Below are positions 1 to 64,000 of a DNA stretch of 64,000 nucleotides, one piece after another. The notes beneath the pieces were generated by a model. The model had not been told where the DNA came from and searched no databases. It was given only the letters and a program-made list of their open reading frames with translations. Made by a program: the position numbers and the translations under genes. Source of the DNA: a virus (Duplodnaviria > Caudoviricetes). Location of the stretch: IMG/VR virus record IMGVR_UViG_3300026274_000001; one strand, given 5' to 3'. Position 1 is the first letter of the stretch. Each line of letters starts with the position of its first letter.

Positions 1-71
1 AAGAAAGGCAATTCCGTGACCGTAAAAGACGTGCCAAGGCGATAAAAGCGCGTTTGGGTAAAGGTAGATAA
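1..71 (+). CDS. partial CDS (3' end), basic tail
   Basis: Open frame from window edge (ERQFRDRKRRAKAIKARLGKGR*) ending at TAA 69-71. Confidence 0.55.
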   Translation, partial: ERQFRDRKRRAKAIKARLGKGR

Positions 72-85
72 ATTTCATTTGGTTC

Positions 86-122
86 TTGCAACAATGTTCA
101 AGTGAACATATCATTGAGTATG
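86..122 (+). promoter_or_regulatory. early sigma70-type promoter, hairpin family
   Basis: TTGCAA-17-TATCAT; CAAGTGA-N5-TCATTG; ATG at 120 in frame with gene at 141. Confidence 0.75.
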
Positions 123-140
123 ATTAATCAAGGGGGAAAT

Positions 141-500
141 ATGAAGAAACTGATGATGTTGATGCTGCTGTCTGTGGCTACGGTTGCCCATGCGTCAAGC
201 AAGCAAGAATGGGCTGATGCAGTTTGTCGCATCAATGCTAGTGAAGCTTCGGAAATTGCACAGTACCGAGATGCTGGCTTTCCAATCACAGAAGCTTCCA
301 ACCGTGCGATCAAGTTCATGGCAAGCACTGGCCTCTTCAATATGTCCCCTACGTTCAATGATGCCATTATGACTGAGACGTTGGAAATTTATACCACCGA
401 CGTCATCAAGACCGCCCAGCCTGAAGCAATCAAAGAAGCTATTTTGCTGTCGTGTGGTATGGACATTTACGGTGTTCGTCACAGTAAAAAGACGAAATAA
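141..500 (+). CDS. secreted/periplasmic hypothetical protein
   Basis: SD GGGGG; signal peptide MKKLMMLMLLSVATVAHA; Cys near both ends. Confidence 0.75.
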   Translation: MKKLMMLMLLSVATVAHASSKQEWADAVCRINASEASEIAQYRDAGFPITEASNRAIKFMASTGLFNMSPTFNDAIMTETLEIYTTDVIKTAQPEAIKEAILLSCGMDIYGVRHSKKTK

Positions 501-512
501 TTCAGTTGGCAC

Positions 513-552
513 TTGCAACCAGGTTCAAATGAATCTACCATAGGAACATGGT
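513..552 (+). promoter_or_regulatory. early promoter, hairpin family
   Basis: TTGCAA-17-TACCAT; arms ACCAGGTTC/GAACATGGT; ATG at 548 (predicted +1). Confidence 0.85.
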
Positions 553-574
553 AAACAAACGCAAGGAGCAACAA

Positions 575-940
575 ATGGAACTGATGGCAGATACCACCAA
601 TTTCGAATCCCTTACTGTTCGCTGGTTGGCACGGCAGAATGAAGAAGTTGCTGTTGCTCTTGGCCACAAAATGTACTATCAAAGCTTTCACGGTACCAAT
701 GATACTGAAGTTAACGGTGTGTTGGTCGACTTCCAACCGGTACGTGATAGTGCTACGGCATTCAAGCTGATGGTGCAAGAAAACATTCAAGCTCACACTG
801 AACCGCGTGGCGAATACGTGTACGTGACTGCTCATTGCGAAGATGGGCCGGTCTGGTCTAGCACGGTTTTTGCGCACGGTGCTGAAGCCGAAATGCGTCG
901 GCTGATTTGCGTAGCAATCGTCAGCAAATACACGAAGTAG
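575..940 (+). CDS. DUF2591-like phage protein
   Basis: SD AAGGAG; motif DFQPVRDSATAFKL...MRRLICVAIV resembles DUF2591. Confidence 0.6.
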   Translation: MELMADTTNFESLTVRWLARQNEEVAVALGHKMYYQSFHGTNDTEVNGVLVDFQPVRDSATAFKLMVQENIQAHTEPRGEYVYVTAHCEDGPVWSSTVFAHGAEAEMRRLICVAIVSKYTK

Positions 941-958
941 AAATAATTCATTTAGCGC

Positions 959-1000
959 TTTACTTGTGAGTCAAGTGAACGCATCATAGATACATGGTAA
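959..1000 (+). promoter_or_regulatory. early promoter, hairpin family
   Basis: TTTACT-17-CATCAT; CAAGTGA-N5-TCAT; ATGGTAAAC at 994. Confidence 0.75.
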
Positions 1001-1019
1001 ACAACACACGGAGAAATAA

Positions 1020-1469
1020 ATGACTGATCAAGTGAATGTTGCAACTGATGTTAACGGTGTTCGTGAGTGCTTGCCGTTGGGTCCTGTGCACATTTATACG
1101 GTCACGGTGACGAAGTTGCCCTGGGGTGCAGTCGATTCGTGTGTTGCAAGCCTCCCGTTCACTGGTGACGTTACGATCCCGAAAATGTATGTTGACTGGG
1201 CATTGTCGGTTGCTCTTGTTTATGAGTTGTACAAGAAGCTTAACGCGGCACCGATCAACACGGGTATTGTGGCCCTTGTGAAAAGTCTCCGTGACGAAAT
1301 GCATTGCGGATTGACCGAAGCCAAGAAAGTTGCTGACTTGCTGATTGGTCGCAAGAGCGACAAGTACACGAATGCCGGTGGCATTGTTACTGCGTTCATG
1401 TACTACCAGGAAGAAGAAATGACGCTCGCAGAAATCGAAATTCGCAACCAAATGCAAGGACGAAAATGA
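1020..1469 (+). CDS. protein with ribosomal bL12 C-terminal-domain-like motif
   Basis: IVALVKSLRDEMHCGLTEAKKVAD resembles bL12 CTD ([21 protein letters not shown]). Confidence 0.6.
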   Translation: MTDQVNVATDVNGVRECLPLGPVHIYTVTVTKLPWGAVDSCVASLPFTGDVTIPKMYVDWALSVALVYELYKKLNAAPINTGIVALVKSLRDEMHCGLTEAKKVADLLIGRKSDKYTNAGGIVTAFMYYQEEEMTLAEIEIRNQMQGRK

Positions 1470-1906
1470 GCGATGTTCAGTATAAGGTTACACCGATTCA
1501 CTTTCAATTGTTGCTGACAGTGACCCCATCGAATGTAGTTCACAACTGCCAACTTACAATGCCCAACGGCCGAGTTATCGACGTCCCCGCAGTGTTCGTT
1601 GAGTTTGCTCGTACGGTGCGCAACCTAACCGCTATGCTTGACAGGTATGGCCGCCCGCGGGGTATGTCGTCCGGGTTGGTCCCGCTTATTAAAGAAGTAC
1701 GTAGGGCCCTTGATATTGGGCTGTATGATGCCAAGCAACTAGTTGAGGTTCTGGTTGCTCGAGAAGGTTACCAACGAAACTTGGTTACCTATACGTATCT
1801 CGAAGATATGTATGATCCGTATCAAAGCCATATCGATAGCGAACAGGCGGCCGCGGAACTTGACACGGTAAAGCAGATGCTCACCAAAGAAGAAGGTCAT
1901 CAATGA
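1466..1906 (+). CDS. protein with ribosomal bL12 C-terminal-domain-like motif
   Basis: LVPLIKEVRRALDIGLYDAKQLVE; ATGA-coupled to previous gene. Confidence 0.65.
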   Translation: MSDVQYKVTPIHFQLLLTVTPSNVVHNCQLTMPNGRVIDVPAVFVEFARTVRNLTAMLDRYGRPRGMSSGLVPLIKEVRRALDIGLYDAKQLVEVLVAREGYQRNLVTYTYLEDMYDPYQSHIDSEQAAAELDTVKQMLTKEEGHQ

Positions 1907-2301
1907 AGCGCGGCGATATCGTATGGCCTTGCTATGATGGCAAACTGGGACGGGCTGTTCCTGGTGTCGTAGTGCGCACCAAACAAAACAATATGCTGCT
2001 CGTTCGCTTTATTCCTTGGGTGAGTGACACCCAAACTACAATTGACGTATGGTTCCGTCGACGGCTGAACACTCAGGATTCGTATTGGTCGAAAACTGGG
2101 AATAACACTGTTCAGAAATTTGCACCCCGTCATGTGTTCTCTGCATGGGCAATTGAAGACGACACAATGAATATGTTCATTGGTGGTGGACAGGGATCCT
2201 ACTATTTGCTGCGTACCGAAGCGATGATGACTTGGTATGGCCCTCCCGATTTTAAGGAAAAAGAACGCGATACCATTGCTTCATTGCTTGCTACTCTTTA
2301 A
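1903..2301 (+). CDS. hypothetical protein (N-terminal SH3/KOW-like)
   Basis: ATGA overlap; MKRGDIVW...GVVV...LLVRF. Confidence 0.7.
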   Translation: MKRGDIVWPCYDGKLGRAVPGVVVRTKQNNMLLVRFIPWVSDTQTTIDVWFRRRLNTQDSYWSKTGNNTVQKFAPRHVFSAWAIEDDTMNMFIGGGQGSYYLLRTEAMMTWYGPPDFKEKERDTIASLLATL

Positions 2302-2311
2302 GGGGGATAAC

Positions 2312-2695
2312 ATGAAAAAATTGTTAGTTGCCATGGCTCTGGTTTCGATTTCGATCAGCGCATTTGCCGGTAAGCCGAAAACCGAATCGACTGTAACCGG
2401 CTCAGCAATCGTACAGAGCGTGACCATGACTAGCGATACCGTGACTATTGACGATGCCGCGAGATGCAATCAAGAATCATATCAACTTGATGGTATTTTG
2501 CAAGGGCTTGCTGGTGGTATGAGTAAGAAAGCCATCGCCACGCTTATCAAAGACGCCCCGCCAGAAATTGCTGATGCTAACGCATTATTGCGTGATCTAG
2601 AATTGGTGACTAGCGATCCGCACTTTGTGACTGCTGACCCCAGTGTTGTTTTGGGCTTCGTATTCAAAGCGTGTTTGCTGGCTAGTATTCGGTAA
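2312..2695 (+). CDS. secreted hypothetical protein
   Basis: SD GGGGG; signal peptide MKKLLVAMALVSISISAFA. Confidence 0.75.
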   Translation: MKKLLVAMALVSISISAFAGKPKTESTVTGSAIVQSVTMTSDTVTIDDAARCNQESYQLDGILQGLAGGMSKKAIATLIKDAPPEIADANALLRDLELVTSDPHFVTADPSVVLGFVFKACLLASIR

Positions 2696-2708
2696 ATTCA
2701 CTTTGTGC

Positions 2709-2748
2709 TTGCAACCACGTTCATATGAAACTAATATACGAGCATGGT
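2709..2748 (+). promoter_or_regulatory. early promoter, hairpin family
   Basis: TTGCAA-17-TAATAT; imperfect 13-bp inverted repeat; ATG at 2744. Confidence 0.85.
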
Positions 2749-2767
2749 AAACGCAAAGGAGAACAAA

Positions 2768-3259
2768 ATGACGGGAACAGCATTGACGCAAGCAGAAAAG
2801 GTAGCACGTCGCGAACAACGTGCAGCAGAACGCGAAGCACAAGAAGCTCGTGACAATGAACGTCGCGAAGTGGAGCGTAAGGAACGTATGGAAAAGATGC
2901 CTGGCATTTTGTTCAACCTGATGCTGCGTGCTGAAATGTTGCGGCGTGCGGGGATGCAAATCAGTTGCAATCTACACAACGAAATCCCCAAAAGCATGGC
3001 ATCAAATAGCGACCATGTTGGTAAGGTCGGCTTGGTATTTGTTATCGATCACCGAGCAAAGACGCTACTGAGTGAAGACTGGAATGAAGAAGTTAGCGTG
3101 TCGATCGATGCTGCCAGTTGGGAAGTGGAATCCATCGAAAACAAATTGAATGAACTGCAAGACGAAGCTGATGAAAGGCTGAAGCGTAAAGCTTTGGCTG
3201 ACGAAGCAAAGAAATTGTTGACGCCGGATCAATTGGCCGCCTTGCGCGAATTCTCCTAA
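2768..3259 (+). CDS. hypothetical protein (coiled-coil ends)
   Basis: SD AAGGAG; charged helical termini. Confidence 0.75.
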   Translation: MTGTALTQAEKVARREQRAAEREAQEARDNERREVERKERMEKMPGILFNLMLRAEMLRRAGMQISCNLHNEIPKSMASNSDHVGKVGLVFVIDHRAKTLLSEDWNEEVSVSIDAASWEVESIENKLNELQDEADERLKRKALADEAKKLLTPDQLAALREFS

Positions 3260-3269
3260 GGAGTGCAAC

Positions 3270-3686
3270 ATGAATTACACGATTGTTGGTTACAAGCCTG
3301 ATAGTGCGGAAACTAGCCGAGGCTGTGTGATTAAGCGGTACGACAGTGATCATGTACTGTTCTTCACCACTGACGAGTTGGACTTTGTTGAGAAGTGGGC
3401 TGAATTGCTCTTCAAGAATCTGATTCGTAAGCATGGTGAGAGTGAGTACGAAATTACGGCCTTGGTAAATGGTGAAAATCTGAACGATTTGCCAGACACT
3501 CCAGAACTAAGCTATTACAATCTGGCTAATCAAGCTGATCAGAAATATGTTTTATTGCTTAGGGCGCATGAAGAGCGTGAACAGTTGCAGCAGCAAGCGA
3601 GAGCACGAGCACAGTCATCTGCTATAAGAGAATCAGAGCTTTGGCGACTGGCTGAACTGCGGAAAAAGTACGACGGTACTCAATAG
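3270..3686 (+). CDS. hypothetical protein
   Basis: SD AAGGAG; operon context. Confidence 0.75.
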   Translation: MNYTIVGYKPDSAETSRGCVIKRYDSDHVLFFTTDELDFVEKWAELLFKNLIRKHGESEYEITALVNGENLNDLPDTPELSYYNLANQADQKYVLLLRAHEEREQLQQQARARAQSSAIRESELWRLAELRKKYDGTQ

Positions 3687-3747
3687 GCTGGCTGAGAGAG
3701 CCATGGTTACTCTAGTTTAGCTAGCAGCTACGCGGAGTAGTCCCAAA

Positions 3748-3780
3748 GAATGGCGAGCTTAACGGCTCGCCATTCTCATT
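3748..3780 (+). terminator. hairpin, probable terminator
   Basis: GAATGGCGAGC-TTAACG-GCTCGCCATTC. Confidence 0.65.
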
Positions 3781-3790
3781 TAAACGGTGC

Positions 3791-3826
3791 TTGCTACTTT
3801 GTTCATATACACGTATTCTTTAGCAA
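3791..3826 (+). promoter_or_regulatory. sigma70-type promoter
   Basis: TTGCTA-17-TATTCT; TTGCTA/TAGCAA inverted repeat. Confidence 0.55.
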
Positions 3827-3844
3827 ACATCACTCTAATTAATT

Positions 3845-4654
3845 ATGAAAACAAATCCAACATGGCTAGTTCAAATAACAAGTAGGCACGACACTACTAT
3901 CAAGCAGGAAGTTGAATCACTAACTGAACTTGGCCTACCTTGGAAAGATTTTGGGGTAATTCCATTTACGACCGACATCACGGGACTGGATGCGCCTTAT
4001 ACCAACTTTGTTGTGCGTGGTGGCACCAAAGTATTGTCCATGATTACAGATGATCCTACCTTGTGGTTGAAGGATGGTGTCTTTTATGACAAGGATAAGT
4101 TTGACCAGAATCAATACCAGTCCCTGGGTTTGCCACTCTTAAATGCTGATGCAGAGTTCTTCAACCTCCCTGATTTTCCGTACCTGATGTTTGAGCAGGA
4201 AATGTTCGTGAAGCCTTCCAGTGACTTGAAAGCATTCACAGCCGGAATATTGGAAGTAGGTCAGAGCGTGCAGGAGTTTATTGGCGCACAGATGCATCAA
4301 TCGAATGCATTCTCAGAAATCATTCTAGCCGCTGAAGCAAAGACGGTGATTGATGAGTACCGCTTCTTTGTACTAAACGATCAAGTCATTACTGGGTCAC
4401 AATACCGGGTTAACCAGCAACTGCGCTATACCGCACTTACAAATTCTGCGGAACATGTTTCAGTGCTAAAAGTTGCACAAGATTACGCAAAATTGTATCA
4501 GCCTGCCGAGGTATTCACGCTTGATATTGGTAAGACGGTAGACGGGGTCTACTCTATTATAGAATATAACTGTTTCAATGCATCAGGTTTGTACGCTTGC
4601 GATGTGAATCTGTTGTTTACTACAATCAGTAATTTTGTAAGGTCTCGTGTTTAG
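3845..4654 (+). CDS. ATP-grasp protein, R2K/DUF4343-like
   Basis: FVKPSSDLKAFTAG; EYRFFVLNDQVITGSQYR; FTLDIG; IIEYNCFNASGLY. Confidence 0.8.
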   Translation: MKTNPTWLVQITSRHDTTIKQEVESLTELGLPWKDFGVIPFTTDITGLDAPYTNFVVRGGTKVLSMITDDPTLWLKDGVFYDKDKFDQNQYQSLGLPLLNADAEFFNLPDFPYLMFEQEMFVKPSSDLKAFTAGILEVGQSVQEFIGAQMHQSNAFSEIILAAEAKTVIDEYRFFVLNDQVITGSQYRVNQQLRYTALTNSAEHVSVLKVAQDYAKLYQPAEVFTLDIGKTVDGVYSIIEYNCFNASGLYACDVNLLFTTISNFVRSRV

Positions 4655-4758
4655 TAAGACCACATAAAATGGTGGCATGTACTATCATTGTTGGTAGGCT
4701 GATAGGTTTGTCTGGTAGGTATAACAATAATTTAACTGAAAAATAGAACATGGTTCAC

Positions 4759-4795
4759 TTGATTCACTTACCATATGAACGTATCATTAGTGAAT
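4759..4795 (+). promoter_or_regulatory. early promoter, hairpin family
   Basis: TTGATT-17-TATCAT; ATTCACT/AGTGAAT arms; CATATGA-N5-TCAT. Confidence 0.8.
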
Positions 4796-4819
4796 ACACA
4801 AGAGCTAGGGGAGTTGATC

Positions 4820-5275
4820 ATGAGTGAACAAAATGAGTGTAGTGAAGCAGATGCACTTAATGACTACGATGACGAAGATTTTGAATTTGTCAACGGCAAC
4901 GCTGAAGAGGGTGGTGAATTTGTAATCTTCCCCAACAAGCTGCGTGAAGAGGTTGCTCACTCGTTATTGGCTCTACATCATTCAAGAGTGGTTGAGCAAG
5001 AAGATACACGAACACAGGCTGAAGTCATTGCTGACATGAAAGCCCGGTACGTGGTCGCGAAAGCAGCCAAGGTTGGAGAAATCATCGAATGTGCTTGCTG
5101 TGCGAAGAAAGTGGTAAAGACTTCGTATCAGATGGCATTCTGCTCCAACGGCAAGAATAGAAAGAACACCCTGTTGGGAAACAATAACTGCAAGGACCGT
5201 TTCTGGAACTTGACGGATGACAAGCGTCGTCCCTTAGCAATCAAGTTCGTGGAGAAACGTAATGTTAAAGCTTAA
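4820..5275 (+). CDS. hypothetical Zn-binding protein with acidic N-terminus
   Basis: SD AGGGGAG; CACC...C...C. Confidence 0.7.
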   Translation: MSEQNECSEADALNDYDDEDFEFVNGNAEEGGEFVIFPNKLREEVAHSLLALHHSRVVEQEDTRTQAEVIADMKARYVVAKAAKVGEIIECACCAKKVVKTSYQMAFCSNGKNRKNTLLGNNNCKDRFWNLTDDKRRPLAIKFVEKRNVKA

Positions 5276-5525
5276 TTGGTTGTTCTCCGATTGCCCCACT
5301 TGTGATAACCACAGCCCAGGCTACTGCAACGGTAATATGGTGGCGATTGAAGACCAGGGGGTTGTTGACACTCGAGATGGTGAATCTTACGGTGTCGTAT
5401 ACTACTGTGATCATTGTGATACGGTATGGCAGATCACCACTGGAATTCGTAAAGAGGCCGAAGCGCTTTACGATGAAGAACGTGAATCGTACCTGGTCAC
5501 TATGCGCGAACAACAGGAAGAGTAG
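5262..5525 (+). CDS. Zn-ribbon hypothetical protein
   Basis: CPTC...CDHC. Confidence 0.7.
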   Translation: MLKLNWLFSDCPTCDNHSPGYCNGNMVAIEDQGVVDTRDGESYGVVYYCDHCDTVWQITTGIRKEAEALYDEERESYLVTMREQQEE

Positions 5526-5583
5526 TTGCTTTTTTTGTGTGAACGTATAATACCAAAGTTGTTCAACTTTGGGAGAACAGTTT

Positions 5584-6036
5584 ATGTTTGCGGCCACCAA
5601 AGCAGCAATTGACGAACGAGCCCTAAATGAATATTTGAGTGTTGACTGTATTTTTCAGCAAACCCTTGAATATATTGAATGCATTAGCAGTGCCTTTCAT
5701 CCTTTACATGTATTATGGGGCAATGTTAGAGTAAGTGAAATTCGTGAAATCACCGACTTTTACGGCTCGCCACTGCTCATGAAATATTTCACTGATAGTG
5801 TCGTACTACACATTATTGGTAGTGCTATTGGGATGCGACGACACCTGACCACCCAAGCTGGTGATCGATGTTATATAAACAGTCACGGCAATCAACACGA
5901 AGCAGTCAAACTGCTTATGGCGTATTACAGCAAGGGCAATCCTCCAGTCACACTTGCACGCTCGCAAGAATTGAATGAAATTTACCTGATGTGGGAAGAG
6001 CGCTGCCCTCAGTTGCGTTATGTGAATTCGTTTTAA
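5584..6036 (+). CDS. hypothetical protein
   Basis: ORF in co-oriented block; start uncertain (5569 or 5584). Confidence 0.6.
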   Translation: MFAATKAAIDERALNEYLSVDCIFQQTLEYIECISSAFHPLHVLWGNVRVSEIREITDFYGSPLLMKYFTDSVVLHIIGSAIGMRRHLTTQAGDRCYINSHGNQHEAVKLLMAYYSKGNPPVTLARSQELNEIYLMWEERCPQLRYVNSF

Positions 6037-6087
6037 CCATACCATCCTCGTATATAATACAAAAACCATATATTTGAATGTACTAAC

Positions 6088-6327
6088 ATGAGTGGTTACG
6101 GTAAACCTGATGAAGAGCAAGAAAATGCCCAAGCGATGGTTGACAACGCGGTTGGGCTCGCCCGTTTGATGATTCCCAAAGGACCATCTGCAAAATACTG
6201 TGGCGATTGTTTGGAACCAATCCCACAAGCACGCAGAGAAGCACAGCCAGGTTGCAAGTATTGTATAAGCTGTCAAGTGAATCACGATCGTCCACCAAAT
6301 CTCCGAGTGGTCACCAAAATGCTGTAG
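6088..6327 (+). CDS. TraR/DksA C4-type zinc finger protein
   Basis: CGDCLEPIPQARREAQPGCKYCISCQ. Confidence 0.88.
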   Translation: MSGYGKPDEEQENAQAMVDNAVGLARLMIPKGPSAKYCGDCLEPIPQARREAQPGCKYCISCQVNHDRPPNLRVVTKML

Positions 6328-6337
6328 GAGTCCCACC

Positions 6338-6544
6338 ATGTATAACCCAGAAGATGACCTCTTCAAGTACAAGCAAATACATGACAGTCGTATCGAGGTG
6401 TATTCGGGGGCCGTGATGGTGGGTAACATCGTGAAGCGGGGTGACAAGTACCAATACCTACCCAGCAACAGTAGGCGCAAGACGGGATTTTTCAAAACGT
6501 TAGATGATATAAAAGCATTCATTAATGGTGATGACATGGCGTAA
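6338..6544 (+). CDS. hypothetical protein
   Basis: SD AGGAG. Confidence 0.7.
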   Translation: MYNPEDDLFKYKQIHDSRIEVYSGAVMVGNIVKRGDKYQYLPSNSRRKTGFFKTLDDIKAFINGDDMA

Positions 6545-6548
6545 ATGC

Positions 6549-6600
6549 TTGAACTCCCATTCATATGAATATAGAATGAGCTCCATAGAGGGGCTCATTC
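6549..6600 (+). promoter_or_regulatory. promoter with downstream hairpin
   Basis: TTGAAC-17-TAGAAT with CATATGAA; GAATGAGCTCC/GGGGCTCATTC hairpin 6574-6600. Confidence 0.65.
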
Positions 6601-6615
6601 TATTTGGAGAACGAC

Positions 6616-7032
6616 ATGGGAAAAGTGGTTGCGCCTGAAGTTATTGCTGAACGCACACTAGAAATAGTGCAGCGTATCTCTCGTCACATTGTGGCGATCG
6701 AAGATCCACGTTCAGTGTTTGGATTCAATTTGTGGTTCAAGAATCGATATGTGAACGTCTACATGCGACAAGGACGTCGTGTCAATGTTGATACTCGAGC
6801 TTGGGTGCATACGTTGGAAATTTCTAGCATCAACGTGAAGACTGAAAAGAAAGGCTACTTCACTTCGTTTCTCAACCAAATGGAAAAGCTAGCTGCAACA
6901 CATGGTTTGACTATTCTGGTTGAAAACGTTGCGAACGAACATTTGCAAGCATTCATGCTTAAGCGTGGATATGCAGAATATCGAAGCCCTGGTGGTGGTG
7001 GTGACTGGCCGCCCACATACTGGCAAGCTTGA
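6616..7032 (+). CDS. GNAT-fold acetyltransferase-like protein
   Basis: LEISSINV...KKGYFTSFLNQME...VENVANEHLQAFMLKRGY. Confidence 0.65.
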   Translation: MGKVVAPEVIAERTLEIVQRISRHIVAIEDPRSVFGFNLWFKNRYVNVYMRQGRRVNVDTRAWVHTLEISSINVKTEKKGYFTSFLNQMEKLAATHGLTILVENVANEHLQAFMLKRGYAEYRSPGGGGDWPPTYWQA

Positions 7033-7050
7033 TTCATTAATATAATTGAC

Positions 7051-7074
7051 TTACAAGGTGTGAACACCTTGTAA
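7051..7074. repeat. perfect 10-bp inverted repeat upstream of gene
   Basis: TTACAAGGTG-TGAA-CACCTTGTAA, preceded by TTGAC. Confidence 0.7.
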
Positions 7075-7089
7075 TCTAAGGAGAAATAC

Positions 7090-7329
7090 ATGCTTTTCAA
7101 AGGCAAGATGCGAATCGAAAGTGGTGTGGGTACATTCATCGATCTTACCAATATCGAAACAAACGCAGTTAAAGTTCTGACTTACGAGTGGTCAAAAAAG
7201 AAAAAAGAGCGTGATGGTGTGGTACCTCAAGTCTCAAAGATTCCAGGGTTTGTGTTCCTGTTCACTACAAACAATGATCATTTCTTTGAGTGCGATTTGG
7301 CAAATTTCATTGCTCTAATGAATTCTTGA
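7090..7329 (+). CDS. hypothetical protein
   Basis: SD AAGGAG. Confidence 0.7.
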   Translation: MLFKGKMRIESGVGTFIDLTNIETNAVKVLTYEWSKKKKERDGVVPQVSKIPGFVFLFTTNNDHFFECDLANFIALMNS

Positions 7330-7352
7330 TGATGTATAAGTTGAAATTATAG

Positions 7353-7387
7353 TAGATTCATTTAACAAGTGAATATACCATATGAAT
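7353..7387 (+). promoter_or_regulatory. early promoter, hairpin family
   Basis: TAGATT-17-TACCAT; CAAGTGAA; ATTCAT/ATGAAT arms. Confidence 0.65.
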
Positions 7388-7409
7388 AACAAAACAACCG
7401 GTAACTACA

Positions 7410-7670
7410 GTGAAACACAAATACATTGTATTCAAGGATGGCAATCTAGAAGATATCATCACATTCTCGGAGTTGATGGATCATAGTCAAGCTGCCCGTG
7501 CACTGGATCGTGACCGCATTATTTCTGCAGGATTTATGGATATTGCGGTAAACGAGCAAGGCAAGCTTGACGTGACGTGTTTCGGTAAAAGTATTACACT
7601 TGAACTACAATCGCGTGGTGACCTGGATAAACGCGTGGCTATGTCGAGACTCTATGGGGAGAGCTACTGA
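7410..7670 (+). CDS. hypothetical protein
   Basis: GTG start; coupled to next gene. Confidence 0.65.
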   Translation: MKHKYIVFKDGNLEDIITFSELMDHSQAARALDRDRIISAGFMDIAVNEQGKLDVTCFGKSITLELQSRGDLDKRVAMSRLYGESY

Positions 7671-7885
7671 TGAAAGGCGTCAACTATCACCGAGATGCAT
7701 TTGAAAAGCAGTTTCGATGGCTAAACTTGCGCCGAGTACCGGTCGATGCTGATGAACACGCAGGCAAATATAAAGGGGAACTCGCTCTAATTGCCTGGGA
7801 GGCCTGGTGTGGAGCGCTTGAGCTTAGCTTCAAACAACAGAAGGTCACAAAGAAACAGGCCCCGAAAAATGAGTCAGATCACTAA
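7670..7885 (+). CDS. hypothetical protein
   Basis: TGATG coupling; AWEAWCGA phage-type motif. Confidence 0.65.
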   Translation: MKGVNYHRDAFEKQFRWLNLRRVPVDADEHAGKYKGELALIAWEAWCGALELSFKQQKVTKKQAPKNESDH

Positions 7886-8363
7886 AGCGATATACGATTA
7901 TATCGCAGCGCACCCTAACGTAACTTCAATCGAGGTTGCTAACGGGTTGCAAGCGCAAAGCAATGCTATTGGTATGAAGGCTGGGTCGGTTATTTCATTG
8001 ATCAGTCTGCTGACTAAGGCTGAATTGCTGCGAAGCTCGAAAGCGCACAAAGGTGCCGCAAGATTATCTATCGACCGAGTTTACGACGAAGCTGTACTCA
8101 AGGCGCATCGACAAAGCGTGTATAAAAAGCGAATCGCACGCAATGAATATAGCAAAACAAAAGCAATCGAATTATCCAAATTGTCCGTTTTGGAAAGTTT
8201 GCCAACCATAGTAGATACCGAGTATGGTGTAGCCAAGCATACATTTATGTTACGTCCTGGACTGGCTATACAATTTTCGTTACCACTAGACTTGACTATT
8301 GACGAAGCAAATAGACTGGCGAACTGCATTAGAATTTTGCCATTTGGCACAAAGTTTGACTGA
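7869..8363 (+). CDS. putative winged-helix DNA-binding protein
   Basis: IYDYIAAHPNVTSIEVANGL...LISLLTKAELL. Confidence 0.6.
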   Translation: MSQITKAIYDYIAAHPNVTSIEVANGLQAQSNAIGMKAGSVISLISLLTKAELLRSSKAHKGAARLSIDRVYDEAVLKAHRQSVYKKRIARNEYSKTKAIELSKLSVLESLPTIVDTEYGVAKHTFMLRPGLAIQFSLPLDLTIDEANRLANCIRILPFGTKFD

Positions 8364-8369
8364 AACTGC

Positions 8370-8412
8370 TTGCATGCCTTGCCATATGAACTTATCATTT
8401 GAACATGGTAAA
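8370..8412 (+). promoter_or_regulatory. early promoter, hairpin family
   Basis: TTGCAT-17-TATCAT; CATATGA-N5-TCATTTG; ATGGTAAAC at 8405. Confidence 0.88.
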
Positions 8413-8431
8413 CAACTGTGGAGCGCAAACT

Positions 8432-9220
8432 ATGCAAGTATCAGACAAAGCAATTTTTGATTGGTCGCATGTTATCAAGACGCTGCGTACTTTTGTAGCA
8501 TCGCGCGTTAAGACTGACAAAGAGACGCAAGCGTACATCAACCTGATGATGTTCCAGACTGACACGTTCCATGACTACGACAGCATGGACGCGCTCTACA
8601 ATCGCCTCACGGACAGCGTTGATGAACGTGTGTGGGATGCACTCTATGAAGCTATCCATCAAATGGGCGAGCAAATCACGGAGCATTTTGCAGATCCGTG
8701 GAATTTTGCACCCGGCTACACTAAGCCGAAAAAGCTGGTCGTTCCGGATGTTGAACGCTTGTCGCGTGCTGTAACGGACAAGCTGCTGAAGGAAGCCGCA
8801 CCCTTGGTGTTTGATGACATGAAGAAGTATGAAAAGGAACGCAAAGCGTCGCAACTAGCAAGCAAGAAAGCGAAAGCTGCTGCCATTAGCGATGAGCGCG
8901 TGGCGGAGCTGGCAAAGCTCTACAATGACAATCTGCTTGCTGCGTGCGACAAAGCGGTGAGGGGCTTTAAAAAGCGCTTGTGGCCTGACGATATGTCGTT
9001 TTTCGAAATGACTGAAGAGCAGATGAAAGGCTTCAACATTGGTAGCGAGTTTTTGGCAGCGTTGGAGGCAAAGTACCCCGAGCCGGCCAAGCTGTTGGAC
9101 AAGTGCTTCGAAACGGTCATTTACGAGAAAGCATTTACGCGCAAGCGCACCGATGATTTCTGTGCCCTGTATTACGACAAAGCAGGTCGTAAGCGTCTCA
9201 TTGCTGCGATCAGCGCATAA
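8432..9220 (+). CDS. hypothetical protein (262 aa)
   Basis: SD GGAG; long clean ORF. Confidence 0.8.
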   Translation: MQVSDKAIFDWSHVIKTLRTFVASRVKTDKETQAYINLMMFQTDTFHDYDSMDALYNRLTDSVDERVWDALYEAIHQMGEQITEHFADPWNFAPGYTKPKKLVVPDVERLSRAVTDKLLKEAAPLVFDDMKKYEKERKASQLASKKAKAAAISDERVAELAKLYNDNLLAACDKAVRGFKKRLWPDDMSFFEMTEEQMKGFNIGSEFLAALEAKYPEPAKLLDKCFETVIYEKAFTRKRTDDFCALYYDKAGRKRLIAAISA

Positions 9221-9226
9221 TAAGGC

Positions 9227-9265
9227 TTGTAGCCAGACTTAGATGACTATATCATTTGAGTCTGG
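9227..9265 (+). promoter_or_regulatory. early promoter, hairpin family
   Basis: TTGTAG-17-TATCAT; 14-bp stem CCAGACTTAGATGA/TCATTTGAGTCTGG with 2 G-T pairs. Confidence 0.85.
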
Positions 9266-9283
9266 AGGAAATGCAAGGGGTGA

Positions 9284-9496
9284 ATGATGACTGCGATTAT
9301 TTCCGAAGTAGAGCTGTACGGGGAGATGCTAGTAGTTGAGCGTCTTGACAACGGTCTTTACAATGTAGTACATGGCGGGATAATTCGTCATCCTGGCCTC
9401 ACAGCTGAAAATGCTATTGGGGCCATGGCACACTACATTCATAATCTCAACTATTTGCTTTTCAAAGCGAATACGGAATTGAATCGGAATACGTGA
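9284..9496 (+). CDS. hypothetical protein
   Basis: ORF after promoter. Confidence 0.65.
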   Translation: MMTAIISEVELYGEMLVVERLDNGLYNVVHGGIIRHPGLTAENAIGAMAHYIHNLNYLLFKANTELNRNT

Positions 9497-9750
9497 TGGT
9501 TACCCTAAAGCAGATTTCAATCGACACGGCTAACGGACTTAGCTTGCAAGTTGCAGCAAAGCGTATTGGAGTAAAGACTGTAGGTCAGAAATATAAAGTG
9601 GCTGTTTACAATGAACGAATCACTCTTGATGAGGTTGAGCTATTGCGACAGAGGCTGAAAGCCCTGCAGGTAAAAACTATACCTGAATTCATTCAGAAGC
9701 GGCAAGTGAATGCTTACCCAAACTTTCCTATCGTATACGCAACGGAGTAG
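9493..9750 (+). CDS. hypothetical protein
   Basis: GTGA overlap. Confidence 0.6.
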   Translation: MMVTLKQISIDTANGLSLQVAAKRIGVKTVGQKYKVAVYNERITLDEVELLRQRLKALQVKTIPEFIQKRQVNAYPNFPIVYATE

Positions 9751-9753
9751 AGC

Positions 9754-9960
9754 ATGGCTGGAAAAGAACTTGAATTTGCAATTGAATCATACAAGATACT
9801 GATTGGTTTGCCCATCACTGCTCGTATTCGCGTGCAAAAACAATTGTGTGCCTTTCGTGATTTGATTGCGGAATACACTGGTGAGGATGAACAGGTAGTG
9901 CAAGCTCGATATGAGTATGAAGTACACATGCAGCAACTAGCCGATTGTGACGAGGCTTAA
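9754..9960 (+). CDS. hypothetical protein
   Basis: Operon context. Confidence 0.65.
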   Translation: MAGKELEFAIESYKILIGLPITARIRVQKQLCAFRDLIAEYTGEDEQVVQARYEYEVHMQQLADCDEA

Positions 9961-9966
9961 TTACAG

Positions 9967-10170
9967 ATGAACCCTTTTTATTGGTACCTTTTAACTTCAA
10001 TCATCAGTGCCTTGATTGGTGCTGGGATTATGTTGGTATTTGTCGTGCATCGTTTAGGTTGGCGATTGGATGTGATGAAAGCAGAAATAACGCGCATCAA
10101 TTTTGACGGTAGCCAGCATACTTCTAAGCTTGTGTTTGTGGGTAACGATGCCTACTATTTGAAAGAGTGA
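9967..10170 (+). CDS. small membrane protein
   Basis: N-terminal hydrophobic helix. Confidence 0.65.
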   Translation: MNPFYWYLLTSIISALIGAGIMLVFVVHRLGWRLDVMKAEITRINFDGSQHTSKLVFVGNDAYYLKE

Positions 10171-10192
10171 TGATATAGGGTTCATTTTCCGC

Positions 10193-10232
10193 TTGATGCT
10201 ATGTTCATATGAAATTACCATATGCTCATAGC
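10193..10232 (+). promoter_or_regulatory. early promoter, hairpin family
   Basis: TTGATG-17-TACCAT; GCTATGTTCATATG/CATATGCTCATAGC. Confidence 0.85.
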
Positions 10233-10252
10233 CAAATAACAGGAGAATGAAT

Positions 10253-10486
10253 ATGACCCCTAAGGTCCGGAAACATATTTTTGAACTGACTAACGCATTC
10301 GCTGAAGTCGAACAAACCGTAGAGACTTGGTCGAACACCAATCGATTCCAAGAACGAGCCCTTCGCACCCTGCAACTGCAACGGGAAACATTGCAAAATT
10401 ACATCGCCCGTCGTAACATGAAAGGTATCATGGCCCTTACTGTGCCGCATGTACACGGAACAAATGTGATTTGGAACGTAGCTTGA
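10253..10486 (+). CDS. hypothetical protein
   Basis: SD AGGAG; start 10247 or 10253. Confidence 0.7.
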   Translation: MTPKVRKHIFELTNAFAEVEQTVETWSNTNRFQERALRTLQLQRETLQNYIARRNMKGIMALTVPHVHGTNVIWNVA

Positions 10487-10525
10487 TTGGTTTGCCAGAT
10501 GAACCTATAATAGGTGTATGGTAAA
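10483..10525 (+). promoter_or_regulatory. early promoter, hairpin family
   Basis: TTGATT-17-TATAAT; TTTGCCA/TGGTAAA arms; ATG at 10518. Confidence 0.85.
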
Positions 10526-10542
10526 CAAACAAGGAACATCAA

Positions 10543-10974
10543 ATGATCGAAGCATTGGCAAATCTACCCACTGACCCAAGTTCTTGGGGCTTGATTGGTG
10601 ATCCCGAAGCGGCTCAAATGGTTGCCAACACGATTGTGGGTTACATTCAAGAAGCAATCAACGAGCAGGAAGAAGACGAACTGGATGAAGGACAACACCT
10701 GTACCTACAGGTGATTGCTACTGGTGCTCAAGATGAGCGTCGTTCATCAGCTGATGGGCTGCTTGAAGGTTTGCGCGATTATATGGATGAAATTTATCCA
10801 GAAAGTGGTGATCCGGGCGACGATGAAGATGAAGACCACTATGGCAATGCTGATGACGCACGCTGTGGTCTCGGTGACACTGAACAGCGCGAAGCCATGT
10901 ACGATCACGTCTACAAGCTGTTTGGTGTTGAAGATCATCAATCCAGTACGTTCGCAGCGTATCGACTGGATTAA
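10543..10974 (+). CDS. highly acidic hypothetical protein
   Basis: About 36 D/E vs 7 K/R in 143 aa (hand count). Confidence 0.75.
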   Translation: MIEALANLPTDPSSWGLIGDPEAAQMVANTIVGYIQEAINEQEEDELDEGQHLYLQVIATGAQDERRSSADGLLEGLRDYMDEIYPESGDPGDDEDEDHYGNADDARCGLGDTEQREAMYDHVYKLFGVEDHQSSTFAAYRLD

Positions 10975-10977
10975 AGC

Positions 10978-11017
10978 TTGCAGCCACGATCAGATGAATA
11001 TATCATTTGAGCATGGT
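10978..11017 (+). promoter_or_regulatory. early promoter, hairpin family
   Basis: TTGCAG-17-TATCAT; CAGATGA-N5-TCATTTG; ATG at 11013. Confidence 0.88.
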
Positions 11018-11038
11018 AAACAACTGGGAGAACTAATC

Positions 11039-11281
11039 GTGATCGAGCAAGTCCAAATTGAAGCAGCAAATGACATCAGCTTGCAACTGGCAGCAAAAAC
11101 CTGTGGTCTCGATGACTGGGGCACACGGTATGAAACTGCAATACTTACTGATGATGCGCTTACGGCGAAGCAGAAGTCATTGTTACAAGTTGGTCTCCGT
11201 AATTGTCACGTAGTTACGCTTCCGCAATACGAGCGTAATAACAGTGGTATGTATCCGTGGGTATCTATTGTTTTTGAATAG
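11039..11281 (+). CDS. hypothetical protein
   Basis: SD GGGAG; GTG start. Confidence 0.6.
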   Translation: MIEQVQIEAANDISLQLAAKTCGLDDWGTRYETAILTDDALTAKQKSLLQVGLRNCHVVTLPQYERNNSGMYPWVSIVFE

Positions 11282-11337
11282 ATAACATGAATTTAATACG
11301 GGTTAGTTAGTACAAAGTTCAACGAACGCAGTAAAAT

Positions 11338-11366
11338 AAAAGCCTACATACACTGTAGGCTTTTTT
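11338..11366 (+). terminator. intrinsic terminator
   Basis: AAAAGCCTACA-TACAC-TGTAGGCTTTTTT. Confidence 0.85.
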
Positions 11367-11385
11367 GTGACTAGTCATTCCACTG

Positions 11386-11420
11386 TTGATGTACAGTTCA
11401 AATGAACGTACTATGTGAAC
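11386..11420 (+). promoter_or_regulatory. early promoter, hairpin family
   Basis: TTGATG-17-TACTAT; CAAATGAA; GTTCA/TGAAC arms. Confidence 0.8.
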
Positions 11421-11446
11421 ATAATAAACAACACAACGGCATAAAC

Positions 11447-11956
11447 ATGGCAATCTACTATGTTGGCGACGCTCCAGATCTAACTAAGTTAATCCTGGAA
11501 CGCTATTTCCCCAGAAACGTAATACCTGAACCTTTAGAGTCCGAGATTCGGCGGTATTTGTGGAATACTGCGAACTACGGTTATGTTGTCGACTTTAAAG
11601 ATGAAGGTAAAGACGACATCATGTTTCGCAAGTACAATAATAATTTCATATATGACAAGCGATCAGGCTTAGTCATGTTTGACTTTGATTTTGGTTACCA
11701 TCAGCTCATGATGGCGTACTTGGAAGGGCTACACTACACAGACATTACCAAGCCCATCGAACACTGGCAATATGACGCCAAGTACCCCACTGACTACAAT
11801 TCAACATCACAGCTTGCTGATGATTATGTGCGCAACGGCCATGGCATCTTTATGTCAAGTACGCATGATGATCATACGGTCATGGTTAGTAGCATATTCG
11901 CATGGAATCCCATCGAACGTACCGTGTTCAGCGATTACAAAAAGATGATTATTTAA
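11447..11956 (+). CDS. hypothetical protein
   Basis: ORF after promoter. Confidence 0.7.
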   Translation: MAIYYVGDAPDLTKLILERYFPRNVIPEPLESEIRRYLWNTANYGYVVDFKDEGKDDIMFRKYNNNFIYDKRSGLVMFDFDFGYHQLMMAYLEGLHYTDITKPIEHWQYDAKYPTDYNSTSQLADDYVRNGHGIFMSSTHDDHTVMVSSIFAWNPIERTVFSDYKKMII

Positions 11957-11959
11957 ACC

Positions 11960-12005
11960 TTGCTTTGGTTGCCATATGAACTTACTATAAGAATACGGTA
12001 ACCAA
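11960..12005 (+). promoter_or_regulatory. early promoter, hairpin family
   Basis: TTGCTT-17-TACTAT; TTGGTTGCC/GGTAACCAA arms. Confidence 0.85.
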
Positions 12006-12019
12006 ACAAGGGGAACAAA

Positions 12020-12412
12020 ATGTCGACACGTGAACAAGAACTGAATGCAAACGTGATTGAATTTCGCAAGGAATTGGATCGGTCGATCACGCGTGGCGCC
12101 CATCGAATTTCTTTATTCATTGGTCATCTGAAAGAGAATGCGGACACCGCATTTGTTGGGTATGCCGATAAAGCGATGGCCGTAGCCGCTGATATACAAG
12201 TGAAAGAGCAAGTCAGGGCGGCGATCGAACACGGGCTGGCATCAGGTAAGGCAATTGATCTTATTATCAAAGACTTGCACACCTGGGCTCTGAAAACCGC
12301 ATTGAATGCGGCAGAGTATCCGGAACGCAGCACGTCAGTAGTCAGCAACTTCCAAGCCCAACTTCGAGGTGCTGCTTGGGCCGAAATGGTCCGTTCACTA
12401 GAAAGCCTGTAA
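12020..12412 (+). CDS. hypothetical protein
   Basis: SD AAGGGGA. Confidence 0.75.
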   Translation: MSTREQELNANVIEFRKELDRSITRGAHRISLFIGHLKENADTAFVGYADKAMAVAADIQVKEQVRAAIEHGLASGKAIDLIIKDLHTWALKTALNAAEYPERSTSVVSNFQAQLRGAAWAEMVRSLESL

Positions 12413-12493
12413 GGATTAAAACAAGCGATGCGGTGCCATGTGTAATAGAATGGTACCGCTTTCACCATTTACAATAGATGTTGTGGGGGATAT

Positions 12494-12721
12494 ATGATTG
12501 CGAAAGTAGAAAAACAAACGACTCTCGGCAAAAAACTGAAGAAGGTTATTGCTGATATGGAAAAAACAAAAGAACGAATTGCAAAGGAGCGAGATACTCT
12601 GCGGGATCAGTTGGAAGAAGCAAATGCAATTAAAGAGGACATGGATGGTGCTATTGACGTGATCAATGACGCTCTCCGTTCAATCGATGATGCTGCTGAC
12701 GCCTTGAGCAAGTATCTGTAA
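12494..12721 (+). CDS. coiled-coil hypothetical protein
   Basis: SD GGGGG; heptad pattern. Confidence 0.7.
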   Translation: MIAKVEKQTTLGKKLKKVIADMEKTKERIAKERDTLRDQLEEANAIKEDMDGAIDVINDALRSIDDAADALSKYL

Positions 12722-12724
12722 GGA

Positions 12725-13387
12725 TTGATGAAAAATATAACAATAATCTCCGTTGATGGAGAAGTAGCAAAGATTGAAGGGCATTGTGGTTGTAGATTTG
12801 CCACTATTACCGAAGAAGCGATTGCACTAGCAGCCAGTCTCAACCAACGGGTTGAATATGATTTCAATGGCGTGGTCTGTGTGGTTACTGCTGCTAGTGA
12901 TGCTGAGGTATTGTGGCAGCATGTTCAAGATACCTGGGAACGGGAACGGATAGCCCGCGAAGCAACTCCAGAGTATGCGGAGCAGCAACGTCGTGGAGCA
13001 GAAGCGGCAATTGTTTGTAGCAACGAAATGAACGCTTTACTGGATGAGCTTGATCGCATAGTCACTCAAAATATCGAACTAACCACCATGCGCTGGTTGA
13101 GGGGATTTTTGGAATATGCCGACTGGAGTGATGTTCGGTACGACAAGCAAATGGTTGCCGACAAGTTCAAGCTGATGGGATATATCAACAATGATTTAGT
13201 TGGTAGTTTCCCGCAGGATCCGTCAAACACTGAGGTATTTCGTTGGATAATTGGGCAAGCTATCAATATGTTGGAAGATGGTGCATCGCCCCACCCAGCG
13301 CTGATTCCACAAACTGATCGTTGTATTGAGACGGCTGAGTATGAAAGTTCTTTACTGACTAGAATGATGACTGCATCATCTGTGTAA
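12725..13387 (+). CDS. hypothetical protein
   Basis: Operon context. Confidence 0.75.
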   Translation: MMKNITIISVDGEVAKIEGHCGCRFATITEEAIALAASLNQRVEYDFNGVVCVVTAASDAEVLWQHVQDTWERERIAREATPEYAEQQRRGAEAAIVCSNEMNALLDELDRIVTQNIELTTMRWLRGFLEYADWSDVRYDKQMVADKFKLMGYINNDLVGSFPQDPSNTEVFRWIIGQAINMLEDGASPHPALIPQTDRCIETAEYESSLLTRMMTASSV

Positions 13388-13408
13388 TACTTAAATGGGA
13401 GAATCGCA

Positions 13409-13864
13409 ATGGCTGAATTGAAGATCACCGCATCCGACAAAAAGCGTATTGACCTCGTTGCTGATAAGCTATCGAAAGAACGAGCCAAGCTGGAAGATGC
13501 AGTCAGTGTATTCAACGAAGCGGTGAATACTGCGCGTAATGCACTGTCGATTCAGATTGACTCCTACAATGAAGTACAGCAAGAAGCCCTAAACCTGATC
13601 GAAGATATTCATCGTGAGCAAGAAGAAATTCTAGATGATAAGTCTGAAAAATGGCGGGACGGTGAAAAGGGGCAGCTTGCTCGTGATTGGGTACAGGGTA
13701 TTGAAGAGATCAAAACCACTCTTGAGGGTGAAATTTATCACTCAATGGTTGATCCACTTACGGTTGAAGAACTGTTGGGTGAAGATGATCCCGAGGTTGC
13801 TGACATCAGCACGCAGTTGGAAGAGATACCCTTGAAGCCAAGCGATACTGCTGAAGATGAATAA
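13409..13864 (+). CDS. acidic coiled-coil hypothetical protein
   Basis: SD GGGAG; DDKSEKWRDGEKG motif. Confidence 0.75.
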   Translation: MAELKITASDKKRIDLVADKLSKERAKLEDAVSVFNEAVNTARNALSIQIDSYNEVQQEALNLIEDIHREQEEILDDKSEKWRDGEKGQLARDWVQGIEEIKTTLEGEIYHSMVDPLTVEELLGEDDPEVADISTQLEEIPLKPSDTAEDE

Positions 13865-13867
13865 CGC

Positions 13868-13908
13868 TTGATTGTTTGCCATATGAATGTATCATAATCA
13901 ATATGGTA
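13868..13908 (+). promoter_or_regulatory. early promoter, hairpin family
   Basis: TTGATT-16-TATCAT; TGCCATAT/ATATGGTA arms; ATG at 13903 in frame with gene. Confidence 0.85.
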
Positions 13909-13926
13909 CACGACAAGGAGAACAAC

Positions 13927-14115
13927 ATGGATGCAACCACAGCATTGAAGATTATTGATGGCTACGAATCGTCATTGACGGTAGCTCAAATTTACGACGA
14001 TGACGATCAGTTTGCTGATGCAATGCTGTCGTTGTTTCCGCATTTCGAATATCCGGACTTTTCACATTTGACCGTGAAACAAGTGCTGGGACAATACGGA
14101 CGGATTGCAAAATGA
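13927..14115 (+). CDS. hypothetical protein
   Basis: SD AAGGAG. Confidence 0.7.
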   Translation: MDATTALKIIDGYESSLTVAQIYDDDDQFADAMLSLFPHFEYPDFSHLTVKQVLGQYGRIAK

Positions 14116-14531
14116 CTGAACGTTGGTATTCCGACGAATTGAACAAATTCGAGGAACGGCAGAAGAATTTTATCCGTATTGCCGAAGCCGAATTTGAAGA
14201 TCATATCGTAATTATGAAGAAGTCACCGGAGATTGCAGCTATCCGTTCGGTGAACTTGTTTGAAGATGTAGCTACGCGAAAGTTGGCGTTGCGGTTCCTT
14301 GAACTATTTGGGGAATTCCGTGCACCTGCATGCGATTCAATCCCCAAAGGCAGCTACCAGCGGTTTTTCGATGAGCTTTATTCACTGTGCGAAAACACAT
14401 TGATCGCTATGTCCAAAACACCCCAGGACAAGTCATTGGGTGAGCGACTACTGTATGATGCCACACGGGACAGATATTCACATGAATTGGTATATCTGTC
14501 GGCCCGTAAGAATTTTATTGAAAGGAAATAA
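14112..14531 (+). CDS. hypothetical protein
   Basis: ATGA overlap. Confidence 0.7.
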   Translation: MTERWYSDELNKFEERQKNFIRIAEAEFEDHIVIMKKSPEIAAIRSVNLFEDVATRKLALRFLELFGEFRAPACDSIPKGSYQRFFDELYSLCENTLIAMSKTPQDKSLGERLLYDATRDRYSHELVYLSARKNFIERK

Positions 14532-14533
14532 TC

Positions 14534-14827
14534 ATGAGTCATAACTCTGGCTACCGACCAATTGCCCATTCACCGGCTAAGGAAGGTGAATCAACCTGGT
14601 CTGATCATGGAATCGATTTGACCCCGCCTATTACAACCTCCGGCCGTCTTCATGTAATTGCACAGGAAATTGCAATCTTGGAAGAACGACTGCAAGTGGC
14701 TGTTGAACTTTTGAAACGTGCACGCAGCGAATTTCTGCAGACTGAACCGACATTCTCGGATGAGCTTGACGACGAAATGGTTGCGTTTATCAACACGAAC
14801 ACCACAATTAAGCAAGTTGCTCGGTAA
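14534..14827 (+). CDS. hypothetical protein
   Basis: SD AAGGA. Confidence 0.7.
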   Translation: MSHNSGYRPIAHSPAKEGESTWSDHGIDLTPPITTSGRLHVIAQEIAILEERLQVAVELLKRARSEFLQTEPTFSDELDDEMVAFINTNTTIKQVAR

Positions 14828-15366
14828 TGGATAAGCTATCAAAAATTACGGCATTTTTACTGCTGTATCATAATTATCACCGCACGGCGGACGACTACAA
14901 ACTAGTTGGGCCGGTGGTAGCTAAGCTATTGCTTAACGACGTGGTGACTCTCCTTCGTGATGAAGGGACGGAAATTCATGAGCTTGAAGAATACCATTAT
15001 GGTATGACTCAGTTGATTGCTGACTGTGCTCTATTGCAAGCACACGGTTATATTGAGTCTCGACATGTCAAGAAGATCCTCAAAGACTGCTGGAATTATC
15101 CCTATGTGGGGTTTGATCTAGTGCAGTATGCCCATGCATCTAAAATCTTTGATGAAGCTAGTGGTGACTCTCTTATGATTGAAGTGCGTGCGGTACTGGC
15201 TGATGTCAACTATGCGAAAACTGTCGAACAGGTGAAGGGTGGTAGGGACAAAGCCATCGGCGCTCTCGTTGGTGCAGTAATGAAGAAGGTGAAGGGCGAT
15301 CCCAAGCAGATTAAAGAAATGCTGGCAAGCGAAATGGGCGTAACCCTATCAGCATTAAGCAGTTGA
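14827..15366 (+). CDS. stand-alone GatB/YqeY C-terminal (tRNA-binding tail) domain protein
   Basis: VKKILKDCW...VRAVLADVNYAKTVEQVKGGRDKAIGALVGAVMKKVKGDPKQIKEML. Confidence 0.75.
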   Translation: MDKLSKITAFLLLYHNYHRTADDYKLVGPVVAKLLLNDVVTLLRDEGTEIHELEEYHYGMTQLIADCALLQAHGYIESRHVKKILKDCWNYPYVGFDLVQYAHASKIFDEASGDSLMIEVRAVLADVNYAKTVEQVKGGRDKAIGALVGAVMKKVKGDPKQIKEMLASEMGVTLSALSS

Positions 15367-15403
15367 TGTACCGCTCAAGTGAGTTTATCATTTGAATATG
15401 GTA
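15363..15403 (+). promoter_or_regulatory. early promoter, hairpin family
   Basis: TTGATG-17-TATCAT; CAAGTGA-N5-TCATTTG; ATG at 15398. Confidence 0.88.
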
Positions 15404-15420
15404 AACACACAGGAGCGGTA

Positions 15421-15759
15421 ATGATCAAAATCCGTTATACGGCATCTGATTCAGTTGCTATGGCCGATGCCAACGTCAAGCTGTTTGTTAGTGAAATGAT
15501 TGCTCGCAATAAGCGTGGCGAGAATTGCCACAATGTAGCGATTTCAAATGAATCAGTCATCTTCGAATTTCGTATTCGTATTGGACTTGGTGAGCTGACA
15601 AACACGGATATTGAAATTGTAGATGCGCGTGACATTGATAACGTGATGGTGCTGCCGATCGAAACGAATGGCGGTCTGGGAACTAATGTCCCGGCCAACT
15701 TCTGTGACTTTACCTCCTTGCAAGCTCTTGAATTACTTGGTGCAATGCTAAAGAAATAA
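15421..15759 (+). CDS. paralog family A member (IFEFR motif)
   Basis: Similar to 16082 and 16472; SD AGGAG. Confidence 0.75.
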   Translation: MIKIRYTASDSVAMADANVKLFVSEMIARNKRGENCHNVAISNESVIFEFRIRIGLGELTNTDIEIVDARDIDNVMVLPIETNGGLGTNVPANFCDFTSLQALELLGAMLKK

Positions 15760-15768
15760 GGATAGGCC

Positions 15769-16053
15769 GTGATTACCAAAGAACAAGCATTACAACTTAA
15801 ACGTGGTGATAGGCTGATTCACTTTGGCCATATTGACAATTACACGGGCAAGCACAGTGAATGCATCTGTACTGGTAAAGCGCAGACATGGGTGACTCGC
15901 CCCAATGATTTTAGGATTCCAGTCAAGCATACATCGACTAAAGAACGATTTGACGTGCATGATTTGCATGGGCTTGGATACCCCAACGGTTCTTGGAACA
16001 ACGATAATTGGTGCTTGCCTGAACTGCATGCAATAGAGAAGTGGCATATATAA
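15769..16053 (+). CDS. hypothetical protein
   Basis: GTG start, SD AAGGA. Confidence 0.65.
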   Translation: MITKEQALQLKRGDRLIHFGHIDNYTGKHSECICTGKAQTWVTRPNDFRIPVKHTSTKERFDVHDLHGLGYPNGSWNNDNWCLPELHAIEKWHI

Positions 16054-16081
16054 TCTGATACAATACTGAGGGCAAAACGAT

Positions 16082-16417
16082 ATGGAAAACTTGTACTGGA
16101 TAACATACGACGATCAGAATGGCGACGTGGTGCCGGACGGTAAAGTTCGTCAATATGTAGATGACTTCTTGACGGGACCTACCCGTTCGTGCGTCGTTGG
16201 CTCAAGTTTATTGATCGATGAATTCCGTATGTTGGTAGTTCGAGGCTTGGTTGCTGGAAATCAAGTTCGAGTTAATTATGATGGCGAGTGGCATCCCATC
16301 AATGCCAATGCAGTACTGGTAAAGTATCCGCCAGATTTGAGCTTGCATTACGCTAGTGAATTGCTTCGTTTTTCATGCAGGAAACAACGAGCTGAACGAG
16401 AATCATCCAACTGTTGA
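16082..16417 (+). CDS. paralog family A member
   Basis: YDDQNGDVVPDG...VGSSLLIDEFRMLVVRG. Confidence 0.75.
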   Translation: MENLYWITYDDQNGDVVPDGKVRQYVDDFLTGPTRSCVVGSSLLIDEFRMLVVRGLVAGNQVRVNYDGEWHPINANAVLVKYPPDLSLHYASELLRFSCRKQRAERESSNC

Positions 16418-16454
16418 TTCTTAGCTCAAGTGAACGTATCATTTGAATATGGTA
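16414..16454 (+). promoter_or_regulatory. early promoter, hairpin family
   Basis: TTGATT-17-TATCAT; near-copy of the 15363 element; ATG at 16449. Confidence 0.88.
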
Positions 16455-16471
16455 AACGCATAGGAGTTTAA

Positions 16472-16834
16472 ATGATATCGATTCACTACGATGCAATGAA
16501 CGGATTTTCTGTACCGGATGCGGGAGCAGCACTTTATGTTGATGCTGCTCTTGAAACTGCTAAGGAATTCAACCCGGAAAATCCGGAACTGTTCCTTACT
16601 GTCGGCTGCGAATCGATCATCGATGAATTTCGTGTTCGAGTTGTTCGTAAGGAAATCAAGCCGGAGCAAATTGAATTTCTCTTTACTGATCCCGAAGGAA
16701 TCAAGCACGTTCTCAAGTGCACTGAAGTTGGTTCGATCACACCGTGGCCGTACGACTTCTGCAGCAGCAAGATCAAGGCTATTCAAGAAATTGGACGTGC
16801 ACGTCGTAGCAAGGGAGCGAACAATGCCCAATAA
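16472..16834 (+). CDS. paralog family A member
   Basis: YDAMNGFSVPDA...VGCESIIDEFRVRVVRK. Confidence 0.75.
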   Translation: MISIHYDAMNGFSVPDAGAALYVDAALETAKEFNPENPELFLTVGCESIIDEFRVRVVRKEIKPEQIEFLFTDPEGIKHVLKCTEVGSITPWPYDFCSSKIKAIQEIGRARRSKGANNAQ

Positions 16835-17117
16835 AGCCAAAAACTACTGGCGTTCGGCCCATGAAGAATTGCCGCCGGTGAACAAGTACAATCCTGCCAA
16901 TTCAGTGACTGTCGTTTGGTGTGATGCTGATGCAGCCAATCCGGAATATGCCCAGCATATTGGCCGTTTGTGGTATCGAGACCCCGATATCAAAATGGCA
17001 ATTGCACGTTTCGATTCAGGTTCTATATCCCAGTATCTGATCAGTCCCATCGATGGTACCAAGCGTGATTTGTACTGGAGATACGCCGAGGAACTCCCGA
17101 AAGCAGTAAAGCGTTAA
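16824..17117 (+). CDS. hypothetical protein
   Basis: SD AGGGAG; MPNKAKNYW. Confidence 0.7.
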   Translation: MPNKAKNYWRSAHEELPPVNKYNPANSVTVVWCDADAANPEYAQHIGRLWYRDPDIKMAIARFDSGSISQYLISPIDGTKRDLYWRYAEELPKAVKR

Positions 17118-17128
17118 TCACATAAGCA

Positions 17129-17162
17129 TTGCAACACAGCCAGATGAGTGTATCATCTGGCT
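17129..17162 (+). promoter_or_regulatory. early promoter, hairpin family
   Basis: TTGCAA-16-TATCAT; perfect AGCCAGATGA-GTGTA-TCATCTGGCT. Confidence 0.88.
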
Positions 17163-17184
17163 ATCATTGTTTAGGGAGAGTGAA

Positions 17185-17457
17185 ATGGATGCAGCTAAGA
17201 TACACGTTGATTTGGTTGATCACCAGTTTAATGGTGGTGGTATCAGTGGTGAAGTTAATAGCCCGGAGCTGTTCAAACCGATTGCTTTCGACTACGACGA
17301 TTGGCGCGGTCCAATGCTCTTCAACACTAAAGTAGACGACGCGTTGTATAATAGCCAGCTGCCTTGGCTTGACCCCTTGGATGCCTTGGTAGTAGTTGAC
17401 GTAATTGAACGGGTGGTCGTTGAATATTTGCGGGCCCGATTTGAACAAGCAGCTTGA
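17185..17457 (+). CDS. hypothetical acidic protein
   Basis: SD AGGGAG. Confidence 0.7.
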   Translation: MDAAKIHVDLVDHQFNGGGISGEVNSPELFKPIAFDYDDWRGPMLFNTKVDDALYNSQLPWLDPLDALVVVDVIERVVVEYLRARFEQAA

Positions 17458-17490
17458 TTTAGAATATAGATGAACGTACCATTTGAACAT
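17454..17490 (+). promoter_or_regulatory. early promoter, hairpin family
   Basis: TTGATT-17-TACCAT; TAGATGA-N5-CCATTTG. Confidence 0.8.
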
Positions 17491-17511
17491 CGCATAAACG
17501 AGGGGAACGCT

Positions 17512-17541
17512 ATGAATCAGATGTTTGAGGTAATTGCATGA
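17512..17541 (+). CDS. putative 9-aa micro-ORF MNQMFEVIA
   Basis: SD GAGGGG; directly after promoter; TGA overlaps next ATG. Confidence 0.4.
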   Translation: MNQMFEVIA

Positions 17542-17606
17542 ATTATCTGCCATTAGTTCCCTTCATTGTTCCGGTCATCATGGCCATTGTTTATTTTCGG
17601 GCGTAA
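17538..17606 (+). CDS. putative 22-aa hydrophobic peptide
   Basis: MNYLPLVPFIVPVIMAIVYFRA; SD GAGGT. Confidence 0.5.
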   Translation: MNYLPLVPFIVPVIMAIVYFRA

Positions 17607-17614
17607 GGAGTAAG

Positions 17615-18022
17615 ATGTCACCATATCAACAAGCGATGGTCAAAATCGCAGATCTCGAACGACAAAATGCTGATCTGCGGAATCAGATCAAAACAGAACA
17701 TGCTGGAGTAGTGGCCGGGGTCAAGCTTGAACGTGATAAGTTTGCTGAGCGATACGACATGAAGAATCGTATGTGCGTTGACTTGATGCGCGAGCGTATG
17801 CAGATGGTCAATGAAATGCGTAGCTTGCAAGATGACAAAATCTTGCTAGACTGGTTGAATGAAAACAATCATTACATTGAAGTAGATTTTCCCCCTGGCG
17901 CGCACCTGACGACTGCACAGTGGGCTTTCTACTGCCCCAAAGACAGCGGCTATAAGCCTGTACGGGAACGCCTCAAAATCGCTATGGTCGCTTCTCTTGG
18001 TTCTGATTCAGAGGAATTGTAA
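17615..18022 (+). CDS. hypothetical coiled-coil protein
   Basis: SD AAGGAG. Confidence 0.7.
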   Translation: MSPYQQAMVKIADLERQNADLRNQIKTEHAGVVAGVKLERDKFAERYDMKNRMCVDLMRERMQMVNEMRSLQDDKILLDWLNENNHYIEVDFPPGAHLTTAQWAFYCPKDSGYKPVRERLKIAMVASLGSDSEEL

Positions 18023-18270
18023 TGAAATATCTCGAATACAATATCAAGGGTTCACCGAAGAAACTTGAAGTCGATGTGTCAAGCGGTGATATTATCAAGT
18101 ATTTGGTACGCCATTCCGGTGGACGTGAAGAAAACCAAATTCGAGAACTTGCTGAGATTGTTGGTCTCATTGCTGATGCGGCCAAGGTCGACATAACTAA
18201 GGCACTTGCCGATAAGCTGAAGGGCAAGCCGATCAGTGTTAAGTTAAATGAACCGGAGGATACGTTATGA
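18022..18270 (+). CDS. hypothetical protein
   Basis: TAATG coupling. Confidence 0.7.
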   Translation: MKYLEYNIKGSPKKLEVDVSSGDIIKYLVRHSGGREENQIRELAEIVGLIADAAKVDITKALADKLKGKPISVKLNEPEDTL

Positions 18271-18536
18271 TCAAATACGAAACGAATAACATTCGATGGA
18301 ATCGTGAACCGTATGGTGATGAATTCTGGACCGGTGCTGATGGTGGCGACGTACTGATGCAAGTGGTTAATCGCCCCAAGCATTACGACAGTATGAAGGG
18401 TCCAGGGCTGGAAGAGCAACTGGAAAATCTAGTTCGTGCTGTTGGGCGTATTGCTGACAAAACTGGTATCAATCTGCTTAACGTATTTCAAGAAGATGAA
18501 GTGCGTGTGCAATACCGTTTGCAACAAGGCGATTGA
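18267..18536 (+). CDS. hypothetical protein
   Basis: SD GGAGG; C-terminus resembles that of 18022 (VGxIAD). Confidence 0.7.
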   Translation: MIKYETNNIRWNREPYGDEFWTGADGGDVLMQVVNRPKHYDSMKGPGLEEQLENLVRAVGRIADKTGINLLNVFQEDEVRVQYRLQQGD

Positions 18537-18557
18537 CCCGCATTTGAAGGAGCCGTA

Positions 18558-18875
18558 ATGAGTGAAATTATCAATTTCTTCACACGTCGAACCAAAAGAG
18601 TACCGTCAGTAGCATCGACTCGTCCACGGTATTTTGATGCCAATCCGCCAGCAGTTCAAGCGGTAGTGGTGGGACACGGTATTCATTATCTTGCAACCCA
18701 GCGTGGTTTTTTGAAGGGATTCGCTACATATGATGGGAACCGCGTTCCGGAATTTACCGGCAATGCTCGGTTCGCTAAGCAATTTGATTCATTTCAGGAA
18801 GCAGATGATGAAGGTAAGCGTTTGATGTTGCTGCGCGGTGGTATCAAGTATTACTCAATCTTTAAACCTGCGTAG
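18558..18875 (+). CDS. hypothetical protein
   Basis: SD AAGGAG. Confidence 0.7.
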   Translation: MSEIINFFTRRTKRVPSVASTRPRYFDANPPAVQAVVVGHGIHYLATQRGFLKGFATYDGNRVPEFTGNARFAKQFDSFQEADDEGKRLMLLRGGIKYYSIFKPA

Positions 18876-18924
18876 CTTGAAACTGGCGTAGTCAGCCACG
18901 TATAGAGTAAACGAAAACTAAACA

Positions 18925-18950
18925 AGAAGGCCCGCAGATGCGGGCCTTCT
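18925..18950. terminator. hairpin, probable terminator
   Basis: AGAAGGCCCGCA-GA-TGCGGGCCTTCT. Confidence 0.7.
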
Positions 18951-19012
18951 GCCAACTAACAATATTAGCCATCAAAGCTATAATGGTAGCAATATTATTG
19001 AATAGGATACTG

Positions 19013-19405
19013 ATGATTGAATACGATCGTCATCTGAGGATTTGTGCTTATTGTAAAGGTACTGCTGAGCTAGTGAAGGTGAGCAGCAAGTTTTGTGTTG
19101 GCTGCACGAATTGCCCCACTACGCTTGGTTTGGTGGTGAGTATGGTAAACGGTAAACCTATTGTAACCGGAGCATATGATTCTCCCGGAGAGGCAATTGC
19201 ACACTGGAATAAGCGTGCTGATAATGATGACTTGATTGATGAAATTGTGGGGCAAGTGAAGGGCCGGATTGCCGAAAAGCAGCAAAGCAAGGAAGAGTTA
19301 AAACATAGGTGGGGTGCTTGGGCGGGATTCATTAGAGAGCTTGATGCTCAGATGAGTGAACTGCAGATGTTTGCACAGCGGTTAGAACGCTTCAAAACGA
19401 AATAA
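19013..19405 (+). CDS. Lar-like (restriction alleviation) Zn-binding protein with coiled-coil tail
   Basis: CAYCKG...CTNC...YDSPGEAIAHWNKRA. Confidence 0.65.
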   Translation: MIEYDRHLRICAYCKGTAELVKVSSKFCVGCTNCPTTLGLVVSMVNGKPIVTGAYDSPGEAIAHWNKRADNDDLIDEIVGQVKGRIAEKQQSKEELKHRWGAWAGFIRELDAQMSELQMFAQRLERFKTK

Positions 19406-19577
19406 GATGCTGTCAACTGGTTGAGTGTGTGGTAACTAACACACAGCAGCTTATTTACTTGTTACAAGTTGTATTGAGCAAGTGTGTTAGCGGACATAAC
19501 TGCGGTTCACTTATTACTAATACTAATCGACCATATGACTCATCTCGCCGCAAGAAATATCGGGAGGAGTTTATAAC

Positions 19578-19586
19578 ATGACGTAA
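19578..19586 (+). other. two-codon minigene ATG-ACG-TAA
   Basis: Strong SD GGAGGAG at 19563-19569, 8 nt upstream. Confidence 0.45.
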
Positions 19587-19607
19587 ACATATTATTTGGG
19601 GTTTCAA

Positions 19608-19994
19608 ATGCGTAAAGATCTATCGTGCTGCTGCCTTTGTGGTGGGGTAGCAATAATCAGATCAAAAGATCCAGTTCACCGAAGCTTGTATAAATTCAAA
19701 TGCACTGGTTGCGGTCTATCAGTTGATAAAGGCTTTCCGACCAGGGAGGAAGCTAGTGAAGCATGGGAGGCTATCAATACCCCAAAAAATAGAACAATAC
19801 ATGGCATAGTTGTGCCATGTGGTTACACCTTAGTGCCATCAGCCATATTCAAAGAAGCTTGTAATTTTATTCGCCTCAATAATTTCGTCTTATTCAAAAG
19901 TTTGGCACAATATAATATTTGGCATAACAACGATCCAATTAACCCACCTGCTACCCAAATACATGGATCCACTCAATTGATTTCGAACGAATAA
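19608..19994 (+). CDS. Lar-like Zn-binding protein
   Basis: CCLCGG...CTGCG...FPTREEASEAW. Confidence 0.6.
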   Translation: MRKDLSCCCLCGGVAIIRSKDPVHRSLYKFKCTGCGLSVDKGFPTREEASEAWEAINTPKNRTIHGIVVPCGYTLVPSAIFKEACNFIRLNNFVLFKSLAQYNIWHNNDPINPPATQIHGSTQLISNE

Positions 19995-20045
19995 TTGTTG
20001 CCTTTCTGTTGATTGTCTTATAATAGACACTTGAACGGAGGCATA

Positions 20046-20237
20046 ATGAATCATATTGATTCAGACTTCACCCACAACATAATCATTCATTTAATTCTGG
20101 CTTCAGTTGCCTTGTTTTGGACTCGTAATTTCAACCGAAACAATATGATTTTGAGTGAACACGTATTTGGTATATTCTCCATGTATCAAGTTATCGTTGT
20201 GGGATATCACCTATCACTAATATTACAATTACAATAA
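20046..20237 (+). CDS. small membrane protein
   Basis: SD GGAGG; two hydrophobic segments. Confidence 0.55.
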   Translation: MNHIDSDFTHNIIIHLILASVALFWTRNFNRNNMILSEHVFGIFSMYQVIVVGYHLSLILQLQ

Positions 20238-20238
20238 T

Positions 20239-20661
20239 ATGCAGCGCGTCAATAACACGGTTTACCTAGGTGTCAAGGATTTGACAACTGGTGCCGATTT
20301 CATAACCACCGCTACCATCCCACGTTTCAGTGGTCGAAAGAAGCGAGTAAGCTCAAACATCACCTACAAGCGATGGAGAGGTACCACGGCTACGTTGGAT
20401 GAACTAGTATTACGCACAGCAGAACAACTGGTTAGCCAGAGGCAACGTGGCTATAATGCCTCATTTTCAGCTGAAGCCATCGCATACATGATGAAGATCA
20501 AAGTTGATCAGATTCGTCATTCATTGCATCGATTGAACCTTGTTGGTAAAGTGTCTCAGCGCTACAAGCATTGTGCTGAAGGCACGAATCGTGCTTGGTT
20601 TCATTATGGAAATGATAGTGGATGGGCGGCAAACAGATATACACTTTGGTTTAATGGCTAA
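20239..20661 (+). CDS. putative HTH DNA-binding protein
   Basis: FSAEAIAYMMKIKVDQIRHSLHRLNLVGKV. Confidence 0.6.
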   Translation: MQRVNNTVYLGVKDLTTGADFITTATIPRFSGRKKRVSSNITYKRWRGTTATLDELVLRTAEQLVSQRQRGYNASFSAEAIAYMMKIKVDQIRHSLHRLNLVGKVSQRYKHCAEGTNRAWFHYGNDSGWAANRYTLWFNG

Positions 20662-20685
20662 ACTTTGATAGCTTATACTATAAGC

Positions 20686-20713
20686 TAGATTTTTGTGTGT
20701 GAAATGCTATACT
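20686..20713 (+). promoter_or_regulatory. sigma70-type promoter with extended -10
   Basis: TAGATT-16-TATACT with TGn. Confidence 0.55.
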
Positions 20714-20767
20714 ACCTACGCTATGTGACGAACATAGCTTAACTACAGTTCAATAAAAGGTCTGCAT

Positions 20768-21664
20768 ATGTCGACGACACCGACTCGCATACGATGGACT
20801 GAGGTAGAGAAGATAGCGTTAGCGCAAGCAACATATGGCTATCTTCGGATCTACCCAGGAACCAGGCTAATGAAGGCGTTTGCCGCTGCTCAAGATGTAC
20901 TTGAGGAAGGTCGAAAACGGAAAATATTAGCCAAAGCTGAAATATCTTGGATCGACGATTACCTAGTTAAGGTAGAAACGGATACCGAAGACAACTTGTT
21001 TAAGTTGGCAGCTGAACGTGATCGTAACCCAGAAGCGAATAACGTATTCCAGTTCCAAGCAAAACAAGCCCCACTCCCACTAGACTCATTGGAGCACACA
21101 GCTCCGTCGCCGCAAGCTCTCCAAGTCGATCTACAGTCTATTCCGTTAGAGGAACTGACTACAATATGGTTAAGTCGCTTTGTTCAAGAACATATAATGC
21201 CCAACGTTGACAAGATCGTGGAAGACATAGTGAGCAAAAAAACTGCTGCAATGCTTGAGCAAATTCAAGTAATGCAAGGTGAACAAGGTCGATTGCAAAT
21301 CGTAGCACCCCGATATGCCCAGCGACATATGCGCCGCAAAGTACTAATACTTGGTTTGTTGGGTAATCAAGTTACAGTTATCAAACAGCGATTCGACAAT
21401 CAGCTTGATCTAACACTGGTCGGTACCGATCATAATCACGACGGGCTAATAGGCTTGGCCAAGTCGCATGATGTTGGTATAGTGATGACTAAGTTTGTTA
21501 ATCACTCCCAGCAGGATCAAGTTAAACGCAACTCCCCGCATGCAGTAATGATTAGTGGTGCGACCAGTGACCTATCCAACGTGCTTAATTCGTTAGTTTC
21601 AGAAGGGAAGAAGGGATTAGACGGACACCATTATGGTAAGGGCCAAAACGGATTCCAATCATAA
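20768..21664 (+). CDS. DUF2325-like C-terminal domain protein
   Basis: KVLILG...DVGIVMTKFVNHSQQDQVK. Confidence 0.65.
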   Translation: MSTTPTRIRWTEVEKIALAQATYGYLRIYPGTRLMKAFAAAQDVLEEGRKRKILAKAEISWIDDYLVKVETDTEDNLFKLAAERDRNPEANNVFQFQAKQAPLPLDSLEHTAPSPQALQVDLQSIPLEELTTIWLSRFVQEHIMPNVDKIVEDIVSKKTAAMLEQIQVMQGEQGRLQIVAPRYAQRHMRRKVLILGLLGNQVTVIKQRFDNQLDLTLVGTDHNHDGLIGLAKSHDVGIVMTKFVNHSQQDQVKRNSPHAVMISGATSDLSNVLNSLVSEGKKGLDGHHYGKGQNGFQS

Positions 21665-21680
21665 TAGTTAGTGGTAATAT

Positions 21681-21722
21681 AGAAAGCTTAGTTCTCGCTG
21701 ACGAGGTGGGACCTAAGCTTTC
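21681..21722. terminator. long hairpin, probable terminator
   Basis: AGAAAGCTTAG...CTAAGCTTTCT. Confidence 0.55.
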
Positions 21723-21735
21723 TTGCCATCAGGGC

Positions 21736-21773
21736 TTGCGTAGTTCTTCATATGAATTTATTATATGAGCAAC
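21736..21773 (+). promoter_or_regulatory. early promoter, hairpin family
   Basis: TTGCGT-17-TATTAT; GTTCTTCATATGA/TTATATGAGCAAC. Confidence 0.85.
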
Positions 21774-21792
21774 ATAACTTGACGGAGTTGAT

Positions 21793-22092
21793 ATGCAAAA
21801 TTTGGGCCGTGAGCTGCGCAACAAAGATCTCCAAGGGCATCTTGCTGATTCGGGCCGAAGCGTTCAAGAGTTGGTTATGGGTATTGTCAACGAAATTGAA
21901 GATGCACTTGCTCTCGAGCGCAAGCGCATGAGCTTCATGGTGTATTACGGGCGCTTTATGTGCATGGACGACCGGGGTAACTACTGGATGGCACGTATTG
22001 ACGGTCATTTCAAATGGAAGACGAACGAGTTTCGTTCACCCCAAGAAGCTATTGATGCTGGTATGATTATTAATAAATGGAGCGGTCAGTGA
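21793..22092 (+). CDS. hypothetical protein
   Basis: SD GGAG. Confidence 0.7.
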   Translation: MQNLGRELRNKDLQGHLADSGRSVQELVMGIVNEIEDALALERKRMSFMVYYGRFMCMDDRGNYWMARIDGHFKWKTNEFRSPQEAIDAGMIINKWSGQ

Positions 22093-22418
22093 ACGCAATC
22101 ACCCGTATGCCACCGGATATTTTCATTGGCCAAAACGCGATTGTCAACCGAGAAGTTGGTACCGTTACTGGCTTTCGAACTGACTTCCCACATGAATACA
22201 TTGCAGTTCAACTCAAGTCGAAGGGATATGCATCAAACTACAGCCCTCATAATGTCAAGCTGCTGACCCCATTGTCGAACGAATATCTACGTGGGGTGTT
22301 GCGCACATTGGAAGCTGCTAGGCAGCTTATTGGGACCGCCGATAGCTTCAAAGCCCCTGAGGTTCTTGCAGAGCTTGAAGCTTCAATACTTCATACACGG
22401 GAGATGATTGATGAGTGA
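22089..22418 (+). CDS. hypothetical protein
   Basis: GTGA overlap (alternative start 22077). Confidence 0.65.
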   Translation: MNAITRMPPDIFIGQNAIVNREVGTVTGFRTDFPHEYIAVQLKSKGYASNYSPHNVKLLTPLSNEYLRGVLRTLEAARQLIGTADSFKAPEVLAELEASILHTREMIDE

Positions 22419-22620
22419 AATGTCACCGACCGATACTAGGGAATGGGCAAAAGAAGAGCTACTTGATGCGCTCGATGCATTCATTGTCACCTGGAAGGAG
22501 AATGAACGTCCTCACAGTTATGCCATCGAAGAGCTGAATGCGCTTTATCTTCAGAGAAATCGTGTAGCAAGACTGTTCAAATTGGCAGTCAAAAAGGTAG
22601 ATTACACGCAGGGTTCGTGA
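22411..22620 (+). CDS. hypothetical protein
   Basis: SD GGGAG. Confidence 0.65.
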   Translation: MSEMSPTDTREWAKEELLDALDAFIVTWKENERPHSYAIEELNALYLQRNRVARLFKLAVKKVDYTQGS

Positions 22621-22662
22621 CTGCACCTTAATTTAATTTCAAGTCTGTAACAATATGGCAAT

Positions 22663-22689
22663 AAGCCGCCTTGATATGGCGGCTTTTTT
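22663..22689 (+). terminator. intrinsic terminator
   Basis: AAGCCGCC-TTGATAT-GGCGGCTTTTTT. Confidence 0.85.
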
Positions 22690-22725
22690 GCCATATCATA
22701 CGCTTACATAGAATAACTACAGCGT

Positions 22726-23697
22726 ATGAAAATCAACTACTATTTGACCTATCACGCCATCGAGCGAATTCAAGAACGATTTGGGGCACTATGCATGCAG
22801 CATCCACAACTAAAGAAGTGGAAGCGTGGTGACGACATTCTCGCAGCAAAAGACACGATTGATGATTTTGTTCGGGCTGCTGAAGAAAACAAATCTTTCA
22901 TTAATAACACCAAACATATGGTGTACTTGTATGAAACCTATGGGTACTCTACCGCATTTAAATTTTTAGAATATAAAGAACACGCGATGGTGCTGATCAT
23001 GTGTCAGGTACCAGACAAGGATGTGTATCGACTAGTTACAGTCACACCAACAAGCTACCGTCCCCTTGCCACAAACGTAAAATACAACAAGACTGATCGA
23101 ATTGAAATAAAGAAAGAAAAGGAATTGAAGTCTTGGTATAAGACATTGAGTCCAGTTGCCCAACAGAAACTTGCTCTATCAAAAGATGAACAGCTTGAGC
23201 AAATGCTCAAACTAGCAAAACACGAGCGGCGGGCAGTTTTGATTACGCACCGCCCCAATGACAGTTCACTATATCGTGTAGTGATTAATAAAAAAGCATA
23301 TAGCTTTACTTACTTGGTTTCTAGAGCTGATTGCCGAACTACCACCACGATTGAAGTTCAAAATATTGAAGATGTCGATGAACCAGATTCCACACCACCG
23401 CCACCAGCGGACGCAATCCCGGTGAAATACAAATCGTTCAATATTGATCCGGATTTGCAATTGTTATTGGATGACAAATTGAAATATGCTCTTTCTGGAG
23501 CCGTATATCGAGGTGAGGCAAAGCAAGTAGTGCGTCGAGAAGGTAATACGACAGTTGGTCCAGGATGGTGGAAAGTGGTATTGGATGGCATCGAATACGA
23601 ATATATTCGTCATGCGAAAAAAGTGAGACTTGACATTTATCTTTTGAAGGTAACTAACTTATTTGGGGTGTTAAATGCTAGCAGCGGAAATTCGTAA
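22726..23697 (+). CDS. hypothetical protein (323 aa)
   Basis: Long ORF; N-terminal TYHAIERIQERF motif. Confidence 0.75.
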   Translation: MKINYYLTYHAIERIQERFGALCMQHPQLKKWKRGDDILAAKDTIDDFVRAAEENKSFINNTKHMVYLYETYGYSTAFKFLEYKEHAMVLIMCQVPDKDVYRLVTVTPTSYRPLATNVKYNKTDRIEIKKEKELKSWYKTLSPVAQQKLALSKDEQLEQMLKLAKHERRAVLITHRPNDSSLYRVVINKKAYSFTYLVSRADCRTTTTIEVQNIEDVDEPDSTPPPPADAIPVKYKSFNIDPDLQLLLDDKLKYALSGAVYRGEAKQVVRREGNTTVGPGWWKVVLDGIEYEYIRHAKKVRLDIYLLKVTNLFGVLNASSGNS

Positions 23698-23971
23698 TTT
23701 GATGGAGCGACTGAACCAGGCTGAAGAATCTTGTGATGGTGATGCCATTGAGTGCGCTGAAGAGCAATGCGCAGCAATGCTCTATCGAGTAGTGGATATC
23801 GTAGAGAACTATGAATTTTTAGCTACTCATGTTGCCTACATGCAAGTAGATTTTGATTGGGGTGGCCGAGACAAGATTTACAATGACAGTAAAAACTTCA
23901 ACACTTTTCATGAAGTAGTAAGTGACAGTTTGGAACAAAACAAGCCTAGTGAAGAGGCAGATGATGAATAA
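23675..23971 (+). CDS. hypothetical protein
   Basis: MLAAEIRNLMERL N-terminus; acidic. Confidence 0.65.
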   Translation: MLAAEIRNLMERLNQAEESCDGDAIECAEEQCAAMLYRVVDIVENYEFLATHVAYMQVDFDWGGRDKIYNDSKNFNTFHEVVSDSLEQNKPSEEADDE

Positions 23972-24236
23972 TTATTGGATTTCATGGTATCACAAAACCG
24001 ATTTGGGTGAATTTGAATTACATTCACCTTGGTGGGTTTCAGGTAGTGATTTAGACGGAAATGTCACAATTGTTGCGGCAGTTAAAGCGGATGATGAAGA
24101 TGCTGCTCGTGTCGTTATTCATGAATGTTATGACAAACCGCCATTCACTCTTGACTGGCGCTTCGTAAATGAACGAGAAGCTGATTGGTCACCATATTGT
24201 GATCGGTTTCCACAAGCTAATTGGATGAAGTGGTAA
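23961..24236 (+). CDS. hypothetical Trp-rich phage protein
   Basis: YWISWY...PWWVSG...WRFVNERE. Confidence 0.7.
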   Translation: MMNNYWISWYHKTDLGEFELHSPWWVSGSDLDGNVTIVAAVKADDEDAARVVIHECYDKPPFTLDWRFVNEREADWSPYCDRFPQANWMKW

Positions 24237-24242
24237 TAACGC

Positions 24243-24278
24243 TTGATTAGTAATGACAGTTGCCATAATATGGCAACT
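24243..24278 (+). promoter_or_regulatory. promoter, TTGCCA/TGGCAA dyad class
   Basis: TTGATT-17-TAATAT; AGTTGCCATA-A-TATGGCAACT. Confidence 0.75.
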
Positions 24279-24304
24279 CCTAAAAATAGAATTAAGGTAG
24301 TGAA

Positions 24305-24793
24305 ATGAAAGAGATGGAAATTAACCGAGGTAGCTGGCACTACAAGCTGGCGAAGAAGTTTGGTGGACTGACTTATCACCACGATGACTTCTGTTCATAT
24401 ACGCGTCGAGTGCTGTTGGGGATGCTTAGTTTGTTTTGTCTGACCCTTCTTGCTACCTTGGCAGTCTATATGGTTACGAGTGGTGCATACTTTATCTACT
24501 TGCGCTTCGCACTTGGTCATTGGCCCAAGGAAGGCTGGTATGCTGTTGGAGTTTTCATCGACGTTGTGATTCTTCTTGTATGTGCGATCATTGGTATTAT
24601 CGCAGGCGGTGCTTGGTGGTTTGAACGGGCAAAAGACACAAGAGAAGAACGGAGACATCAGCAACGAGTGGCTGATGAAGAGTATTATGCACGGCATGGC
24701 TCTTATCCAGTACGTGAACCAGAAACGCACTTTATCCGTGATTCATATCGCGCATTTAAAGAAAAGACTTGCTATCGAATCACACTCGAATAA
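24305..24793 (+). CDS. two-TM membrane protein
   Basis: Two long hydrophobic segments. Confidence 0.8.
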   Translation: MKEMEINRGSWHYKLAKKFGGLTYHHDDFCSYTRRVLLGMLSLFCLTLLATLAVYMVTSGAYFIYLRFALGHWPKEGWYAVGVFIDVVILLVCAIIGIIAGGAWWFERAKDTREERRHQQRVADEEYYARHGSYPVREPETHFIRDSYRAFKEKTCYRITLE

Positions 24794-24803
24794 GAGATAT
24801 GGC

Positions 24804-24840
24804 TTGATTTCATAGCCATATGAATGCATCATGTGACCAT
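24804..24840 (+). promoter_or_regulatory. early promoter, hairpin family
   Basis: TTGATT-17-CATCAT; CATATGA-N5-TCATGTG. Confidence 0.8.
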
Positions 24841-24857
24841 CGTAACTAGAGGGGAAC

Positions 24858-25034
24858 ATGATGCTTACTCGATTGCAAAAGACGTTGTTGATGATCACCG
24901 CCATTCTGTTTGCGTTCGCATACTTGCTTGACGGATCCTCGATTGGTCTTTTATTTGGTCTTGCTGGTGTGTCGTTAGTCGTGTATACAATTCATAAACT
25001 ACCCAAGCGTTCTACCAAGTGCACGGGTTTGTAA
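24858..25034 (+). CDS. small membrane protein (58 aa)
   Basis: SD AGGGGA; two hydrophobic segments; not in the supplied track. Confidence 0.6.
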   Translation: MMLTRLQKTLLMITAILFAFAYLLDGSSIGLLFGLAGVSLVVYTIHKLPKRSTKCTGL

Positions 25035-25046
25035 AAGAAAAATAAA

Positions 25047-25262
25047 ATGATTCCACCATCTATTATTCAACATAATGATGAACTGTCGGGCAAACACAAG
25101 CTATTGATGATCTTATTCTTTGCCTCTGTGTCGCTTGGCTGCGCGAGTGCAAAGTATCATTGGTATTGTATATTGGGGACGGTACTGTTCTCGACCGCTT
25201 GCTACGGGGCACTACTGTGGTCATTGATGCTCGATATTCGTAAAAGCAAAACATCTAACTGA
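25047..25262 (+). CDS. small membrane protein
   Basis: Two hydrophobic segments. Confidence 0.6.
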   Translation: MIPPSIIQHNDELSGKHKLLMILFFASVSLGCASAKYHWYCILGTVLFSTACYGALLWSLMLDIRKSKTSN

Positions 25263-25271
25263 CTTACATTG

Positions 25272-25306
25272 TTGACATTGCCAGTTATCCCATTATAATT
25301 GGCAAT
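25272..25306 (+). promoter_or_regulatory. promoter, TTGCCA/TGGCAA dyad class
   Basis: TTGACA-16-TATAAT; ATTGCCAGTTAT/ATAATTGGCAAT. Confidence 0.85.
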
Positions 25307-25332
25307 AAGAATAAAAATAATAAAGGATTAAC

Positions 25333-25662
25333 ATGAAAGCCATAGCAATCGCAATTGGATGCGTTATCGTATTTCTAATTGCAGTGATCGGTCTAACTGA
25401 ATTCGGATTTCGACTCGATCAGCATTATCAACCACGAGAAGAACAAGTTCGTAGAGATACGTTCGCACAAAGTCAAACATACAACGAAGGTATGGCTCGT
25501 GACTTGCAAAACCTGCGTCAAGCATATTTGGATGCAGACACACCAGAGAAAAAGGGTGCAATTCAATCTACAGTACGTCAGCGTTATGCTGGGTATGACG
25601 TAGATCAGCTTCCACCTGATCTAGTTCTGTTTTACAACAAGATGTTGAACCCAGCCCAATAA
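25333..25662 (+). CDS. membrane-anchored hypothetical protein
   Basis: N-terminal TM; SD AAGGA. Confidence 0.75.
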   Translation: MKAIAIAIGCVIVFLIAVIGLTEFGFRLDQHYQPREEQVRRDTFAQSQTYNEGMARDLQNLRQAYLDADTPEKKGAIQSTVRQRYAGYDVDQLPPDLVLFYNKMLNPAQ

Positions 25663-25671
25663 GAATAAAAT

Positions 25672-26184
25672 ATGAAACTGTATCATTTGTATCTACTGCC
25701 GTCTGCTATTTGTGGTGTTGCCTTAATGTTGGCTGGTTGCGATCAACAACCGACAGCAGATCAGATCCAGAATCAGCGCCAAGAAGCTGTAAACAAGCAA
25801 GCGGTCATGTCAGTGGGTTTGCCGACTATCCAAAACTTCCAAGAGAAGCGGGTTCTTAAGCAAATTTTTGAACAACGAGATCAAGCGATCTCCACTGTCA
25901 CCTATCTGACAGACTTCAATGCGCATTTGCATAAGCTTTGCGATTCGATTGGTTACACGATTCCAGGTGGCACTCAGTTCACCAATCCACAACATTTGGA
26001 ACAAGCCTACAGCGGTAGTGGCTATTATCCTATGCCACAGGCAGATCCAAATGGCCTGTACTCACCAGCCTCTGCTGACGGTTCTTACATCATCTGCAAG
26101 AATCCAGCAAACCCCACTGAAACCGGTGCGGTATATTCTGAGCCGAAGCTAATCACAAGTCCGTTCCCACTGGACGTGAAGTAA
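25672..26184 (+). CDS. lipoprotein
   Basis: Lipobox LAGC. Confidence 0.8.
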   Translation: MKLYHLYLLPSAICGVALMLAGCDQQPTADQIQNQRQEAVNKQAVMSVGLPTIQNFQEKRVLKQIFEQRDQAISTVTYLTDFNAHLHKLCDSIGYTIPGGTQFTNPQHLEQAYSGSGYYPMPQADPNGLYSPASADGSYIICKNPANPTETGAVYSEPKLITSPFPLDVK

Positions 26185-26186
26185 GT

Positions 26187-26228
26187 TTGAATGTTGCCAG
26201 TTATCGTGTAATATTGCGAACTGGCAAC
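26187..26228 (+). promoter_or_regulatory. promoter, TTGCCA/TGGCAA dyad class
   Basis: TTGAAT-16-TAATAT; GTTGCCAGTT/AACTGGCAAC. Confidence 0.75.
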
Positions 26229-26249
26229 TTTGCCATCTAAAAGAATAAT

Positions 26250-26459
26250 ATGAATAATCTTATCGCCCCCATTATCGTGTTTGTGCTAGCAGTAATCGCC
26301 AATGTGTTGGTTCATGTTGTACATTTGCCAGACACCGGCAGTTATCTTTTTACGTTGCTGCTGTCGGGCGCTTGGCTTTATTCAGAAGATAAAATTAACA
26401 AGCTTGAAAAGCAAGTTGCTGCCCTGCAGGCAGATATCATTAAAGGACATACCTCTTAA
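26250..26459 (+). CDS. small membrane protein
   Basis: Two TM segments plus short coiled coil. Confidence 0.7.
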   Translation: MNNLIAPIIVFVLAVIANVLVHVVHLPDTGSYLFTLLLSGAWLYSEDKINKLEKQVAALQADIIKGHTS

Positions 26460-26461
26460 TC

Positions 26462-26728
26462 ATGAATGTCGATGTTGAATACCCTAATGCCCGTCGTATT
26501 ATTCCTCAAGAAAAACGCGATGAGCCGGCTGCGAGTGCGTTGACTGGTAGCACGCTAACAATTGATAGCTGGCATCTCAAGGAATTGCTTACTGACGTAG
26601 TATCAAAGCAAACTGGCCATAAGGTCACTGCCGTACAGTTCAATACTGGAGCAACTGCGAGTGTTTGGTCTACAGATCCAAAAGATGTATTTCAATCAGT
26701 GACCGTGACCTTGGGTAACAAACTGTAA
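26462..26728 (+). CDS. hypothetical protein
   Basis: Operon context. Confidence 0.65.
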   Translation: MNVDVEYPNARRIIPQEKRDEPAASALTGSTLTIDSWHLKELLTDVVSKQTGHKVTAVQFNTGATASVWSTDPKDVFQSVTVTLGNKL

Positions 26729-27129
26729 TGGGTACACCTTGCGACATCGCTATTGTGCATCTTGACGGAACCGTGGAAGCAATAACAGTCAACTATGACG
26801 GATATTTGTCGGGCATGGGGCCATTGTTGCTGCATCACTACGATGATCGTCAAAAGATTATTGATATGCTTGCGCTTGGTAATTATAGCTCTTTGGGTGA
26901 AGACTCGCAGAATTCGATCGCCTATATACGTGATCGTGGTGAAGGGCCGGGCGAGTTGTCAAGGACGTTTTTGAGCACACACGATTACGACGAATCTTTA
27001 CGCTACGATGCTACCTACCAATACATTTTCGGGAACGACGACACTTGGTATTATTCGTCTTCGAACGAAGGGGAACTTCCGTTGGTGGTTGCCTTGGCCT
27101 TTCTCGCAAAGTACGAAGATTTCCGTTGA
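26728..27129 (+). CDS. hypothetical protein, phage/MGE-type family
   Basis: MGTPCDIAI...NYDGY..G.G..L..HY...GNYSSL motif. Confidence 0.75.
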   Translation: MGTPCDIAIVHLDGTVEAITVNYDGYLSGMGPLLLHHYDDRQKIIDMLALGNYSSLGEDSQNSIAYIRDRGEGPGELSRTFLSTHDYDESLRYDATYQYIFGNDDTWYYSSSNEGELPLVVALAFLAKYEDFR

Positions 27130-27165
27130 TTACTGCCATACGTAATGTATCATACACATATGGCA
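27126..27165 (+). promoter_or_regulatory. promoter, TTGCCA/TGGCAA dyad class
   Basis: TTGATT-16-TATCAT; TGCCATA/TATGGCA. Confidence 0.75.
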
Positions 27166-27204
27166 AGTAAGTGAAAGAACTGGCGCATCAAGTTGGATAG
27201 ATAA

Positions 27205-27378
27205 ATGAAGACTTACATTTTGAAAACGGCGCAGTATTTTGCTGCGCATCAATTACTAAAAGCTAACGGGTTGGAACTTGAACTTTTTAGCGGCGGTGCT
27301 CTATGGTGTCAGGCTATGCTTAGTGAACAGCAAGTGGCTATCCTGAATGCTCGTGGAATTACAGTAAGGGAGCTATAA
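27205..27378 (+). CDS. hypothetical protein (57 aa)
   Basis: MKTYILKTAQ...; not in the supplied track. Confidence 0.55.
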   Translation: MKTYILKTAQYFAAHQLLKANGLELELFSGGALWCQAMLSEQQVAILNARGITVREL

Positions 27379-27495
27379 GCAATAATTACTGCAATACTAG
27401 TATGGTTATCTATTAGTAAGCAGATATTGCTTGTAAAACTTGGTAAGCATATGCATACTCGCAACTCCACTAAAGATGGCGTAAAAAGCGGAATT

Positions 27496-27687
27496 ATGGA
27501 AGTCGAAGCGTATTTCATAGTAGACACAGTTGGCAAGAATCTCAATAAGGTTGTCGGTGGTCCGTATTGGAACGAAGTCGAAGCTGAGATGAAAATGGAA
27601 AAAATGCGTGTACAAGTAGGTGATGAATCACGCTTTAAGATCCGCCCTGCAACCATGACAATTCACTTTAAACCAGAAGAGGATTAA
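27496..27687 (+). CDS. hypothetical protein
   Basis: Start uncertain (27451 or 27496); TAATG-coupled to the HAD gene. Confidence 0.55.
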   Translation: MEVEAYFIVDTVGKNLNKVVGGPYWNEVEAEMKMEKMRVQVGDESRFKIRPATMTIHFKPEED

Positions 27688-28169
27688 TGTTTGATACGAT
27701 CTTTTTAGATTTGGAAGATACAGTGATTGAGTCCTGGCACTCTCCGTATTACACCAATCTACAGAAAGTTCGTAAATGGTTGAAAGATAACACAGTTACT
27801 GAAGTTGGCATTTTTAGCTTCGCTATTCATAATGATGCTGACAAAGCAATTTTTGATCAGCAAATGCGAGTTGGCTTAACTGATGCGCTTGGCATAAGAA
27901 TAACCACATGGCCATCAGTCCTCGAGATGATGACAATTGACACCAAATATACGGGTGATCATTGGGTACGTCCGGGAGTAACCCAGAGCGAAGGGGTTAC
28001 TGACTATGTCAACATGCGGGGTAAGCAGAACGCTTTCATTAATTTTGTGAACGCGACCTTACCCAATTCACGTCATGCTGCTTTATTGGATGACATAGTG
28101 GAAGATGTGACGCTTACATATAGAAACACTGGACGACAAATCAGTATGGTGAATGTACTGAAATTGTAA
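27687..28169 (+). CDS. HAD-superfamily phosphatase
   Basis: Motif I IFLDLEDT; C-terminal LLDD. Confidence 0.7.
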   Translation: MFDTIFLDLEDTVIESWHSPYYTNLQKVRKWLKDNTVTEVGIFSFAIHNDADKAIFDQQMRVGLTDALGIRITTWPSVLEMMTIDTKYTGDHWVRPGVTQSEGVTDYVNMRGKQNAFINFVNATLPNSRHAALLDDIVEDVTLTYRNTGRQISMVNVLKL

Positions 28170-28188
28170 GCACCATATCAATACCATG

Positions 28189-28212
28189 ACGCCGCGTTTG
28201 CGGCGTTTTTTC
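28189..28212 (+). terminator. intrinsic terminator
   Basis: ACGCCGC-GTTT-GCGGCGTTTTTT. Confidence 0.85.
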
Positions 28213-28324
28213 ATTGCAAAAATACAACAGTATGTTCATCTTGTGGTGCTACACTACAAGGTTCGCTGATTAGTAATACCGTTTCATTTCAGGAACAAAA
28301 CTTCAACAAATTGCCATTCTTTTG

Positions 28325-28353
28325 TTGACTGATGAATGGCAGATCAGTATAGT
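28325..28353 (+). promoter_or_regulatory. sigma70-type promoter of the DUF2828 gene
   Basis: TTGACT-17-TATAGT; TGCCATTC/GAATGGCA dyad brackets the -35. Confidence 0.8.
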
Positions 28354-28452
28354 TTGACTCTGTTGAAGATTAAGTGAAAGTTGGGATCGAAAACATCAAA
28401 GGCGTGCCACAAGGCCGGTCCCGTTTAAATGTGAATAATAAGGAGAACGAAT

Positions 28453-29916
28453 ATGGGTTTCAAAGCAGCAGTAGCAAACACGGAAGTTTTTGGCGAAACC
28501 GCAAATGGTGCGGCGACTCTGGTATCGAGTCTGGATCCAGTAGTTGATTTGTTCTTTGCCATCGGTTCCAGCCGTGGTAAGGATCTGACCGCCCCGTTCG
28601 CTGCCGCTTATGGTGCTAGCCGTGAACATGCTTTGCGTGTACTGGCTTGGGCACGTGATATTCGTGGTGGAGCAGGCGAGCGTGACACGTTCCGCAAGCT
28701 GCTTCAATACCTGGAAGCAAATCGCCCACTGGATGCTGAACTGATGGTACCGTTCGTGCCCGTGTATGGCCGTTGGGACGACTTGTTCGCGTTCAAGACC
28801 GACCGTCTGCGTCATGCTTCGTTTGCGCTGATTGATCGCGCATTGAAGAACCAAGATGGTCTGTGCGCAAAGTGGATGCCGCGCAAGAACAAGGCCGCAG
28901 CTTTTAAGGATGGCAAGGAATTGCGTCCGGCTGACAAGACGCAACAAGAACTCATGAAGTTTATGGGTCTGTCGCAAAAGCAATACCGAAAGCTGTTGGT
29001 TGGCTTGACGAACGTGGTTGAAACGAAGATGTGCGCAAAGGATTGGGATTCGATCGAGTTTGGTAAGATCCCGTCGATTGCAGCGTCGCGTTATCAAAAG
29101 GCGTTTGGTCGCAATGCAGCAGATTCGTACGCGAAGTACAAGGAAGCACTGGAAAACGGTGAAGCGAAGGTTAACGCCTCTGCGATCTTCCCGCACGACG
29201 TAGTGAAGTCGATGTTCGCTGGTGACCGTGTTGTCGCGAAAGCGCAATGGGAAGCACTGCCGAACTTCCTGGGTGATGATTGCATTCTCCCAATGGTCGA
29301 CTTGTCGGGCTCGATGAGCATGCAAAACATCCCCGGCTGCACCAACCTGACCGCGATGGACGTGGCGATCAGCTTGGGTCTCTACATTGCTGACAAGCAA
29401 AAGGGTGCATTCTCGGATATGTGGCTGACGTTTGCCGATACGCCGAAGATTGATATCCTGAAGGGCGATATCATCAGCAAGCTGGACCAAATGCGCCGTG
29501 GTGAAGTTGGCTACAGCACGAATGTGGAAGGCGCGTTCAAGGAAGTGTTGCGTGTGGCGGTGAAGAACAAGGTTGCGCAAGCAGAAATGCCCAAGTATAT
29601 CCTGTTGCTGAGCGACATGGAATTCAACGCGGCAACTGGTGGTGCAGATGTCACCCTGTACGATCAGTTCCGTGTTGACTTCGAAGCTGCTGGTTACGAG
29701 CTGCCGAAGATTGTTTTCTGGAACCTCAATGCTCGTGCAGGTAACGTCCCTGTGCGCTTTGACGAGGCTGGTACTGCGTTGGTTAGCGGTTTTAGCCCGG
29801 CAATCCTGAAGTCGATCCTTGCTGCTAAGGCATTCTCGCCGAAGGATATTATGTTGACGGCGATTATGGACTTGAAGTATGACGTGCTTGGTACGCAAGT
29901 TGCTGTGGCTGCGTAA
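28453..29916 (+). CDS. DUF2828 / TROVE(Ro60)-like helical-repeat + vWA protein
   Basis: TANGA; ARDIRGGAGER; YGRWDDL; AKWMPR; MIDAS DLSGS; LLSDMEF; VFWNL; SD AAGGAG. Confidence 0.85.
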   Translation: MGFKAAVANTEVFGETANGAATLVSSLDPVVDLFFAIGSSRGKDLTAPFAAAYGASREHALRVLAWARDIRGGAGERDTFRKLLQYLEANRPLDAELMVPFVPVYGRWDDLFAFKTDRLRHASFALIDRALKNQDGLCAKWMPRKNKAAAFKDGKELRPADKTQQELMKFMGLSQKQYRKLLVGLTNVVETKMCAKDWDSIEFGKIPSIAASRYQKAFGRNAADSYAKYKEALENGEAKVNASAIFPHDVVKSMFAGDRVVAKAQWEALPNFLGDDCILPMVDLSGSMSMQNIPGCTNLTAMDVAISLGLYIADKQKGAFSDMWLTFADTPKIDILKGDIISKLDQMRRGEVGYSTNVEGAFKEVLRVAVKNKVAQAEMPKYILLLSDMEFNAATGGADVTLYDQFRVDFEAAGYELPKIVFWNLNARAGNVPVRFDEAGTALVSGFSPAILKSILAAKAFSPKDIMLTAIMDLKYDVLGTQVAVAA

Positions 29917-29932
29917 TCGCAAATAGCAACAT

Positions 29933-29962
29933 AAACGGCGAGCTAATAGCTCGCCGTTTCTT
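29933..29962 (+). terminator. intrinsic terminator
   Basis: AAACGGCGAGCTA-A-TAGCTCGCCGTTTCTTT. Confidence 0.8.
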
Positions 29963-29974
29963 TGAGTAAAATAC

Positions 29975-30328
29975 ATGAATGTAGTCACAAAAGATATGCG
30001 TTGGTATGGCGAGCCTCCCGAAATAGCGGTAGTGCAGCAAGTACTGAAAGATCCAAATATCAAAGATCAATGGTCTATTTGGATTTATGATGGTTATGGT
30101 TTTCAAGCACTAGGTGATGCAAACCTGTTATACTCTACATGGTATAAAAGCGCCAGAGCGGCAATCAGCCAAGCACGGGTGATTCAACAAGAAGACACTT
30201 GGAAACATTTGCCAATCGGTGTGTATTATGGTGGCGCAAGCTTCAGTTCGAAAAAAGAAACACCACATACGCGGATTACTATAGAAAGCGATTTTGATGC
30301 TATACAACTAATACTGACTATGGAGTAA
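29975..30328 (+). CDS. paralog family B member
   Basis: C-terminal ITIESDFDAIQLILT resembles genes at 33312-36049. Confidence 0.65.
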   Translation: MNVVTKDMRWYGEPPEIAVVQQVLKDPNIKDQWSIWIYDGYGFQALGDANLLYSTWYKSARAAISQARVIQQEDTWKHLPIGVYYGGASFSSKKETPHTRITIESDFDAIQLILTME

Positions 30329-30330
30329 CA

Positions 30331-30870
30331 ATGAATAAAAATCTCACAGATTTAAGTAAGTTCCTCAGTTACGTTCTGCGTCACAAGCCAGAGTCCATTG
30401 GCCTAAAGCTTGACAGCGAAGGCTGGGCCGACATTGCAGAATTGATGGCAAAACAGCAAGCAAATGGTCCAGTTGCCATGTTGCTGGATGACATTATGAC
30501 TGTTGTGGCTGACAACGACAAAAAGCGCTTTGAAGTGAAGGATGGGAAAATTCGTGCGGTGCAAGGACATTCATCCAAACAAGTTGATCGAGAATTCAAA
30601 GCCGTAGTGCCGCCAGTGAAATTGTTTCATGGCACGGCAACCAAGTTTGTAGACTCAATTCTCAAGCAAGGATTACAGCCACAGTCTAGACATCATGTTC
30701 ACCTGTCTGCTGATATCGAAACTGCGGTAAAAGTCGGTCAGCGTCACGGTAAGGTGGTGGTATTTGAAGTTGATTCAAAGCGTATGTATGCTGATGGAAT
30801 CAAGTTCTTCCAAGCTGAAAATGGCGTCTGGTTGACGGACGTAGTACCAGCCAAGTACCTGTCACAATAA
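30331..30870 (+). CDS. kptA: RNA 2'-phosphotransferase Tpt1/KptA
   Basis: SKFLSYVLRH; KKRF; IRAVQGHS; LFHGT; RHHVHLS; NGVWL. Confidence 0.93.
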   Translation: MNKNLTDLSKFLSYVLRHKPESIGLKLDSEGWADIAELMAKQQANGPVAMLLDDIMTVVADNDKKRFEVKDGKIRAVQGHSSKQVDREFKAVVPPVKLFHGTATKFVDSILKQGLQPQSRHHVHLSADIETAVKVGQRHGKVVVFEVDSKRMYADGIKFFQAENGVWLTDVVPAKYLSQ

Positions 30871-30934
30871 GCTTTGCTATGACTGTAACACTCGTATAAC
30901 ATTACCTTACCACGTTTTACAACAACGGGAGGGG

Positions 30935-31942
30935 ATGATGAAAAAGTATGTTGCAGTCATAGCAGCACTGATGTTAGCTGGTTGTGGGGGAGGGGGCGGT
31001 GGTGATAATTCAAATACGTCAGCCGCGTCCACGCCGGCTAGTTCACCCACACCAGCATCAAGCCCAGCGGTGGTTACCGCTTCAGCACAAGGCATTTACA
31101 ACACTTCAGTAGGTGCAACGGGCGCACTGACTAATATAGTATTGCCTGATGGTTCGTTTTACATATTCAATGTCAATAATGCAGTCTTTACTGACATTGT
31201 TATTGGTGATAGTACGGTAACATCAACAACCATCAATTCCACAAACGCGGTTGATTTTTCATTCGCAAATGCAAGCAGCACCAATGTTTTGCTTGCGGCA
31301 ACTTATGTGTCGAAACAGACCCTTAATGGTTCGTTAACGATAACGAGTCAAGTAGTACCGTTTGCTAGTGATTATAACCAAGCATACGACAACACGATCG
31401 CATTGACTCAAATAGCTGGTGCGTATACGGGGGCGAATGCAACGCTTAGCGGCCCCGTACAAAATCAGATCACGATAAAACCTGATCTTTCTTTCATAGG
31501 GGTGTCAAGTACCTGTCAGTATGCTGGACAATTAACTGCAAGTCATGGTTCACTTTATACGGTAACCATTACATTCCCTGCAGGTTGTCCGTTTGCCGGT
31601 ACAGCGATAACTGGTATTGCAACATTTGATCCAACTCTCAACCAGCTAACCATCGTTGCGTCGCCCCAAAATCGAGCCGATGTGTTTCTTGCTATAGATA
31701 CCATGCCTGCAACAGCACCAAGCACCGCTCCAGGTACTTGTAGTGTGTTTGCACCGTCGTCAAGCTGTTCACCTCTAGGTACTGTTCCCGCAGCCACTAC
31801 ACCTGCTAGCTCAACTTCCGCTACGCCATCAAGCCCAGCAAGTGGAACGACACAAACCGGTAGTGGGACTGAGACGTGCACTAATCCGACAGGCTGCACG
31901 TCAAGTGGTAGTACGACAACGGGGGCCACGGCAGGTACGTGA
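30935..31942 (+). CDS. Ser/Thr/Pro-rich outer-membrane lipoprotein (CGGGGGG type)
   Basis: Lipobox LAGC followed by G6; low-complexity linkers; beta-rich core. Confidence 0.8.
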   Translation: MMKKYVAVIAALMLAGCGGGGGGDNSNTSAASTPASSPTPASSPAVVTASAQGIYNTSVGATGALTNIVLPDGSFYIFNVNNAVFTDIVIGDSTVTSTTINSTNAVDFSFANASSTNVLLAATYVSKQTLNGSLTITSQVVPFASDYNQAYDNTIALTQIAGAYTGANATLSGPVQNQITIKPDLSFIGVSSTCQYAGQLTASHGSLYTVTITFPAGCPFAGTAITGIATFDPTLNQLTIVASPQNRADVFLAIDTMPATAPSTAPGTCSVFAPSSSCSPLGTVPAATTPASSTSATPSSPASGTTQTGSGTETCTNPTGCTSSGSTTTGATAGT

Positions 31943-31974
31943 TATTATAAGTTGCATCAAGTAACAGTAATTTT

Positions 31975-32003
31975 AACGGGAAGCAATTGCTTCCCGTTTT
32001 TTT
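31975..32003 (+). terminator. intrinsic terminator (24-bp perfect palindrome)
   Basis: AACGGGAAGCAATTGCTTCCCGTT plus T-tract. Confidence 0.85.
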
Positions 32004-32016
32004 ACGTAAAATTTAC

Positions 32017-32044
32017 TTGCGTGCCATGCTAACTTTGCTAGACT
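32017..32044 (+). promoter_or_regulatory. sigma70-type promoter
   Basis: TTGCGT-16-TAGACT. Confidence 0.55.
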
Positions 32045-32086
32045 AACCTGCACCAAAAACTAGATACTGCAAAGACTAGATTAGTC

Positions 32087-32311
32087 ATGGAGGACGACTT
32101 GAACGAATTTGTATTTTTTCGATATGCCGCGAGAAATTTCTGTGTTAGAACCTCTCTGGTGGGAAACAAGGATGAGTTAGATTCGTTCTTGAATGATATT
32201 CAAAATGAATATGCTAGATTGAATGTGAATTCACCTCATCATATTATCGCTGTGGAAAGCTATCAGAAAGCCCTAGATGCTTACCGAACTGCATTGACGC
32301 GTCTTACCTAA
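32087..32311 (+). CDS. hypothetical protein
   Basis: ORF between promoter elements. Confidence 0.5.
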   Translation: MEDDLNEFVFFRYAARNFCVRTSLVGNKDELDSFLNDIQNEYARLNVNSPHHIIAVESYQKALDAYRTALTRLT

Positions 32312-32324
32312 CTGGTAATTATAC

Positions 32325-32360
32325 TTGACTAAAAGCCATATGATTGTACTATATGGCTTT
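32325..32360 (+). promoter_or_regulatory. early promoter, hairpin family
   Basis: TTGACT-16-TACTAT; AAAGCCATAT/ATATGGCTTT. Confidence 0.8.
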
Positions 32361-32440
32361 CCTGTTTGGAAGAACAGAAGGCATGTACTAGACTACTAGC
32401 GCATGACAACAATATTTACTGGCTAATTTGGAGGTTTCAT

Positions 32441-32632
32441 ATGCATATCAGCGAAATCAAACTTGACCGAGTTTACATGTTCACCAAGAGCGGAAACGAA
32501 GTACGTGTTCAGAACGTTATCACTGACGGCGACTATAAGGGTATGATTCAAGTGGAACGTACCACGTCAGGTAAGAAGATGCTGGTTACGGCTGCTGGTC
32601 TGGAAGAAGTTCCGGCCTACGAGCTGGATTAA
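32441..32632 (+). CDS. small SH3-like hypothetical protein
   Basis: SD GGAGG. Confidence 0.7.
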   Translation: MHISEIKLDRVYMFTKSGNEVRVQNVITDGDYKGMIQVERTTSGKKMLVTAAGLEEVPAYELD

Positions 32633-32634
32633 AC

Positions 32635-32823
32635 ATGCCCACGCAATACAAACAAGAACCCAAATTCACCAAGGGACGTATTATTCGCAACCTCGCTGCG
32701 GTAGTTGTTGGCAGTGGGGGTGCGTGTTTGCTATTAAACGGCGGAGTGCCTAGTATCATACTTGGTATTGGATTGGTGCTGGTTGCATTCGTGTTGCTCG
32801 AACGAGAACTGACAACAGGCTAA
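32635..32823 (+). CDS. small two-TM membrane protein
   Basis: Hydrophobic hairpin. Confidence 0.65.
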   Translation: MPTQYKQEPKFTKGRIIRNLAAVVVGSGGACLLLNGGVPSIILGIGLVLVAFVLLERELTTG

Positions 32824-32840
32824 ATTTGTTCATTTGGTGC

Positions 32841-32882
32841 TTGACTGGTTACCAGGTGAGTGTATCATTTGATACATGGTAA
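32841..32882 (+). promoter_or_regulatory. early promoter, hairpin family
   Basis: TTGACT-16-TATCAT; CAGGTGA-N5-TCATTTG; ATG at 32876 in frame with gene. Confidence 0.88.
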
Positions 32883-32902
32883 ACAACGTTAAGGAGCTAC
32901 AA

Positions 32903-33247
32903 ATGTCGAAGCAAACGAAAATCCTGTCCCTCGAAGACTTCCTTGTAGATGTGAACGACGGTAAGATGTTTACTGTGACGTTTGTTAAGAAGACGGACGG
33001 CGAGCTGCGCACTATGACTGCACGTCGCGGCGTTAGCAAGGGCGTTAAGGGAGTTGCAATTGATCGCGCAGGTGAAGACAAGCGTAACAACGTTCTTACC
33101 GTGTATGACATGCAAAAGCTGGAAGAAGGCAAGGATGAAAAAGGTGCTTTCCGGCGCATCAACCTGGAGTCGCTGGTTTCCTTGAAGCACAAGGGCAAGC
33201 AGTACGCTTACGCACACGCACGCCAAGAGTTTGTTGAACTGGCATAA
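32903..33247 (+). CDS. WYL_2/DUF2693-like SH3-fold protein
   Basis: FTVTFVKKTDGELRTMTA...VYDM...AFRRINLESL. Confidence 0.7.
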   Translation: MSKQTKILSLEDFLVDVNDGKMFTVTFVKKTDGELRTMTARRGVSKGVKGVAIDRAGEDKRNNVLTVYDMQKLEEGKDEKGAFRRINLESLVSLKHKGKQYAYAHARQEFVELA

Positions 33248-33267
33248 CGCGTAGCTAGCGCAAACAC

Positions 33268-33294
33268 ACGAAGAGCCCCAGTGGGGCTCTTCGT
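33268..33294. terminator. hairpin, probable terminator
   Basis: ACGAAGAGCCCC-AGT-GGGGCTCTTCGT. Confidence 0.7.
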
Positions 33295-33311
33295 CATTAT
33301 AAAATTAGTGT

Positions 33312-33578
33312 ATGATAATTGAAAACGCTGTTGTCATAGAAGAAACTGATATCACCGCCGACTTGGGCGGTCACCGTTATCCTGTATTCAATATCACGTT
33401 TAGCGTTGATCCTGAACGGGTCGCTTACCAAATCCAAACATTTAGTATTAAGGAAGCGTTTAGGAAAGCGAAAGAATACGGTCGATGCTCCCCCATTTAT
33501 TTTAAGGGCCTAGACTACAATCTGCCTAAATTGGTGGACGAAATACTAAAATTGCAACTTTATTTGACTTTTGAATGA
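33312..33578 (+). CDS. paralog family B member
   Basis: PIYFK...LVDEILKLQLYLT. Confidence 0.7.
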   Translation: MIIENAVVIEETDITADLGGHRYPVFNITFSVDPERVAYQIQTFSIKEAFRKAKEYGRCSPIYFKGLDYNLPKLVDEILKLQLYLTFE

Positions 33579-33846
33579 CATGTATCCATACGATCGTATC
33601 TATATAAAAAAATTACTAACTCTATTTGACGGTGGAGATCCAGTTCCCAATGCGTTTTTGGTATCAGCGTCAGTGAACTTGATACCAATTAGTATGAAGT
33701 ATGTTGGATTCATGAACGCACTGCACTGGGCAAAAAAACTGCGAGAAAGCAACGAACCCATTTATTTCAAGTTAAGTGATGATGCCATACCGCAATTGAT
33801 CGACGACGTGCTAGAATTACAACTTTATTTGACTTACTGCAACTGA
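33571..33846 (+). CDS. paralog family B member
   Basis: PIYFK...LIDDVLELQLYLT. Confidence 0.7.
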   Translation: MNDMYPYDRIYIKKLLTLFDGGDPVPNAFLVSASVNLIPISMKYVGFMNALHWAKKLRESNEPIYFKLSDDAIPQLIDDVLELQLYLTYCN

Positions 33847-34262
33847 TGGCTAAGAACGGTGGGAAGCATTACAAATACTTCATGTTTTATCATAAATTGG
33901 CGCTTGATCCGTACTGGCAAAAAAGTTTTAAGCAGTTGTATGAAAGCGAACCCTTTTACTTGCTAACTAGACAACAAAGTCGGTGGCATCTACGGATCCC
34001 GATGGTGCAGTATGGTGAAGTTAGACATGTTGGCATAACTACGTTGATTAAAAAAGAATTGTTCAACGTACAGAGCAGGAAGAGAAAGGGATTTACCCTT
34101 GATGAATTGATGGTATATTTTCATGATTTGAGAATAGTGTGGGGTGATTTTCCCCTGCATGTTCGAGTTGGATTCGGACCTGGTGGATCGTACATTACCG
34201 AAGACGTAACACATGAAGATGAGCTTATAATACAGTTGAAGTATATGAATGTTGCTTGCTGA
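33846..34262 (+). CDS. paralog family B member
   Basis: WHLRIPM; EDELIIQL. Confidence 0.7.
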   Translation: MAKNGGKHYKYFMFYHKLALDPYWQKSFKQLYESEPFYLLTRQQSRWHLRIPMVQYGEVRHVGITTLIKKELFNVQSRKRKGFTLDELMVYFHDLRIVWGDFPLHVRVGFGPGGSYITEDVTHEDELIIQLKYMNVAC

Positions 34263-34273
34263 CGGAGGTTGAT

Positions 34274-34570
34274 ATGAGTGAACAGAACAAAGAATTGTGG
34301 GTGGAGGAATACGGATACACGGACTACGTTGAATTTCCAAATGAAAACAACGCGTGTATTAATCGCCTCATGTTCACTCACGCGCTCATCTCCGAGTTGA
34401 CAGAAAGCGGGATGTACGGGGACCGTTGGTGCTACCACAGCTACGAAGCGGCAAAGGCTGCTCTGGATGCATGGGATGGCGAAGGGGAGCCAACAGGCTG
34501 GCATCGTCACCCAACTACGGGACGTCGTCGTGAAAACGGTGATCCACAAAAAGAAACCATCAATTGGTGA
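34274..34570 (+). CDS. hypothetical phage protein interrupting the family B array
   Basis: SD GGAGG; RWCYHSY...WDGEGEPTGWHRHP. Confidence 0.75.
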   Translation: MSEQNKELWVEEYGYTDYVEFPNENNACINRLMFTHALISELTESGMYGDRWCYHSYEAAKAALDAWDGEGEPTGWHRHPTTGRRRENGDPQKETINW

Positions 34571-34573
34571 CCT

Positions 34574-35014
34574 ATGGCCTACTCTCGTTATAAGTATTTC
34601 AAGAATGTGAAAGCCATGCAGTGGGGAAAGCCGGCTGTTGAAAAGGCATTTCTTCAACAAGTATGGCCGGAATCGACTAAGTGTCATTTTTCTCTTGTGA
34701 AAAATGAAGGCGACAACTGGGAGATCAATATCCCATTATTGAACACTAAAGATGATTCAATTGAATTTCAAACTCTTGAATGCTACAGTGAATATTCAAG
34801 TAACTGGGATGGAGTTTATGATGGAACGGGCTTCTTTGAAATAGCCGGCCAATATCCATACAAGACGTTTCGTGATGCATTTATGGCAGCTAAAGAATTA
34901 AAAGAGATTTATGCCAATTTGCCAATTGTAGTGGTTCCTGTAAGTGGCCAAGACGGTGTTATAATTGGCACAACCAACGCAGATGAAGTTGCCGCCGTTC
35001 TAACCTATAGCTAA
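34574..35014 (+). CDS. paralog family B member
   Basis: WEINIPL; DAFMAAKEL; ADEVAAVLT. Confidence 0.7.
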   Translation: MAYSRYKYFKNVKAMQWGKPAVEKAFLQQVWPESTKCHFSLVKNEGDNWEINIPLLNTKDDSIEFQTLECYSEYSSNWDGVYDGTGFFEIAGQYPYKTFRDAFMAAKELKEIYANLPIVVVPVSGQDGVIIGTTNADEVAAVLTYS

Positions 35015-35019
35015 CTCGA

Positions 35020-35298
35020 ATGACTACAGGAATTATCACGATAACTGCTCGCCCAGACGGTTATCACTACTCAGTTAGATCTCCTATTCATCAACCACCC
35101 ATAATGACTAAAGTATATTGGCCTTGCGGACCACAGAAGATAACGGCGGCCATTAAAGCTGCTCAGCATCTACAGTCTGCTATGAAAAACGCCAGTCATC
35201 CAGTCACTTATCGTATCTTTGCCGGTTTCGAAGATGGAGAATATATCTCGATAGAAACAGAGAACGACGTGTTGCAAGTAACATTGGCGTTAGGGTAA
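35020..35298 (+). CDS. paralog family B member
   Basis: AAIKAAQHL; IETENDVLQVTL. Confidence 0.7.
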   Translation: MTTGIITITARPDGYHYSVRSPIHQPPIMTKVYWPCGPQKITAAIKAAQHLQSAMKNASHPVTYRIFAGFEDGEYISIETENDVLQVTLALG

Positions 35299-35300
35299 TC

Positions 35301-35651
35301 ATGCACCGCAATAAATTGAATATGCTAGAGCCTGAACTTGGCGAAGTTTTGATCTGGAAGGATCGAACCGACGACGATGAGTGGGATGAGTGGGTTGTTG
35401 AATATTCCGCCTTAGAACGACGGGTTGATTCAATTAGCTGGATTACTTGCTACCATCCAATTTATGGCTTGAAAGCCTCGATATTATTAGCTAGAAAGAA
35501 AGTTGAAGAAATAAAGCATAGTCTCAAAGGCCAAGACGAATCAGTATCATATGGGGTATTCTTCCTAATACCCGACAACGATGACTATGTGGACATCACA
35601 GAGGATGCATCAACCATCCAAGTTCTGTTTCAATACGATAATTATAAATGA
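35301..35651 (+). CDS. paralog family B member
   Basis: LKASILLA; ITEDASTIQVLF. Confidence 0.65.
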   Translation: MHRNKLNMLEPELGEVLIWKDRTDDDEWDEWVVEYSALERRVDSISWITCYHPIYGLKASILLARKKVEEIKHSLKGQDESVSYGVFFLIPDNDDYVDITEDASTIQVLFQYDNYK

Positions 35652-36049
35652 CACAACTAAAATATTTTGAACCAAGTACTCGAATCGCTCTGGCTGATGA
35701 AATGCTGCCATTACTAGTCAATCAAGGGTTATGGTACGAACTGCGTGAAACCACCTCATATGGTTGGCAGCTTTATGTTCCCATGTTGGTGAACAAACAC
35801 ACACATCATTTTATCAATTTAAGGATTACTCAACCAAGTTGGTTGGGAGCGAAGTGCTTGGTGAAATTCGAAACTATCGATCTTTCACTTAAAGAGGCGA
35901 TTTTGATTCTTCAGGAGCTACAGCTGGTATACACTAGACTTGAAACTAGAGTACTTTCTGGTGACTGGCGCAACAGCGATACTTACGAAACGATATCCGC
36001 AGATTGTAGTGATGCTGAACTACTGCAATTCATACTGGCTCACTGTTAG
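35648..36049 (+). CDS. paralog family B member
   Basis: WQLYVPM; SLKEAI; SDAELLQFIL. Confidence 0.7.
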   Translation: MTQLKYFEPSTRIALADEMLPLLVNQGLWYELRETTSYGWQLYVPMLVNKHTHHFINLRITQPSWLGAKCLVKFETIDLSLKEAILILQELQLVYTRLETRVLSGDWRNSDTYETISADCSDAELLQFILAHC

Positions 36050-36052
36050 CTC

Positions 36053-36091
36053 TTGTGTGATTCACCTTGCGAAGCTATCATATGAATTATG
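36053..36091 (+). promoter_or_regulatory. early promoter, hairpin family
   Basis: TTGTGT-17-TATCAT; TGATTCA/TGAATTA arms; ATG at 36089. Confidence 0.75.
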
Positions 36092-36111
36092 GTTAAACGC
36101 AAGGATATAAA

Positions 36112-36423
36112 ATGAATATTGGTGTACATACTTCCCACTGCTGCGCTCGTCATGGCTGCAAATACAGCAACGATGAATGCCCCGTGGTGCTTGGCACGCA
36201 TAAGCAGGAGTACCCCTGTGAGTTCTGCGGAGAGGAAGCAATTCAACTCGAACACGACGCGCAATACTTCGCAACGCACCCAGATCGATTCATTGAATTG
36301 CTTCAGGCAATTAATATGGCTCCTGAAATTGAAGAAGGAATTCATCGGGTAATAAAGGATGCTCTTAAGCAGTTTGGAATTGATACGAGTGAAACTGAAT
36401 TGACTGGAGCCAAAAATGTCTGA
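36112..36423 (+). CDS. Cys/His-rich hypothetical protein
   Basis: HCCARHGCKY...CP...CEFC. Confidence 0.7.
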   Translation: MNIGVHTSHCCARHGCKYSNDECPVVLGTHKQEYPCEFCGEEAIQLEHDAQYFATHPDRFIELLQAINMAPEIEEGIHRVIKDALKQFGIDTSETELTGAKNV

Positions 36424-36850
36424 TCTTGAAGTAGCCAGAATTGATATAAATGGCTTTAAAGTGCCGGCCACGTATCACGATGCTTTGTTGCTACTGATCG
36501 ATGCATTGACCTACGGCGAAGTCAACATGGGCTGGAGTGATATGGTCGGGTTTATGGGTGGGACGATGCTTGATAAGCAAACCCCAGTTGGTTTTTTCCT
36601 GACCGCTGATCAGATTCGAGACTATACTAAATCACCAAGTCCGGTTGAAGAATACGGCGCAATCAACTTTGAAACGATGTTCAGTATGCACATTGACGAC
36701 ATCGTTGAAATCCAAAGCTGGTTCAACGTATTGAAGGACAAAGTCAAAGATCAGAATGAAGATCCCAATACCGCCCGTGTTGACATGATCGAGTGGATTC
36801 GCACGCTATTGGATCTGCGTGTTGATTATCCAAATCCAGCCATAATTTAA
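36416..36850 (+). CDS. paralog family C member (PATYHDA)
   Basis: INGFKVPATYHDAL. Confidence 0.78.
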   Translation: MSDLEVARIDINGFKVPATYHDALLLLIDALTYGEVNMGWSDMVGFMGGTMLDKQTPVGFFLTADQIRDYTKSPSPVEEYGAINFETMFSMHIDDIVEIQSWFNVLKDKVKDQNEDPNTARVDMIEWIRTLLDLRVDYPNPAII

Positions 36851-36865
36851 ACTGGCAATAAGTGC

Positions 36866-36897
36866 TTGACGTTCATTGTAGTTGCCATATAATTGGC
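36866..36897 (+). promoter_or_regulatory. promoter, TTGCCA/TGGCAA dyad class
   Basis: TTGACG-16-TATAAT; TTGCCA..TGGC; upstream AACTGGCAA. Confidence 0.75.
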
Positions 36898-36930
36898 TTC
36901 TATAATTCAATTTGAGTAACGGACAAGCAC

Positions 36931-37437
36931 ATGAAATATGAAGTTGAATACAATTTTATTCACGATCGTCAAATCCCAGCAACATACCACGATGCAATCA
37001 AAAAAGTCATCAATGCGGTAAAGAAAGGTAAGCTACATCCTATCCAGTCAAATGACACCTCTGATACCATCTTCAACGAAAAGAAGGGCAAGTACGTTGA
37101 GGCATTTTCATTGTTGGGTCTTTTTCTGAATGAAACCGAACGTAAACGATTTGATTTCAATGATCAATTCGTTTATGGTGACAAGGGAGTAACCGTACGG
37201 AAACTGTTGGGTATCAACAAGCTTGAACTTAAAACCATCTTTGGTATGAAGCTCAAGGACCTCAAGAAACTCAATGATACGTATGTTGACTTTGCTGAAG
37301 AATATGATAGCGACTTGGTCTTCTTTGATGAAAATGAAGCGGTCGACATGTTCAAACATGATTTCATCGAACACTTGGAGTCATTGCTGTGTCATGCAGA
37401 AAACTATATCAATCCCGGAATTTCCGCTATTGATTAA
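36931..37437 (+). CDS. paralog family C member
   Basis: IHDRQIPATYHDAI. Confidence 0.78.
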   Translation: MKYEVEYNFIHDRQIPATYHDAIKKVINAVKKGKLHPIQSNDTSDTIFNEKKGKYVEAFSLLGLFLNETERKRFDFNDQFVYGDKGVTVRKLLGINKLELKTIFGMKLKDLKKLNDTYVDFAEEYDSDLVFFDENEAVDMFKHDFIEHLESLLCHAENYINPGISAID

Positions 37438-37460
37438 AATGGCAAGGCTTTATTAAAACG

Positions 37461-37497
37461 TTGACTTGGCTCATATGCTTGTGTAGCGTATGAGCCA
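37461..37497 (+). promoter_or_regulatory. hairpin promoter (twin 1)
   Basis: TTGACT-17-TAGCGT; TGGCTCATATGCT/AGCGTATGAGCCA. Confidence 0.8.
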
Positions 37498-37517
37498 TAA
37501 TAACGACGGAGAGTGTC

Positions 37518-37988
37518 ATGTCATCTACTACATTCACTAGAATTACCGTAGGGAATAGGGAAGTGCCAGCCAGCTTTCATGATGCATTACTGAAGCTAAA
37601 GGATGCGACCGCTAAGCAGTGGGTATCACTTGAATCTGATGGTGGGTATTCAGTTGTTAAAGGTGATAAAAAGATCTACTGTGCGATTGGTTATTTGCTT
37701 CCGTTAGATTTTCGTAAACAGTTGGTTGACTGCGACAAGTTTGTTAACGATCTACCAGAAGTACTCGGTATTGAACAGCATGAATTAGAAGTGGTGATGG
37801 GTGTGGCAATGGAAGACGCGATTGAAATTCAAACCAAGTTTGATGATCTTTCTCGCAATTACCTAACTGCTACTCATCAACCATATGTGCGCATTGAAGC
37901 AGTAAAAGCGGCGTTTGCCGAAAACCGCAAAGCATGGAATCAGTTTTTGACTGGCTTGTTTGAACGAGAAAACTATTCGTTTGAATAA
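37518..37988 (+). CDS. paralog family C member
   Basis: VGNREVPASFHDAL. Confidence 0.78.
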   Translation: MSSTTFTRITVGNREVPASFHDALLKLKDATAKQWVSLESDGGYSVVKGDKKIYCAIGYLLPLDFRKQLVDCDKFVNDLPEVLGIEQHELEVVMGVAMEDAIEIQTKFDDLSRNYLTATHQPYVRIEAVKAAFAENRKAWNQFLTGLFERENYSFE

Positions 37989-38001
37989 TCATTATTGCAC
38001 G

Positions 38002-38038
38002 TTGACTTGGCTCATATGATCTCATATCATATGAGCCA
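38002..38038 (+). promoter_or_regulatory. hairpin promoter (twin 2)
   Basis: TTGACT-17-TATCAT; perfect TGGCTCATATGAT/ATCATATGAGCCA. Confidence 0.88.
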
Positions 38039-38059
38039 TCGTACTACAGGAGAACGATA

Positions 38060-38524
38060 ATGACTGTGAAATACAACTTGATCAATATCAATGGGTTCGA
38101 CGTGCCAGCCACGTTCCATGATGCTATCTTTAAAATCAAGGATGGGTTTCAAAAGGGGATGATTTCATTCTACACTGATACCTTCTGCGTAACGCATGAT
38201 GCTATTAAGGATAAGAACGTGTTCAGCGCTGTTGGCTATTTACTTACCCGCAAGCAGCGTATGATTATTGACGAGCTGCAATTGAGCGACGGCGCAGTGT
38301 TGTTCACCGACGAACAAGTCATTAAGCTTGTTGGTGAAGCGAATCTGTCCGCTATGTTGGGTATGACGTTGAAAGATGCCAGTGACCTGAAAGTGCAATT
38401 TGAAGAAATTAGCGAAGGTATTGGCATTAACAGTATTGAAATCGTTCGCCAGAACTTTAACAAATATTTGAATAATTTGCTTACTCGCCCCAACTACGAA
38501 AATCCCGCACTTGTCTACGCATAA
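38060..38524 (+). CDS. paralog family C member
   Basis: INGFDVPATFHDAI. Confidence 0.78.
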   Translation: MTVKYNLININGFDVPATFHDAIFKIKDGFQKGMISFYTDTFCVTHDAIKDKNVFSAVGYLLTRKQRMIIDELQLSDGAVLFTDEQVIKLVGEANLSAMLGMTLKDASDLKVQFEEISEGIGINSIEIVRQNFNKYLNNLLTRPNYENPALVYA

Positions 38525-38552
38525 CAATTCGTAGTTAATAAGCTTTCTCTGT

Positions 38553-38584
38553 AAAATGGCGGAATTAAGGTTCCGCCATTTTGT
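38553..38584 (+). terminator. intrinsic terminator
   Basis: AAAATGGCGGAA-TTAAGG-TTCCGCCATTTT. Confidence 0.8.
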
Positions 38585-38601
38585 TTGGAACAGGGAAAAC
38601 G

Positions 38602-38922
38602 ATGTCACAAAAACTAGAACAATTCGACAACATTAATATGAATCTGCACCTTCTCTCCGAAGAGTGCAAAGAAGTTGGTATGTGCTGCTCCAAAGCACTG
38701 CGCTTTGGTCTCATGGATGTAGACCCAGATAATCCTCTTGCCGTTCCCAAGTATGTTCAATTAGAACAAGAGATTGGTGACGTATTGGCTCTTATTGATA
38801 TTCTCAAATCAAATGATATTGGTTTGACTGACGAGGGTATTGAAGCAGCGAAGCAGCGTAAGTTTAAAAAGCTTGCGGGTTATTACGGAGCTTTCGTTGT
38901 AAATACATCGTTAAGGAAATAA
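38602..38922 (+). CDS. MazG-like nucleotide pyrophosphohydrolase
   Basis: LSEECKEV...KALRFG...LEQEIGDVL. Confidence 0.75.
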   Translation: MSQKLEQFDNINMNLHLLSEECKEVGMCCSKALRFGLMDVDPDNPLAVPKYVQLEQEIGDVLALIDILKSNDIGLTDEGIEAAKQRKFKKLAGYYGAFVVNTSLRK

Positions 38923-39147
38923 ATGAAAGCCAGTCGTTGGTCTGCTAGAAAGGCCAAGAAGCGCGCTCCCAAGCGAGTAGTATCCGGGACACCAGTAGCG
39001 GCTACCAGAGTAGCCATGAAGAGTCTAGTGACACCACAAGCAATTCCCTTAGCACTATTTGAACAGAAACTCATTGCACTACAGAGCCTAGTGCTTAGTC
39101 GCTTGCGGGATAAAAAACATGATTCGAAAGGGATTGGACGCAGCTAA
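38923..39147 (+). CDS. basic hypothetical protein
   Basis: Abuts previous stop; SD AAGGA. Confidence 0.55.
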   Translation: MKASRWSARKAKKRAPKRVVSGTPVAATRVAMKSLVTPQAIPLALFEQKLIALQSLVLSRLRDKKHDSKGIGRS

Positions 39148-39331
39148 ATTTTTAGCTCTTATTAGCGTCTTTATTGGTTCATTGGCGGCCATGACAGTAA
39201 TTATTTTACTGTCTGGTGTCCATGAACAGAAGCAATACATCACAGAATGTGGTAAAGAACAGGTTGTATCTTTATGTGCTGATAAATGGCGCACAAGAGA
39301 AAACGTCATCGTAACTAAGGTGGCGTTCTAA
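39119..39331 (+). CDS. small membrane protein
   Basis: N-terminal TM. Confidence 0.6.
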   Translation: MIRKGLDAAKFLALISVFIGSLAAMTVIILLSGVHEQKQYITECGKEQVVSLCADKWRTRENVIVTKVAF

Positions 39332-39354
39332 ATATAAAAACTTAAGGCAAAACG

Positions 39355-39465
39355 ATGGTCGTATTTCCACTGTTGATCATTATTGGCATCATGTGGCTGG
39401 TTGCTACGGCAGAGCACGATGTGAAGATGCGTATTCAAAAGCATAACCAAGAGAAGGGGCAATAA
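39355..39465 (+). CDS. small membrane peptide (36 aa)
   Basis: MVVFPLLIIIGIMWLV...; TAATG-coupled to next gene. Confidence 0.55.
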   Translation: MVVFPLLIIIGIMWLVATAEHDVKMRIQKHNQEKGQ

Positions 39466-39767
39466 TGGATCGTAATAATAAAATTGTAAATGGTATGTGC
39501 ACGACATCTCGTCATGATTTTGGACTTGATAAAGTAGAAGGTAGTTTGTCAAGCGGTATGACTGAAGCAGAACGCGATTCATTATACCGTGAAATGAATC
39601 AACTCTATTACCATAATGTGCTGCCGGTAATTAGTGCATTGGAATATGAGCTGGACGGTATGACAGATGAAATTGCAACATTGAAAGCTGAAAATACTAA
39701 ACTGATAAATGAATTACGTCATGAACGTGACTTAGTGCAGCGATATCAGAACAACGGTCAGTTCTGA
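39465..39767 (+). CDS. hypothetical protein with coiled coil
   Basis: CxTxRHDFGL motif. Confidence 0.7.
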   Translation: MDRNNKIVNGMCTTSRHDFGLDKVEGSLSSGMTEAERDSLYREMNQLYYHNVLPVISALEYELDGMTDEIATLKAENTKLINELRHERDLVQRYQNNGQF

Positions 39768-39774
39768 AACAACG

Positions 39775-39798
39775 AAGGGGAGCAATTGCTCCCCTTTT
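39775..39798. terminator. bidirectional terminator at the convergence of the + and - blocks
   Basis: Perfect palindrome AAGGGGAGCAATTGCTCCCCTT. Confidence 0.8.
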
Positions 39799-39814
39799 CT
39801 ACGACTGTTACTTC

Positions 39815-41119
39815 TTACTGAACTGGACTTGCTGCGATTGCCGACTTAAGTGTGCTATATGTTGCTTTTTTGGCCGTAGCACTAGTCATTACACCAAATG
39901 CATCGTTGGGATAATCATATAGTTCATACCATTCAGCACCAATAACATTGTATGCTGCCTTAGCTGCAACCAGCTCTGGGATCGTCTTAGTGATATATGC
40001 CTGCTGTGCCGCAGTGGATTGATCTGGACTAGAGCCAATCTCAGTAAACATGATGGGCAAATTGAACAACGTGTGCAATTGAGCCAGCGTGTTGTACGTA
40101 CCTTGATTACCGATCGCATTCTCGAAGTCACCACCATCCTGATACCAATGCCAGTTAATGATATCAGTTACGACTTTCTGATGCCCTGATGTTCCGTCAG
40201 GCTGCGTACCATTAAGCATACCAGCCACCCAACCAACACGAGTCCAGCCAGCAGCGGCGGTTGCCATAATTTTAGTAGTGTGCTGAGTATCAACAGAATG
40301 CCATCCATCTGCAGAACCACGCAGCGAACCTCTCCAGATAGGCCACGTATTGTTATCAAAGTCAGTTACGTTTTGGCCATCATTGGCAATTGCCGCGTTA
40401 TGACTATCAATGTCATATTCATTACCAAATTCAACTACCGGGATGCCCTTAAATGCGGTTGCTGCATGAGCGGCAATAGTGTACGCATAGGCATACGCGC
40501 TCGCTTCTGTCGGTGTGCTGCCATTCAGGGACGGATCATTCCACGGGTAAGGGATGATACACGGTAGGACTTGTACATTAGCACCAAGCCCTGGAATTAC
40601 TGTGGATGCAATTGTGTCAATGTCCTGCGTCGAGTACATATCCTGTCGGAAGCTACGAACACCCAAATCCGCCAGTGATGCTGCTTGAGTGCTTAGTGGT
40701 ACCGTCTGTGACAAACCGCCCTGTACATAATGCCCATTGATACCATAAAACGGAATAGCTGCGGCTGTCGGGGTGGTGGGCGTTACTGGAGTTACCGGTA
40801 CCGTGGGGGTAACTGGTGTAACGGGAGTTACTGGCACGGTAGGATTCGACGGAGTTACTGGTGTCGATGGAGTCACAGGGGAAGCAGGCGTGGTTGTTAC
40901 CGGAGTAACGGGCGATGCTGGAACAGTTGCCCCAACGCTTGCTGGTGTGCTTGATGGAATGCCGGCGATTCCAGCATCACTTGCGGTGCTAGCTGCTGAT
41001 GCTGGAGCAGCCGCGCCGGTGGTAGTCTTTGTGGGATCTGAACCTCCACCGCCACATGCGGCCAGTGCAAAAATCGATGCACTAACAAAGAGTGAAGTAA
41101 AAAGTTTTGAATGCTGCAT
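39815..41119 (-). CDS. lipoprotein with clan GH-A (beta/alpha)8 glycoside hydrolase domain
   Basis: Lipobox LAAC-GGGGS; PVT-repeat linker; GINGH; VVEFGNE (acid/base); IMFTEIG (nucleophile). Confidence 0.78.
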   Translation of the reverse strand: MQHSKLFTSLFVSASIFALAACGGGGSDPTKTTTGAAAPASAASTASDAGIAGIPSSTPASVGATVPASPVTPVTTTPASPVTPSTPVTPSNPTVPVTPVTPVTPTVPVTPVTPTTPTAAAIPFYGINGHYVQGGLSQTVPLSTQAASLADLGVRSFRQDMYSTQDIDTIASTVIPGLGANVQVLPCIIPYPWNDPSLNGSTPTEASAYAYAYTIAAHAATAFKGIPVVEFGNEYDIDSHNAAIANDGQNVTDFDNNTWPIWRGSLRGSADGWHSVDTQHTTKIMATAAAGWTRVGWVAGMLNGTQPDGTSGHQKVVTDIINWHWYQDGGDFENAIGNQGTYNTLAQLHTLFNLPIMFTEIGSSPDQSTAAQQAYITKTIPELVAAKAAYNVIGAEWYELYDYPNDAFGVMTSATAKKATYSTLKSAIAASPVQ

Positions 41120-41230
41120 AGTTACCTTATTTGTAATAGTTCTGCCATCTTTTATGGCAATCCTATTCTACAAACATGGTAATAAAAAACAATCTACGCT
41201 TTCCGTGTATAGATGCCAAATATAGATGGC

Positions 41231-41261
41231 AAAAGGGTTTGCCCGTTAGACAAACCCTTTA
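41231..41261. terminator. intrinsic terminator
   Basis: AAAAGGGTTTG...CAAACCCTTTT. Confidence 0.8.
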
Positions 41262-41301
41262 GTTACACAAACTTTATAATTAACTACCAATTCAGTAGCT
41301 A

Positions 41302-41484
41302 TTACGGATAATAAACCGTCCAATCCACGTCACGCCATGCTTCTTCGAGAACATCGATGTACTTCATCAATTCTTCTTTCGTCATACGATCCGGAGCACC
41401 CTGGGGAGCATGTGCGTGAAGAACAATCTTTTGCATCGCATCACGAAGTGCCAGTTCCGTAATACGATCGCTATCATAAGCCAT
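41302..41484 (-). CDS. hypothetical protein
   Basis: SD AAGGAG. Confidence 0.7.
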   Translation of the reverse strand: MAYDSDRITELALRDAMQKIVLHAHAPQGAPDRMTKEELMKYIDVLEEAWRDVDWTVYYP

Positions 41485-41499
41485 TTCGTTCTCCTTTCT

Positions 41500-41543
41500 G
41501 TTTACCATGTTCAAATGATACATTCACCTAAACATGGTTGCAA
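41500..41543 (-). promoter_or_regulatory. early promoter, hairpin family
   Basis: TTGCAA-17-TATCAT; 15-bp stem with 3 G-T pairs; ATG at 41508. Confidence 0.9.
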
Positions 41544-41548
41544 GCATT

Positions 41549-41890
41549 TTATTCATCCGACCATTCGTTTATGGGAACGCTACCAGTTTCAGCTAGCAGT
41601 TTTTCGCCATCCCAGGCAAGGAAGAATAAGTTCTCTGCATAACCACCTTCATTGTCGTCTTCCCAAAGAAAGGAATTGTTGTGGCGGTGAATTGCCATCA
41701 CGACCCATTCTTCGTAGCCTTGAGCTGCAAATGCTTCAACCAATTCTTCACACGTAATGTCCTTGAACATTACGTCATCACCGTCCATTGTGACGCGATC
41801 ACCGTATTTGGCTTTGCACGAATTAAACAATTCAACGTAAGCTTGCTTGCGCGGAAAATGCGAGTTCTTGAGGGTGACTTCAACTTTCAT
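41549..41890 (-). CDS. hypothetical protein
   Basis: SD AAGGAG. Confidence 0.75.
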   Translation of the reverse strand: MKVEVTLKNSHFPRKQAYVELFNSCKAKYGDRVTMDGDDVMFKDITCEELVEAFAAQGYEEWVVMAIHRHNNSFLWEDDNEGGYAENLFFLAWDGEKLLAETGSVPINEWSDE

Positions 41891-41912
41891 CTTGTTCTCC
41901 TTGTTTACAGAC

Positions 41913-41950
41913 CAGGTTCAAATGATATACTCACTTGAACATGCAAGCAA
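41913..41950 (-). promoter_or_regulatory. early promoter, hairpin family
   Basis: TTGCTT-17-TATCAT; CATGTTCAAGTGA/TCATTTGAACCTG. Confidence 0.88.
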
Positions 41951-41959
41951 GCTTTTCCT

Positions 41960-44101
41960 TTATTGCCCAGTATAACCCTGTGGTACGGTCGCATTGGCTG
42001 CTGCAACTGTCGCATTTGTCGATACTACATATTGGGGAACTTCAGTGAGTGTTAGTGTCACCTGACCATTGGTATATGGGACTGTAGTCACGTTACCATA
42101 GCCATCAATATCAGTCACGTTACCTGAAGTACCTGCCGAATCAACTTGAAGCGTGTATGGGGTTGAGTATGTCTGACTATAAAGTCCACCGGTTGCTGGC
42201 CACTGTGCATTGTTGTGTGTCCATGCAGCAGTCACGACCTTACCACCACCAAGTTGTTGAAATGCATATGCAAACACACCCGCGGGAGCACTTGTGATTC
42301 GACCTAACGTATTAGTACCATCGAGTGCTCTCGTCATAGCTGCGAATACCATAGCTTCAGGCTTCGGAGACAAATTAGATGCACCGTATGCCCCTTGTGC
42401 ATCGTTCAGGTCGAAGAAGGTACCGTATCCAACTTCACCTGGATAATCTGATCCATAGAACAGGGTCGTCAATTGTGCCCCACCGCCGAGCGTGATAATG
42501 TGTGCCCTAACTCCAACCGCAGCTTGAGCAAACAACTGATTTTGCGATGGTGATGTGGGTCCATAGTTAATACCCGGATCATAGCTTGCTCCAGCTTCAG
42601 TTACGAACAACTTCATATTCGGCTTGCCGGCTTGCATGACTGATCGCAATAGAATCAATTGATTATCAAGTGCATTGGCTTGATTGGCTGGATCTGGATC
42701 TGAGTCCTGTAATTCGGGCGGATGGGCTGGATATGTGCCAGCATTCCAATAACCATGGGTTGACACCGCATCGATATAATTCCATAGACCAAGAGCACCA
42801 TAAGTCTGCAAATAACCCGATGTGCAAGTATTGCAGTTTGCCGCGAATGGATTAGTGGTCCCCATCACCACCGCATTTGGATCGGTTGAATGAATCCCCA
42901 GATATGCGGCTTTGAATAGAGTAACAAAATTCGCAGAAATGTCAGCCCATCCTAGGCTTGGTTCCCATGTCACCTGATAATAATTGTTTTGCTGATTTGG
43001 ATAATTTGCCGCCTTGATTGCACTAGTGTCAGTACCAACCTTAGCCATGAAACTCTGATATTCAGTTAGATTCACGGGGGCATAATATGAATCCGTGTAT
43101 GCGCCAGTTGGACTATTCCAAGCGGGAATACCATCAAGACGCACTATGCGCATCTGGTCAGGGTTAGCCTTGTAGAATGGGTCCAGGTCGCTCACGCTTG
43201 GGGTATACGTGTTAGGGCCGTTTGGCTCCATGACAGATTGTTCTCGATCATCAATCGTCCATGAAATACCCAAGTCATGCAATGCGGCAATGTTGTCATT
43301 GAACCCCTGCATGCCGAATCGATGCTGATCCTGGTGGGCATAAGTTACTGTACCGATAACTGACGACAGGTTAGGCAAAACACCGAATGTGGCTATACCA
43401 GTGGGTCGTGTGCCCATAGTCGGTAACGTGCCTCCATTAGATTGCAATGTGGCCGAGATCGCTCCATAACCCGACCATGTTGATACGCATGCCATAGTGT
43501 TAGTCAACGTTCCGGTTCCAACTGGAAAACTACCTTGTGTACGGATAGTACCAGTGGCATCAACTATTGACCATATTACCGTATCAGCACTTGGTGAATT
43601 GGTGGTTACTGTAAGATTGAATGGCGTATTATTTTGGAAAATACGCATACCATCAGTGGTAGTGGTATCAACGCTGATTAATCCATTGGCGGTGCCGCCT
43701 GCTGATTTGGTTGGTGCACCACAACTAATAGCTGATGTGGTACCAGGTACCACAGGTGTAGTTGGATTTGCTGGGGAGGTGGCCGACGCTGCGGTGGAAC
43801 TACCAATTGCAGCCCCCGTAGTGCCTGCTGGCGCTGTTGCACTGGAACCAGTAGTGCTAGGAGACGTGGAACCGGGAGCGGCGGTTGTAGCTGATCCTGT
43901 AGTGTTAGGAGTGTTAGGAGTGCTGGTAGTGCCAGTTGTACTAGGGTCACCTGTCGCACCAGCAGCACTTGCACCACTTGCGGCGCTTGCAGCGCTTACA
44001 CTACTTGTTCCATTAGAACTACCGCCGCCACCTCCACAAGCTGATAGCGAAGTGATTGCGGCACTAACCATCAATGCCATTAATAGTTTGTTCATTATCA
44101 T
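41960..44101 (-). CDS. lipoprotein with GH39-like (clan GH-A) glycoside hydrolase and beta-sandwich domains
   Basis: Lipobox LSAC-GGGGGSS; S/T/P/A linker; YYQVTWEP; DAVSTHGY; LFVTEAG; C-terminal LTLTEVPQYV. Confidence 0.78.
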   Translation of the reverse strand: MIMNKLLMALMVSAAITSLSACGGGGGSSNGTSSVSAASAASGASAAGATGDPSTTGTTSTPNTPNTTGSATTAAPGSTSPSTTGSSATAPAGTTGAAIGSSTAASATSPANPTTPVVPGTTSAISCGAPTKSAGGTANGLISVDTTTTDGMRIFQNNTPFNLTVTTNSPSADTVIWSIVDATGTIRTQGSFPVGTGTLTNTMACVSTWSGYGAISATLQSNGGTLPTMGTRPTGIATFGVLPNLSSVIGTVTYAHQDQHRFGMQGFNDNIAALHDLGISWTIDDREQSVMEPNGPNTYTPSVSDLDPFYKANPDQMRIVRLDGIPAWNSPTGAYTDSYYAPVNLTEYQSFMAKVGTDTSAIKAANYPNQQNNYYQVTWEPSLGWADISANFVTLFKAAYLGIHSTDPNAVVMGTTNPFAANCNTCTSGYLQTYGALGLWNYIDAVSTHGYWNAGTYPAHPPELQDSDPDPANQANALDNQLILLRSVMQAGKPNMKLFVTEAGASYDPGINYGPTSPSQNQLFAQAAVGVRAHIITLGGGAQLTTLFYGSDYPGEVGYGTFFDLNDAQGAYGASNLSPKPEAMVFAAMTRALDGTNTLGRITSAPAGVFAYAFQQLGGGKVVTAAWTHNNAQWPATGGLYSQTYSTPYTLQVDSAGTSGNVTDIDGYGNVTTVPYTNGQVTLTLTEVPQYVVSTNATVAAANATVPQGYTGQ

Positions 44102-44139
44102 TTCCTAAAGTATATTGCCATGTTTGTATGGCAAGGTAT

Positions 44140-44167
44140 ATATTAAGGAAATGAAGTGAATTGTCAA
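44140..44167 (-). promoter_or_regulatory. sigma70-type promoter, flanked by TTGCCAT/ATGGCAA dyads
   Basis: TTGACA-16-TAATAT on the - strand. Confidence 0.6.
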
Positions 44168-44213
44168 CAGTAATGGCAAAACCAAGTTTGCCATTATGTG
44201 TTCTATAGATGGT

Positions 44214-44242
44214 AAAAGGGTCTACAAGACGTAGACCCTTTT
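44214..44242. terminator. intrinsic terminator
   Basis: AAAAGGGTCTAC-AAGAC-GTAGACCCTTTT. Confidence 0.8.
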
Positions 44243-44261
44243 ATTCTTTTGTAACTGGTTG

Positions 44262-44702
44262 TTATTTGGCTTTGTCAGGGAATATCATCATAGTGCGCAT
44301 GAATGGATCATATTCCATAAACGTAGTCATGTACATTTCTTTACCGCAAAAATACACTTTGTTGGTGCCACCACCAGCCACCTTACCGTCATACTTGCTC
44401 CATACGAAATCCGGAGCATACGGATCACCAGCGATTGCAACAAACCTCATCAGGTTCGCAGTCATTTCGTTATCGGTGCGGCTAGCGTGATGCTTGAGCC
44501 CTTTGTATTGATGTACCCCAAGTAAGCACAATTCCAAACCAACTTGACCCAGAATTACTTTAAGGATTTCATATTGCTCTCGGTATATACGTGAGAATCC
44601 GAAGTCGTCTGGGTGGCCTACGAATGTTTGGGTGGGGAATTTGAGCGTTTTCTTTTCGAAACCAGTTCGAATACGCGGGGGATAGTTGTGGGGATAATAC
44701 AC
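44262..44702 (-). CDS. hypothetical protein
   Basis: SD GGAGG; GTG start. Confidence 0.7.
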   Translation of the reverse strand: MYYPHNYPPRIRTGFEKKTLKFPTQTFVGHPDDFGFSRIYREQYEILKVILGQVGLELCLLGVHQYKGLKHHASRTDNEMTANLMRFVAIAGDPYAPDFVWSKYDGKVAGGGTNKVYFCGKEMYMTTFMEYDPFMRTMMIFPDKAK

Positions 44703-44711
44703 AGCACCTCC

Positions 44712-44759
44712 TGAAGTTTTACCATACTAGATGATAGCTTCAGTTGGTGCATAAATCAA
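44712..44759 (-). promoter_or_regulatory. early promoter, hairpin family
   Basis: TTGATT-17-TATCAT; TGA-N5-TCA; ATGGTAAAA at 44725. Confidence 0.8.
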
Positions 44760-44761
44760 AC

Positions 44762-45121
44762 TCAATCACCCTGCCATACAGCAGTCGGACAAAGTACCGC
44801 CAGGTGCATCATCTGAATCAACGCTATTTTCACGTTGCCTTCAGTGGCCTTCCAGTAATCTTCATCCGTATCATCTGCTAATTTACTAATAGCAGTGGCG
44901 ATAAGCGGCCAGGATTCCATTCCAGTTTTGCCGTACAGAACGCGAATGCCTTCTTCCGGGTCCAGAACCTTACGCAGGATCGCTCCATAGTTGTACGTGA
45001 TGTTGATGCTGGCGTGGTCATCACCGCCGACAACATACGTGCCTTGACGTAAGTCCAGCTTCATAGGAAGCTTCGCACAGTCACCAGTCTTCTGATCAAT
45101 CAAATCAATATCATAACTCAT
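44762..45121 (-). CDS. hypothetical phage protein
   Basis: MSYDI...NITYNY...YWKATEGN. Confidence 0.75.
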   Translation of the reverse strand: MSYDIDLIDQKTGDCAKLPMKLDLRQGTYVVGGDDHASINITYNYGAILRKVLDPEEGIRVLYGKTGMESWPLIATAISKLADDTDEDYWKATEGNVKIALIQMMHLAVLCPTAVWQGD

Positions 45122-45503
45122 TTGCTGCCTCCACAAAATTTATATCTGACGGTTTCACCAGCGCATAGCAGCGTTTATTATGTCGATTACGGTTACAAAT
45201 CACAAAATAATTCTGTTTGATCACTTCATGAAATGCCCATTCAGGCACCTCTGATTTCCCAGCAGCAACTTGGCTTGGTGATCGTACCTGAACCTCATGG
45301 AACTGTCGTGTCTTACGTGTAACAAAGACCTTGTAAGGGTAGTGATCATACTTTGATTCCCCCTTGGTATAGACGCTACGGGGACCATTGAGCACATTAT
45401 GTGGTGCATAGATTAGGATACTAGTCCCTTCTTTTACCTCCCACATCACAAGCTCCTTGAAACTAAGAAGTTCAGATGATACGTGCAGGTGGCACAAAGT
45501 CAA
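45111..45503 (-). CDS. hypothetical protein
   Basis: Overlaps both neighbours; start uncertain. Confidence 0.6.
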   Translation of the reverse strand: MTLCHLHVSSELLSFKELVMWEVKEGTSILIYAPHNVLNGPRSVYTKGESKYDHYPYKVFVTRKTRQFHEVQVRSPSQVAAGKSEVPEWAFHEVIKQNYFVICNRNRHNKRCYALVKPSDINFVEAANEL

Positions 45504-45904
45504 GCATTGTCATTCGACATCAAATATCGGCGATCGAGTTCTTCATCCAGTATTGCATCAAGTGCATTAGCTCTTAGGATTGCTTGCGGTCCGAAGAATG
45601 CTTCTATCGCAAGCTCTCCGTGATCGTTTTCAATATAGTAGCGCACCAGAGCATATCGCTGCGCGTCTGAGCGATTGATCTCAGACTCAGCAGCTAATCT
45701 TTTAATAAGCTTAGCATCACTATGGCGCGTCATTTGATCGACGGTAATTAGCTGTTCCAAGCTGTCGCGCTCTTGTACCAATGAATTCATTTCATGTTGC
45801 ATTAATAACCAATTAATGCCAAAGCCAAGACCAAATACAACCGCTAGCCCAATAATGAAACAAACATCAACAAGGTAATTACTATCAATTATTTGATTCA
45901 TCAT
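45500..45904 (-). CDS. membrane-anchored hypothetical protein
   Basis: N-terminal TM; ATGA overlap with upstream gene. Confidence 0.65.
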   Translation of the reverse strand: MMNQIIDSNYLVDVCFIIGLAVVFGLGFGINWLLMQHEMNSLVQERDSLEQLITVDQMTRHSDAKLIKRLAAESEINRSDAQRYALVRYYIENDHGELAIEAFFGPQAILRANALDAILDEELDRRYLMSNDNA

Positions 45905-46083
45905 AATACACGCTTGCAAGTGGCAGTAAAGGTTTGTGTTGTTCCATCTTGTACGGTGGAATATGAAGTGGTATTCCACTTACAAGCACGGAAGAATGCT
46001 TGGGCACCCTGTTGTGCATAGCTGGTATTGTCACACGCAGATAAGGTAAATGCGCAAATTGCGATTAGAATTATAGTTTTCAT
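45901..46083 (-). CDS. small lipoprotein
   Basis: Lipobox LSAC. Confidence 0.7.
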   Translation of the reverse strand: MKTIILIAICAFTLSACDNTSYAQQGAQAFFRACKWNTTSYSTVQDGTTQTFTATCKRVL

Positions 46084-46379
46084 TTAATGATGATAGTTGC
46101 GTTTGGTCGGCGATCACGAATAAAGTCGGCTACTGGAACACCAGCTGCTTCGTAAGCCCGAATTTCAATTGTGATTATTTCCCAATCACTTGGTATACGA
46201 TATATTTCAATAGCATTTTTATTATGAGTATATTCTTTCAAGTAATTGAAATGACTCATCAATCCACCAATGTTGGTCCATGTCTTCCCGTTCTTAGACC
46301 AACTTGGCGGTTTACCACCAGTTGAATAAAGCCCAGTTGTGCGACTTCTAATTTTGTAATGCAGGAGCATGTCGGCCAT
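46080..46379 (-). CDS. hypothetical phage protein
   Basis: YKIRSRTTGLYSTGG..P.WSK.GKTW. Confidence 0.7.
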   Translation of the reverse strand: MADMLLHYKIRSRTTGLYSTGGKPPSWSKNGKTWTNIGGLMSHFNYLKEYTHNKNAIEIYRIPSDWEIITIEIRAYEAAGVPVADFIRDRRPNATIIIK

Positions 46380-46387
46380 ATGCTAGA

Positions 46388-46558
46388 TCACTTGCTATTG
46401 ATTTTGCTGATAGCGTCTTCTTGAGTGGTTACACCAAGTTGCTTGTAGATGACGTGCAGATTGTGGTGATTCTTACCGAACCACTTATCAAATTTAACAC
46501 CCAGATAGATACCAAGTGCAAGAATGGCAATGCCACCAAGATCAAAGAGGAAAAACAT
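46388..46558 (-). CDS. small membrane protein (56 aa)
   Basis: SD AAGGA; TM then HLHVIYKQLGVTTQEDAI; not in the supplied track. Confidence 0.6.
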   Translation of the reverse strand: MFFLFDLGGIAILALGIYLGVKFDKWFGKNHHNLHVIYKQLGVTTQEDAISKINSK

Positions 46559-46573
46559 GTGAGTCCTTTATTA

Positions 46574-47014
46574 TTAATTGAAAACGTATTCCAGCTTACC
46601 AGTGCGATACTTACCTTTATCCACTCGACTCAAATCAAAGTTGAAGTGATTAACGAACGCTCGACTATATGAATGAATCATTTCTTCAGCAACGGTGCAG
46701 TGCGGTTTATCAGTGTCAAGAATCTTGAGCATCTTCTCGATCAAGTGCAACCCCGTTCCTTTGTTTTGATAACTGGGTAACACTCGAACACATCGCAATT
46801 TGGTTTCATCAGGGGTGACCTTGCCGAGTGCAACTCCGACAATTTGTTCGTGTTCCTTTGCCAGAAGAAGCACGTCATCACCCGTGATCAACCCAGGAAT
46901 CATTGTGTTTACATACCAGTATTCAAAATCTGGGTAAAGCTCAGTCAAACTGTTGAGGATCGGCAAAACGTTGAATGCCTCAACGAATGACTTTGACTGG
47001 TGATATTCAATCAT
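46574..47014 (-). CDS. GNAT acetyltransferase
   Basis: IVGVALG...KLRCVRVLPSYQNKGTGLHL. Confidence 0.85.
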   Translation of the reverse strand: MIEYHQSKSFVEAFNVLPILNSLTELYPDFEYWYVNTMIPGLITGDDVLLLAKEHEQIVGVALGKVTPDETKLRCVRVLPSYQNKGTGLHLIEKMLKILDTDKPHCTVAEEMIHSYSRAFVNHFNFDLSRVDKGKYRTGKLEYVFN

Positions 47015-47030
47015 TTACACCACGCAAAAT

Positions 47031-47057
47031 AAAAGGTGCCATATTGTGGCACCTTTT
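47031..47057. terminator. intrinsic terminator
   Basis: AAAAGGTGCCA-TATTG-TGGCACCTTTT. Confidence 0.8.
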
Positions 47058-47077
47058 ATGAATGGCATCAAGCGTAA

Positions 47078-47458
47078 TTAAAGATCTGGAACTTCGTCCC
47101 CGAATACGTTACCGATCATCACCTTACACACAGCTTCACCTAACGTGGGACCCTGGTATCTAATTCGACCACTGGTCGCGTCATACGCTCTTGGTCCCTT
47201 TGGTCCCTTTTCAAATCCCTTGCTAGCATACTTGCATAATGGGATTGCGTAGATATCATTGCTGCTCATCGTTCCAAACATTGATTGAGCGTCGTTGTAC
47301 GGTTCATATTTCATGAACCTGATCTCAGTACTGTTGAAGTCTTGCAACGTGTATTTAAACAAGCATTCGCCCTTCTCCATTTTCACCAGATCTTTCGCCC
47401 CGGTGGCAACTGCAAACCAGTATGACAGCAACGGCCCAGACAAATCATTAGTTTTCAT
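47078..47458 (-). CDS. DUF2591-family phage protein
   Basis: MKTNDLSGPLL.YW.A...GPTLGEAVCK...FGDEVPDL. Confidence 0.75.
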   Translation of the reverse strand: MKTNDLSGPLLSYWFAVATGAKDLVKMEKGECLFKYTLQDFNSTEIRFMKYEPYNDAQSMFGTMSSNDIYAIPLCKYASKGFEKGPKGPRAYDATSGRIRYQGPTLGEAVCKVMIGNVFGDEVPDL

Positions 47459-47642
47459 CTAATACCTGTAGTTGATGTTCTGCTTCATGAAGTTTGATAC
47501 GAAGAGCATCGCGCTCTTCGGTCAAATTGCCGACCATCATTGCAATGTCGGTCAGAAAGGCCTCAGTATTGCCTTTATGCGTATTGAGTAGTGTTCGGAT
47601 CTCGGTCCGATAGAACCGAAGTTCACTGTGAGTCAATGCCAT
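47448..47642 (-). CDS. hypothetical protein
   Basis: Operon context. Confidence 0.6.
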   Translation of the reverse strand: MALTHSELRFYRTEIRTLLNTHKGNTEAFLTDIAMMVGNLTEERDALRIKLHEAEHQLQVLDEN

Positions 47643-47759
47643 ATTTTCACCTATCAAAAGAATAGTCCCGTTAAACACCATTTCAGTTAAATGATAACAT
47701 GAAACTAGTGCATTAACGGGACCGTGTTGTTTTCTTTTCCTTGACGGTTTTTCTTTTAC

Positions 47760-47966
47760 TTAGTCAGCCTGGTGGTAATCATATTTGGGCGAAATCGTCT
47801 CGTATTCAGGCTTTAACACTTTACATGGTGGCTTCATATTGGTTATTTCGAGTACCAATTCCTTTACTCGATTCTGAATGAATAACTGGCAGGTCGTCCA
47901 ACCGGCTTGCCCAATTTCATCAACTGCTCGTTTGTAAGCTGCAAGTTCTAGATTGTCAGAAACCAT
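47760..47966 (-). CDS. hypothetical protein
   Basis: SD GGAG. Confidence 0.55.
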   Translation of the reverse strand: MVSDNLELAAYKRAVDEIGQAGWTTCQLFIQNRVKELVLEITNMKPPCKVLKPEYETISPKYDYHQAD

Positions 47967-48089
47967 CAAATATCTCCAAGTTCTTTGTTGTATTGTTACT
48001 CCCCTGAGTGTCAATACTATACATAAACATAAACGCGGTAGTAGATACTAATGCAAAAAAATGTAAGGAAAGTTAACTGACTTGGACAT

Positions 48090-48125
48090 TGAAAATGACC
48101 ACAATCAAACTTGTGGTCATTTTCA
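48090..48125. terminator. 15-bp hairpin, probable terminator
   Basis: TGAAAATGACCACAA/TTGTGGTCATTTTCA. Confidence 0.7.
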
Positions 48126-48143
48126 ACTACCAGTGATTGTGAA

Positions 48144-48557
48144 TTAGGCGATAGCCGTCTCGCGCACTTTTGCTCTCGTTATCCGTCGGCCGTGTTTGTA
48201 CGTACTTTCCTTTACACGGATTGTATTTAGAATCACTACGGGTGGTTCTCTGACTATTACTGGACCAACAATTCCAATAGCCGCCGCCGCCCTCAATACT
48301 GCATATCGAGTAGCGCGAGCGGAATTATGGTTATGAACGTCGTGTTGCTCGATAAGCAATTGCACATGCCCCCCGTCAGCGTCAACTTTCGTAATTACCG
48401 TCTGCTTTTTAAAAGAATCAATACTTATATTCAACATTAGCGCTTGTGCCACTTCCAGTGTTTGCCGATCACATATAAGAGGATTGAAATACAGCATCTC
48501 TCCGATTGTTAATCCCATTGCGCGGGCGGCCATCTCTCGAAGTTCTTCATCGTTCAT
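48144..48557 (-). CDS. DUF2591-like phage protein
   Basis: FNPLICDRQTL...ATRYAVLRAAAAIG. Confidence 0.65.
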   Translation of the reverse strand: MNDEELREMAARAMGLTIGEMLYFNPLICDRQTLEVAQALMLNISIDSFKKQTVITKVDADGGHVQLLIEQHDVHNHNSARATRYAVLRAAAAIGIVGPVIVREPPVVILNTIRVKESTYKHGRRITRAKVRETAIA

Positions 48558-48574
48558 GTTGCACTCCATATGAA

Positions 48575-48940
48575 TTATGAGCTATTTGATCGCGACTTTA
48601 ATTTACCAATAAAAATCTTACATTGTGCAAATGTTTCGCTTGCAAACCCCAACTTATTCATTTCAACGACGTCATTCGTTTCGACCATATTCAAACAATG
48701 GTTAAGTAGACGTTTCATGTTGATGGTTGGCAATTCTCGATTCACCTGCGCGGCCTGTTGCTTCTGTTGTTGAGCAACTAGGTATTCACGCACCTCCAGT
48801 AGTTCACTTTTCGTGCCACTGTAGTCATTCCCATGGGCCCATTCAATAGCTCGATCGATTGAATAAAACCATTGTGGAAGAACTCCCGATGAAATTTCCA
48901 ACTCACCAAGCGAGCTATTGTTTTCTGAAGTATCGCTCAT
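48575..48940 (-). CDS. hypothetical protein
   Basis: SD GAGG. Confidence 0.65.
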   Translation of the reverse strand: MSDTSENNSSLGELEISSGVLPQWFYSIDRAIEWAHGNDYSGTKSELLEVREYLVAQQQKQQAAQVNRELPTINMKRLLNHCLNMVETNDVVEMNKLGFASETFAQCKIFIGKLKSRSNSS

Positions 48941-49093
48941 GTATTTCCTCAATTGCTTGGACAAGCACGTAAACTCTACGTTTCCGTGTTTGCGCATATA
49001 ATATGCATAAACTAGAAGTGAACCGCAACAACTAAAAACATCAAAACGTTGCATTTATGCAACCTGTACGTTACGCTAAGTTACCGTACATCG

Positions 49094-49582
49094 TTATTGC
49101 TGTTTCCGTAACGAACTCAGTTCTTTAAGTGCCTTACGAGCTATCTCTCTTAACTCATCAGGATCGTCGGTCTTAGATACCGCGATGGAGCCTATTGTCT
49201 GTATCAAGAGTTCTCTCTGGGTTTCCACGTTCAATTGATACGTCCCAACCTCCATGAATTTATTCAAGAACATCTCTATTACCTTCAGTTCTTGTAAAGA
49301 TGTGATATTTGGAGCTTTTATGGGAATTGGATTACGACATCTTGCATTGAGTGCATCATTGACCGCCTGTAGCACTGCTGGAGTAAAGGATGTGTCTATG
49401 ACTGCGTATGGGGAGAAGCCTTTATTACCGTAGACCATTGCAGCGCCTTCGAATTGACCCCAAGCGTAGTTGAAGCTCATGAACATGGTACCTGACCACA
49501 TCGCGACTGGGCCTAGTCTTCCGTCTCCGTAGTACCAGGCTCCTCGCTGCATATCTTCTAGTGGTAGTTCCATTGGAATCAT
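49094..49582 (-). CDS. hypothetical protein
   Basis: TAATG coupling. Confidence 0.7.
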   Translation of the reverse strand: MIPMELPLEDMQRGAWYYGDGRLGPVAMWSGTMFMSFNYAWGQFEGAAMVYGNKGFSPYAVIDTSFTPAVLQAVNDALNARCRNPIPIKAPNITSLQELKVIEMFLNKFMEVGTYQLNVETQRELLIQTIGSIAVSKTDDPDELREIARKALKELSSLRKQQ

Positions 49583-49983
49583 TATTCGTGTGGTACTTTT
49601 GATTTGTGTATGGTCAGGACTATTTCTGCCAGTTCTCTTGGTGTTTTTGCTTGGGCGAACATATTGAAATCGGTGTCATCGTAATCGACTCCAAATTCAT
49701 CTGTCAAATCCAGTTCGAGTTCGGCCATGCTTAGTGAATCTAATTCCAAGTAGTCGAAGGTATCATCCAGGTTTACTTCGGAGAAGCTACCAATCGATGC
49801 ATCGATTGATTCCAGGATTGTTTCTTGAATGTGTTCGATTTCGGTTAGTGCTGCTTTGATCAGCAGGTTTTTCAGATATGGTTTGATATCTTCGTATCGG
49901 ACCAGGGTATCTGGGGAGATGGTTGTCTCTTCGACCAGTTTTCCGTTTTCTAGTTTAAATGTTTTGAAGAGTGGTTGATTCAT
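49582..49983 (-). CDS. acyl carrier protein with N-terminal extension
   Basis: LDDTFDYLELDSLSMAELELDLTDEFGV...TPREL (DSL phosphopantetheine site). Confidence 0.8.
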   Translation of the reverse strand: MNQPLFKTFKLENGKLVEETTISPDTLVRYEDIKPYLKNLLIKAALTEIEHIQETILESIDASIGSFSEVNLDDTFDYLELDSLSMAELELDLTDEFGVDYDDTDFNMFAQAKTPRELAEIVLTIHKSKVPHE

Positions 49984-49985
49984 GA

Positions 49986-50402
49986 TTAATCCTTTGCTAT
50001 GATTGCTTCGATGGCTGAGATTGTTTTAAGCCATTCGCAATCATTGTGATGAGTTTCATTGTACACTGGGCTGACTGCGGCGCCACAGCTGGTGCAGAGT
50101 CCAGTAGCGTTATCGAATTCTCCGTCGTGTGCGAAGTCGTAAAGTTGTTTGAGCAGTGGCAAGGGGACTAGTGTCATAGTGCTACGGTAATTTTGATCCA
50201 CTACTTGAATCAACTCGTCATCCATTGCTTCGGAAAAGATTTCCGAGTTCCTATCGTCCCAGCCGTTATTCCACAGAATGCGAGCATCGCGTTGTTTGAA
50301 TGCGAAAGGATCGGTTTCATCAACGTGATGGGGATTGGCACTTCGTTTGACATTATTTGAACGAGCGTTGCGCCCTTCGTAATATGCTTCTGGCATAGTC
50401 AT
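49986..50402 (-). CDS. RMF-like motif protein with C-terminal Zn-binding motif
   Basis: AYYEGRNARSNN...NPH...WNNGW; CTSC...H..C. Confidence 0.6.
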   Translation of the reverse strand: MTMPEAYYEGRNARSNNVKRSANPHHVDETDPFAFKQRDARILWNNGWDDRNSEIFSEAMDDELIQVVDQNYRSTMTLVPLPLLKQLYDFAHDGEFDNATGLCTSCGAAVSPVYNETHHNDCEWLKTISAIEAIIAKD

Positions 50403-50632
50403 TCTGTTTTCTCCAAGTATCCGGCGAAGACTGCATCTTTATCCTCGTAGCCGCGATTCCATTCAGCTTTGCATTGTTGCTGGGTGGGGAACACGTACAG
50501 ATGTTCCTTGTATGGGCCGTAGGGATTATCGCTTTTGGGGAAGTTACCCAGACGTGCAAGGACACCCTGATAGTAATAGGGTTTGAGGGCTGTTCTAAGC
50601 CGCAGATGAACGTGATCGTAATATGTGGTCAT
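50399..50632 (-). CDS. RMF (ribosome modulation factor)-like motif protein
   Basis: YYQGVLARLGN...NPY...EWNRGY. Confidence 0.6.
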   Translation of the reverse strand: MTTYYDHVHLRLRTALKPYYYQGVLARLGNFPKSDNPYGPYKEHLYVFPTQQQCKAEWNRGYEDKDAVFAGYLEKTE

Positions 50633-50946
50633 TCAGATTCTCCTTTAGTGAAGCCTCGTTTAATCAACCACTGTTCGATCGTTTTGTAGTGGAATACTGG
50701 ACCACCGTTCAGATCAGCAATAGGCTGCGGGAAGTCTTTATGTCGCCTGCGCCAGTTACTGACTGCTTGTCGGGTCAATCCCACCATGTTTGCGATCTCA
50801 GTCACTCCTACGAGATTAGCTACTGATAGTGATTCTTCAAAGTGTTGCTTCAAATCCATGTAATCACTGTAGGACACATACTGTCCTATTCTACTTTCAT
50901 CCATCTCATACATCCGGTCCCAACTGGGATCGTATCTTGTTACCAT
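50629..50946 (-). CDS. AlpA/excisionase-like HTH DNA-binding protein
   Basis: VGVTEIANMVGLTRQAVSNWRRRHKDFPQP...VF....IEQW. Confidence 0.8.
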   Translation of the reverse strand: MVTRYDPSWDRMYEMDESRIGQYVSYSDYMDLKQHFEESLSVANLVGVTEIANMVGLTRQAVSNWRRRHKDFPQPIADLNGGPVFHYKTIEQWLIKRGFTKGESE

Positions 50947-51053
50947 GTGTCACCTTTACATCATTGGATGGCTTGTGGTGCGCGCCATTCTAGTTATTAA
51001 GCACCCACACTATATCGATATTCTGGTACGTGTGGTGAGCTTTGTACGACGTC

Positions 51054-51317
51054 TTACCAGGGATTGTCGTTTGAGCTTGGCTTGACTGTTACTGAATCTG
51101 CCCCAGTTGTGAATGATTTGCATCGATAGCTCAAGCTGTCATCATCGGCAAGGGTGAGACCAACTTCGACTCTAACGACGTCATCGTGCTGGTAATAGTC
51201 TTGGCCGTGGGTCACCGATACCTCAACGGTCAAGTTTTCCTTCAGGTACGACCTGATTGCGCCTTTGAATGCGTCTGAGGCGAACAGTTGTTCCATGTCT
51301 TCTTCGCTGAACGTCAT
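51054..51317 (-). CDS. hypothetical protein
   Basis: SD AGGAG. Confidence 0.7.
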   Translation of the reverse strand: MTFSEEDMEQLFASDAFKGAIRSYLKENLTVEVSVTHGQDYYQHDDVVRVEVGLTLADDDSLSYRCKSFTTGADSVTVKPSSNDNPW

Positions 51318-51335
51318 AGCGTTCTCCTATCTATA

Positions 51336-51374
51336 ATATGGAATCATGATACGTTCATGTGAAAACCATATCAA
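51336..51374 (-). promoter_or_regulatory. early promoter, hairpin family
   Basis: TTGATA-17-TATCAT; ATATGG/CCATAT arms; CACATGA-N5-TCATG. Confidence 0.85.
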
Positions 51375-51802
51375 GCTTGAAGGTAATTGAAGCCAGAATA
51401 AGAATTGAGTTTGGCAAGAACTGCCATTGCCGCCCCGCTAATTGGCTTAACGATACGCTCATGTCTGTGATGAACATGGTAGTCCTTATCGTCACCTTCT
51501 TTGCGGAAAAGCATTGAATGCATGGGCATGTATTTACCACCCCAAGGAGTCTTGTATCCGTATTTGTTCTCGTAATCTTCCATGTCAAACACTACCGTCC
51601 AGCGTGGGCCGAAGGGTTTGCCATGATCGTTGAGAAAGCGAAATCGTTCACCATTTTGTAGATGGCACAATTGCACCCGTTGCGCCAAATTGCCATCTGC
51701 TTGCCAATCAGCGTGCCTATCATGGTATTTGAACGGGATGCCTTGTGCTAACCTTTCCGCTTTACTGAGTTTTATAGGTTTGCGGCTAGGATTCATCAAC
51801 AT
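51371..51802 (-). CDS. hypothetical protein
   Basis: SD GGAGG. Confidence 0.7.
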   Translation of the reverse strand: MLMNPSRKPIKLSKAERLAQGIPFKYHDRHADWQADGNLAQRVQLCHLQNGERFRFLNDHGKPFGPRWTVVFDMEDYENKYGYKTPWGGKYMPMHSMLFRKEGDDKDYHVHHRHERIVKPISGAAMAVLAKLNSYSGFNYLQA

Positions 51803-51904
51803 TCACAGACCTCCTCCAAAGTTATTTCTGGCGCTTGTATTGACTAAGAGCATAACAGCAGTTGCCACAATAACGACAGCAATTTTTGCGAGAATAATGG
51901 TCAT
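51803..51904 (-). CDS. small membrane peptide (33 aa)
   Basis: MTIILAKIAVVIVATAVMLLV...; fills the gap between genes. Confidence 0.45.
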   Translation of the reverse strand: MTIILAKIAVVIVATAVMLLVNTSARNNFGGGL

Positions 51905-51905
51905 T

Positions 51906-52325
51906 TTAGAGGAGTCCCATCAGTTTGAGAACTTTGTCACGAGTTTCGATTGTCATACCGCAACGAAGAATGGATGTATCAAGCTCTGTTTCCTCCAGGC
52001 GCCGCTCCAGATTACGAGGAGTGCACAGACCATCATCGTGAAGGCAAGCAGCCAAAGTATTGATAACTGCCTGGCCTGAAACACAACGATAATGTGCCTC
52101 ACGCTTTTCATTGACATATTCAACGAATACAATTCTCGGCATGGGAACACGAAGCAGCATCAATTTCAGGATATTTTCATCAATTGTGTGTTCGATGTTG
52201 GTGATAGGCATGTTTCGAATAACCTCGAGTGCCACTCGGTTGCGTCGTTCCATAACGTCAACGGGGCTAGAAGTAACCGGTTCCATATCACCAAAACTTT
52301 GAAGTTGTTCAGTCAAATTGATCAT
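51906..52325 (-). CDS. degenerate DUF262/ParB-like domain protein
   Basis: LMLLRVPMPRIVF...YRCVSGQAVINTL (compare YxVIDGQQRLTTL). Confidence 0.5.
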   Translation of the reverse strand: MINLTEQLQSFGDMEPVTSSPVDVMERRNRVALEVIRNMPITNIEHTIDENILKLMLLRVPMPRIVFVEYVNEKREAHYRCVSGQAVINTLAACLHDDGLCTPRNLERRLEETELDTSILRCGMTIETRDKVLKLMGLL

Positions 52326-52339
52326 TTCTTATCCCTTGT

Positions 52340-52639
52340 TTAATCTTCGTCGTCTGGGAAATCTTCAGCATCTTGTTGAATCGCGTTCCACAATGCTTCT
52401 TTTACGATCACTTCCCACAAAAAGCCATCGGGGTGATCTTCGTTGAACATGTCAACTTCGACAAACTTAAGTGGAACATTGTGATCCAGAGCGAAGTTGT
52501 TTGCTTGCGTAATAACTTCGTCAATTTCTTCTTCCGTGAAGTCACTGAACAACTCCAGAAATTCTTGAAAAACGCGATCAGTTGGGAAATATTGTTCCAG
52601 TTCATCATCACGTAGTGACTGTACTTGCTTGTTCACCAT
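52340..52639 (-). CDS. highly acidic hypothetical protein
   Basis: About 28 D/E vs 5 K/R in 99 aa (hand count). Confidence 0.75.
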   Translation of the reverse strand: MVNKQVQSLRDDELEQYFPTDRVFQEFLELFSDFTEEEIDEVITQANNFALDHNVPLKFVEVDMFNEDHPDGFLWEVIVKEALWNAIQQDAEDFPDDED

Positions 52640-52656
52640 TTCTGTTCCCCTTGTTT

Positions 52657-52700
52657 GTTTACCATGTTCAAATGATACATTCACCTAAACATGGTTACAA
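52657..52700 (-). promoter_or_regulatory. early promoter, hairpin family (41-bp identical to 41499-41539)
   Basis: TTGTAA-17-TATCAT; ATG at 52665. Confidence 0.9.
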
Positions 52701-52703
52701 GCG

Positions 52704-53195
52704 TTATTCGATTATTTTTGCGATTTTCAGCAAACGATTGATATCATTCGATAATGCTTTGCTGACAATCTCGGTCGAGTTGTACATGAATTGGTCATAC
52801 TCTACTTTCTGAACCTCTTCGAACGTGGGAATGGCCAGTAACTCGAGTCCAGCAGCGCTTGATTCATTTCGAGCCCTAAGTCGTTCATTTGTGGTCTGGA
52901 GTTGTTGAATGAGTTTCCCGTAGAAATCGTTCCACAGTGTAGTTCGATTTAGATCCTTGATATCGGCTCGCGGATAAACTTCGCCGAGACGTTCCCATTT
53001 TGCCCCAGGTCCGAGGACCATAAGATCAATATGATTGGCCAGGAACTCAGTATTGTTGAACTCGAAAGTGATACGAAGCCGAGTCTCATACCCTTGATAG
53101 TCACGAAGCCCCAATCTGGGACCTTGATAATATGATTCATATCGAGTCACATTGTCTTCCACGAACAGCTGATCTTGCATGAACTTGATCGTCAT
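52704..53195 (-). CDS. hypothetical protein
   Basis: SD AGGAG. Confidence 0.7.
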   Translation of the reverse strand: MTIKFMQDQLFVEDNVTRYESYYQGPRLGLRDYQGYETRLRITFEFNNTEFLANHIDLMVLGPGAKWERLGEVYPRADIKDLNRTTLWNDFYGKLIQQLQTTNERLRARNESSAAGLELLAIPTFEEVQKVEYDQFMYNSTEIVSKALSNDINRLLKIAKIIE

Positions 53196-53217
53196 TAATT
53201 TCTCCTGGTTGCCAGAA

Positions 53218-53613
53218 TTACTTGGTTAAGACTGCGACCACTTGCTGGGGATATTTCAAGAATTGTGTACCCATGTATTCAAGCTTTACTTTTTGTTCAG
53301 TGAAGCCGATCACCTGGCAAATACACAGCGCATCTGTATATCCAGCAACATTTGTGGCTACCCGGCCATTGATCTCAATGTCGTTGCCCACTACGTCGAG
53401 CATTCGCACAAGCACGCTTGCATGTTGACAGAACAAGCGCTGGAACACACTCTTTTCTTCGCCGTTGCTGTCACGCATCACGACATGCGGTTCTCCGTAA
53501 GGGGTTCCGTCGGCGCGTTCAGTTTCAACACGGACAAAGAACACGCGCTTCCAGCCACCATAAGAAACGGGAGTGCCTACATGCATGCAACTCATTTGCG
53601 CTTGCGAGATCAT
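53218..53613 (-). CDS. hypothetical protein
   Basis: SD GGAG. Confidence 0.7.
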   Translation of the reverse strand: MISQAQMSCMHVGTPVSYGGWKRVFFVRVETERADGTPYGEPHVVMRDSNGEEKSVFQRLFCQHASVLVRMLDVVGNDIEINGRVATNVAGYTDALCICQVIGFTEQKVKLEYMGTQFLKYPQQVVAVLTK

Positions 53614-53629
53614 TTTTTGCTCCGTGTTT

Positions 53630-53682
53630 TGATAATCAAATGATAAATTCACCTACCACTTTATGCAAGCGGTAGGTGAATT
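53630..53682 (-). promoter_or_regulatory. early promoter with hairpin enclosing the -35
   Basis: TTGCAT-17-TATCAT; AATTCACCTACC/GGTAGGTGAATT. Confidence 0.85.
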
Positions 53683-53695
53683 ATTTTCGAATAGC

Positions 53696-54259
53696 TTAGT
53701 CTGCGTCAAATGCCGTGATATACACTTTATGGCCAACCAGAAGTTCCAGTTCCTTGGAAGCTTTTGCCCTGTCGTAACGGTTACTGATATTACGGATGCT
53801 GAATTGGTAGCCAGTACCAAAGCCTGAGGGGTGATACGAGTGGACTTTACCAGCTTTGAGTGTTGCGATCATGTTGTCGATCGCCTCTTGGGTCATGAAC
53901 AAAGTGACCGGGCCCAAGTTGCATTTGGTGCTGCTTGCAAGACGCTGTTGTGCTTTGCGAGCGCGTTCGACTTGCTCTTGGAACTGTTTTCGAAGTATGT
54001 CCAGTGACTCGAAGTAGAAGCTAGCTTCTACTCCTAGACGATCGAATGAAAATTCCGAACCCGCAGCTTTGTACCGTGTTTCGCAGTGGACATACTTGCC
54101 CGAAAACGTCATTTCGATTCGCATACCATCACCGACGGGTAACGACATAATAAGCGTTTCGCTGTTTCCACTTGGCGTGCGTTCGACCGTGGTGGGCGGA
54201 ATTTCACGTGCAAATTCTTCCATCTTTTCTTGAACGAAATCGATCAGTTCCATCTGCAT
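53696..54259 (-). CDS. hypothetical protein
   Basis: SD GGAG. Confidence 0.75.
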   Translation of the reverse strand: MQMELIDFVQEKMEEFAREIPPTTVERTPSGNSETLIMSLPVGDGMRIEMTFSGKYVHCETRYKAAGSEFSFDRLGVEASFYFESLDILRKQFQEQVERARKAQQRLASSTKCNLGPVTLFMTQEAIDNMIATLKAGKVHSYHPSGFGTGYQFSIRNISNRYDRAKASKELELLVGHKVYITAFDAD

Positions 54260-54270
54260 ATCTCCGGTAG

Positions 54271-54312
54271 TGTCCATTACCAGATGATATGTTCATGTAA
54301 ATGAAAAAGCAA
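54271..54312 (-). promoter_or_regulatory. early promoter, hairpin family
   Basis: TTGCTT-17-TATCAT; ATG at 54277 in frame with gene. Confidence 0.85.
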
Positions 54313-54317
54313 GCCGT

Positions 54318-54345
54318 AAAAAAGGACCCTTGTAGGATCCTTTTC
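54318..54345 (-). terminator. intrinsic terminator after the kinase gene
   Basis: AAAAGGATCCT-ACA-AGGGTCCTTTTTT on the - strand. Confidence 0.75.
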
Positions 54346-54352
54346 CAGCTAG

Positions 54353-56377
54353 TTAGTTCACAGTATTTTCCATCGAGTCATCTAAAATTTTCTGTACTTT
54401 GTTATAATCTACTGGCTTTGTTAAGTGATAGTCAAAACCTGCATTGAATGCCATCTTCTTATCAGTATCTTGCCCATACCCCGTGACTGCTACAATTACT
54501 ATTCCTCTCAGCTTGGGATCTGAACGGATCTGCTGAGCAACTTCATATCCGGTTAGAATCGGTAGGCCTATGTCCAGCAGCACCACGTTGGGATATGTAT
54601 GTTCTACTGCGGTTAAAGCGGTAGGGCCGTCGTACGCCTTGGTTACGACGTGGCCTGACATTTCGACAAGCATTGCTAGACTATCTGCGGCATCAGTGTT
54701 GTCATCCACAACAAGCACTCGTAATTCCCTCGTTGCTCTGCGAGTTTCTTGGGGTATATTATTCTCAATTGGAAATGACGGCGCTCGAACTATTGGTAAA
54801 GTAACAACAAATTCACTTCCTTTACCCAATACGCTATAAATGTCAACGTGGCCACCGTGCATTTCAACTAGTCTATGGACTAACGCAAGCCCGATACCCA
54901 AACCGCCGCGAGAACGATCTAGTGACCGTTCTGATTGCGAAAACAAGTCAAAGATTCTAGGTAGTAGTTCAGGCGCAATGCCCACCCCAGTGTCACTTAA
55001 TCGTATAACGCATTCTTTCTTGTCATCAAGTGTCACACTTAGCGCAATTTTCCCACCATTGTTGGTGTACTTTGCCGCATTGGTAAGCAGATTAACGATG
55101 ATTTGTTCCAAACGAGCTGCATCTGCATGTAGCCAAATTGGTTCGAGGGAAAGAGTCACGGTTAAATCATGCTCATGTTCGATAATGAGCGGCATTGCTG
55201 AAGCAACCGCGTTTTCAATTACACCGTTCATTAGAACGAGATCGTTTCTAAGTTGTACACGTCCGGTAGTTATGCGCGCCACTTCCATCAAGTCATCAAC
55301 TAACCGAGTCAATTGCACAACTTGACGTTCAATCATAGTTCTAGCTTGATGTTGAAGGGGATCTTCGTCCTGCTGTAACCTTAGAATTTGAACGGCATTG
55401 GAAATGGGAGCAAGCGGATTTCGTAATTCATGACTAAGCATCGCCAGGAATTCATCTTTTCTACGATGTAAATCAGCGAGTGTTTCAGCCTGCTCTTGCA
55501 GCTGACGTTCCATTACGAAGCGTTCGCTGATGTCACGTATGTTGCATTGCGCAACTGCATGTTTTCCCACCAGGTATATGTTGCTTATGAATTCAACTTC
55601 AACTGTTTTGCCATTTTTTGATTCTAATGGCAAGTGTTCATAACGCACATACCCTTGTTTTTGTAATTCAGCATACATGTTCAAACTAGCTTGCTTATCG
55701 CCGAAGAATCCAAACTCCCAAAGCTCATGATTCATAAGCTCATCGTGATCATAACCAAGCAAATCAGATATAAATTTGTTTGCGTCAATGATTTTTAATG
55801 AAGTAGCGTCAAGTACTAGGATTCCATCCTTTGCACTTTGAAACAGTCGTCGATATTGCAATTCGGATGTCTGTACCGCTATCGCATCTAATTGTCGTTC
55901 AGTGGCATCTCTAAAGATCAAAACTGCCCCAGTAGTACCGCTTTTAGTGCTCCTGATTGGTGCCGCACTATCATCTATTGGCCGCTCTGTTCCATCTTTC
56001 GCAATCAAGAGAGCGTATTTCCCAATATCGGTTATTTCATTTATTGCTAGAGCTAATGATATTGGCTCTTCAATTGCTTTTCTGGTTTTGCTATTGATTA
56101 GCCTAAAGACCTTGGACAATGGCAGGCCTACTGCTTCTTCCTGTGTCCAACCAGTCAATGCTTGCGCTACTGGGTTCAAAAATACGATGACGCCATTGGC
56201 GTCAGTTGTTATTACCGCATCACCAATACTGGCGAGTGTTGCATCAAGTAAGTCGCGCTGTATGCGAACAGACTCGATTGTTTCTTCAACGGGATTGATC
56301 ATGTGAAGCTCCGAAGCAACGTCAGATCTACGAAGTGATTCAATACTTTCATCACTAGAAGCTTGATACTGTAGCAC
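54353..56377 (-). CDS. hybrid sensor histidine kinase (PAS-PAC, PAS, HisKA, HATPase_c, receiver)
   Basis: H-box LSHELRNPL; NLLTNAAKYT; DTGVGI; GGLGIGL; receiver VVDDN, LLDIGLP, TKP; start uncertain (56377 GTG or 56302 ATG). Confidence 0.92.
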   Translation of the reverse strand: MLQYQASSDESIESLRRSDVASELHMINPVEETIESVRIQRDLLDATLASIGDAVITTDANGVIVFLNPVAQALTGWTQEEAVGLPLSKVFRLINSKTRKAIEEPISLALAINEITDIGKYALLIAKDGTERPIDDSAAPIRSTKSGTTGAVLIFRDATERQLDAIAVQTSELQYRRLFQSAKDGILVLDATSLKIIDANKFISDLLGYDHDELMNHELWEFGFFGDKQASLNMYAELQKQGYVRYEHLPLESKNGKTVEVEFISNIYLVGKHAVAQCNIRDISERFVMERQLQEQAETLADLHRRKDEFLAMLSHELRNPLAPISNAVQILRLQQDEDPLQHQARTMIERQVVQLTRLVDDLMEVARITTGRVQLRNDLVLMNGVIENAVASAMPLIIEHEHDLTVTLSLEPIWLHADAARLEQIIVNLLTNAAKYTNNGGKIALSVTLDDKKECVIRLSDTGVGIAPELLPRIFDLFSQSERSLDRSRGGLGIGLALVHRLVEMHGGHVDIYSVLGKGSEFVVTLPIVRAPSFPIENNIPQETRRATRELRVLVVDDNTDAADSLAMLVEMSGHVVTKAYDGPTALTAVEHTYPNVVLLDIGLPILTGYEVAQQIRSDPKLRGIVIVAVTGYGQDTDKKMAFNAGFDYHLTKPVDYNKVQKILDDSMENTVN

Positions 56378-56413
56378 GGAACCTATTGTTCGTTTATTAA
56401 GATTACCTGACCA

Positions 56414-56686
56414 TCAACTGGTTGTTGACAGTATCATCTGCAGATATTCCGCTGGAGTACCAACATGATGTACCCAGAGATTTCCTGAAATAATTGAAGT
56501 TGTATTGGTATCAAGGTTACGAATGAATACCGCGGTATTGCTGTATTCAGCTCCGTAACTTGGTGGGATGGATATACGGACAAAGACTGGTTGTTTTAGG
56601 TGAGACAGTCTTTGTATTGATCGGTAGCAGTCAAGTTCAAACATGTCACCTTCAACCATGTCTTTTATCAAACACTTTCCTTTCAC
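56414..56686 (-). CDS. hypothetical protein
   Basis: GTGA overlap with upstream gene. Confidence 0.55.
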   Translation of the reverse strand: MKGKCLIKDMVEGDMFELDCYRSIQRLSHLKQPVFVRISIPPSYGAEYSNTAVFIRNLDTNTTSIISGNLWVHHVGTPAEYLQMILSTTS

Positions 56687-57075
56687 TTTACGGCAACCAG
56701 GTTCTGGGTGAACCATTCATCGAGTGTGCAAATGTCGATTTCATACACTTTCTTCAATTCAGAGCTGTAAAAGTGTGTGAAATTCCAGTGTTGTCCAAAC
56801 AGATTGACTTCGGTATCAAACTTAGGGACGCGATTATTGAATCGCCATTCGCTGATTTGTTCAACAGTCACACCGCGTTTATTACGAAATGTTTTTTCAG
56901 CCTGGTCATACTCGGAGTAGCAATCCAACAAATCTTGTTGGGCACGAACCGCTCGCATAACTTCAGCTTCGATATCAACCAGCAGTTGTTCAGCTGAATC
57001 GTATTCTACCGGCATCACATGATCGCATGAATACGTGTATCCGTCACCAGTAGAAAAACAAACGACTAATTTCAT
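56683..57075 (-). CDS. hypothetical protein
   Basis: ATGA overlap; SD GAGGAG. Confidence 0.7.
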   Translation of the reverse strand: MKLVVCFSTGDGYTYSCDHVMPVEYDSAEQLLVDIEAEVMRAVRAQQDLLDCYSEYDQAEKTFRNKRGVTVEQISEWRFNNRVPKFDTEVNLFGQHWNFTHFYSSELKKVYEIDICTLDEWFTQNLVAVK

Positions 57076-57347
57076 GCTATCTCCTCATCGATCTTCCGCA
57101 ACATCGCAGATTTCCAATCCGTTGAACCCAACGTAGCATTGCCGATCCATGCGAAAGCGGGAATGTGTTCAATCTCAACATCCTTCCACTTGTTGAGGTG
57201 ACCGACTGATGACCAAAAGCTACGGCGAACTTGAAGTACTTGATAATGCTCCACAGTTGCTTCCGTGTAGCCCCGTTCAAGTTCTTTCACTGCCCGACGC
57301 ACTACGCGATGCAGCTTGCCTTTATATTGAAACCCCTTGTAGTCCAT
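57072..57347 (-). CDS. hypothetical protein
   Basis: Operon context. Confidence 0.7.
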   Translation of the reverse strand: MDYKGFQYKGKLHRVVRRAVKELERGYTEATVEHYQVLQVRRSFWSSVGHLNKWKDVEIEHIPAFAWIGNATLGSTDWKSAMLRKIDEEIA

Positions 57348-57349
57348 GA

Positions 57350-57538
57350 TTACTCGTCGCTTTCTTGCAACAGCGATTCAGCAGCTTGACGTCGCTGCGC
57401 TATGCGCATCAGTGCGGATGCATCAACTTTGTTAGTAATTCCGGTAAACATCGAAGCATTAAACGGCTCAATTGCGATATCAAACACTGGAATGCCAAGC
57501 GCTGCTGCAACTGCCTTCATATCAGCCGACGTGATCAT
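57350..57538 (-). CDS. hypothetical protein
   Basis: SD AGGAG. Confidence 0.7.
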   Translation of the reverse strand: MITSADMKAVAAALGIPVFDIAIEPFNASMFTGITNKVDASALMRIAQRRQAAESLLQESDE

Positions 57539-57554
57539 TTTGCTCTCCTGTTAT

Positions 57555-57594
57555 TTGTTAACCAGATGATGCATTCACCTGACCAGTAAGTCAA
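57555..57594 (-). promoter_or_regulatory. early promoter, hairpin family
   Basis: TTGACT-17-CATCAT; CAGGTGA-N5-TCATCTG. Confidence 0.85.
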
Positions 57595-58196
57595 GCGCTT
57601 GCTACCATAGTAAAGTAATTCCATCCTTCGTTCATCATCCCGTGGTTGGCGATCTTCGGATTTTTCCTGCCCTTGGCCCAAGTGTATTCAACTTTCTCGT
57701 CGTAATGATCGTAAATTTCCAGCTTGTGGTACTTGGCAACACTACGCCAAGTACGAACTGCCTGTTCGCCAATGTTAGTGCTTGAATGAATTCGTTTCAA
57801 TCGATTGATAGCACCCAAGTACAGAACGGTTCCTAGTCCACGCCCACGATATTGATTGCAGAGATAGACCGCTCCAACCCTATAACCTAGCTCTTCAGGT
57901 GAACAATCATTGGACAACCTAATCATACCAATATATTCACGACCATCTTTCAAATAGATGAAATGCTCTTTGTATTGATCTTTGATGTAAAATAGATCCA
58001 GGCCATCTTTACTACCTAGATGTTTTGGTTTCTTTCGATTTACTGCCTGCTCGATAGTAGTAATTGACCACTCGAAGCTCGATTTACTGTAATTGGTGCC
58101 GGAGACAATGTTCATAGATGAAAACAAGTTGATGCCACAATTGGCAACTGCCAACAGTACACTAGAACAAATTGACTGCAAAGCTTTTGTTGCCAT
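57591..58196 (-). CDS. GNAT-fold acetyltransferase
   Basis: VGAVYLCNQYRGRGLGTVLY...GEQAVRTW; start uncertain. Confidence 0.75.
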   Translation of the reverse strand: MATKALQSICSSVLLAVANCGINLFSSMNIVSGTNYSKSSFEWSITTIEQAVNRKKPKHLGSKDGLDLFYIKDQYKEHFIYLKDGREYIGMIRLSNDCSPEELGYRVGAVYLCNQYRGRGLGTVLYLGAINRLKRIHSSTNIGEQAVRTWRSVAKYHKLEIYDHYDEKVEYTWAKGRKNPKIANHGMMNEGWNYFTMVASA

Positions 58197-58270
58197 ATTG
58201 CAATAAATTTATTTCTAACTGGCAACTTGTAGTAAACTGGCGGTAGTTTCACCTATAAGAAGAATCTTAA

Positions 58271-58663
58271 ATGAAAAAACTAAAAATTGCAGCAGTGCTT
58301 ATGTTCATACTGGCTATTGCTGGTTGTGACGATGGGGTAATAGCTGCTAAAAAAATGAACCCGGTAATCACCAACATTGGTGACTTCGACGGTTGTAATG
58401 TGAAGTATGTTGATCGTGGGTATACGAGTGATTCATTCTTTATGGCTAAGTGTGGCGACACCGTGACCCAGTCCAATACATATCAATCTGGTAAGACCTC
58501 GCAGCGTATGATGACAATAACGCAGAAGATCAATGATTTGACTGCTGAGCGTGCTGCTTTGGTTAAAGAAGAAGAAGCAAAACAAGCAGCATTGGCCAAA
58601 TTATCGGTACAGGACCAAACAGCTTTGGGAATTATACCTCCGGCGAGCCAACCACCACAATGA
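58271..58663 (+). CDS. lipoprotein with coiled-coil tail
   Basis: Lipobox IAGC. Confidence 0.75.
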   Translation: MKKLKIAAVLMFILAIAGCDDGVIAAKKMNPVITNIGDFDGCNVKYVDRGYTSDSFFMAKCGDTVTQSNTYQSGKTSQRMMTITQKINDLTAERAALVKEEEAKQAALAKLSVQDQTALGIIPPASQPPQ

Positions 58664-58860
58664 AAAAACTGTTCTGGGTCCCCGCATCGATGGTGCTGTT
58701 TTTTGTTGGTTTTGCTGGTTTCTTTTTTGTGTCGATCCTTGCTGTTATTGGCATGGGTCTCAATTTTGTTGCTGAGGGTCTAGGACTTATTTTTGATTGG
58801 TATCAAATTCAACTTTTACATCTCTTACGCTATGTGGGAAAGAAGGCATTCAATGACTAA
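58660..58860 (+). CDS. small membrane protein
   Basis: Very hydrophobic; ATGA overlap. Confidence 0.65.
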   Translation: MKKLFWVPASMVLFFVGFAGFFFVSILAVIGMGLNFVAEGLGLIFDWYQIQLLHLLRYVGKKAFND

Positions 58861-59503
58861 ATGGATTGATGGTAATCCTTATGAAATTGGCGCCACTATT
58901 GCTATAATGGCACTTTACATTTGGGCAAAACTGAGTTTGCACAACGAACAGAAACAAAAGAAAATGAAAAAAGTAATTAATATCCTGCTAGCAATGATTG
59001 CATTGCTAGCCACTCCAGCATTTGCGTATCAGATGGATGTTGCTTGCCATGCTGATGTTGAATTCAGTCCGAATGGCGGTGGCGAAGCTATGGTAGTTCA
59101 AGCTATCGGCACGGCACAAAACCAGATTTTGTTGCAAGCATACAACTTTACCTCACCAGCGATCTTGAATGCTTTGGCTATTGCAAAAAGTCAAAAGCAT
59201 GTAGATGTCCGCTTCATTCTGGACAAGAGTAATGAAGAAGCCCGTTACGCTCCTATCATTGAGCAGTTGGCTCAATTGGGTATTCCTATCGTTACTGACT
59301 ATTCAGTAGCCATTGCACATAACAAGGTGATCATCATTGATGGCACTGATGTGATTACTGGTAGCTTCAATTTCACGATGTCTGCGCAGCGTCGCAATGC
59401 GGAGAATGTGATTTGGTTTATGCATTGCCCAGCATTAGCCATACCGTATATTCAGAATTGGAAAAACCGATTGGCTGTATCACGTCCCTATAACCCAAGA
59501 TAG
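58853..59503 (+). CDS. phospholipase D family (Nuc-like) endonuclease, exported
   Basis: HNKVIIID + GSFNF + NAEN; signal peptide from ATG 58964; upstream in-frame ATG 58853 adds a TM segment. Confidence 0.85.
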   Translation: MTKWIDGNPYEIGATIAIMALYIWAKLSLHNEQKQKKMKKVINILLAMIALLATPAFAYQMDVACHADVEFSPNGGGEAMVVQAIGTAQNQILLQAYNFTSPAILNALAIAKSQKHVDVRFILDKSNEEARYAPIIEQLAQLGIPIVTDYSVAIAHNKVIIIDGTDVITGSFNFTMSAQRRNAENVIWFMHCPALAIPYIQNWKNRLAVSRPYNPR

Positions 59504-59508
59504 ACTAA

Positions 59509-59706
59509 ATGGCTTCCATAGAATTTCTTAACTGTATAGAAATATTTCTGATATTTCTAGTGATACTGTGTTTTTACGGAATATGTTATTTCGTATTGTC
59601 ATTAATTACCGACTTCATGGGTCTTTGCGTATTCAAACTGGGTACTTTAATTTGGACACCAGAAGAAATAGAAGCATTCACAACTAAATTTAAAAAAGAA
59701 AAATGA
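59509..59706 (+). CDS. small membrane protein
   Basis: Hydrophobic. Confidence 0.55.
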   Translation: MASIEFLNCIEIFLIFLVILCFYGICYFVLSLITDFMGLCVFKLGTLIWTPEEIEAFTTKFKKEK

Positions 59707-59951
59707 TATTTCTTCTTGTAATGTATGCGGTAGTTGCTGCCATTAGTCTAGGTAGCACGCTTTACACCGTATCTAGTCTGGGTGAAAATTCAACTAATGC
59801 TCAAACAGCTAGGTTGTTTTTGAGTTTGGTATCATTTGTGGTTGGTATCGTTATGATTGACGGGCTTCCCATTCCTGCGTTCATTGTGCTAAGTTTGAGC
59901 ATGGTGTTCAGCAACTGGGGTTATCTGTTTAAAAGTTACTTTACTAAGTGA
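59703..59951 (+). CDS. small multi-TM membrane protein
   Basis: Three hydrophobic segments; ATGA overlap. Confidence 0.6.
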   Translation: MIFLLVMYAVVAAISLGSTLYTVSSLGENSTNAQTARLFLSLVSFVVGIVMIDGLPIPAFIVLSLSMVFSNWGYLFKSYFTK

Positions 59952-59976
59952 ATGATTCACCTTATAATGAACTATG
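59940..59976 (+). promoter_or_regulatory. sigma70-type promoter
   Basis: TTTACT-17-TATAAT; GTGAAT/ATTCAC dyad; ATG at 59974. Confidence 0.6.
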
Positions 59977-59995
59977 GAAACTTTGAGGAGTAGCC

Positions 59996-60226
59996 ATGGT
60001 CATTGTGATGACTGTGATTAGTAGTTTAATGGGAGCCGTGCCTGGCCTACCTGGACAAGGCTATGTCTTTGATTCAATTGAACATTGTAGCAGTCAAGCT
60101 CAAGACTACTTGCATTCGATGCCGCCTGCTGAAGCCATGCAGTTACAATATGTGTGCAAGCCTGGCGGAGTCCCATCCTACGCAATCTCCCCAGACTATA
60201 TCAACCGTCATCCTAGGGGGTTCTGA
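59996..60226 (+). CDS. hypothetical protein
   Basis: SD GAGGAG. Confidence 0.65.
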   Translation: MVIVMTVISSLMGAVPGLPGQGYVFDSIEHCSSQAQDYLHSMPPAEAMQLQYVCKPGGVPSYAISPDYINRHPRGF

Positions 60227-60639
60227 TGGAAGTCAAAGATTCACTTGGCAAGGTATTAAATGTTAGTCGTATCGGTGAAGCGGTAATTACTGAAATGAAG
60301 AGCTTGGGTAATTACATGAAGCCCAAGGAACAAAGTGCCGGGGTGGCGTTGATTCTGTTGCTTGAAGGCATAAATGCTCGTGCGCTGAATGAACAACTTG
60401 CGAGCGATGTTGAATTTTTCATAACTACCAGTGACAGACCGTACGAGCTTCGAGAACTTGGTAATGAAATTGCTGGCTTAGTACAGAAGGGCATTCGGCA
60501 ACGTGGGTTAGATACTGCTGGTCCTAATGTAAATCCAGCAATCTGGAATTTGATCAACGCCTCGAGTATTTGGTGGCAATCATGGGGTGCTATCTTTGCT
60601 GGAGAGGCCTCGCCTGAAGCCGAAGCTTTACTGAAGTAA
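60226..60639 (+). CDS. hypothetical protein
   Basis: TGATG coupling. Confidence 0.7.
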   Translation: MEVKDSLGKVLNVSRIGEAVITEMKSLGNYMKPKEQSAGVALILLLEGINARALNEQLASDVEFFITTSDRPYELRELGNEIAGLVQKGIRQRGLDTAGPNVNPAIWNLINASSIWWQSWGAIFAGEASPEAEALLK

Positions 60640-60640
60640 G

Positions 60641-60665
60641 AAAGGGAGCCAAGTGCTCCCTTTTT
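60641..60665 (+). terminator. intrinsic terminator
   Basis: AAAGGGAGC-CAAGT-GCTCCCTTTTT. Confidence 0.8.
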
Positions 60666-60691
60666 GCTTTTCCGGCCACTTCATGTATCAT
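60664..60691 (+). promoter_or_regulatory. sigma70-type promoter
   Basis: TTGCTT-16-TATCAT. Confidence 0.6.
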
Positions 60692-60716
60692 TGCACAAAC
60701 AATAATAATTCAAGCT

Positions 60717-61010
60717 ATGAATACATGTGGAATATGCGGCCGAGAACTCGGAACCGTATTAATCGAAGATCACCATTTAATCCCCAAGACCTTTAAGGGG
60801 AAAGTAACAGTTCCCTTCCATAAGATTTGCCATCAGAAACTGCACACGGTTCTAAGCGAGCGTGAGCTGTTCAATTACTACCATACTGAAGAACGTATTC
60901 GTGAACATAGCGAAATGCAAACGTTTATCAAGTGGGTAGCGAGTAAAGATCCAGCTTTCTACATTAAAAGTAAAGACACCAAGGAACGTAATGGCAAACG
61001 TCGTCGATAG
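60717..61010 (+). CDS. HNH endonuclease
   Basis: CGICGR...HHLIPK...HKICHQKLH. Confidence 0.8.
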   Translation: MNTCGICGRELGTVLIEDHHLIPKTFKGKVTVPFHKICHQKLHTVLSERELFNYYHTEERIREHSEMQTFIKWVASKDPAFYIKSKDTKERNGKRRR

Positions 61011-61016
61011 TTCAAT

Positions 61017-61211
61017 ATGACTAAGTATAGAATAATAAAAAGTGGCGACTTTTGGCAAGTACAATATAAATCATTTTTGTTCTGGCATAATGTTCTTGTC
61101 CCAACCGAATGTTGGTTTATATCGTATATGACCAAGGCATGCTATTTGTACAAACGCGATGCTGAAGAAGTAATGGCTGATTGTATTCGATACGGTCACA
61201 ACAAAAAGTAA
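61017..61211 (+). CDS. hypothetical protein
   Basis: KYRII...QVQYK.FLFW phage-type motif. Confidence 0.6.
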   Translation: MTKYRIIKSGDFWQVQYKSFLFWHNVLVPTECWFISYMTKACYLYKRDAEEVMADCIRYGHNKK

Positions 61212-61228
61212 TAACAAATTGCCGTAAG

Positions 61229-61252
61229 AAAGGGAAGCAATGCTTCCCTTTT
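61229..61252. terminator. intrinsic terminator
   Basis: AAAGGGAAGCA-A-TGCTTCCCTTTT. Confidence 0.75.
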
Positions 61253-61273
61253 CGCACCTATAAAAATAATAAA

Positions 61274-61789
61274 ATGGAATACAGTCAAGAGATTACTTGG
61301 GATCAGTACTTTATGAGCATGGCATATTTTGTGTCCATGAAGAGTAAAGACAAATCAACCAAAGTTGGATGTGTTATTGTCGGTGACGATAACGAAGTGG
61401 TATCAACAGGCTATAATAGCTTTCCCCGCTTGCTCAATGACAACGTACCAGAGCGTTCTGAGCGACCCTTGAAGTATATGTTTGTAGAGCATGCAGAACG
61501 CAATGCCATCGCAAATGCTGCTCGTATAGGCGTTTCCACGAAGAACTGCCGCATCTTTACTCCCTGGTATCCTTGTGTTGAATGCTCGCGCATGATGATT
61601 CAAAGTGGCATTAAGGAAATCATTCTTCATACTGAATTCCCAGGTAATGTAGTGAATACGGATCAATGGAGTGACAGTATGAAAGTTGGTCAAGAAATGT
61701 TGAAAGAGTGCGGAGTTGATGTGCGATGGTGGTCTGGCAAAATTATTCAACCAACTGGCTTCTTTCAAGGTAAGCCATATTATCTTTAA
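61274..61789 (+). CDS. dCMP deaminase
   Basis: SKDKSTKVGCVIV; TGYN; HAERNAI; PCVECSRMMIQSGI. Confidence 0.92.
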   Translation: MEYSQEITWDQYFMSMAYFVSMKSKDKSTKVGCVIVGDDNEVVSTGYNSFPRLLNDNVPERSERPLKYMFVEHAERNAIANAARIGVSTKNCRIFTPWYPCVECSRMMIQSGIKEIILHTEFPGNVVNTDQWSDSMKVGQEMLKECGVDVRWWSGKIIQPTGFFQGKPYYL

Positions 61790-61852
61790 CAGAGTAGTTA
61801 ATAGATAAAAAACGAAGCTAAATCAGGAATGGTTCACCGCTTTGGAAAGATT

Positions 61853-61860
61853 TATAAATA
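61853..61860 (+). promoter_or_regulatory. T4-type late promoter motif
   Basis: TATAAATA about 35 nt upstream of the next start. Confidence 0.6.
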
Positions 61861-61896
61861 AAACATTAAGTTAATAATTCCTTTCCGAGGTTGAAT

Positions 61897-62565
61897 ATGA
61901 ACATTTCCGATATTATGCGCCAGTACATGAAGATGCTGGAAGACGCAATGACAGACGCACCTGCTGCTGAAGTTACCGATACACCGGTGGCAGCACCAAA
62001 ACGCTTGCGTGTTGACCGTCCTGAAGTCACCTTTAACGAACCATCCGCTGAGAAAGTGGTAGCCGTTCTGAAGTCTGATGTGAGTGGTCGTTACACTAAG
62101 TTGGCACAAAACGTCCAACGTATTGCCACACTTGAAGCAGAAATTAAAGAAAAGAAGTCGCTTGTCAAAGATGACACGCGCGAATTGATTGCTGATTTGT
62201 TCTCATCTGATGACTGCGCTCGCACTCGTGTAGTTGATACTTTGAGCTTCATCATGACTCTTAGTAAAGACCCAAAAGTCAGCGAAACTTACAAATACGA
62301 AAAAGTACTTGACGAGTTAACGGCGCACTTGACGCCAGAATTGATTACGGTTTTGGAAGCTATCAAGGCGAAGTATAAGAGTGAAACACAAAAAGCAGCT
62401 TCATTGAAGATTGCTGCTAAGACAGCAGAAAGCGTTGATTTGTCAGAAGGTCCAATGGACACAATGAAGTCATTCTATGCAAAGTTTAAGAATGCAATTT
62501 TCGGTTGGGCTGCGAAGTATGACCAACAATTAGAAAACTTGAAGCGTTCTATCGGCGAAATGTAA
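61897..62565 (+). CDS. putative late/virion-associated protein
   Basis: SD GAGG; follows TATAAATA; MNISDIMRQYMKMLED; LSE motif. Confidence 0.7.
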   Translation: MNISDIMRQYMKMLEDAMTDAPAAEVTDTPVAAPKRLRVDRPEVTFNEPSAEKVVAVLKSDVSGRYTKLAQNVQRIATLEAEIKEKKSLVKDDTRELIADLFSSDDCARTRVVDTLSFIMTLSKDPKVSETYKYEKVLDELTAHLTPELITVLEAIKAKYKSETQKAASLKIAAKTAESVDLSEGPMDTMKSFYAKFKNAIFGWAAKYDQQLENLKRSIGEM

Positions 62566-62591
62566 GCAAGCTTCGCGGTTAATGCATTAAC

Positions 62592-62620
62592 AGGGCGAAG
62601 CACGATCTTCGCCCTTCTTC
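62592..62620. terminator. hairpin
   Basis: AGGGCGAAG-CACGAT-CTTCGCCCT. Confidence 0.55.
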
Positions 62621-62635
62621 ATACAGAAAGTAGAA

Positions 62636-64000
62636 ATGAATCGATCAATCAAACAATATACGATTAGTGAACTGCGAGCGTTAAAGAAGCGCTTAGATCT
62701 GCATTTCACAGTCAAGGGTGATAATGTCACCGATAAAGAAAAGCAACTCATGCAAGTAGTTAATGATGAGTTGCAATCCCGTCCTGATTTCACATATGGT
62801 CCTGAAGTAAATTACGGTAAACCAACAACGATCTCAACTAGTTTGGTGCCAGCTAGATCAGTTCAAGATGAAAGTATCTATGTAAACCCAGAGCATATGG
62901 GTGCTTACAAGACTATGGAAGACTGCTATGAACCCGGACAGACTGAAATTTGGTATGTTAAAAAAGGTGTTGCCGCGCGTCTTCTTAAAGCAGTCGAAGA
63001 TGGCAATAAACTGTTGTTGCCACAGCCAGAAGATCTAGAGAAAACTCACATCAAGGTTGGTACTGTTAATTCCACTGATCAGCGTGAAGTATTTGCTGCT
63101 ATGCAAGGTGATCAATGGTCACCAAATGGTGAAGCTAAGCGCATGATTTCCCAAATGGGATTAGGACATATTTCAATGGGTCCGGGTGATGTTATTGTAT
63201 TTCCAGATCGTACAGTTATGGTTGGTCGACGTGGATTTTACGACTTAGGTCAACGTAGTGACGTAGAAGAGAATTTGGATTTTGCTGCAATAATTGATGG
63301 CAAACGTGAATTATCTGAAGGGCCTGCTCCTATGGCTTTTTCGGTAGGCGACACTGTATATTATGGTTCACGTAACGGTGTATTGGTGAATTTTGCTGGT
63401 AACGATCGCGATAAGTTGTTGGTTGACTTGCCAGATGGATCTCGTGATATCTTCCCAGTTCAAGGTACGACACTGAAGAAGCCAAATATTATGCGTCGAG
63501 CAACACAATGGGCGATGGGTGAAGATTCACTAAGTTCGAACGGTATTGGGCAACATTCTGAACGTAGCAGAATGCCTGTAGGTTTGGCCACTGGCTCTAA
63601 TGCTCATTATCTGCCTGGTCAAATGCTGTATCAAGGTTCAGTTTCTGGTAAATTTATTCGCTTTGCTGACGGTCTGCGCAAAAAGATGATTCTAGTTCAG
63701 AAAGAGGACGGCGATCACGCCACTGATAAAGCTACAACCACAAAGCCATCATTTATAAATCGAACAAAGTCATACATTCGAGGCGAAAGCGTTAATGAAA
63801 ACTTTGCCGTTGGATCAACCGTGTACTGTGGCTCCCGTTCTGGTGTTGTACAGGGCTTTGCTCAAGATGATCGTACGAAGCTCTTGGTGAAGCTAGCCAG
63901 TGGGAAGACTGACGTGTTTCCAGTCGAAAAGACTAAAGCGGAAAAACCAAGCTTGATTCGTAAAACAACACAGTGGGCAATTGGTGAGCAAATAGATCTT
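62636..64000 (+). CDS. partial large protein: YodL-like domain plus three SH3/KOW-like repeats
   Basis: Translated by hand and open to the window end; MQGDQWSPNGEA...HISMGPGDVIV; repeats FxVGxTVYxGSRxGV...TQWAxGE. Confidence 0.75.
   Translation, partial: MNRSIKQYTISELRALKKRLDLHFTVKGDNVTDKEKQLMQVVNDELQSRPDFTYGPEVNYGKPTTISTSLVPARSVQDESIYVNPEHMGAYKTMEDCYEPGQTEIWYVKKGVAARLLKAVEDGNKLLLPQPEDLEKTHIKVGTVNSTDQREVFAAMQGDQWSPNGEAKRMISQMGLGHISMGPGDVIVFPDRTVMVGRRGFYDLGQRSDVEENLDFAAIIDGKRELSEGPAPMAFSVGDTVYYGSRNGVLVNFAGNDRDKLLVDLPDGSRDIFPVQGTTLKKPNIMRRATQWAMGEDSLSSNGIGQHSERSRMPVGLATGSNAHYLPGQMLYQGSVSGKFIRFADGLRKKMILVQKEDGDHATDKATTTKPSFINRTKSYIRGESVNENFAVGSTVYCGSRSGVVQGFAQDDRTKLLVKLASGKTDVFPVEKTKAEKPSLIRKTTQWAIGEQIDL

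What the first reader, a model, noticed from the sequence alone, without database searches (positions are those of the whole stretch)
27687..30870. Putative RNA end-healing island: HAD phosphatase + TROVE/Ro-like vWA protein + Tpt1/KptA
Seen: a HAD phosphatase (DLEDT), a DUF2828-type helical-repeat plus vWA protein with an intact DxSxS MIDAS motif, and a complete KptA lie within 3.2 kb on one strand. The DUF2828 gene has a consensus promoter, a strong SD and visibly higher GC at third codon positions than its neighbours. Established: Ro60/TROVE proteins bind structured or damaged RNA with Y RNAs; Tpt1 removes 2'-phosphates using NAD+ and can ADP-ribosylate 5'-phosphate ends; HAD domains act as 3'-phosphatases in Pnkp-type repair. 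Inference: a phage module countering host anticodon nucleases or RNase toxins, with a ligase possibly encoded outside this window.
Basis: partly seen in the sequence, partly recalled or inferred. Interest (0 to 1): 0.75.

Follow-up and report, generated by a model that had tools for sequence, protein, structure and literature searches.

The report
Phage Ro60-like RNA-repair gene cluster
An uncultured soil jumbo phage carries, side by side, a small phosphatase of an unannotated family, a ring-shaped Ro60-like RNA-binding protein with its own conserved RNA "handle", and the RNA 2'-phosphate-removing enzyme Tpt1, which together look like a kit for cleaning up cut RNA ends, a kind of system already predicted for large phages.

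Summary
27687-28169 encodes a 160-aa protein that Pfam and PHROGs miss. Its confident model has a HAD phosphatase fold, with polynucleotide 3'-phosphatases among the nearest structures. It belongs to a family of about 690 clusters with an invariant D-L-E-x-T motif. 28453-29916 (DUF2828+DUF7788) folds like Ro60/TROVE (Z 19.1 to Xenopus Ro) and has an intact MIDAS. 30331-30870 is a complete Tpt1/KptA. Promoter, Shine-Dalgarno site and raised GC3 are real.

The trio is not a conserved module. The HAD-like gene lies next to DUF2828 in five lineages and within about 5 kb in a sixth. Tpt1 does so only here and in one 87% relative, which lacks the HAD gene. A terminator separates the HAD gene from DUF2828.

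Context still supports RNA-end work. In 134 other DUF2828 loci, 52 have a calcineurin-like or DSP phosphoesterase nearby, 15 have an AAA_33 kinase, and about half of the full-flank loci checked adjoin tRNA arrays. DLExT-HAD genes also sit beside RNA ligase, Thg1 and cREC genes.

The DUF2828 leader (28383-28422) carries a covarying "CAGCAA-handle" hairpin. This scan found such handles before beside DUF2828 genes in many other phages. I confirmed that they cluster there.

No ligase or kinase was recognised in the window. Verdict: a new variant of a known kind, of moderate interest.

The parts
27687..28169 (+). Stand-alone HAD-fold phosphatase candidate of the unannotated 'DLExT' family (160 aa; D8, E10, T12, S44, K113, D135, D136)
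   Evidence: No Pfam or PHROG hit. AF2 model pLDDT 92.9. VIA-wide: nearly all of the top 50 are HAD enzymes; T4 Pnkp phosphatase 5uj0_B Z 7.5, rmsd 3.7, 124 aligned. Family of 692 clusters with the motif residues invariant or nearly so.
28188..28207 (+). Intrinsic terminator ending the upstream transcription unit that contains the HAD-like gene
   Evidence: 8-bp stem with 6 GC pairs followed by a T run.
28325..28353 (+). Sigma-70-type promoter of the DUF2828 unit (TTGACT-17-TATAGT)
   Evidence: The -35 block is conserved in four relatives.
28383..28422 (+). Conserved leader RNA hairpin, a 'CAGCAA-handle' variant: 7-bp stem, AAAA, CAUCAA, then a small GCC/GGC hairpin. Candidate binding site or partner RNA of the Ro60-like protein.
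   Evidence: Alignment of 5 lineage members. All 10 pairs are kept and 3 pairs covary. It forms in the centroid fold. It is the only copy in the window. Handle-type elements are enriched next to DUF2828 genes in 134 loci.
28441..28446 (+). Shine-Dalgarno sequence AAGGAG of the DUF2828 gene
   Evidence: Read directly from the sequence. Invariant in 5 relatives.
28453..29916 (+). Ro60/TROVE-like ring protein (DUF2828 helical repeats plus DUF7788 vWA domain with an intact MIDAS), 487 aa
29975..30328 (+). 117-aa ORF of unknown function whose stop lies 2 nt before the Tpt1 start. It is split into two small ORFs in the 87% relative.
30331..30870 (+). Tpt1/KptA RNA 2'-phosphotransferase, 179 aa (R17-H18, R75, R120)
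   Evidence: PF01885 1.8e-51. Solved Tpt1 7kw8_A at 1.5e-50 over residues 5-177.
30935..31942 (+). Ser/Thr/Pro-rich lipoprotein (lipobox LAGC). Predicted to be co-transcribed, but probably not part of the RNA function.
31975..31998 (+). Intrinsic terminator ending the DUF2828-orf117-Tpt1-lipoprotein unit
   Evidence: Metatranscriptome contigs of four runs all stop at or before 31941.

Best explanation
This is a loose cluster of accessory genes of an uncultured soil jumbo phage. The genes act on damaged or cut RNA, most likely tRNA, and sit in a long same-strand block of small, mostly unannotated genes. The central part is a Ro60-like ring protein (DUF2828 plus a vWA domain with MIDAS). I infer that it binds structured RNA, including the conserved 'CAGCAA-handle' hairpin in its own mRNA leader. 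That binding could regulate its own synthesis, yield a Y-RNA-like partner, or both. I infer that the neighbouring 160-aa HAD-fold enzyme removes a terminal 3'- or 2'-phosphate left after a metal-independent RNase has cut. In other phages the same position beside DUF2828 is filled by calcineurin-like or DSP phosphatases and an AAA_33 kinase. Tpt1 would use NAD+ to remove a 2'-phosphate remaining at an end or at a ligated junction. Sealing and 5'-phosphorylation need a ligase and a kinase encoded elsewhere. Shown here: the folds, the motifs, the gene order, the promoter and terminators, the conserved leader hairpin, and the neighbourhood statistics. Inferred: every biochemical activity, the identity of the RNA substrate, any physical contact between the proteins, and the link to host defence nucleases.
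For: The Ro60 fold covers the full length: 1yvp_A Z 19.1, rmsd 3.9, 399 aligned; phage phiLo Ro60 9l5y_B Z 14.3; Rsr 2nvo_A Z 13.4; vWA-only hits reach at most 10.5. The Foldseek top 13 are all Ro60/TROVE. MIDAS residues are invariant. HAD fold: the VIA-wide list is dominated by HAD enzymes and includes T4 Pnkp phosphatase, Pnkp1 of the Pnkp1/Rnl/Hen1 complex and mammalian PNKP; viral PNK3P clusters score TM 0.53-0.56. Motifs I-IV sit at the expected ends of strands 1, 2 and 4 and in the helix before strand 4. Tpt1 is complete. The HAD-like gene lies directly upstream of DUF2828 in the window, L010, L182 and L183, two genes upstream in L188, and about 5 kb upstream with an RNA ligase between in L011. 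DLExT-HAD genes also lie near Thg1, RNase II/R and AAA_33+RNA ligase (L012/L013) and directly after a cREC gene (L189). In an unbiased survey of 134 unique DUF2828 loci, the top neighbour clusters are Metallophos of about 200 aa (36 loci), DSP/PTP-SAK-like phosphatase (19), Metallophos of about 272 aa (15), AAA_33 kinase (15) and Rv2179c-like exoribonuclease (10), all on the same strand; 52 of 134 loci have a phosphoesterase. tRNA genes lie within 8-10 kb in 20 of 42 full-flank loci. RNA ligase genes lie beside DUF2828 in Serratia phage BF and in L184. Leader handle. The stretch is held in six soil metatranscriptome libraries, and the contigs of the four runs laid stop before the predicted terminator. 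Published comparative genomics already places TROVE proteins, stand-alone HAD phosphatases and KptA in jumbo-phage RNA repair (PMC7824862, PMC9503650).
Against: All three genes occur together only in strain variants of this one phage. The 87%-identical relative L181 keeps Tpt1 but lacks the HAD gene. Relatives at 63-68% identity keep the HAD gene but have no Tpt1 within the 1-8 kb of downstream sequence available. None of 134 other DUF2828 loci has either partner. A terminator separates the HAD gene from DUF2828. No ligase, polynucleotide kinase, 2H, cREC or Macro domain was recognised among the 107 predicted proteins of the window scanned against Pfam. The HAD assignment rests on a middling Z (7.9 at best) and on a non-canonical motif I with Glu instead of the second Asp. 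Sequence profiles do not link it to known HAD families. Synteny shared by related phages can inflate the neighbourhood counts. Bacterial and phage Tpt1 has no proven natural substrate (my own knowledge of the Tpt1 literature).
Confidence: 0.55

Rival explanations
1. The Ro60-like protein with its handle RNA forms a Y-RNA-type particle that controls host RNA decay rather than repairing RNA. It could, for example, dock on or restrain PNPase or another exoribonuclease, as reported for the Ro60 of Thermus phage phiLo. On this reading the HAD-like enzyme and Tpt1 are unrelated neighbours.
For: The phage phiLo Ro60 is among the closest structures. It binds phage Y-like RNAs and attenuates host PNPase (PMC12135203). 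The handle RNA sits in the gene's own leader. An Rv2179c-like 3'-5' exoribonuclease gene lies near DUF2828 in 10 of 134 loci. Tpt1 and the HAD gene are gained and lost independently.
Against: The commonest neighbours of DUF2828 genes are phosphoesterases and a polynucleotide-kinase-like P-loop protein, followed by ligases and tRNA arrays. These are end-healing functions rather than decay functions. The two readings do not exclude each other.
Confidence: 0.2
2. The adjacency is a by-product of a hyperplastic accessory region. The three genes were inserted independently and have no shared pathway. The HAD-like enzyme might be a nucleotide or small-molecule phosphatase.
For: The trio is not conserved. 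The genes lie in separate transcription units. The DUF2828 gene has an outlying GC3, compatible with separate acquisition. The surrounding genes are small and unannotated. HAD enzymes act on very varied substrates.
Against: The HAD-like-DUF2828 pairing recurs in six lineages down to 49% HAD identity and 63% DUF2828 identity. The same HAD family lies beside RNA ligase, Thg1 and cREC genes where DUF2828 is absent.
Confidence: 0.15
3. Tpt1 serves here in the NAD+/ADP-ribose conflict rather than in tRNA splicing-type repair. It could ADP-ribosylate 5'-phosphate ends of RNA or DNA, or remove regulatory 2'-phosphates from tRNA.
For: Tpt1 belongs to the ADP-ribosyltransferase fold; a weak PARP match appears. 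A WGR-PARP gene sits next to DUF2828 in L184. In Bacillus phage G, Tpt1 lies inside an NAD synthesis cluster. Unverified scan notes place an NAD-salvage locus about 23 kb before this window. 5'-phosphate capping by Tpt1 and erasure of tRNA 2'-phosphouridine by KptA are published activities (my own knowledge; not re-read here).
Against: Nothing in the window points to a specific ADP-ribose target. The Ro60-like neighbour and the published phage surveys favour RNA-end clean-up (PMC9503650).
Confidence: 0.1

Closest known systems
Ro60 (Rsr) with Y RNAs, including the Salmonella rsr-yrlBA-rtcBA RNA-repair operon and Thermus phage phiLo Ro60 with Yrl1/Yrl2 (PMC4201824, PMC12135203)
   Same: A HEAT-repeat ring plus a C-terminal vWA domain with MIDAS. 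A small structured RNA with a closing stem and a large bulge is encoded next to the gene. The genes are linked to RNA repair genes.
   Different: There is no sequence match to Pfam TROVE, and Ro60 chains score only E about 0.7 in a profile search. The RNA element is a 40-nt leader hairpin of the CAGCAA-handle type, not a YrlA-type tRNA mimic; no Rfam match reached any family's gathering score. The linked enzymes are Tpt1 and a HAD-like protein rather than RtcB and RtcA.
T4 Pnkp / PNK3P-type polynucleotide 3'-phosphatase (HAD-IIIA) and the stand-alone 'Swiss army knife' HAD phosphatases of jumbo phages (PMC7824862)
   Same: A capless HAD Rossmannoid fold with motifs I-IV in place. The phosphatase domains of T4 Pnkp and Pnkp1 are among the best structural matches. 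It is a stand-alone protein in phage RNA-repair contexts.
   Different: Motif I is D-L-E-x-T, with an invariant Glu where the general acid/base Asp normally sits. There is no fused kinase. Pfam PNK3P and HAD_SAK models do not match it: 1 of 53 members shows a weak HAD_SAK_2 hit, and hhalign gives E 0.014.
Tpt1/KptA RNA 2'-phosphotransferase
   Same: A full-length match to solved bacterial Tpt1 enzymes with the Arg-His-Arg-Arg residues present. Homologues occur in 98 phage records, mostly jumbo phages.
   Different: Adjacency to a Ro60-like gene was seen only here and in one close relative. No yeast-type ligase that would create 2'-phosphate junctions was identified.
Bacterial Pnkp-Hen1 and split kinase/metallophosphatase end-healing pairs
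   Same: In other phages the DUF2828 gene sits beside an AAA_33 kinase and a calcineurin-like phosphoesterase, the two healing activities of bacterial Pnkp. The HAD-like gene occupies the equivalent neighbouring place here.
   Different: No kinase, Hen1 or ligase was recognised in this window.

Membership tests
Tpt1/KptA (PF01885) | Family profile match above the curated threshold over the full domain | tested here: met
   175.2 bits against a cutoff of 26; residues 6-170 match model positions 4-176 of 177. phrog_5470 at 1.3e-65.
Tpt1/KptA (PF01885) | Catalytic Arg-His-Arg-Arg tetrad | tested here: met
   R17-H18, R75 and R120 align with identical residues of solved Tpt1 7kw8_A and 6ede_A. Which residues are catalytic comes from my knowledge of the Tpt1 literature.
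Tpt1/KptA (PF01885) | NAD+-dependent removal of an RNA 2'-phosphate | not testable with these tools
   Needs an enzyme assay.
Ro60/TROVE | Ring of HEAT-like helical repeats joined to a C-terminal vWA domain | tested here: met
   AF2 model pLDDT 87. 1yvp_A Z 19.1, rmsd 3.9, 399 aligned over model residues 10-461. 9l5y_B Z 14.3; 2nvo_A Z 13.4. Foldseek E down to 2.8e-7 and TM up to 0.61.
Ro60/TROVE | MIDAS motif DxSxS...T...D in the vWA domain | tested here: met
   D283, S285, S287, T356 and D388 are invariant in 37 sequences.
Ro60/TROVE | Sequence membership in Pfam TROVE (PF05731) | tested here: not met
   Only DUF2828 and DUF7788 are reported at E <= 0.01. Ro60/TROVE chains score E 0.68 in a profile search of PDB sequences.
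Ro60/TROVE | A dedicated small structured RNA partner (Y RNA) encoded nearby | tested here: inconclusive
   One conserved handle hairpin lies in the leader. Handle-type elements are enriched beside DUF2828 genes, 295 on the gene's strand against 64 on the other, with 100 within 500 nt upstream. Binding was not tested. No Rfam Y RNA match.
HAD superfamily phosphatase | Rossmannoid HAD core fold | tested here: inconclusive
   Model pLDDT 92.9. Nearly all of the top 50 VIA-wide rows are HAD enzymes, but the best Z is 7.9 (3cnh_B, rmsd 3.5, 117 aligned), within the range the tool calls middling. Foldseek gave only generic Rossmann-like hits.
HAD superfamily phosphatase | Motif I DxDx(T/V) with nucleophile Asp and Asp+2 general acid/base | tested here: not met
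   The motif is D8-L-E10-D-T12. E10 is invariant and D8 nearly invariant in 53 family representatives. The nucleophile position is kept, while Asp+2 is replaced by Glu.
HAD superfamily phosphatase | Motif II Ser/Thr, motif III Lys, motif IV acidic pair | tested here: met
   S44, K113 and D135-D136 are invariant or nearly so. In the model they sit at the end of strand 2, in the helix before strand 4 and at the end of strand 4.
HAD_SAK / PNK3P RNA-repair phosphatases | Profile match to PF10307, PF18143 or PF08645 | tested here: not met
   No match for P0001 even at E <= 10. 1 of 53 relatives matches HAD_SAK_2 at E 0.0012. hhalign against three phage HAD_SAK_2 proteins gives E 0.014, aligning only motifs I and II.
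Conserved three-gene RNA end-healing module | Co-occurrence of the three genes in related phages | tested here: not met
   The trio occurs only in strain variants. Relatives carry pairs only. None of 134 other DUF2828 loci has either partner.

The most novel reading that the evidence does not exclude
The DUF2828 ring protein with its CAGCAA-handle RNA is a second, so far unpublished branch of Ro/Y-RNA particles. Phages would use it as a platform for mending cut tRNAs. The DLExT proteins would be a new class of RNA-end phosphatase, with Glu as the general acid, that works on this platform. Tpt1 would then be an optional add-on for 2'-phosphate ends.
Probability: 0.25. Interest if true: 0.75.

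Novelty: new variant of a known kind. Interest (0 to 1): 0.5.

Why it matters
Phage RNA repair is a counter-move to host defences that cut tRNA, and only the T4 Pnkp/Rnl1 pathway is understood in biochemical detail. This locus adds three testable things. First, a sizeable phage protein family (about 690 clusters at 50% identity) that current domain libraries do not recognise. It looks like a HAD phosphatase with an unusual catalytic motif and keeps company with RNA-repair genes. Second, a Ro60-shaped protein whose own mRNA leader carries the conserved RNA handle found beside this protein family in many phages. That gives a simple in-vitro binding and autoregulation experiment. Third, a natural case of Tpt1 linked to a Ro-like protein, which may help find a substrate for bacterial and phage Tpt1. 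The general idea that jumbo phages combine TROVE proteins, HAD phosphatases and KptA for RNA repair is already in the literature, so the advance is in the particulars.

Tried and rejected
- The complex prediction of P0002 with P0001 gave no verdict (score 0.00). It says nothing either way.
- Foldseek of the HAD-like model against PDB and Swiss-Prot gave only weak generic Rossmann-fold rows.
- A sequence profile of the HAD-like family against PDB sequences found nothing meaningful.
- I looked for the window's own contig to check for ligases. There was no near match in the INPHARED phages, no genome is held, and exact-pattern scans of metagenome contigs and viral contigs found nothing. The records behind L010 and L004 are not searchable. 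Ligases elsewhere in the genome therefore remain unverified.
- jackhmmer with three phage RNA ligases, an AAA_33 kinase and Thg1 found no relative in the window.
- Pfam scans of 107 window proteins found no ligase, kinase, 2H, Macro, RtcB or cREC domain.
- The 335-aa gene after Tpt1 is a lipoprotein, not a ligase.
- Rfam found no Y RNA, tRNA or other family in the window.
- Model R1 of the leader hairpin found no second copy in the window and no significant copy in 80 other DUF2828 loci.
- A loose stem-plus-CNGCAA scan of the window alone gave mostly hits inside coding sequence and was not informative.
- The leader is not more stable than shuffled sequence (z +1.2).
- The 117-aa ORF has no informative relatives by sequence, features or shape.
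- The CBB phage paper does not mention the DUF2828 homologue, so the 'structural protein' label in some GenBank records could not be traced.
- The metatranscriptome data are contigs only. They cannot show transcript starts, strand or expression level, and DNA carry-over is not excluded.

Full report
WHAT THE WINDOW IS

The window is a run of small, mostly unannotated genes. They lie on the + strand to about 39.8 kb, on the - strand to about 58.2 kb, then on the + strand again. It has no near match among 50,697 phage records and no whole genome is held for it. The proteins of the finding occur on metagenomic contigs of up to 224 kb, and relatives on contigs of 290-524 kb. PHROG matches and virus-dominated Atlas clusters mark it as a jumbo phage. 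The same DNA is held by soil and peat sequencing runs.

THE OBSERVATION

All stated features are present.
- The three ORFs are at the stated places.
- The first begins MFDTIFLDLEDTV.
- The second matches DUF2828 and DUF7788 and carries D283-x-S285-x-S287.
- The third is a full-length Tpt1/KptA with the Arg-His, Arg and Arg residues aligned to solved enzymes.
- The promoter TTGACT-17-TATAGT (28325-28353), the AAGGAG site and the raised GC3 (0.594 against 0.442 +/- 0.061) are real.

THE 160-AA PROTEIN

Pfam, PHROGs and PDB sequence searches see nothing. Eleven relatives share invariant D8, E10, T12, S44, K113, D135 and D136. The AlphaFold model is confident (pLDDT 92.9).

Foldseek returned only generic Rossmann-like rows. 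The exhaustive VIA-align search returned a list made almost entirely of HAD enzymes:
- 3cnh_B: Z 7.9, rmsd 3.5, 117 aligned.
- T4 Pnkp 3'-phosphatase domain 5uj0_B: Z 7.5, rmsd 3.7, 124 aligned.
- 1ltq_A: Z 6.9.
- Pnkp1 of the Pnkp1/Rnl/Hen1 complex, 4xrp_A: Z 6.7.
- Mammalian PNKP 3zvl_A: Z 5.9.

The ESM Atlas gave three unannotated viral clusters at TM 0.79-0.85, then viral PNK3P-type HAD clusters at TM 0.53-0.56. The Z-scores are in the range the tool calls middling. I therefore rest the HAD assignment on two things together: the uniform make-up of the hit list, and the conserved residues falling exactly where HAD motifs I-IV belong (end of strand 1, end of strand 2, the helix before strand 4, end of strand 4).

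A profile search of 1.84 billion representatives found 692 clusters (493 below 1e-10), nearly all of 150-190 residues. In 53 of them L9, E10, T12 and K113 are invariant, and D8, S44, D135 and D136 nearly so. The family signature is therefore D-L-E-x-T, with Glu in place of the canonical second Asp.

Pfam recognises only 1 of 53 members, weakly, as HAD_SAK_2. hhalign against three phage HAD_SAK_2 proteins aligns motifs I and II but is not significant (E 0.014). I therefore call it a HAD-fold family that is not a member of the annotated RNA-repair HAD families.

THE 487-AA PROTEIN

It belongs to a very large family: at least 7,983 clusters, and 710 phage records with matches no better than about 50% identity. 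The model (pLDDT 87) matches Ro60 over its full length. The Foldseek top 13 PDB hits are all Ro60/TROVE entries, with E down to 2.8e-7 and TM up to 0.61. VIA-align gives Xenopus Ro 1yvp_A Z 19.1 (399 aligned), phage phiLo Ro60 Z 14.3 and Deinococcus Rsr Z 13.4. These are clearly above the vWA-only matches, which reach at most 10.5.

By sequence it is not in Pfam TROVE. I found no paper describing DUF2828 in this light, although PHROGs labels the family 'RNA-binding protein'.

THE CONSERVED LEADER RNA

Aligning the region upstream of the gene in four relatives (63-87% protein identity) showed three conserved blocks: the -35 region, the Shine-Dalgarno site, and a block at 28383-28422. This block forms a 7-bp stem, followed by AAAA, CAUCAA (CAGCAA in two relatives) and a small GCC/GGC hairpin.
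- All pairs are kept in all five sequences, and three pairs change on both sides.
- With five sequences the shuffle control is only modest (25 of 500).
- The centroid fold of the leader contains the structure, but the leader is not unusually stable.
- A covariance model finds no other copy in the window or in 80 other loci.

Notes of this scan on other genomes describe small RNAs beside DUF2828 genes that share a 'handle' of a 7-bp stem, three bases and CNGCAA. I tested that claim on my own sample. In 134 unique DUF2828 loci (1.83 Mb) the pattern occurs 295 times on the gene's strand and 64 times on the other strand. Of the 295, 100 lie within 500 nt upstream and 49 within 500 nt downstream of the gene, and 119 loci have at least one.

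The window's leader hairpin is therefore a variant member of that family, with a four-base spacer and CAUCAA. It is the only copy here. By analogy with Ro60 and Y RNAs (PMC4201824, PMC12135203), I infer that it is bound by the protein. This scan has found the protein-RNA pairing before on other DNA. I found no publication of it.

IS IT A MODULE?

Strain variants of this phage in several samples keep the order HAD-like, DUF2828, orf117, Tpt1. The relatives differ:
- L181 (87% DUF2828 identity) keeps orf117 remnants and Tpt1 but lacks the HAD-like gene.
- L010, L182 and L183 (63-68%) keep the HAD-like gene directly upstream of DUF2828 and have no Tpt1 in the 1-8 kb of downstream sequence available.
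- L188 has the HAD-like gene two genes upstream of DUF2828.
- L011 has the HAD-like gene, then an RNA ligase, then DUF2828, within 7 kb.
- None of 134 further DUF2828 loci has a DLExT-HAD or a Tpt1 within the 8-10 kb flanks fetched.
- Seven Tpt1-centred loci lack DUF2828.

The HAD-like-DUF2828 pair is a recurrent association. Tpt1 is a recent and local addition.

CONTEXT

Where DUF2828 is absent, the DLExT-HAD gene lies near Thg1, an RNase II/R and an AAA_33-RNA ligase pair (L012/L013). In L189 it lies directly after a cREC gene; cREC is predicted in the literature to open cyclic phosphates (PMC7824862).

I clustered all neighbours within 5 kb of DUF2828 in 134 unique loci, without choosing families beforehand. 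All of the following lie on the same strand:
- calcineurin-like phosphoesterase of about 200 aa: 36 loci;
- DSP/PTP phosphatase with weak PTP-SAK likeness: 19 loci;
- a 272-aa metallophosphoesterase: 15 loci;
- AAA_33 P-loop kinase: 15 loci;
- Rv2179c-like 3'-5' exoribonuclease: 10 loci.

Of the 134 loci, 52 have at least one phosphoesterase, and every kinase-bearing locus also has one. tRNA genes lie within 8-10 kb in 20 of 42 full-flank loci, and 16 of these have five or more. RNA ligase genes sit beside DUF2828 in Serratia phage BF and in L184, the latter together with a WGR-PARP gene.

These counts are not corrected for shared ancestry of the phages. Even so, the kinds of neighbours are consistently RNA-end enzymes and tRNAs.

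WHAT IS MISSING

Pfam scans of 107 of about 135 predicted proteins of the window found no RNA ligase, polynucleotide kinase, 2H, cREC, Macro or RtcB. Ligase and kinase queries taken from related loci also found nothing. Notes of this scan report an Rnl2-type ligase, an RlaP-like transferase, a tmRNA and an NAD-salvage locus elsewhere in the same genome. I could not reach that DNA, so these remain leads.

EXPRESSION

Six soil metatranscriptome libraries hold the stretch. In the four runs laid, contigs cover 26500 to about 31940 and all stop before the predicted terminator at 31975-31998. In one run a separate contig spans 28282-29930, the DUF2828 gene with its leader. These are contigs, so this is only a weak hint of transcription and of the unit's 3' end.

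COMPARISON WITH WHAT IS KNOWN

Comparative surveys already state that jumbo phages combine RNA ligases, stand-alone HAD phosphatases, a ROT/TROVE protein in a subset, and KptA for repair of cleaved tRNA (PMC7824862, PMC9503650). The closest worked examples are the bacterial rsr-yrlBA-rtcBA operon and the phage phiLo Ro60-Yrl particle, which restrains PNPase (PMC4201824, PMC12135203).

This locus is a new variant of that kind. It has a Ro60-shaped protein outside the TROVE sequence family, a different partner RNA type placed in its own leader, an unannotated HAD-like family with a Glu in motif I, and a local link to Tpt1.

VERDICT

- Best explanation: an RNA-end clean-up and RNA-surveillance cluster centred on the Ro60-like protein (confidence 0.55).
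- Main rivals: a Ro/Y-type regulator of RNA decay with unrelated neighbours (0.2); chance adjacency (0.15); an NAD/ADP-ribose role for Tpt1 (0.1).
- Interest is moderate (0.5).

Noticed in passing
window 54353-56377 (-): A 674-aa hybrid sensor kinase (two PAS domains, HisKA, HATPase_c and a receiver domain) encoded by the phage. It matches phrog_20458 and several other phage families.
   Followed up: no
window 3845-4654 (+): An R2K-clade ATP-grasp protein (PF18299 and PF14243, about 1e-18; phrog_7313).
   Followed up: no
window 102-39767 (+), among 44 ORFs scanned together: One ORF has a GatB/YqeY domain (2.4e-12) and one a ribosomal L7/L12 C-terminal-like domain (2.6e-4). I did not determine which ORFs.
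   Followed up: no
window 9284-61789, among 44 ORFs scanned together (mostly the minus-strand block 41549-58196): A dCMP/cytidine deaminase, a PLD-like protein, two GNAT acetyltransferases and a phosphopantetheine-binding (carrier) protein.
   Followed up: no
window 30935-31942 (+): A Ser/Thr/Pro-rich lipoprotein with lipobox LAGC, predicted to be co-transcribed with Tpt1. Relatives are found in L181, L183 and, weakly, L010.
   Followed up: partly
L002 6852-6966 (Citrobacter phage Ci1) and L003 9154-9272 (Aeromonas phage Aeh1): Oversized 115-119-nt matches to the tRNA model lie beside the DUF2828 genes, one of them next to a feature annotated as a pseudo-tRNA. They may be tRNA-like partner RNAs.
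   Followed up: no
L184 4184-5512 (-) and 8823-10022 (-): A WGR-PARP gene and a T4 Rnl1-type RNA ligase flank a DUF2828 gene (57% identical to the window's).
   Followed up: no
L016 (Bacillus phage G) 3628-8338: Tpt1 sits inside a cluster annotated as nicotinate phosphoribosyltransferase, nicotinate-nucleotide adenylyltransferase and NAD synthetase. This links the NAD-consuming enzyme to NAD supply.
   Followed up: no
L189 6688-7486: In a phiKZ-like contig a cREC_REC gene (PF20274) lies directly upstream of a DLExT-HAD gene.
   Followed up: no
L188 2350-2799: An SmpB gene lies about 4 kb upstream of the DLExT-HAD and DUF2828 genes of another large phage contig.
   Followed up: no
window 29901: A strain variant with a 6-nt insertion (two extra residues near the C-terminus of the Ro60-like protein) is seen in one metatranscriptome contig. 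A 489-aa version of the protein (two extra residues) is also seen in L006.
   Followed up: no
L004 12645-13184: In one metagenome contig of the same phage the Tpt1 gene is called as two pieces (67 and 111 aa). This is either a frameshift or an assembly error.
   Followed up: no

Follow-up and report, generated by a model that had tools for sequence, protein, structure and literature searches.

Two predicted promoters in a 64,000-bp stretch of viral DNA (IMG/VR record IMGVR_UViG_3300026274_000001; referred to here as the window) lie in front of neighboring paralogous genes, and each carries an inverted repeat that overlaps its −10 box. The locus raises the question of whether such repeats are kept as recognition sequences in double-stranded DNA or as a fold of one strand, and of how nearly identical promoters came to precede such different genes. 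A first-pass annotation of the window had favored a single-stranded fold of sense polarity (RNA or non-template single-stranded DNA), citing a compensatory base-pair change between the two promoters and frequent G-T mismatches across a wider promoter family.

Twin promoters and their genes

The annotated positions, 37461 and 38002, correspond to the first T of each −35 hexamer, and the sequence said to be common to the two elements was confirmed as a 20-mer present in two exact copies (37458-37477 and 37999-38018), matched in none of 100 shuffles of the window. The features of the locus are listed below.

36416-36850 and 36931-37437, + strand: two other paralogs of the twin-driven genes, the second with its own promoter at 36866
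37461..37466, + strand: −35 hexamer of twin 1, TTGACT, 17 nt 5′ of the −10
37467..37497, + strand: hairpin of twin 1, 13 bp, arms 37467-37479 and 37485-37497, loop 37480-37484
37484-37489, + strand: −10 of twin 1, TAGCGT, weak (3/6 consensus matches)
37518..37988, + strand: 156-aa gene with twin 1 as its predicted promoter, one of four tandem paralogs, no Pfam match
38002..38007, + strand: −35 hexamer of twin 2, TTGACT, in a promoter matching 10/12 consensus positions
38008..38038, + strand: hairpin of twin 2, perfect 13-bp stem, arms 38008-38020 and 38026-38038, loop 38021-38025
38025-38030, + strand: −10 of twin 2, TATCAT, after a 17-nt spacer
38060..38524, + strand: 154-aa gene with twin 2 as its predicted promoter, protein 26% identical to that of the 156-aa gene

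The four tandem paralogs (36416-38524, + strand) encode an unknown small protein with an N-terminal motif in common, and none matched a Pfam family. As their pairwise protein identity is only 23 to 30%, the twin promoters are far more alike than the genes that they drive. Four copies were also found in relatives, and two, without promoters in between, in G001, a 524-kb IMG/VR genome identified by an exact search with the −10 core of the promoter family described below. G001 does not contain the window but is syntenic with it, one checked protein being 52% identical, and its capsid gene is of the T4-type Gp23 (272 bits). The window represents the early region, rich in small genes, of an uncultured soil jumbo phage of the T4 type. 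It holds about 120 open reading frames (ORFs), mostly small, and most of those checked had no Pfam or PHROG match. No match was returned by DNA and protein searches of the window against a cultured-phage collection or by a protein search of IMG/VR with the twin gene. Also inside the early region is a gene encoding a 674-aa hybrid histidine kinase with two PAS, HisKA, HATPase, and receiver domains (54353-56377, − strand), with a family promoter at 54312 directly downstream.

Seven differences separate the twins, all within the central 11 nt that form the hairpin apex, and outside this patch the elements are identical. At pair 12, C37478-G37486 in twin 1 corresponds to A38019-T38027 in twin 2, and at pair 10 the one T.G pair of twin 1 (T37476.G37488) corresponds to T38017-A38029. 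These coordinates bear out the C-G versus A-T exchange reported for the stem, and likewise the statement that it alters the −10 itself (TAGCGT versus TATCAT). Since all seven differences sit in the central 11 nt, the single compensated pair is not significant by itself, and if there were no selection on the fold, it would be a chance product of a diverged 11-nt patch.

As sense RNA, twin 1 was predicted to fold with −21.6 kcal/mol (z, −6.8), compared with −17.2 kcal/mol as antisense RNA, and twin 2 with −19.4 kcal/mol (z, −5.8). In both, the pairing register is offset by 2 nt from that of the main family. The −10 of twin 1 fell below the score needed in a consensus promoter scan, yet it was conserved in four related contigs. 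Neither twin is followed by a T run, and a consensus terminator scan called no terminator at either.

The promoter-hairpin family and its covariation

The twins belong to a family of promoters with hairpins that occupies about 40 gaps between genes in the window (29 to 42 sites, depending on the counting method), and a −10-anchored alignment of 96 sites from G001 gave the same consensus. Sites on the + strand end at 38002, and those on the − strand run from 41543 to 57594. Members drawn on below are as follows (L146 and R1 are related contigs introduced in the next section).

86..57594, both strands: whole span of the family in the window, sites lying on the sense strand of their own genes
9233..9265, + strand: 14-bp stem with two G.T; −19.7 kcal/mol sense, −12.4 kcal/mol antisense
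10978..11020, + strand: three one-sided G.T-type differences from L146, and one pair restored
17138..17162, + strand: perfect 10-bp stem (promoter at 17129)
32332..32360, + strand: T-A to C-G double stem change in the R1 ortholog (promoter at 32325)
41502..41543, − strand: 15-bp stem with three sense-strand G.T; −18.3 kcal/mol sense, −12.3 kcal/mol antisense

The consensus of the window and G001 comprises an A/T-rich stretch, GCTTG, a spacer with CA-n-RTGAA at a fixed distance, and a TATCAT −10, followed by TTGAACATGGTAAAC, a GGAG ribosome site, and ATG. The boxes are of the host sigma-70 type, with a TTG-type −35, a 16- to 18-nt spacer, and a TATCAT-type −10, and at nearly every member a GGAG-type site and an ATG follow no more than 25 to 40 nt after the −10. 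The ATGA of the spacer complements the TCAT of the −10, and many members lengthen this core to 9 to 19 bp, such that the sense strand can fold with its loop just 5′ of the −10 through arms whose sequences vary by site. G001 included perfect stems of 16 and 19 bp whose arm sequences were unique, and five members had predicted fold z values of −4.5 to −6.8. Overall, only about 40% of all family sites had a stem score of ≥6.

Two assignments of conserved motifs were rejected. MotA boxes of phage T4 lie 11 to 13 nt from the −10, and GCTTG lies at ∼19 nt; the conserved spacer TG lies 5 to 6 nt, rather than 1 nt, 5′ of the hexamer and is not an extended −10. A classing of promoters as first in unit or internal by open-frame lengths called known + regions opposite and was discarded as unreliable. 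No Rfam family was matched at the gathering score on either strand of the whole window. A degenerate promoter pattern retrieved 104 stretches from IMG/VR, and all those checked outside G001 were chance matches.

The hairpins of the family are AT-rich and have no T run, and ordinary GC-rich terminators are present elsewhere in the window (e.g., 22665-22689 and 38553-38582). A plain terminator role for the stems is not supported. Nor was a replacement of canonical terminators by the hairpin borne out among 125 promoters, as hairpins were retained at 7/16 promoters lying directly behind canonical terminators and at 43/109 others.

Other potential pairings were observed near family promoters. A second class of palindromes has a TTGCCAT / ATGGCAA core in place of ATGA / TCAT (24258-24278, 25277-25306, 26190-26231, 27134-27165, 44115-44134, and 44171-44196), and the one at 24258 was fully conserved in R1 beside a fast-changing spacer. 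At 36065-36071 / 36098-36104, and also at 15369-15420, complementarity links the 5′ part of the spacer with the ribosome-binding site of the gene that follows; two C-to-T changes in the related contig L036 kept the former pairing as wobble pairs. The −10 hexamer can also pair with a conserved ATGGTA six bases downstream (e.g., 8399-8418), forming a second hairpin that is mutually exclusive with the main one. Behind the promoter at 6549, the 5′ leader contains a hairpin of 14 bp whose loop reads ATAGA (6571-6603, + strand). In two elements the −35 hexamer lies in or at a hairpin loop: 22665-22689 (+ strand), which is a canonical terminator, and 53646-53682 (− strand), whose 16-bp stem has a sense-strand G.T and gained a second wobble pair in the related contig L151.

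Covariation was assessed in an alignment of 86 sequences from two genomes, the window and G001. Paired cells made up 70.0%, compared with 65.4 ± 0.7% in column shuffles and 31 to 42% in slid registers, and cells changed on both sides numbered 105, compared with 65.5 ± 6.7 and 34 to 72, respectively; for each measure, the observed value was reached by 0/500 shuffles. A separate column shuffle gave 501 Watson-Crick pairs against 406 ± 11 expected, and several individual stem pairs had p values of 0.0004 to 0.02. The covariation in a multi-genome alignment that the first-pass annotation had anticipated was thus present across the two genomes. These data bear on a reading without selection on the fold, under which a palindromic consensus would have been copied often and the G.T excess would stem from composition and one conserved purine. 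Column shuffles already yield 65% pairing, and kinship alone can let sequences beat shuffles without structure; the perfect 16- and 19-bp stems of G001, with their unique arms, argue against this reading. Because shared descent inflates covariation tests, orthologous promoters were also compared.

The mismatch census behind the annotation was largely reproducible. Its G-T counts at 9233, 41504, 25277, 10491, and 11965 and the A-C pairs at 2714 were recovered, and the four G-T at 57555 were found within 11 pairs by our own pairing. The binomial test that it proposed gave a divided answer. Among 42 hand-curated window sites, with G.T and A.C scored alike, G.T:A.C ratios under different penalties were 31:13, 23:5, 22:4, 13:3, and 32:18 (p, 0.0005 to 0.065), whereas 29 automatically defined sites, each counted once, gave about 10:4-5, which is not significant alone. 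The raw ratio in G001 was 24:4. Most of the G.T excess was located at the RTGA purine, which faces the invariant final T of the −10. Of 125 sites, 61 had A at this position, 38 had G, 18 had T, and 8 had C; A.C is impossible here because the facing T is fixed.

Once this purine was masked, the claimed family-wide excess of sense-strand G-T was no longer significant. In the outer arms, outside the −10, counts of 18:7 to 23:15 were not significant against a null allowing right-arm composition, and positions flanked by Watson-Crick pairs gave a G.T:A.C ratio of 27:22. Column shuffles led to an expectation of 62:38, with p = 0.18 for the G.T-minus-A.C excess and observed/expected ratios of 0.88 for G.T, 0.70 for A.C, and 0.83 for other mismatches. 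Family-wide, sense RNA was 0.8 kcal/mol stabler than antisense RNA (p = 0.012), a gap that shrank to 0.3 kcal/mol (p = 0.23) with the RTGA G set to A; coding-region controls gave 0.24. The outer-arm counts and the shuffled 62:38 are as expected without selection on the fold. Since these four controls leave little beyond the RTGA position, any conclusion on sense polarity is drawn from orthologs and not from the family census.

Orthologous promoters and cassette turnover

Syntenic metagenome contigs found by protein look-ups fell at three distances from the window: L032, L034, L035, L038, L039, L146, and L151 at about 92 to 98% DNA identity; L036, L037, and L149 at about 72 to 90%; and R1, a 27.5-kb contig, at about 70 to 81%. 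The source metagenomes of the related contigs are JGI 3300029907, 3300063230, 3300063304, and 3300086448 and ENA ERZ27248500. Both twins were present in every contig covering them, each with its own apex. Their stems were almost unchanged across contigs, and the loops of twin 2 differed (CTCAT, TTCAT, and ATGTA). The arms were nearly invariant even among strains with genes only 56 to 64% identical in protein, a pattern that a sequence-specific constraint would also give.

Four one-sided stem changes in the twins all left a sense-strand G.T. Two were in twin 1, where C was changed to T opposite G, once in L036 and L037 and once in R1. The other two were in twin 2, where A was replaced by G opposite T, in the right arm in L032, L034, and L035 and in the left arm in R1. 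In R1, the apex of twin 1 was remodelled to a different self-complementary triplet and also bore a transversion and a change of the A.C type. The twin element was found in eight distinct versions, and for 5/5 imperfect ones the predicted sense-RNA fold was stabler than the antisense fold, with margins of 2.3 to 8.6 kcal/mol. In L039, 5 nt were missing at the apex of twin 2 (L039:286-320, corresponding to window 38021-38030), namely, one copy of a directly repeated 5-mer; the loop is shorter and the normal −10 gone, through slip deletion or assembly error.

Elsewhere in the family, three stem pairs of the 17138..17162 hairpin were changed on both sides in R1 (read by hand), and a program identified two double Watson-Crick changes, at the promoters at 32325 and 15363. 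Across all alignable −10-centred hairpins, a strand-symmetric program counted 15 G.T-type and 4 A.C-type one-sided stem transitions. Addition of hand-read stems, which the program had skipped (indels outside the stem) or scored below threshold, brought the tally for orthologous promoters in seven related contigs to 22 G.T-type versus 5 A.C-type. This tally, small at 27 events and partly hand-curated, differed from an even split (p = 0.0015 versus 0.5) and from the right-arm G+T share (p = 0.009 versus 0.58), the latter being the appropriate null should only left-arm positions be able to vary. A hairpin finder accepting Watson-Crick pairing in either genome returned mostly chance stems; it was not used as a measure and served solely as a null control, giving 33 G.T-type and 31 A.C-type changes and 43 transversions in the same regions. 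Relative to these chance stems (33:31), the 22:5 ratio was skewed towards G.T (Fisher's test, p = 0.0096).

The absence of selection on the fold would not account for this ratio, for the double changes that restore pairing between orthologs, or for stems conserved between strains beside fast-changing loops and spacers, and we regard that reading as highly improbable. It appears supported, from these comparisons, that the stems are selected as paired structures and not as one fixed recognition sequence. The 22:5 tally further suggests that the hairpin is kept as a sense-strand fold (RNA or single-stranded DNA), albeit more weakly than the first-pass annotation had thought. Its argument for a fold over a double-stranded recognition sequence stands as far as arms vary by site yet remain complementary, loops are free, stems are kept, and orthologs show a G.T bias; its family-wide G.T excess does not carry the same weight, being mostly one position.

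A double-stranded operator would offer a different account of the dyad, with a dimeric phage or host regulator bound around the −10 to switch the early promoters off or on, and with the RTGA purine and the invariant twin arms as recognition bases. The inner dyad does lie at a fixed distance from the −10 (T in 103/125 sites and G in 91/125), the strand asymmetry is mostly one position, the twin arms are hardly altered across diverged strains, and hairpins persist behind terminators. However, the only half-site common to all family sites is the 4-bp core forced by the −10; beyond it, the arms are unrelated among sites and changed between orthologs, yet complementary. The twins moreover pair in a register shifted by 2 nt, loop sequences change freely, and a protein reading the duplex gives no reason for one-sided changes to favor sense-strand G.T. 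An operator therefore seems decidedly unlikely.

The related contigs also differed in gene content at family elements, as follows.

41550..41955, − strand: cassette of about 406 bp carrying one promoter and a 113-aa ORF, absent in the close strain L034
41502..41543, − strand: family element forming the downstream end of the L034 cassette indel

In L034, a single chimeric promoter is left, with its 5′ side from the upstream copy and its 3′ side from the downstream copy, and the crossover lies inside the −10 core common to both. A 163-aa ORF of the window (52706-53217, − strand) is missing in the close strain L151; the flanks of this gap have 98% identity on one side and 92% on the other, and it adjoins the promoter at 52700 without lying clearly inside it. 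The L034 indel and the two paralog copies of G001 without promoters in between fit recombination between cassettes, as in the papers on promoter-early stem-loops (PeSLs), which were described in the T4-type phages RB49/phi1, T4/PST, and KVP40/nt-1 (Arbiol et al. 2010, PMC2839356; Comeau et al. 2014, PMC4122927). The repeated 60- to 90-nt units could double as homology patches for the gain, loss, and copying of genes. A further trait of PeSLs is the excision of mini-circles through recombination of adjacent elements. Recombination, copying, or conversion between cassettes would explain how near-identical twins come to stand beside 26%-identical genes.

The indel bears on whether the sense strand folds as DNA rather than as RNA, with a hairpin or cruciform forming when the DNA is single-stranded or strongly supercoiled. 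Such a fold could confer supercoiling sensitivity on the promoter or act as a pause or template-switch point driving cassette recombination. The natural crossover inside an element, the possible 5-nt slip deletion at the apex of twin 2 in L039, and the hairpins kept behind terminators are in keeping with it. G.T is the least destabilising mismatch in DNA, so that a sense-strand bias could arise if the sense strand were the lagging-strand template. In a cruciform, however, both strands fold and G.T on one costs A.C on the other, which would leave no strand bias, and selection for a recombination hot spot would be second-order and weak. We consider a DNA fold unlikely, though it merits attention.

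Proposed function and relation to known systems

The position of the hairpin limits which transcripts could contain it. A transcript from the element's own promoter is predicted to start about 7 nt after the −10, inside the right arm. With this start, a promoter's own transcript would lack the left arm and be unable to form the hairpin, and the fold would act in read-through RNA or in single-stranded DNA of sense polarity. In read-through RNA from an upstream cassette, it could attenuate or end the transcript or could provide a processing site or a protective 3′ end, and each small gene would then rely on its own promoter. On balance, we lean towards the twins being two copies of a PeSL-type cassette whose stem probably acts in read-through RNA, as an attenuator, processing site, or 3′-end structure. 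The retention of hairpins behind terminators is not predicted by a pure read-through function.

The hairpin might also serve as a sensor of where a transcript started, as the left arm would be present only in RNA from an upstream cassette. The fold in such RNA would halt, cleave, or silence the message ahead of the next gene, and RNA from the element's own promoter, without the left arm, would be freely translated; in some members (e.g., 36065-36071 / 36098-36104), pairing of the spacer with the ribosome site could add to the effect. If this were true, the orphan genes would be self-contained, insulated, and portable expression units, and the wobble pattern would be the trace of an RNA switch. 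We consider this elaboration doubtful.

Among known systems, the architecture of the elements in the window and G001, as read from their sequences, is that of the PeSL layout. In RB49/phi1, most PeSL stem-loops are located between the two promoter boxes or overlie the −10, and a ribosome site and a start codon follow; RB49 PeSLs had promoter and terminator activity in lacZ fusions, and phage-phage indels end in the elements (PMC2839356; PMC4122927). The present elements share the sigma-70-like early promoter, a stem-loop in one or the other of these positions, and the ribosome site and start codon behind it. They occur likewise in dozens of copies before small orphan genes in a variable region of a T4-type genome, with indels between related phages ending inside elements (here L034, 41550-41955), and their ATGA-loop-TCAT stem core resembles the AGNA-loop-TCNT of T4/PST (PMC4122927). 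They differ in belonging to an uncultured soil jumbo phage (the relative has 524 kb) far from cultured T4-type phages and in having sequence-variable, AT-rich, −10-centred stems of up to 19 bp, whereas those of RB49 and nt-1 are terminator-like, with a G-run/C-run or A3-4G3/C3T3-4. As the stems here have no T run, the terminator activity of RB49, found for one stem, is not simply transferable. Neither covariation nor a wobble bias was reported in the PeSL papers (PMC2839356, PMC4122927), and the word "compensatory" is absent from PMC2839356.

Like intrinsic (Rho-independent) terminators, the hairpins lie between co-oriented genes and would form in the transcript of the upstream gene. The twins differ from them in their low GC content and in having neither a T run nor a terminator call in the scan, which places them outside that class.

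In phage T7, the long early transcript is cut at RNase III processing hairpins located between cistrons, which leaves a protective 3′ stem. Hairpins between the cistrons here could similarly yield single-gene messages, but T7 sites are not built into promoters, and the present stems are shorter than typical substrates. Promoters of the phage N4 virion RNA polymerase consist of a DNA hairpin with a 5- to 7-bp stem and a 3-nt loop, have no −35 or −10, and are used by a phage polymerase. Promoter function tied to a DNA hairpin of one strand would be common to both systems, whereas clear boxes of the sigma-70 type, spaced 17 nt apart, are present in the elements of the window.

The original accounts of PeSLs drew on a small number of cultured phages of the T4 type and presented them as promoter-terminator units with a second role in gene shuffling. 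The elements described here indicate that very large uncultured phages from soil use the PeSL design to run their early region, and they provide what we believe to be the first comparative evidence, from covariation and wobble-biased substitutions, for the stem being kept as a paired structure. Their stems do not resemble terminators and are retained behind genuine ones. Should the fold act in read-through RNA, the elements would be natural insulated expression cassettes, of use as parts in phage engineering; in the case of a fold acting in DNA, they would be built-in recombination seams.
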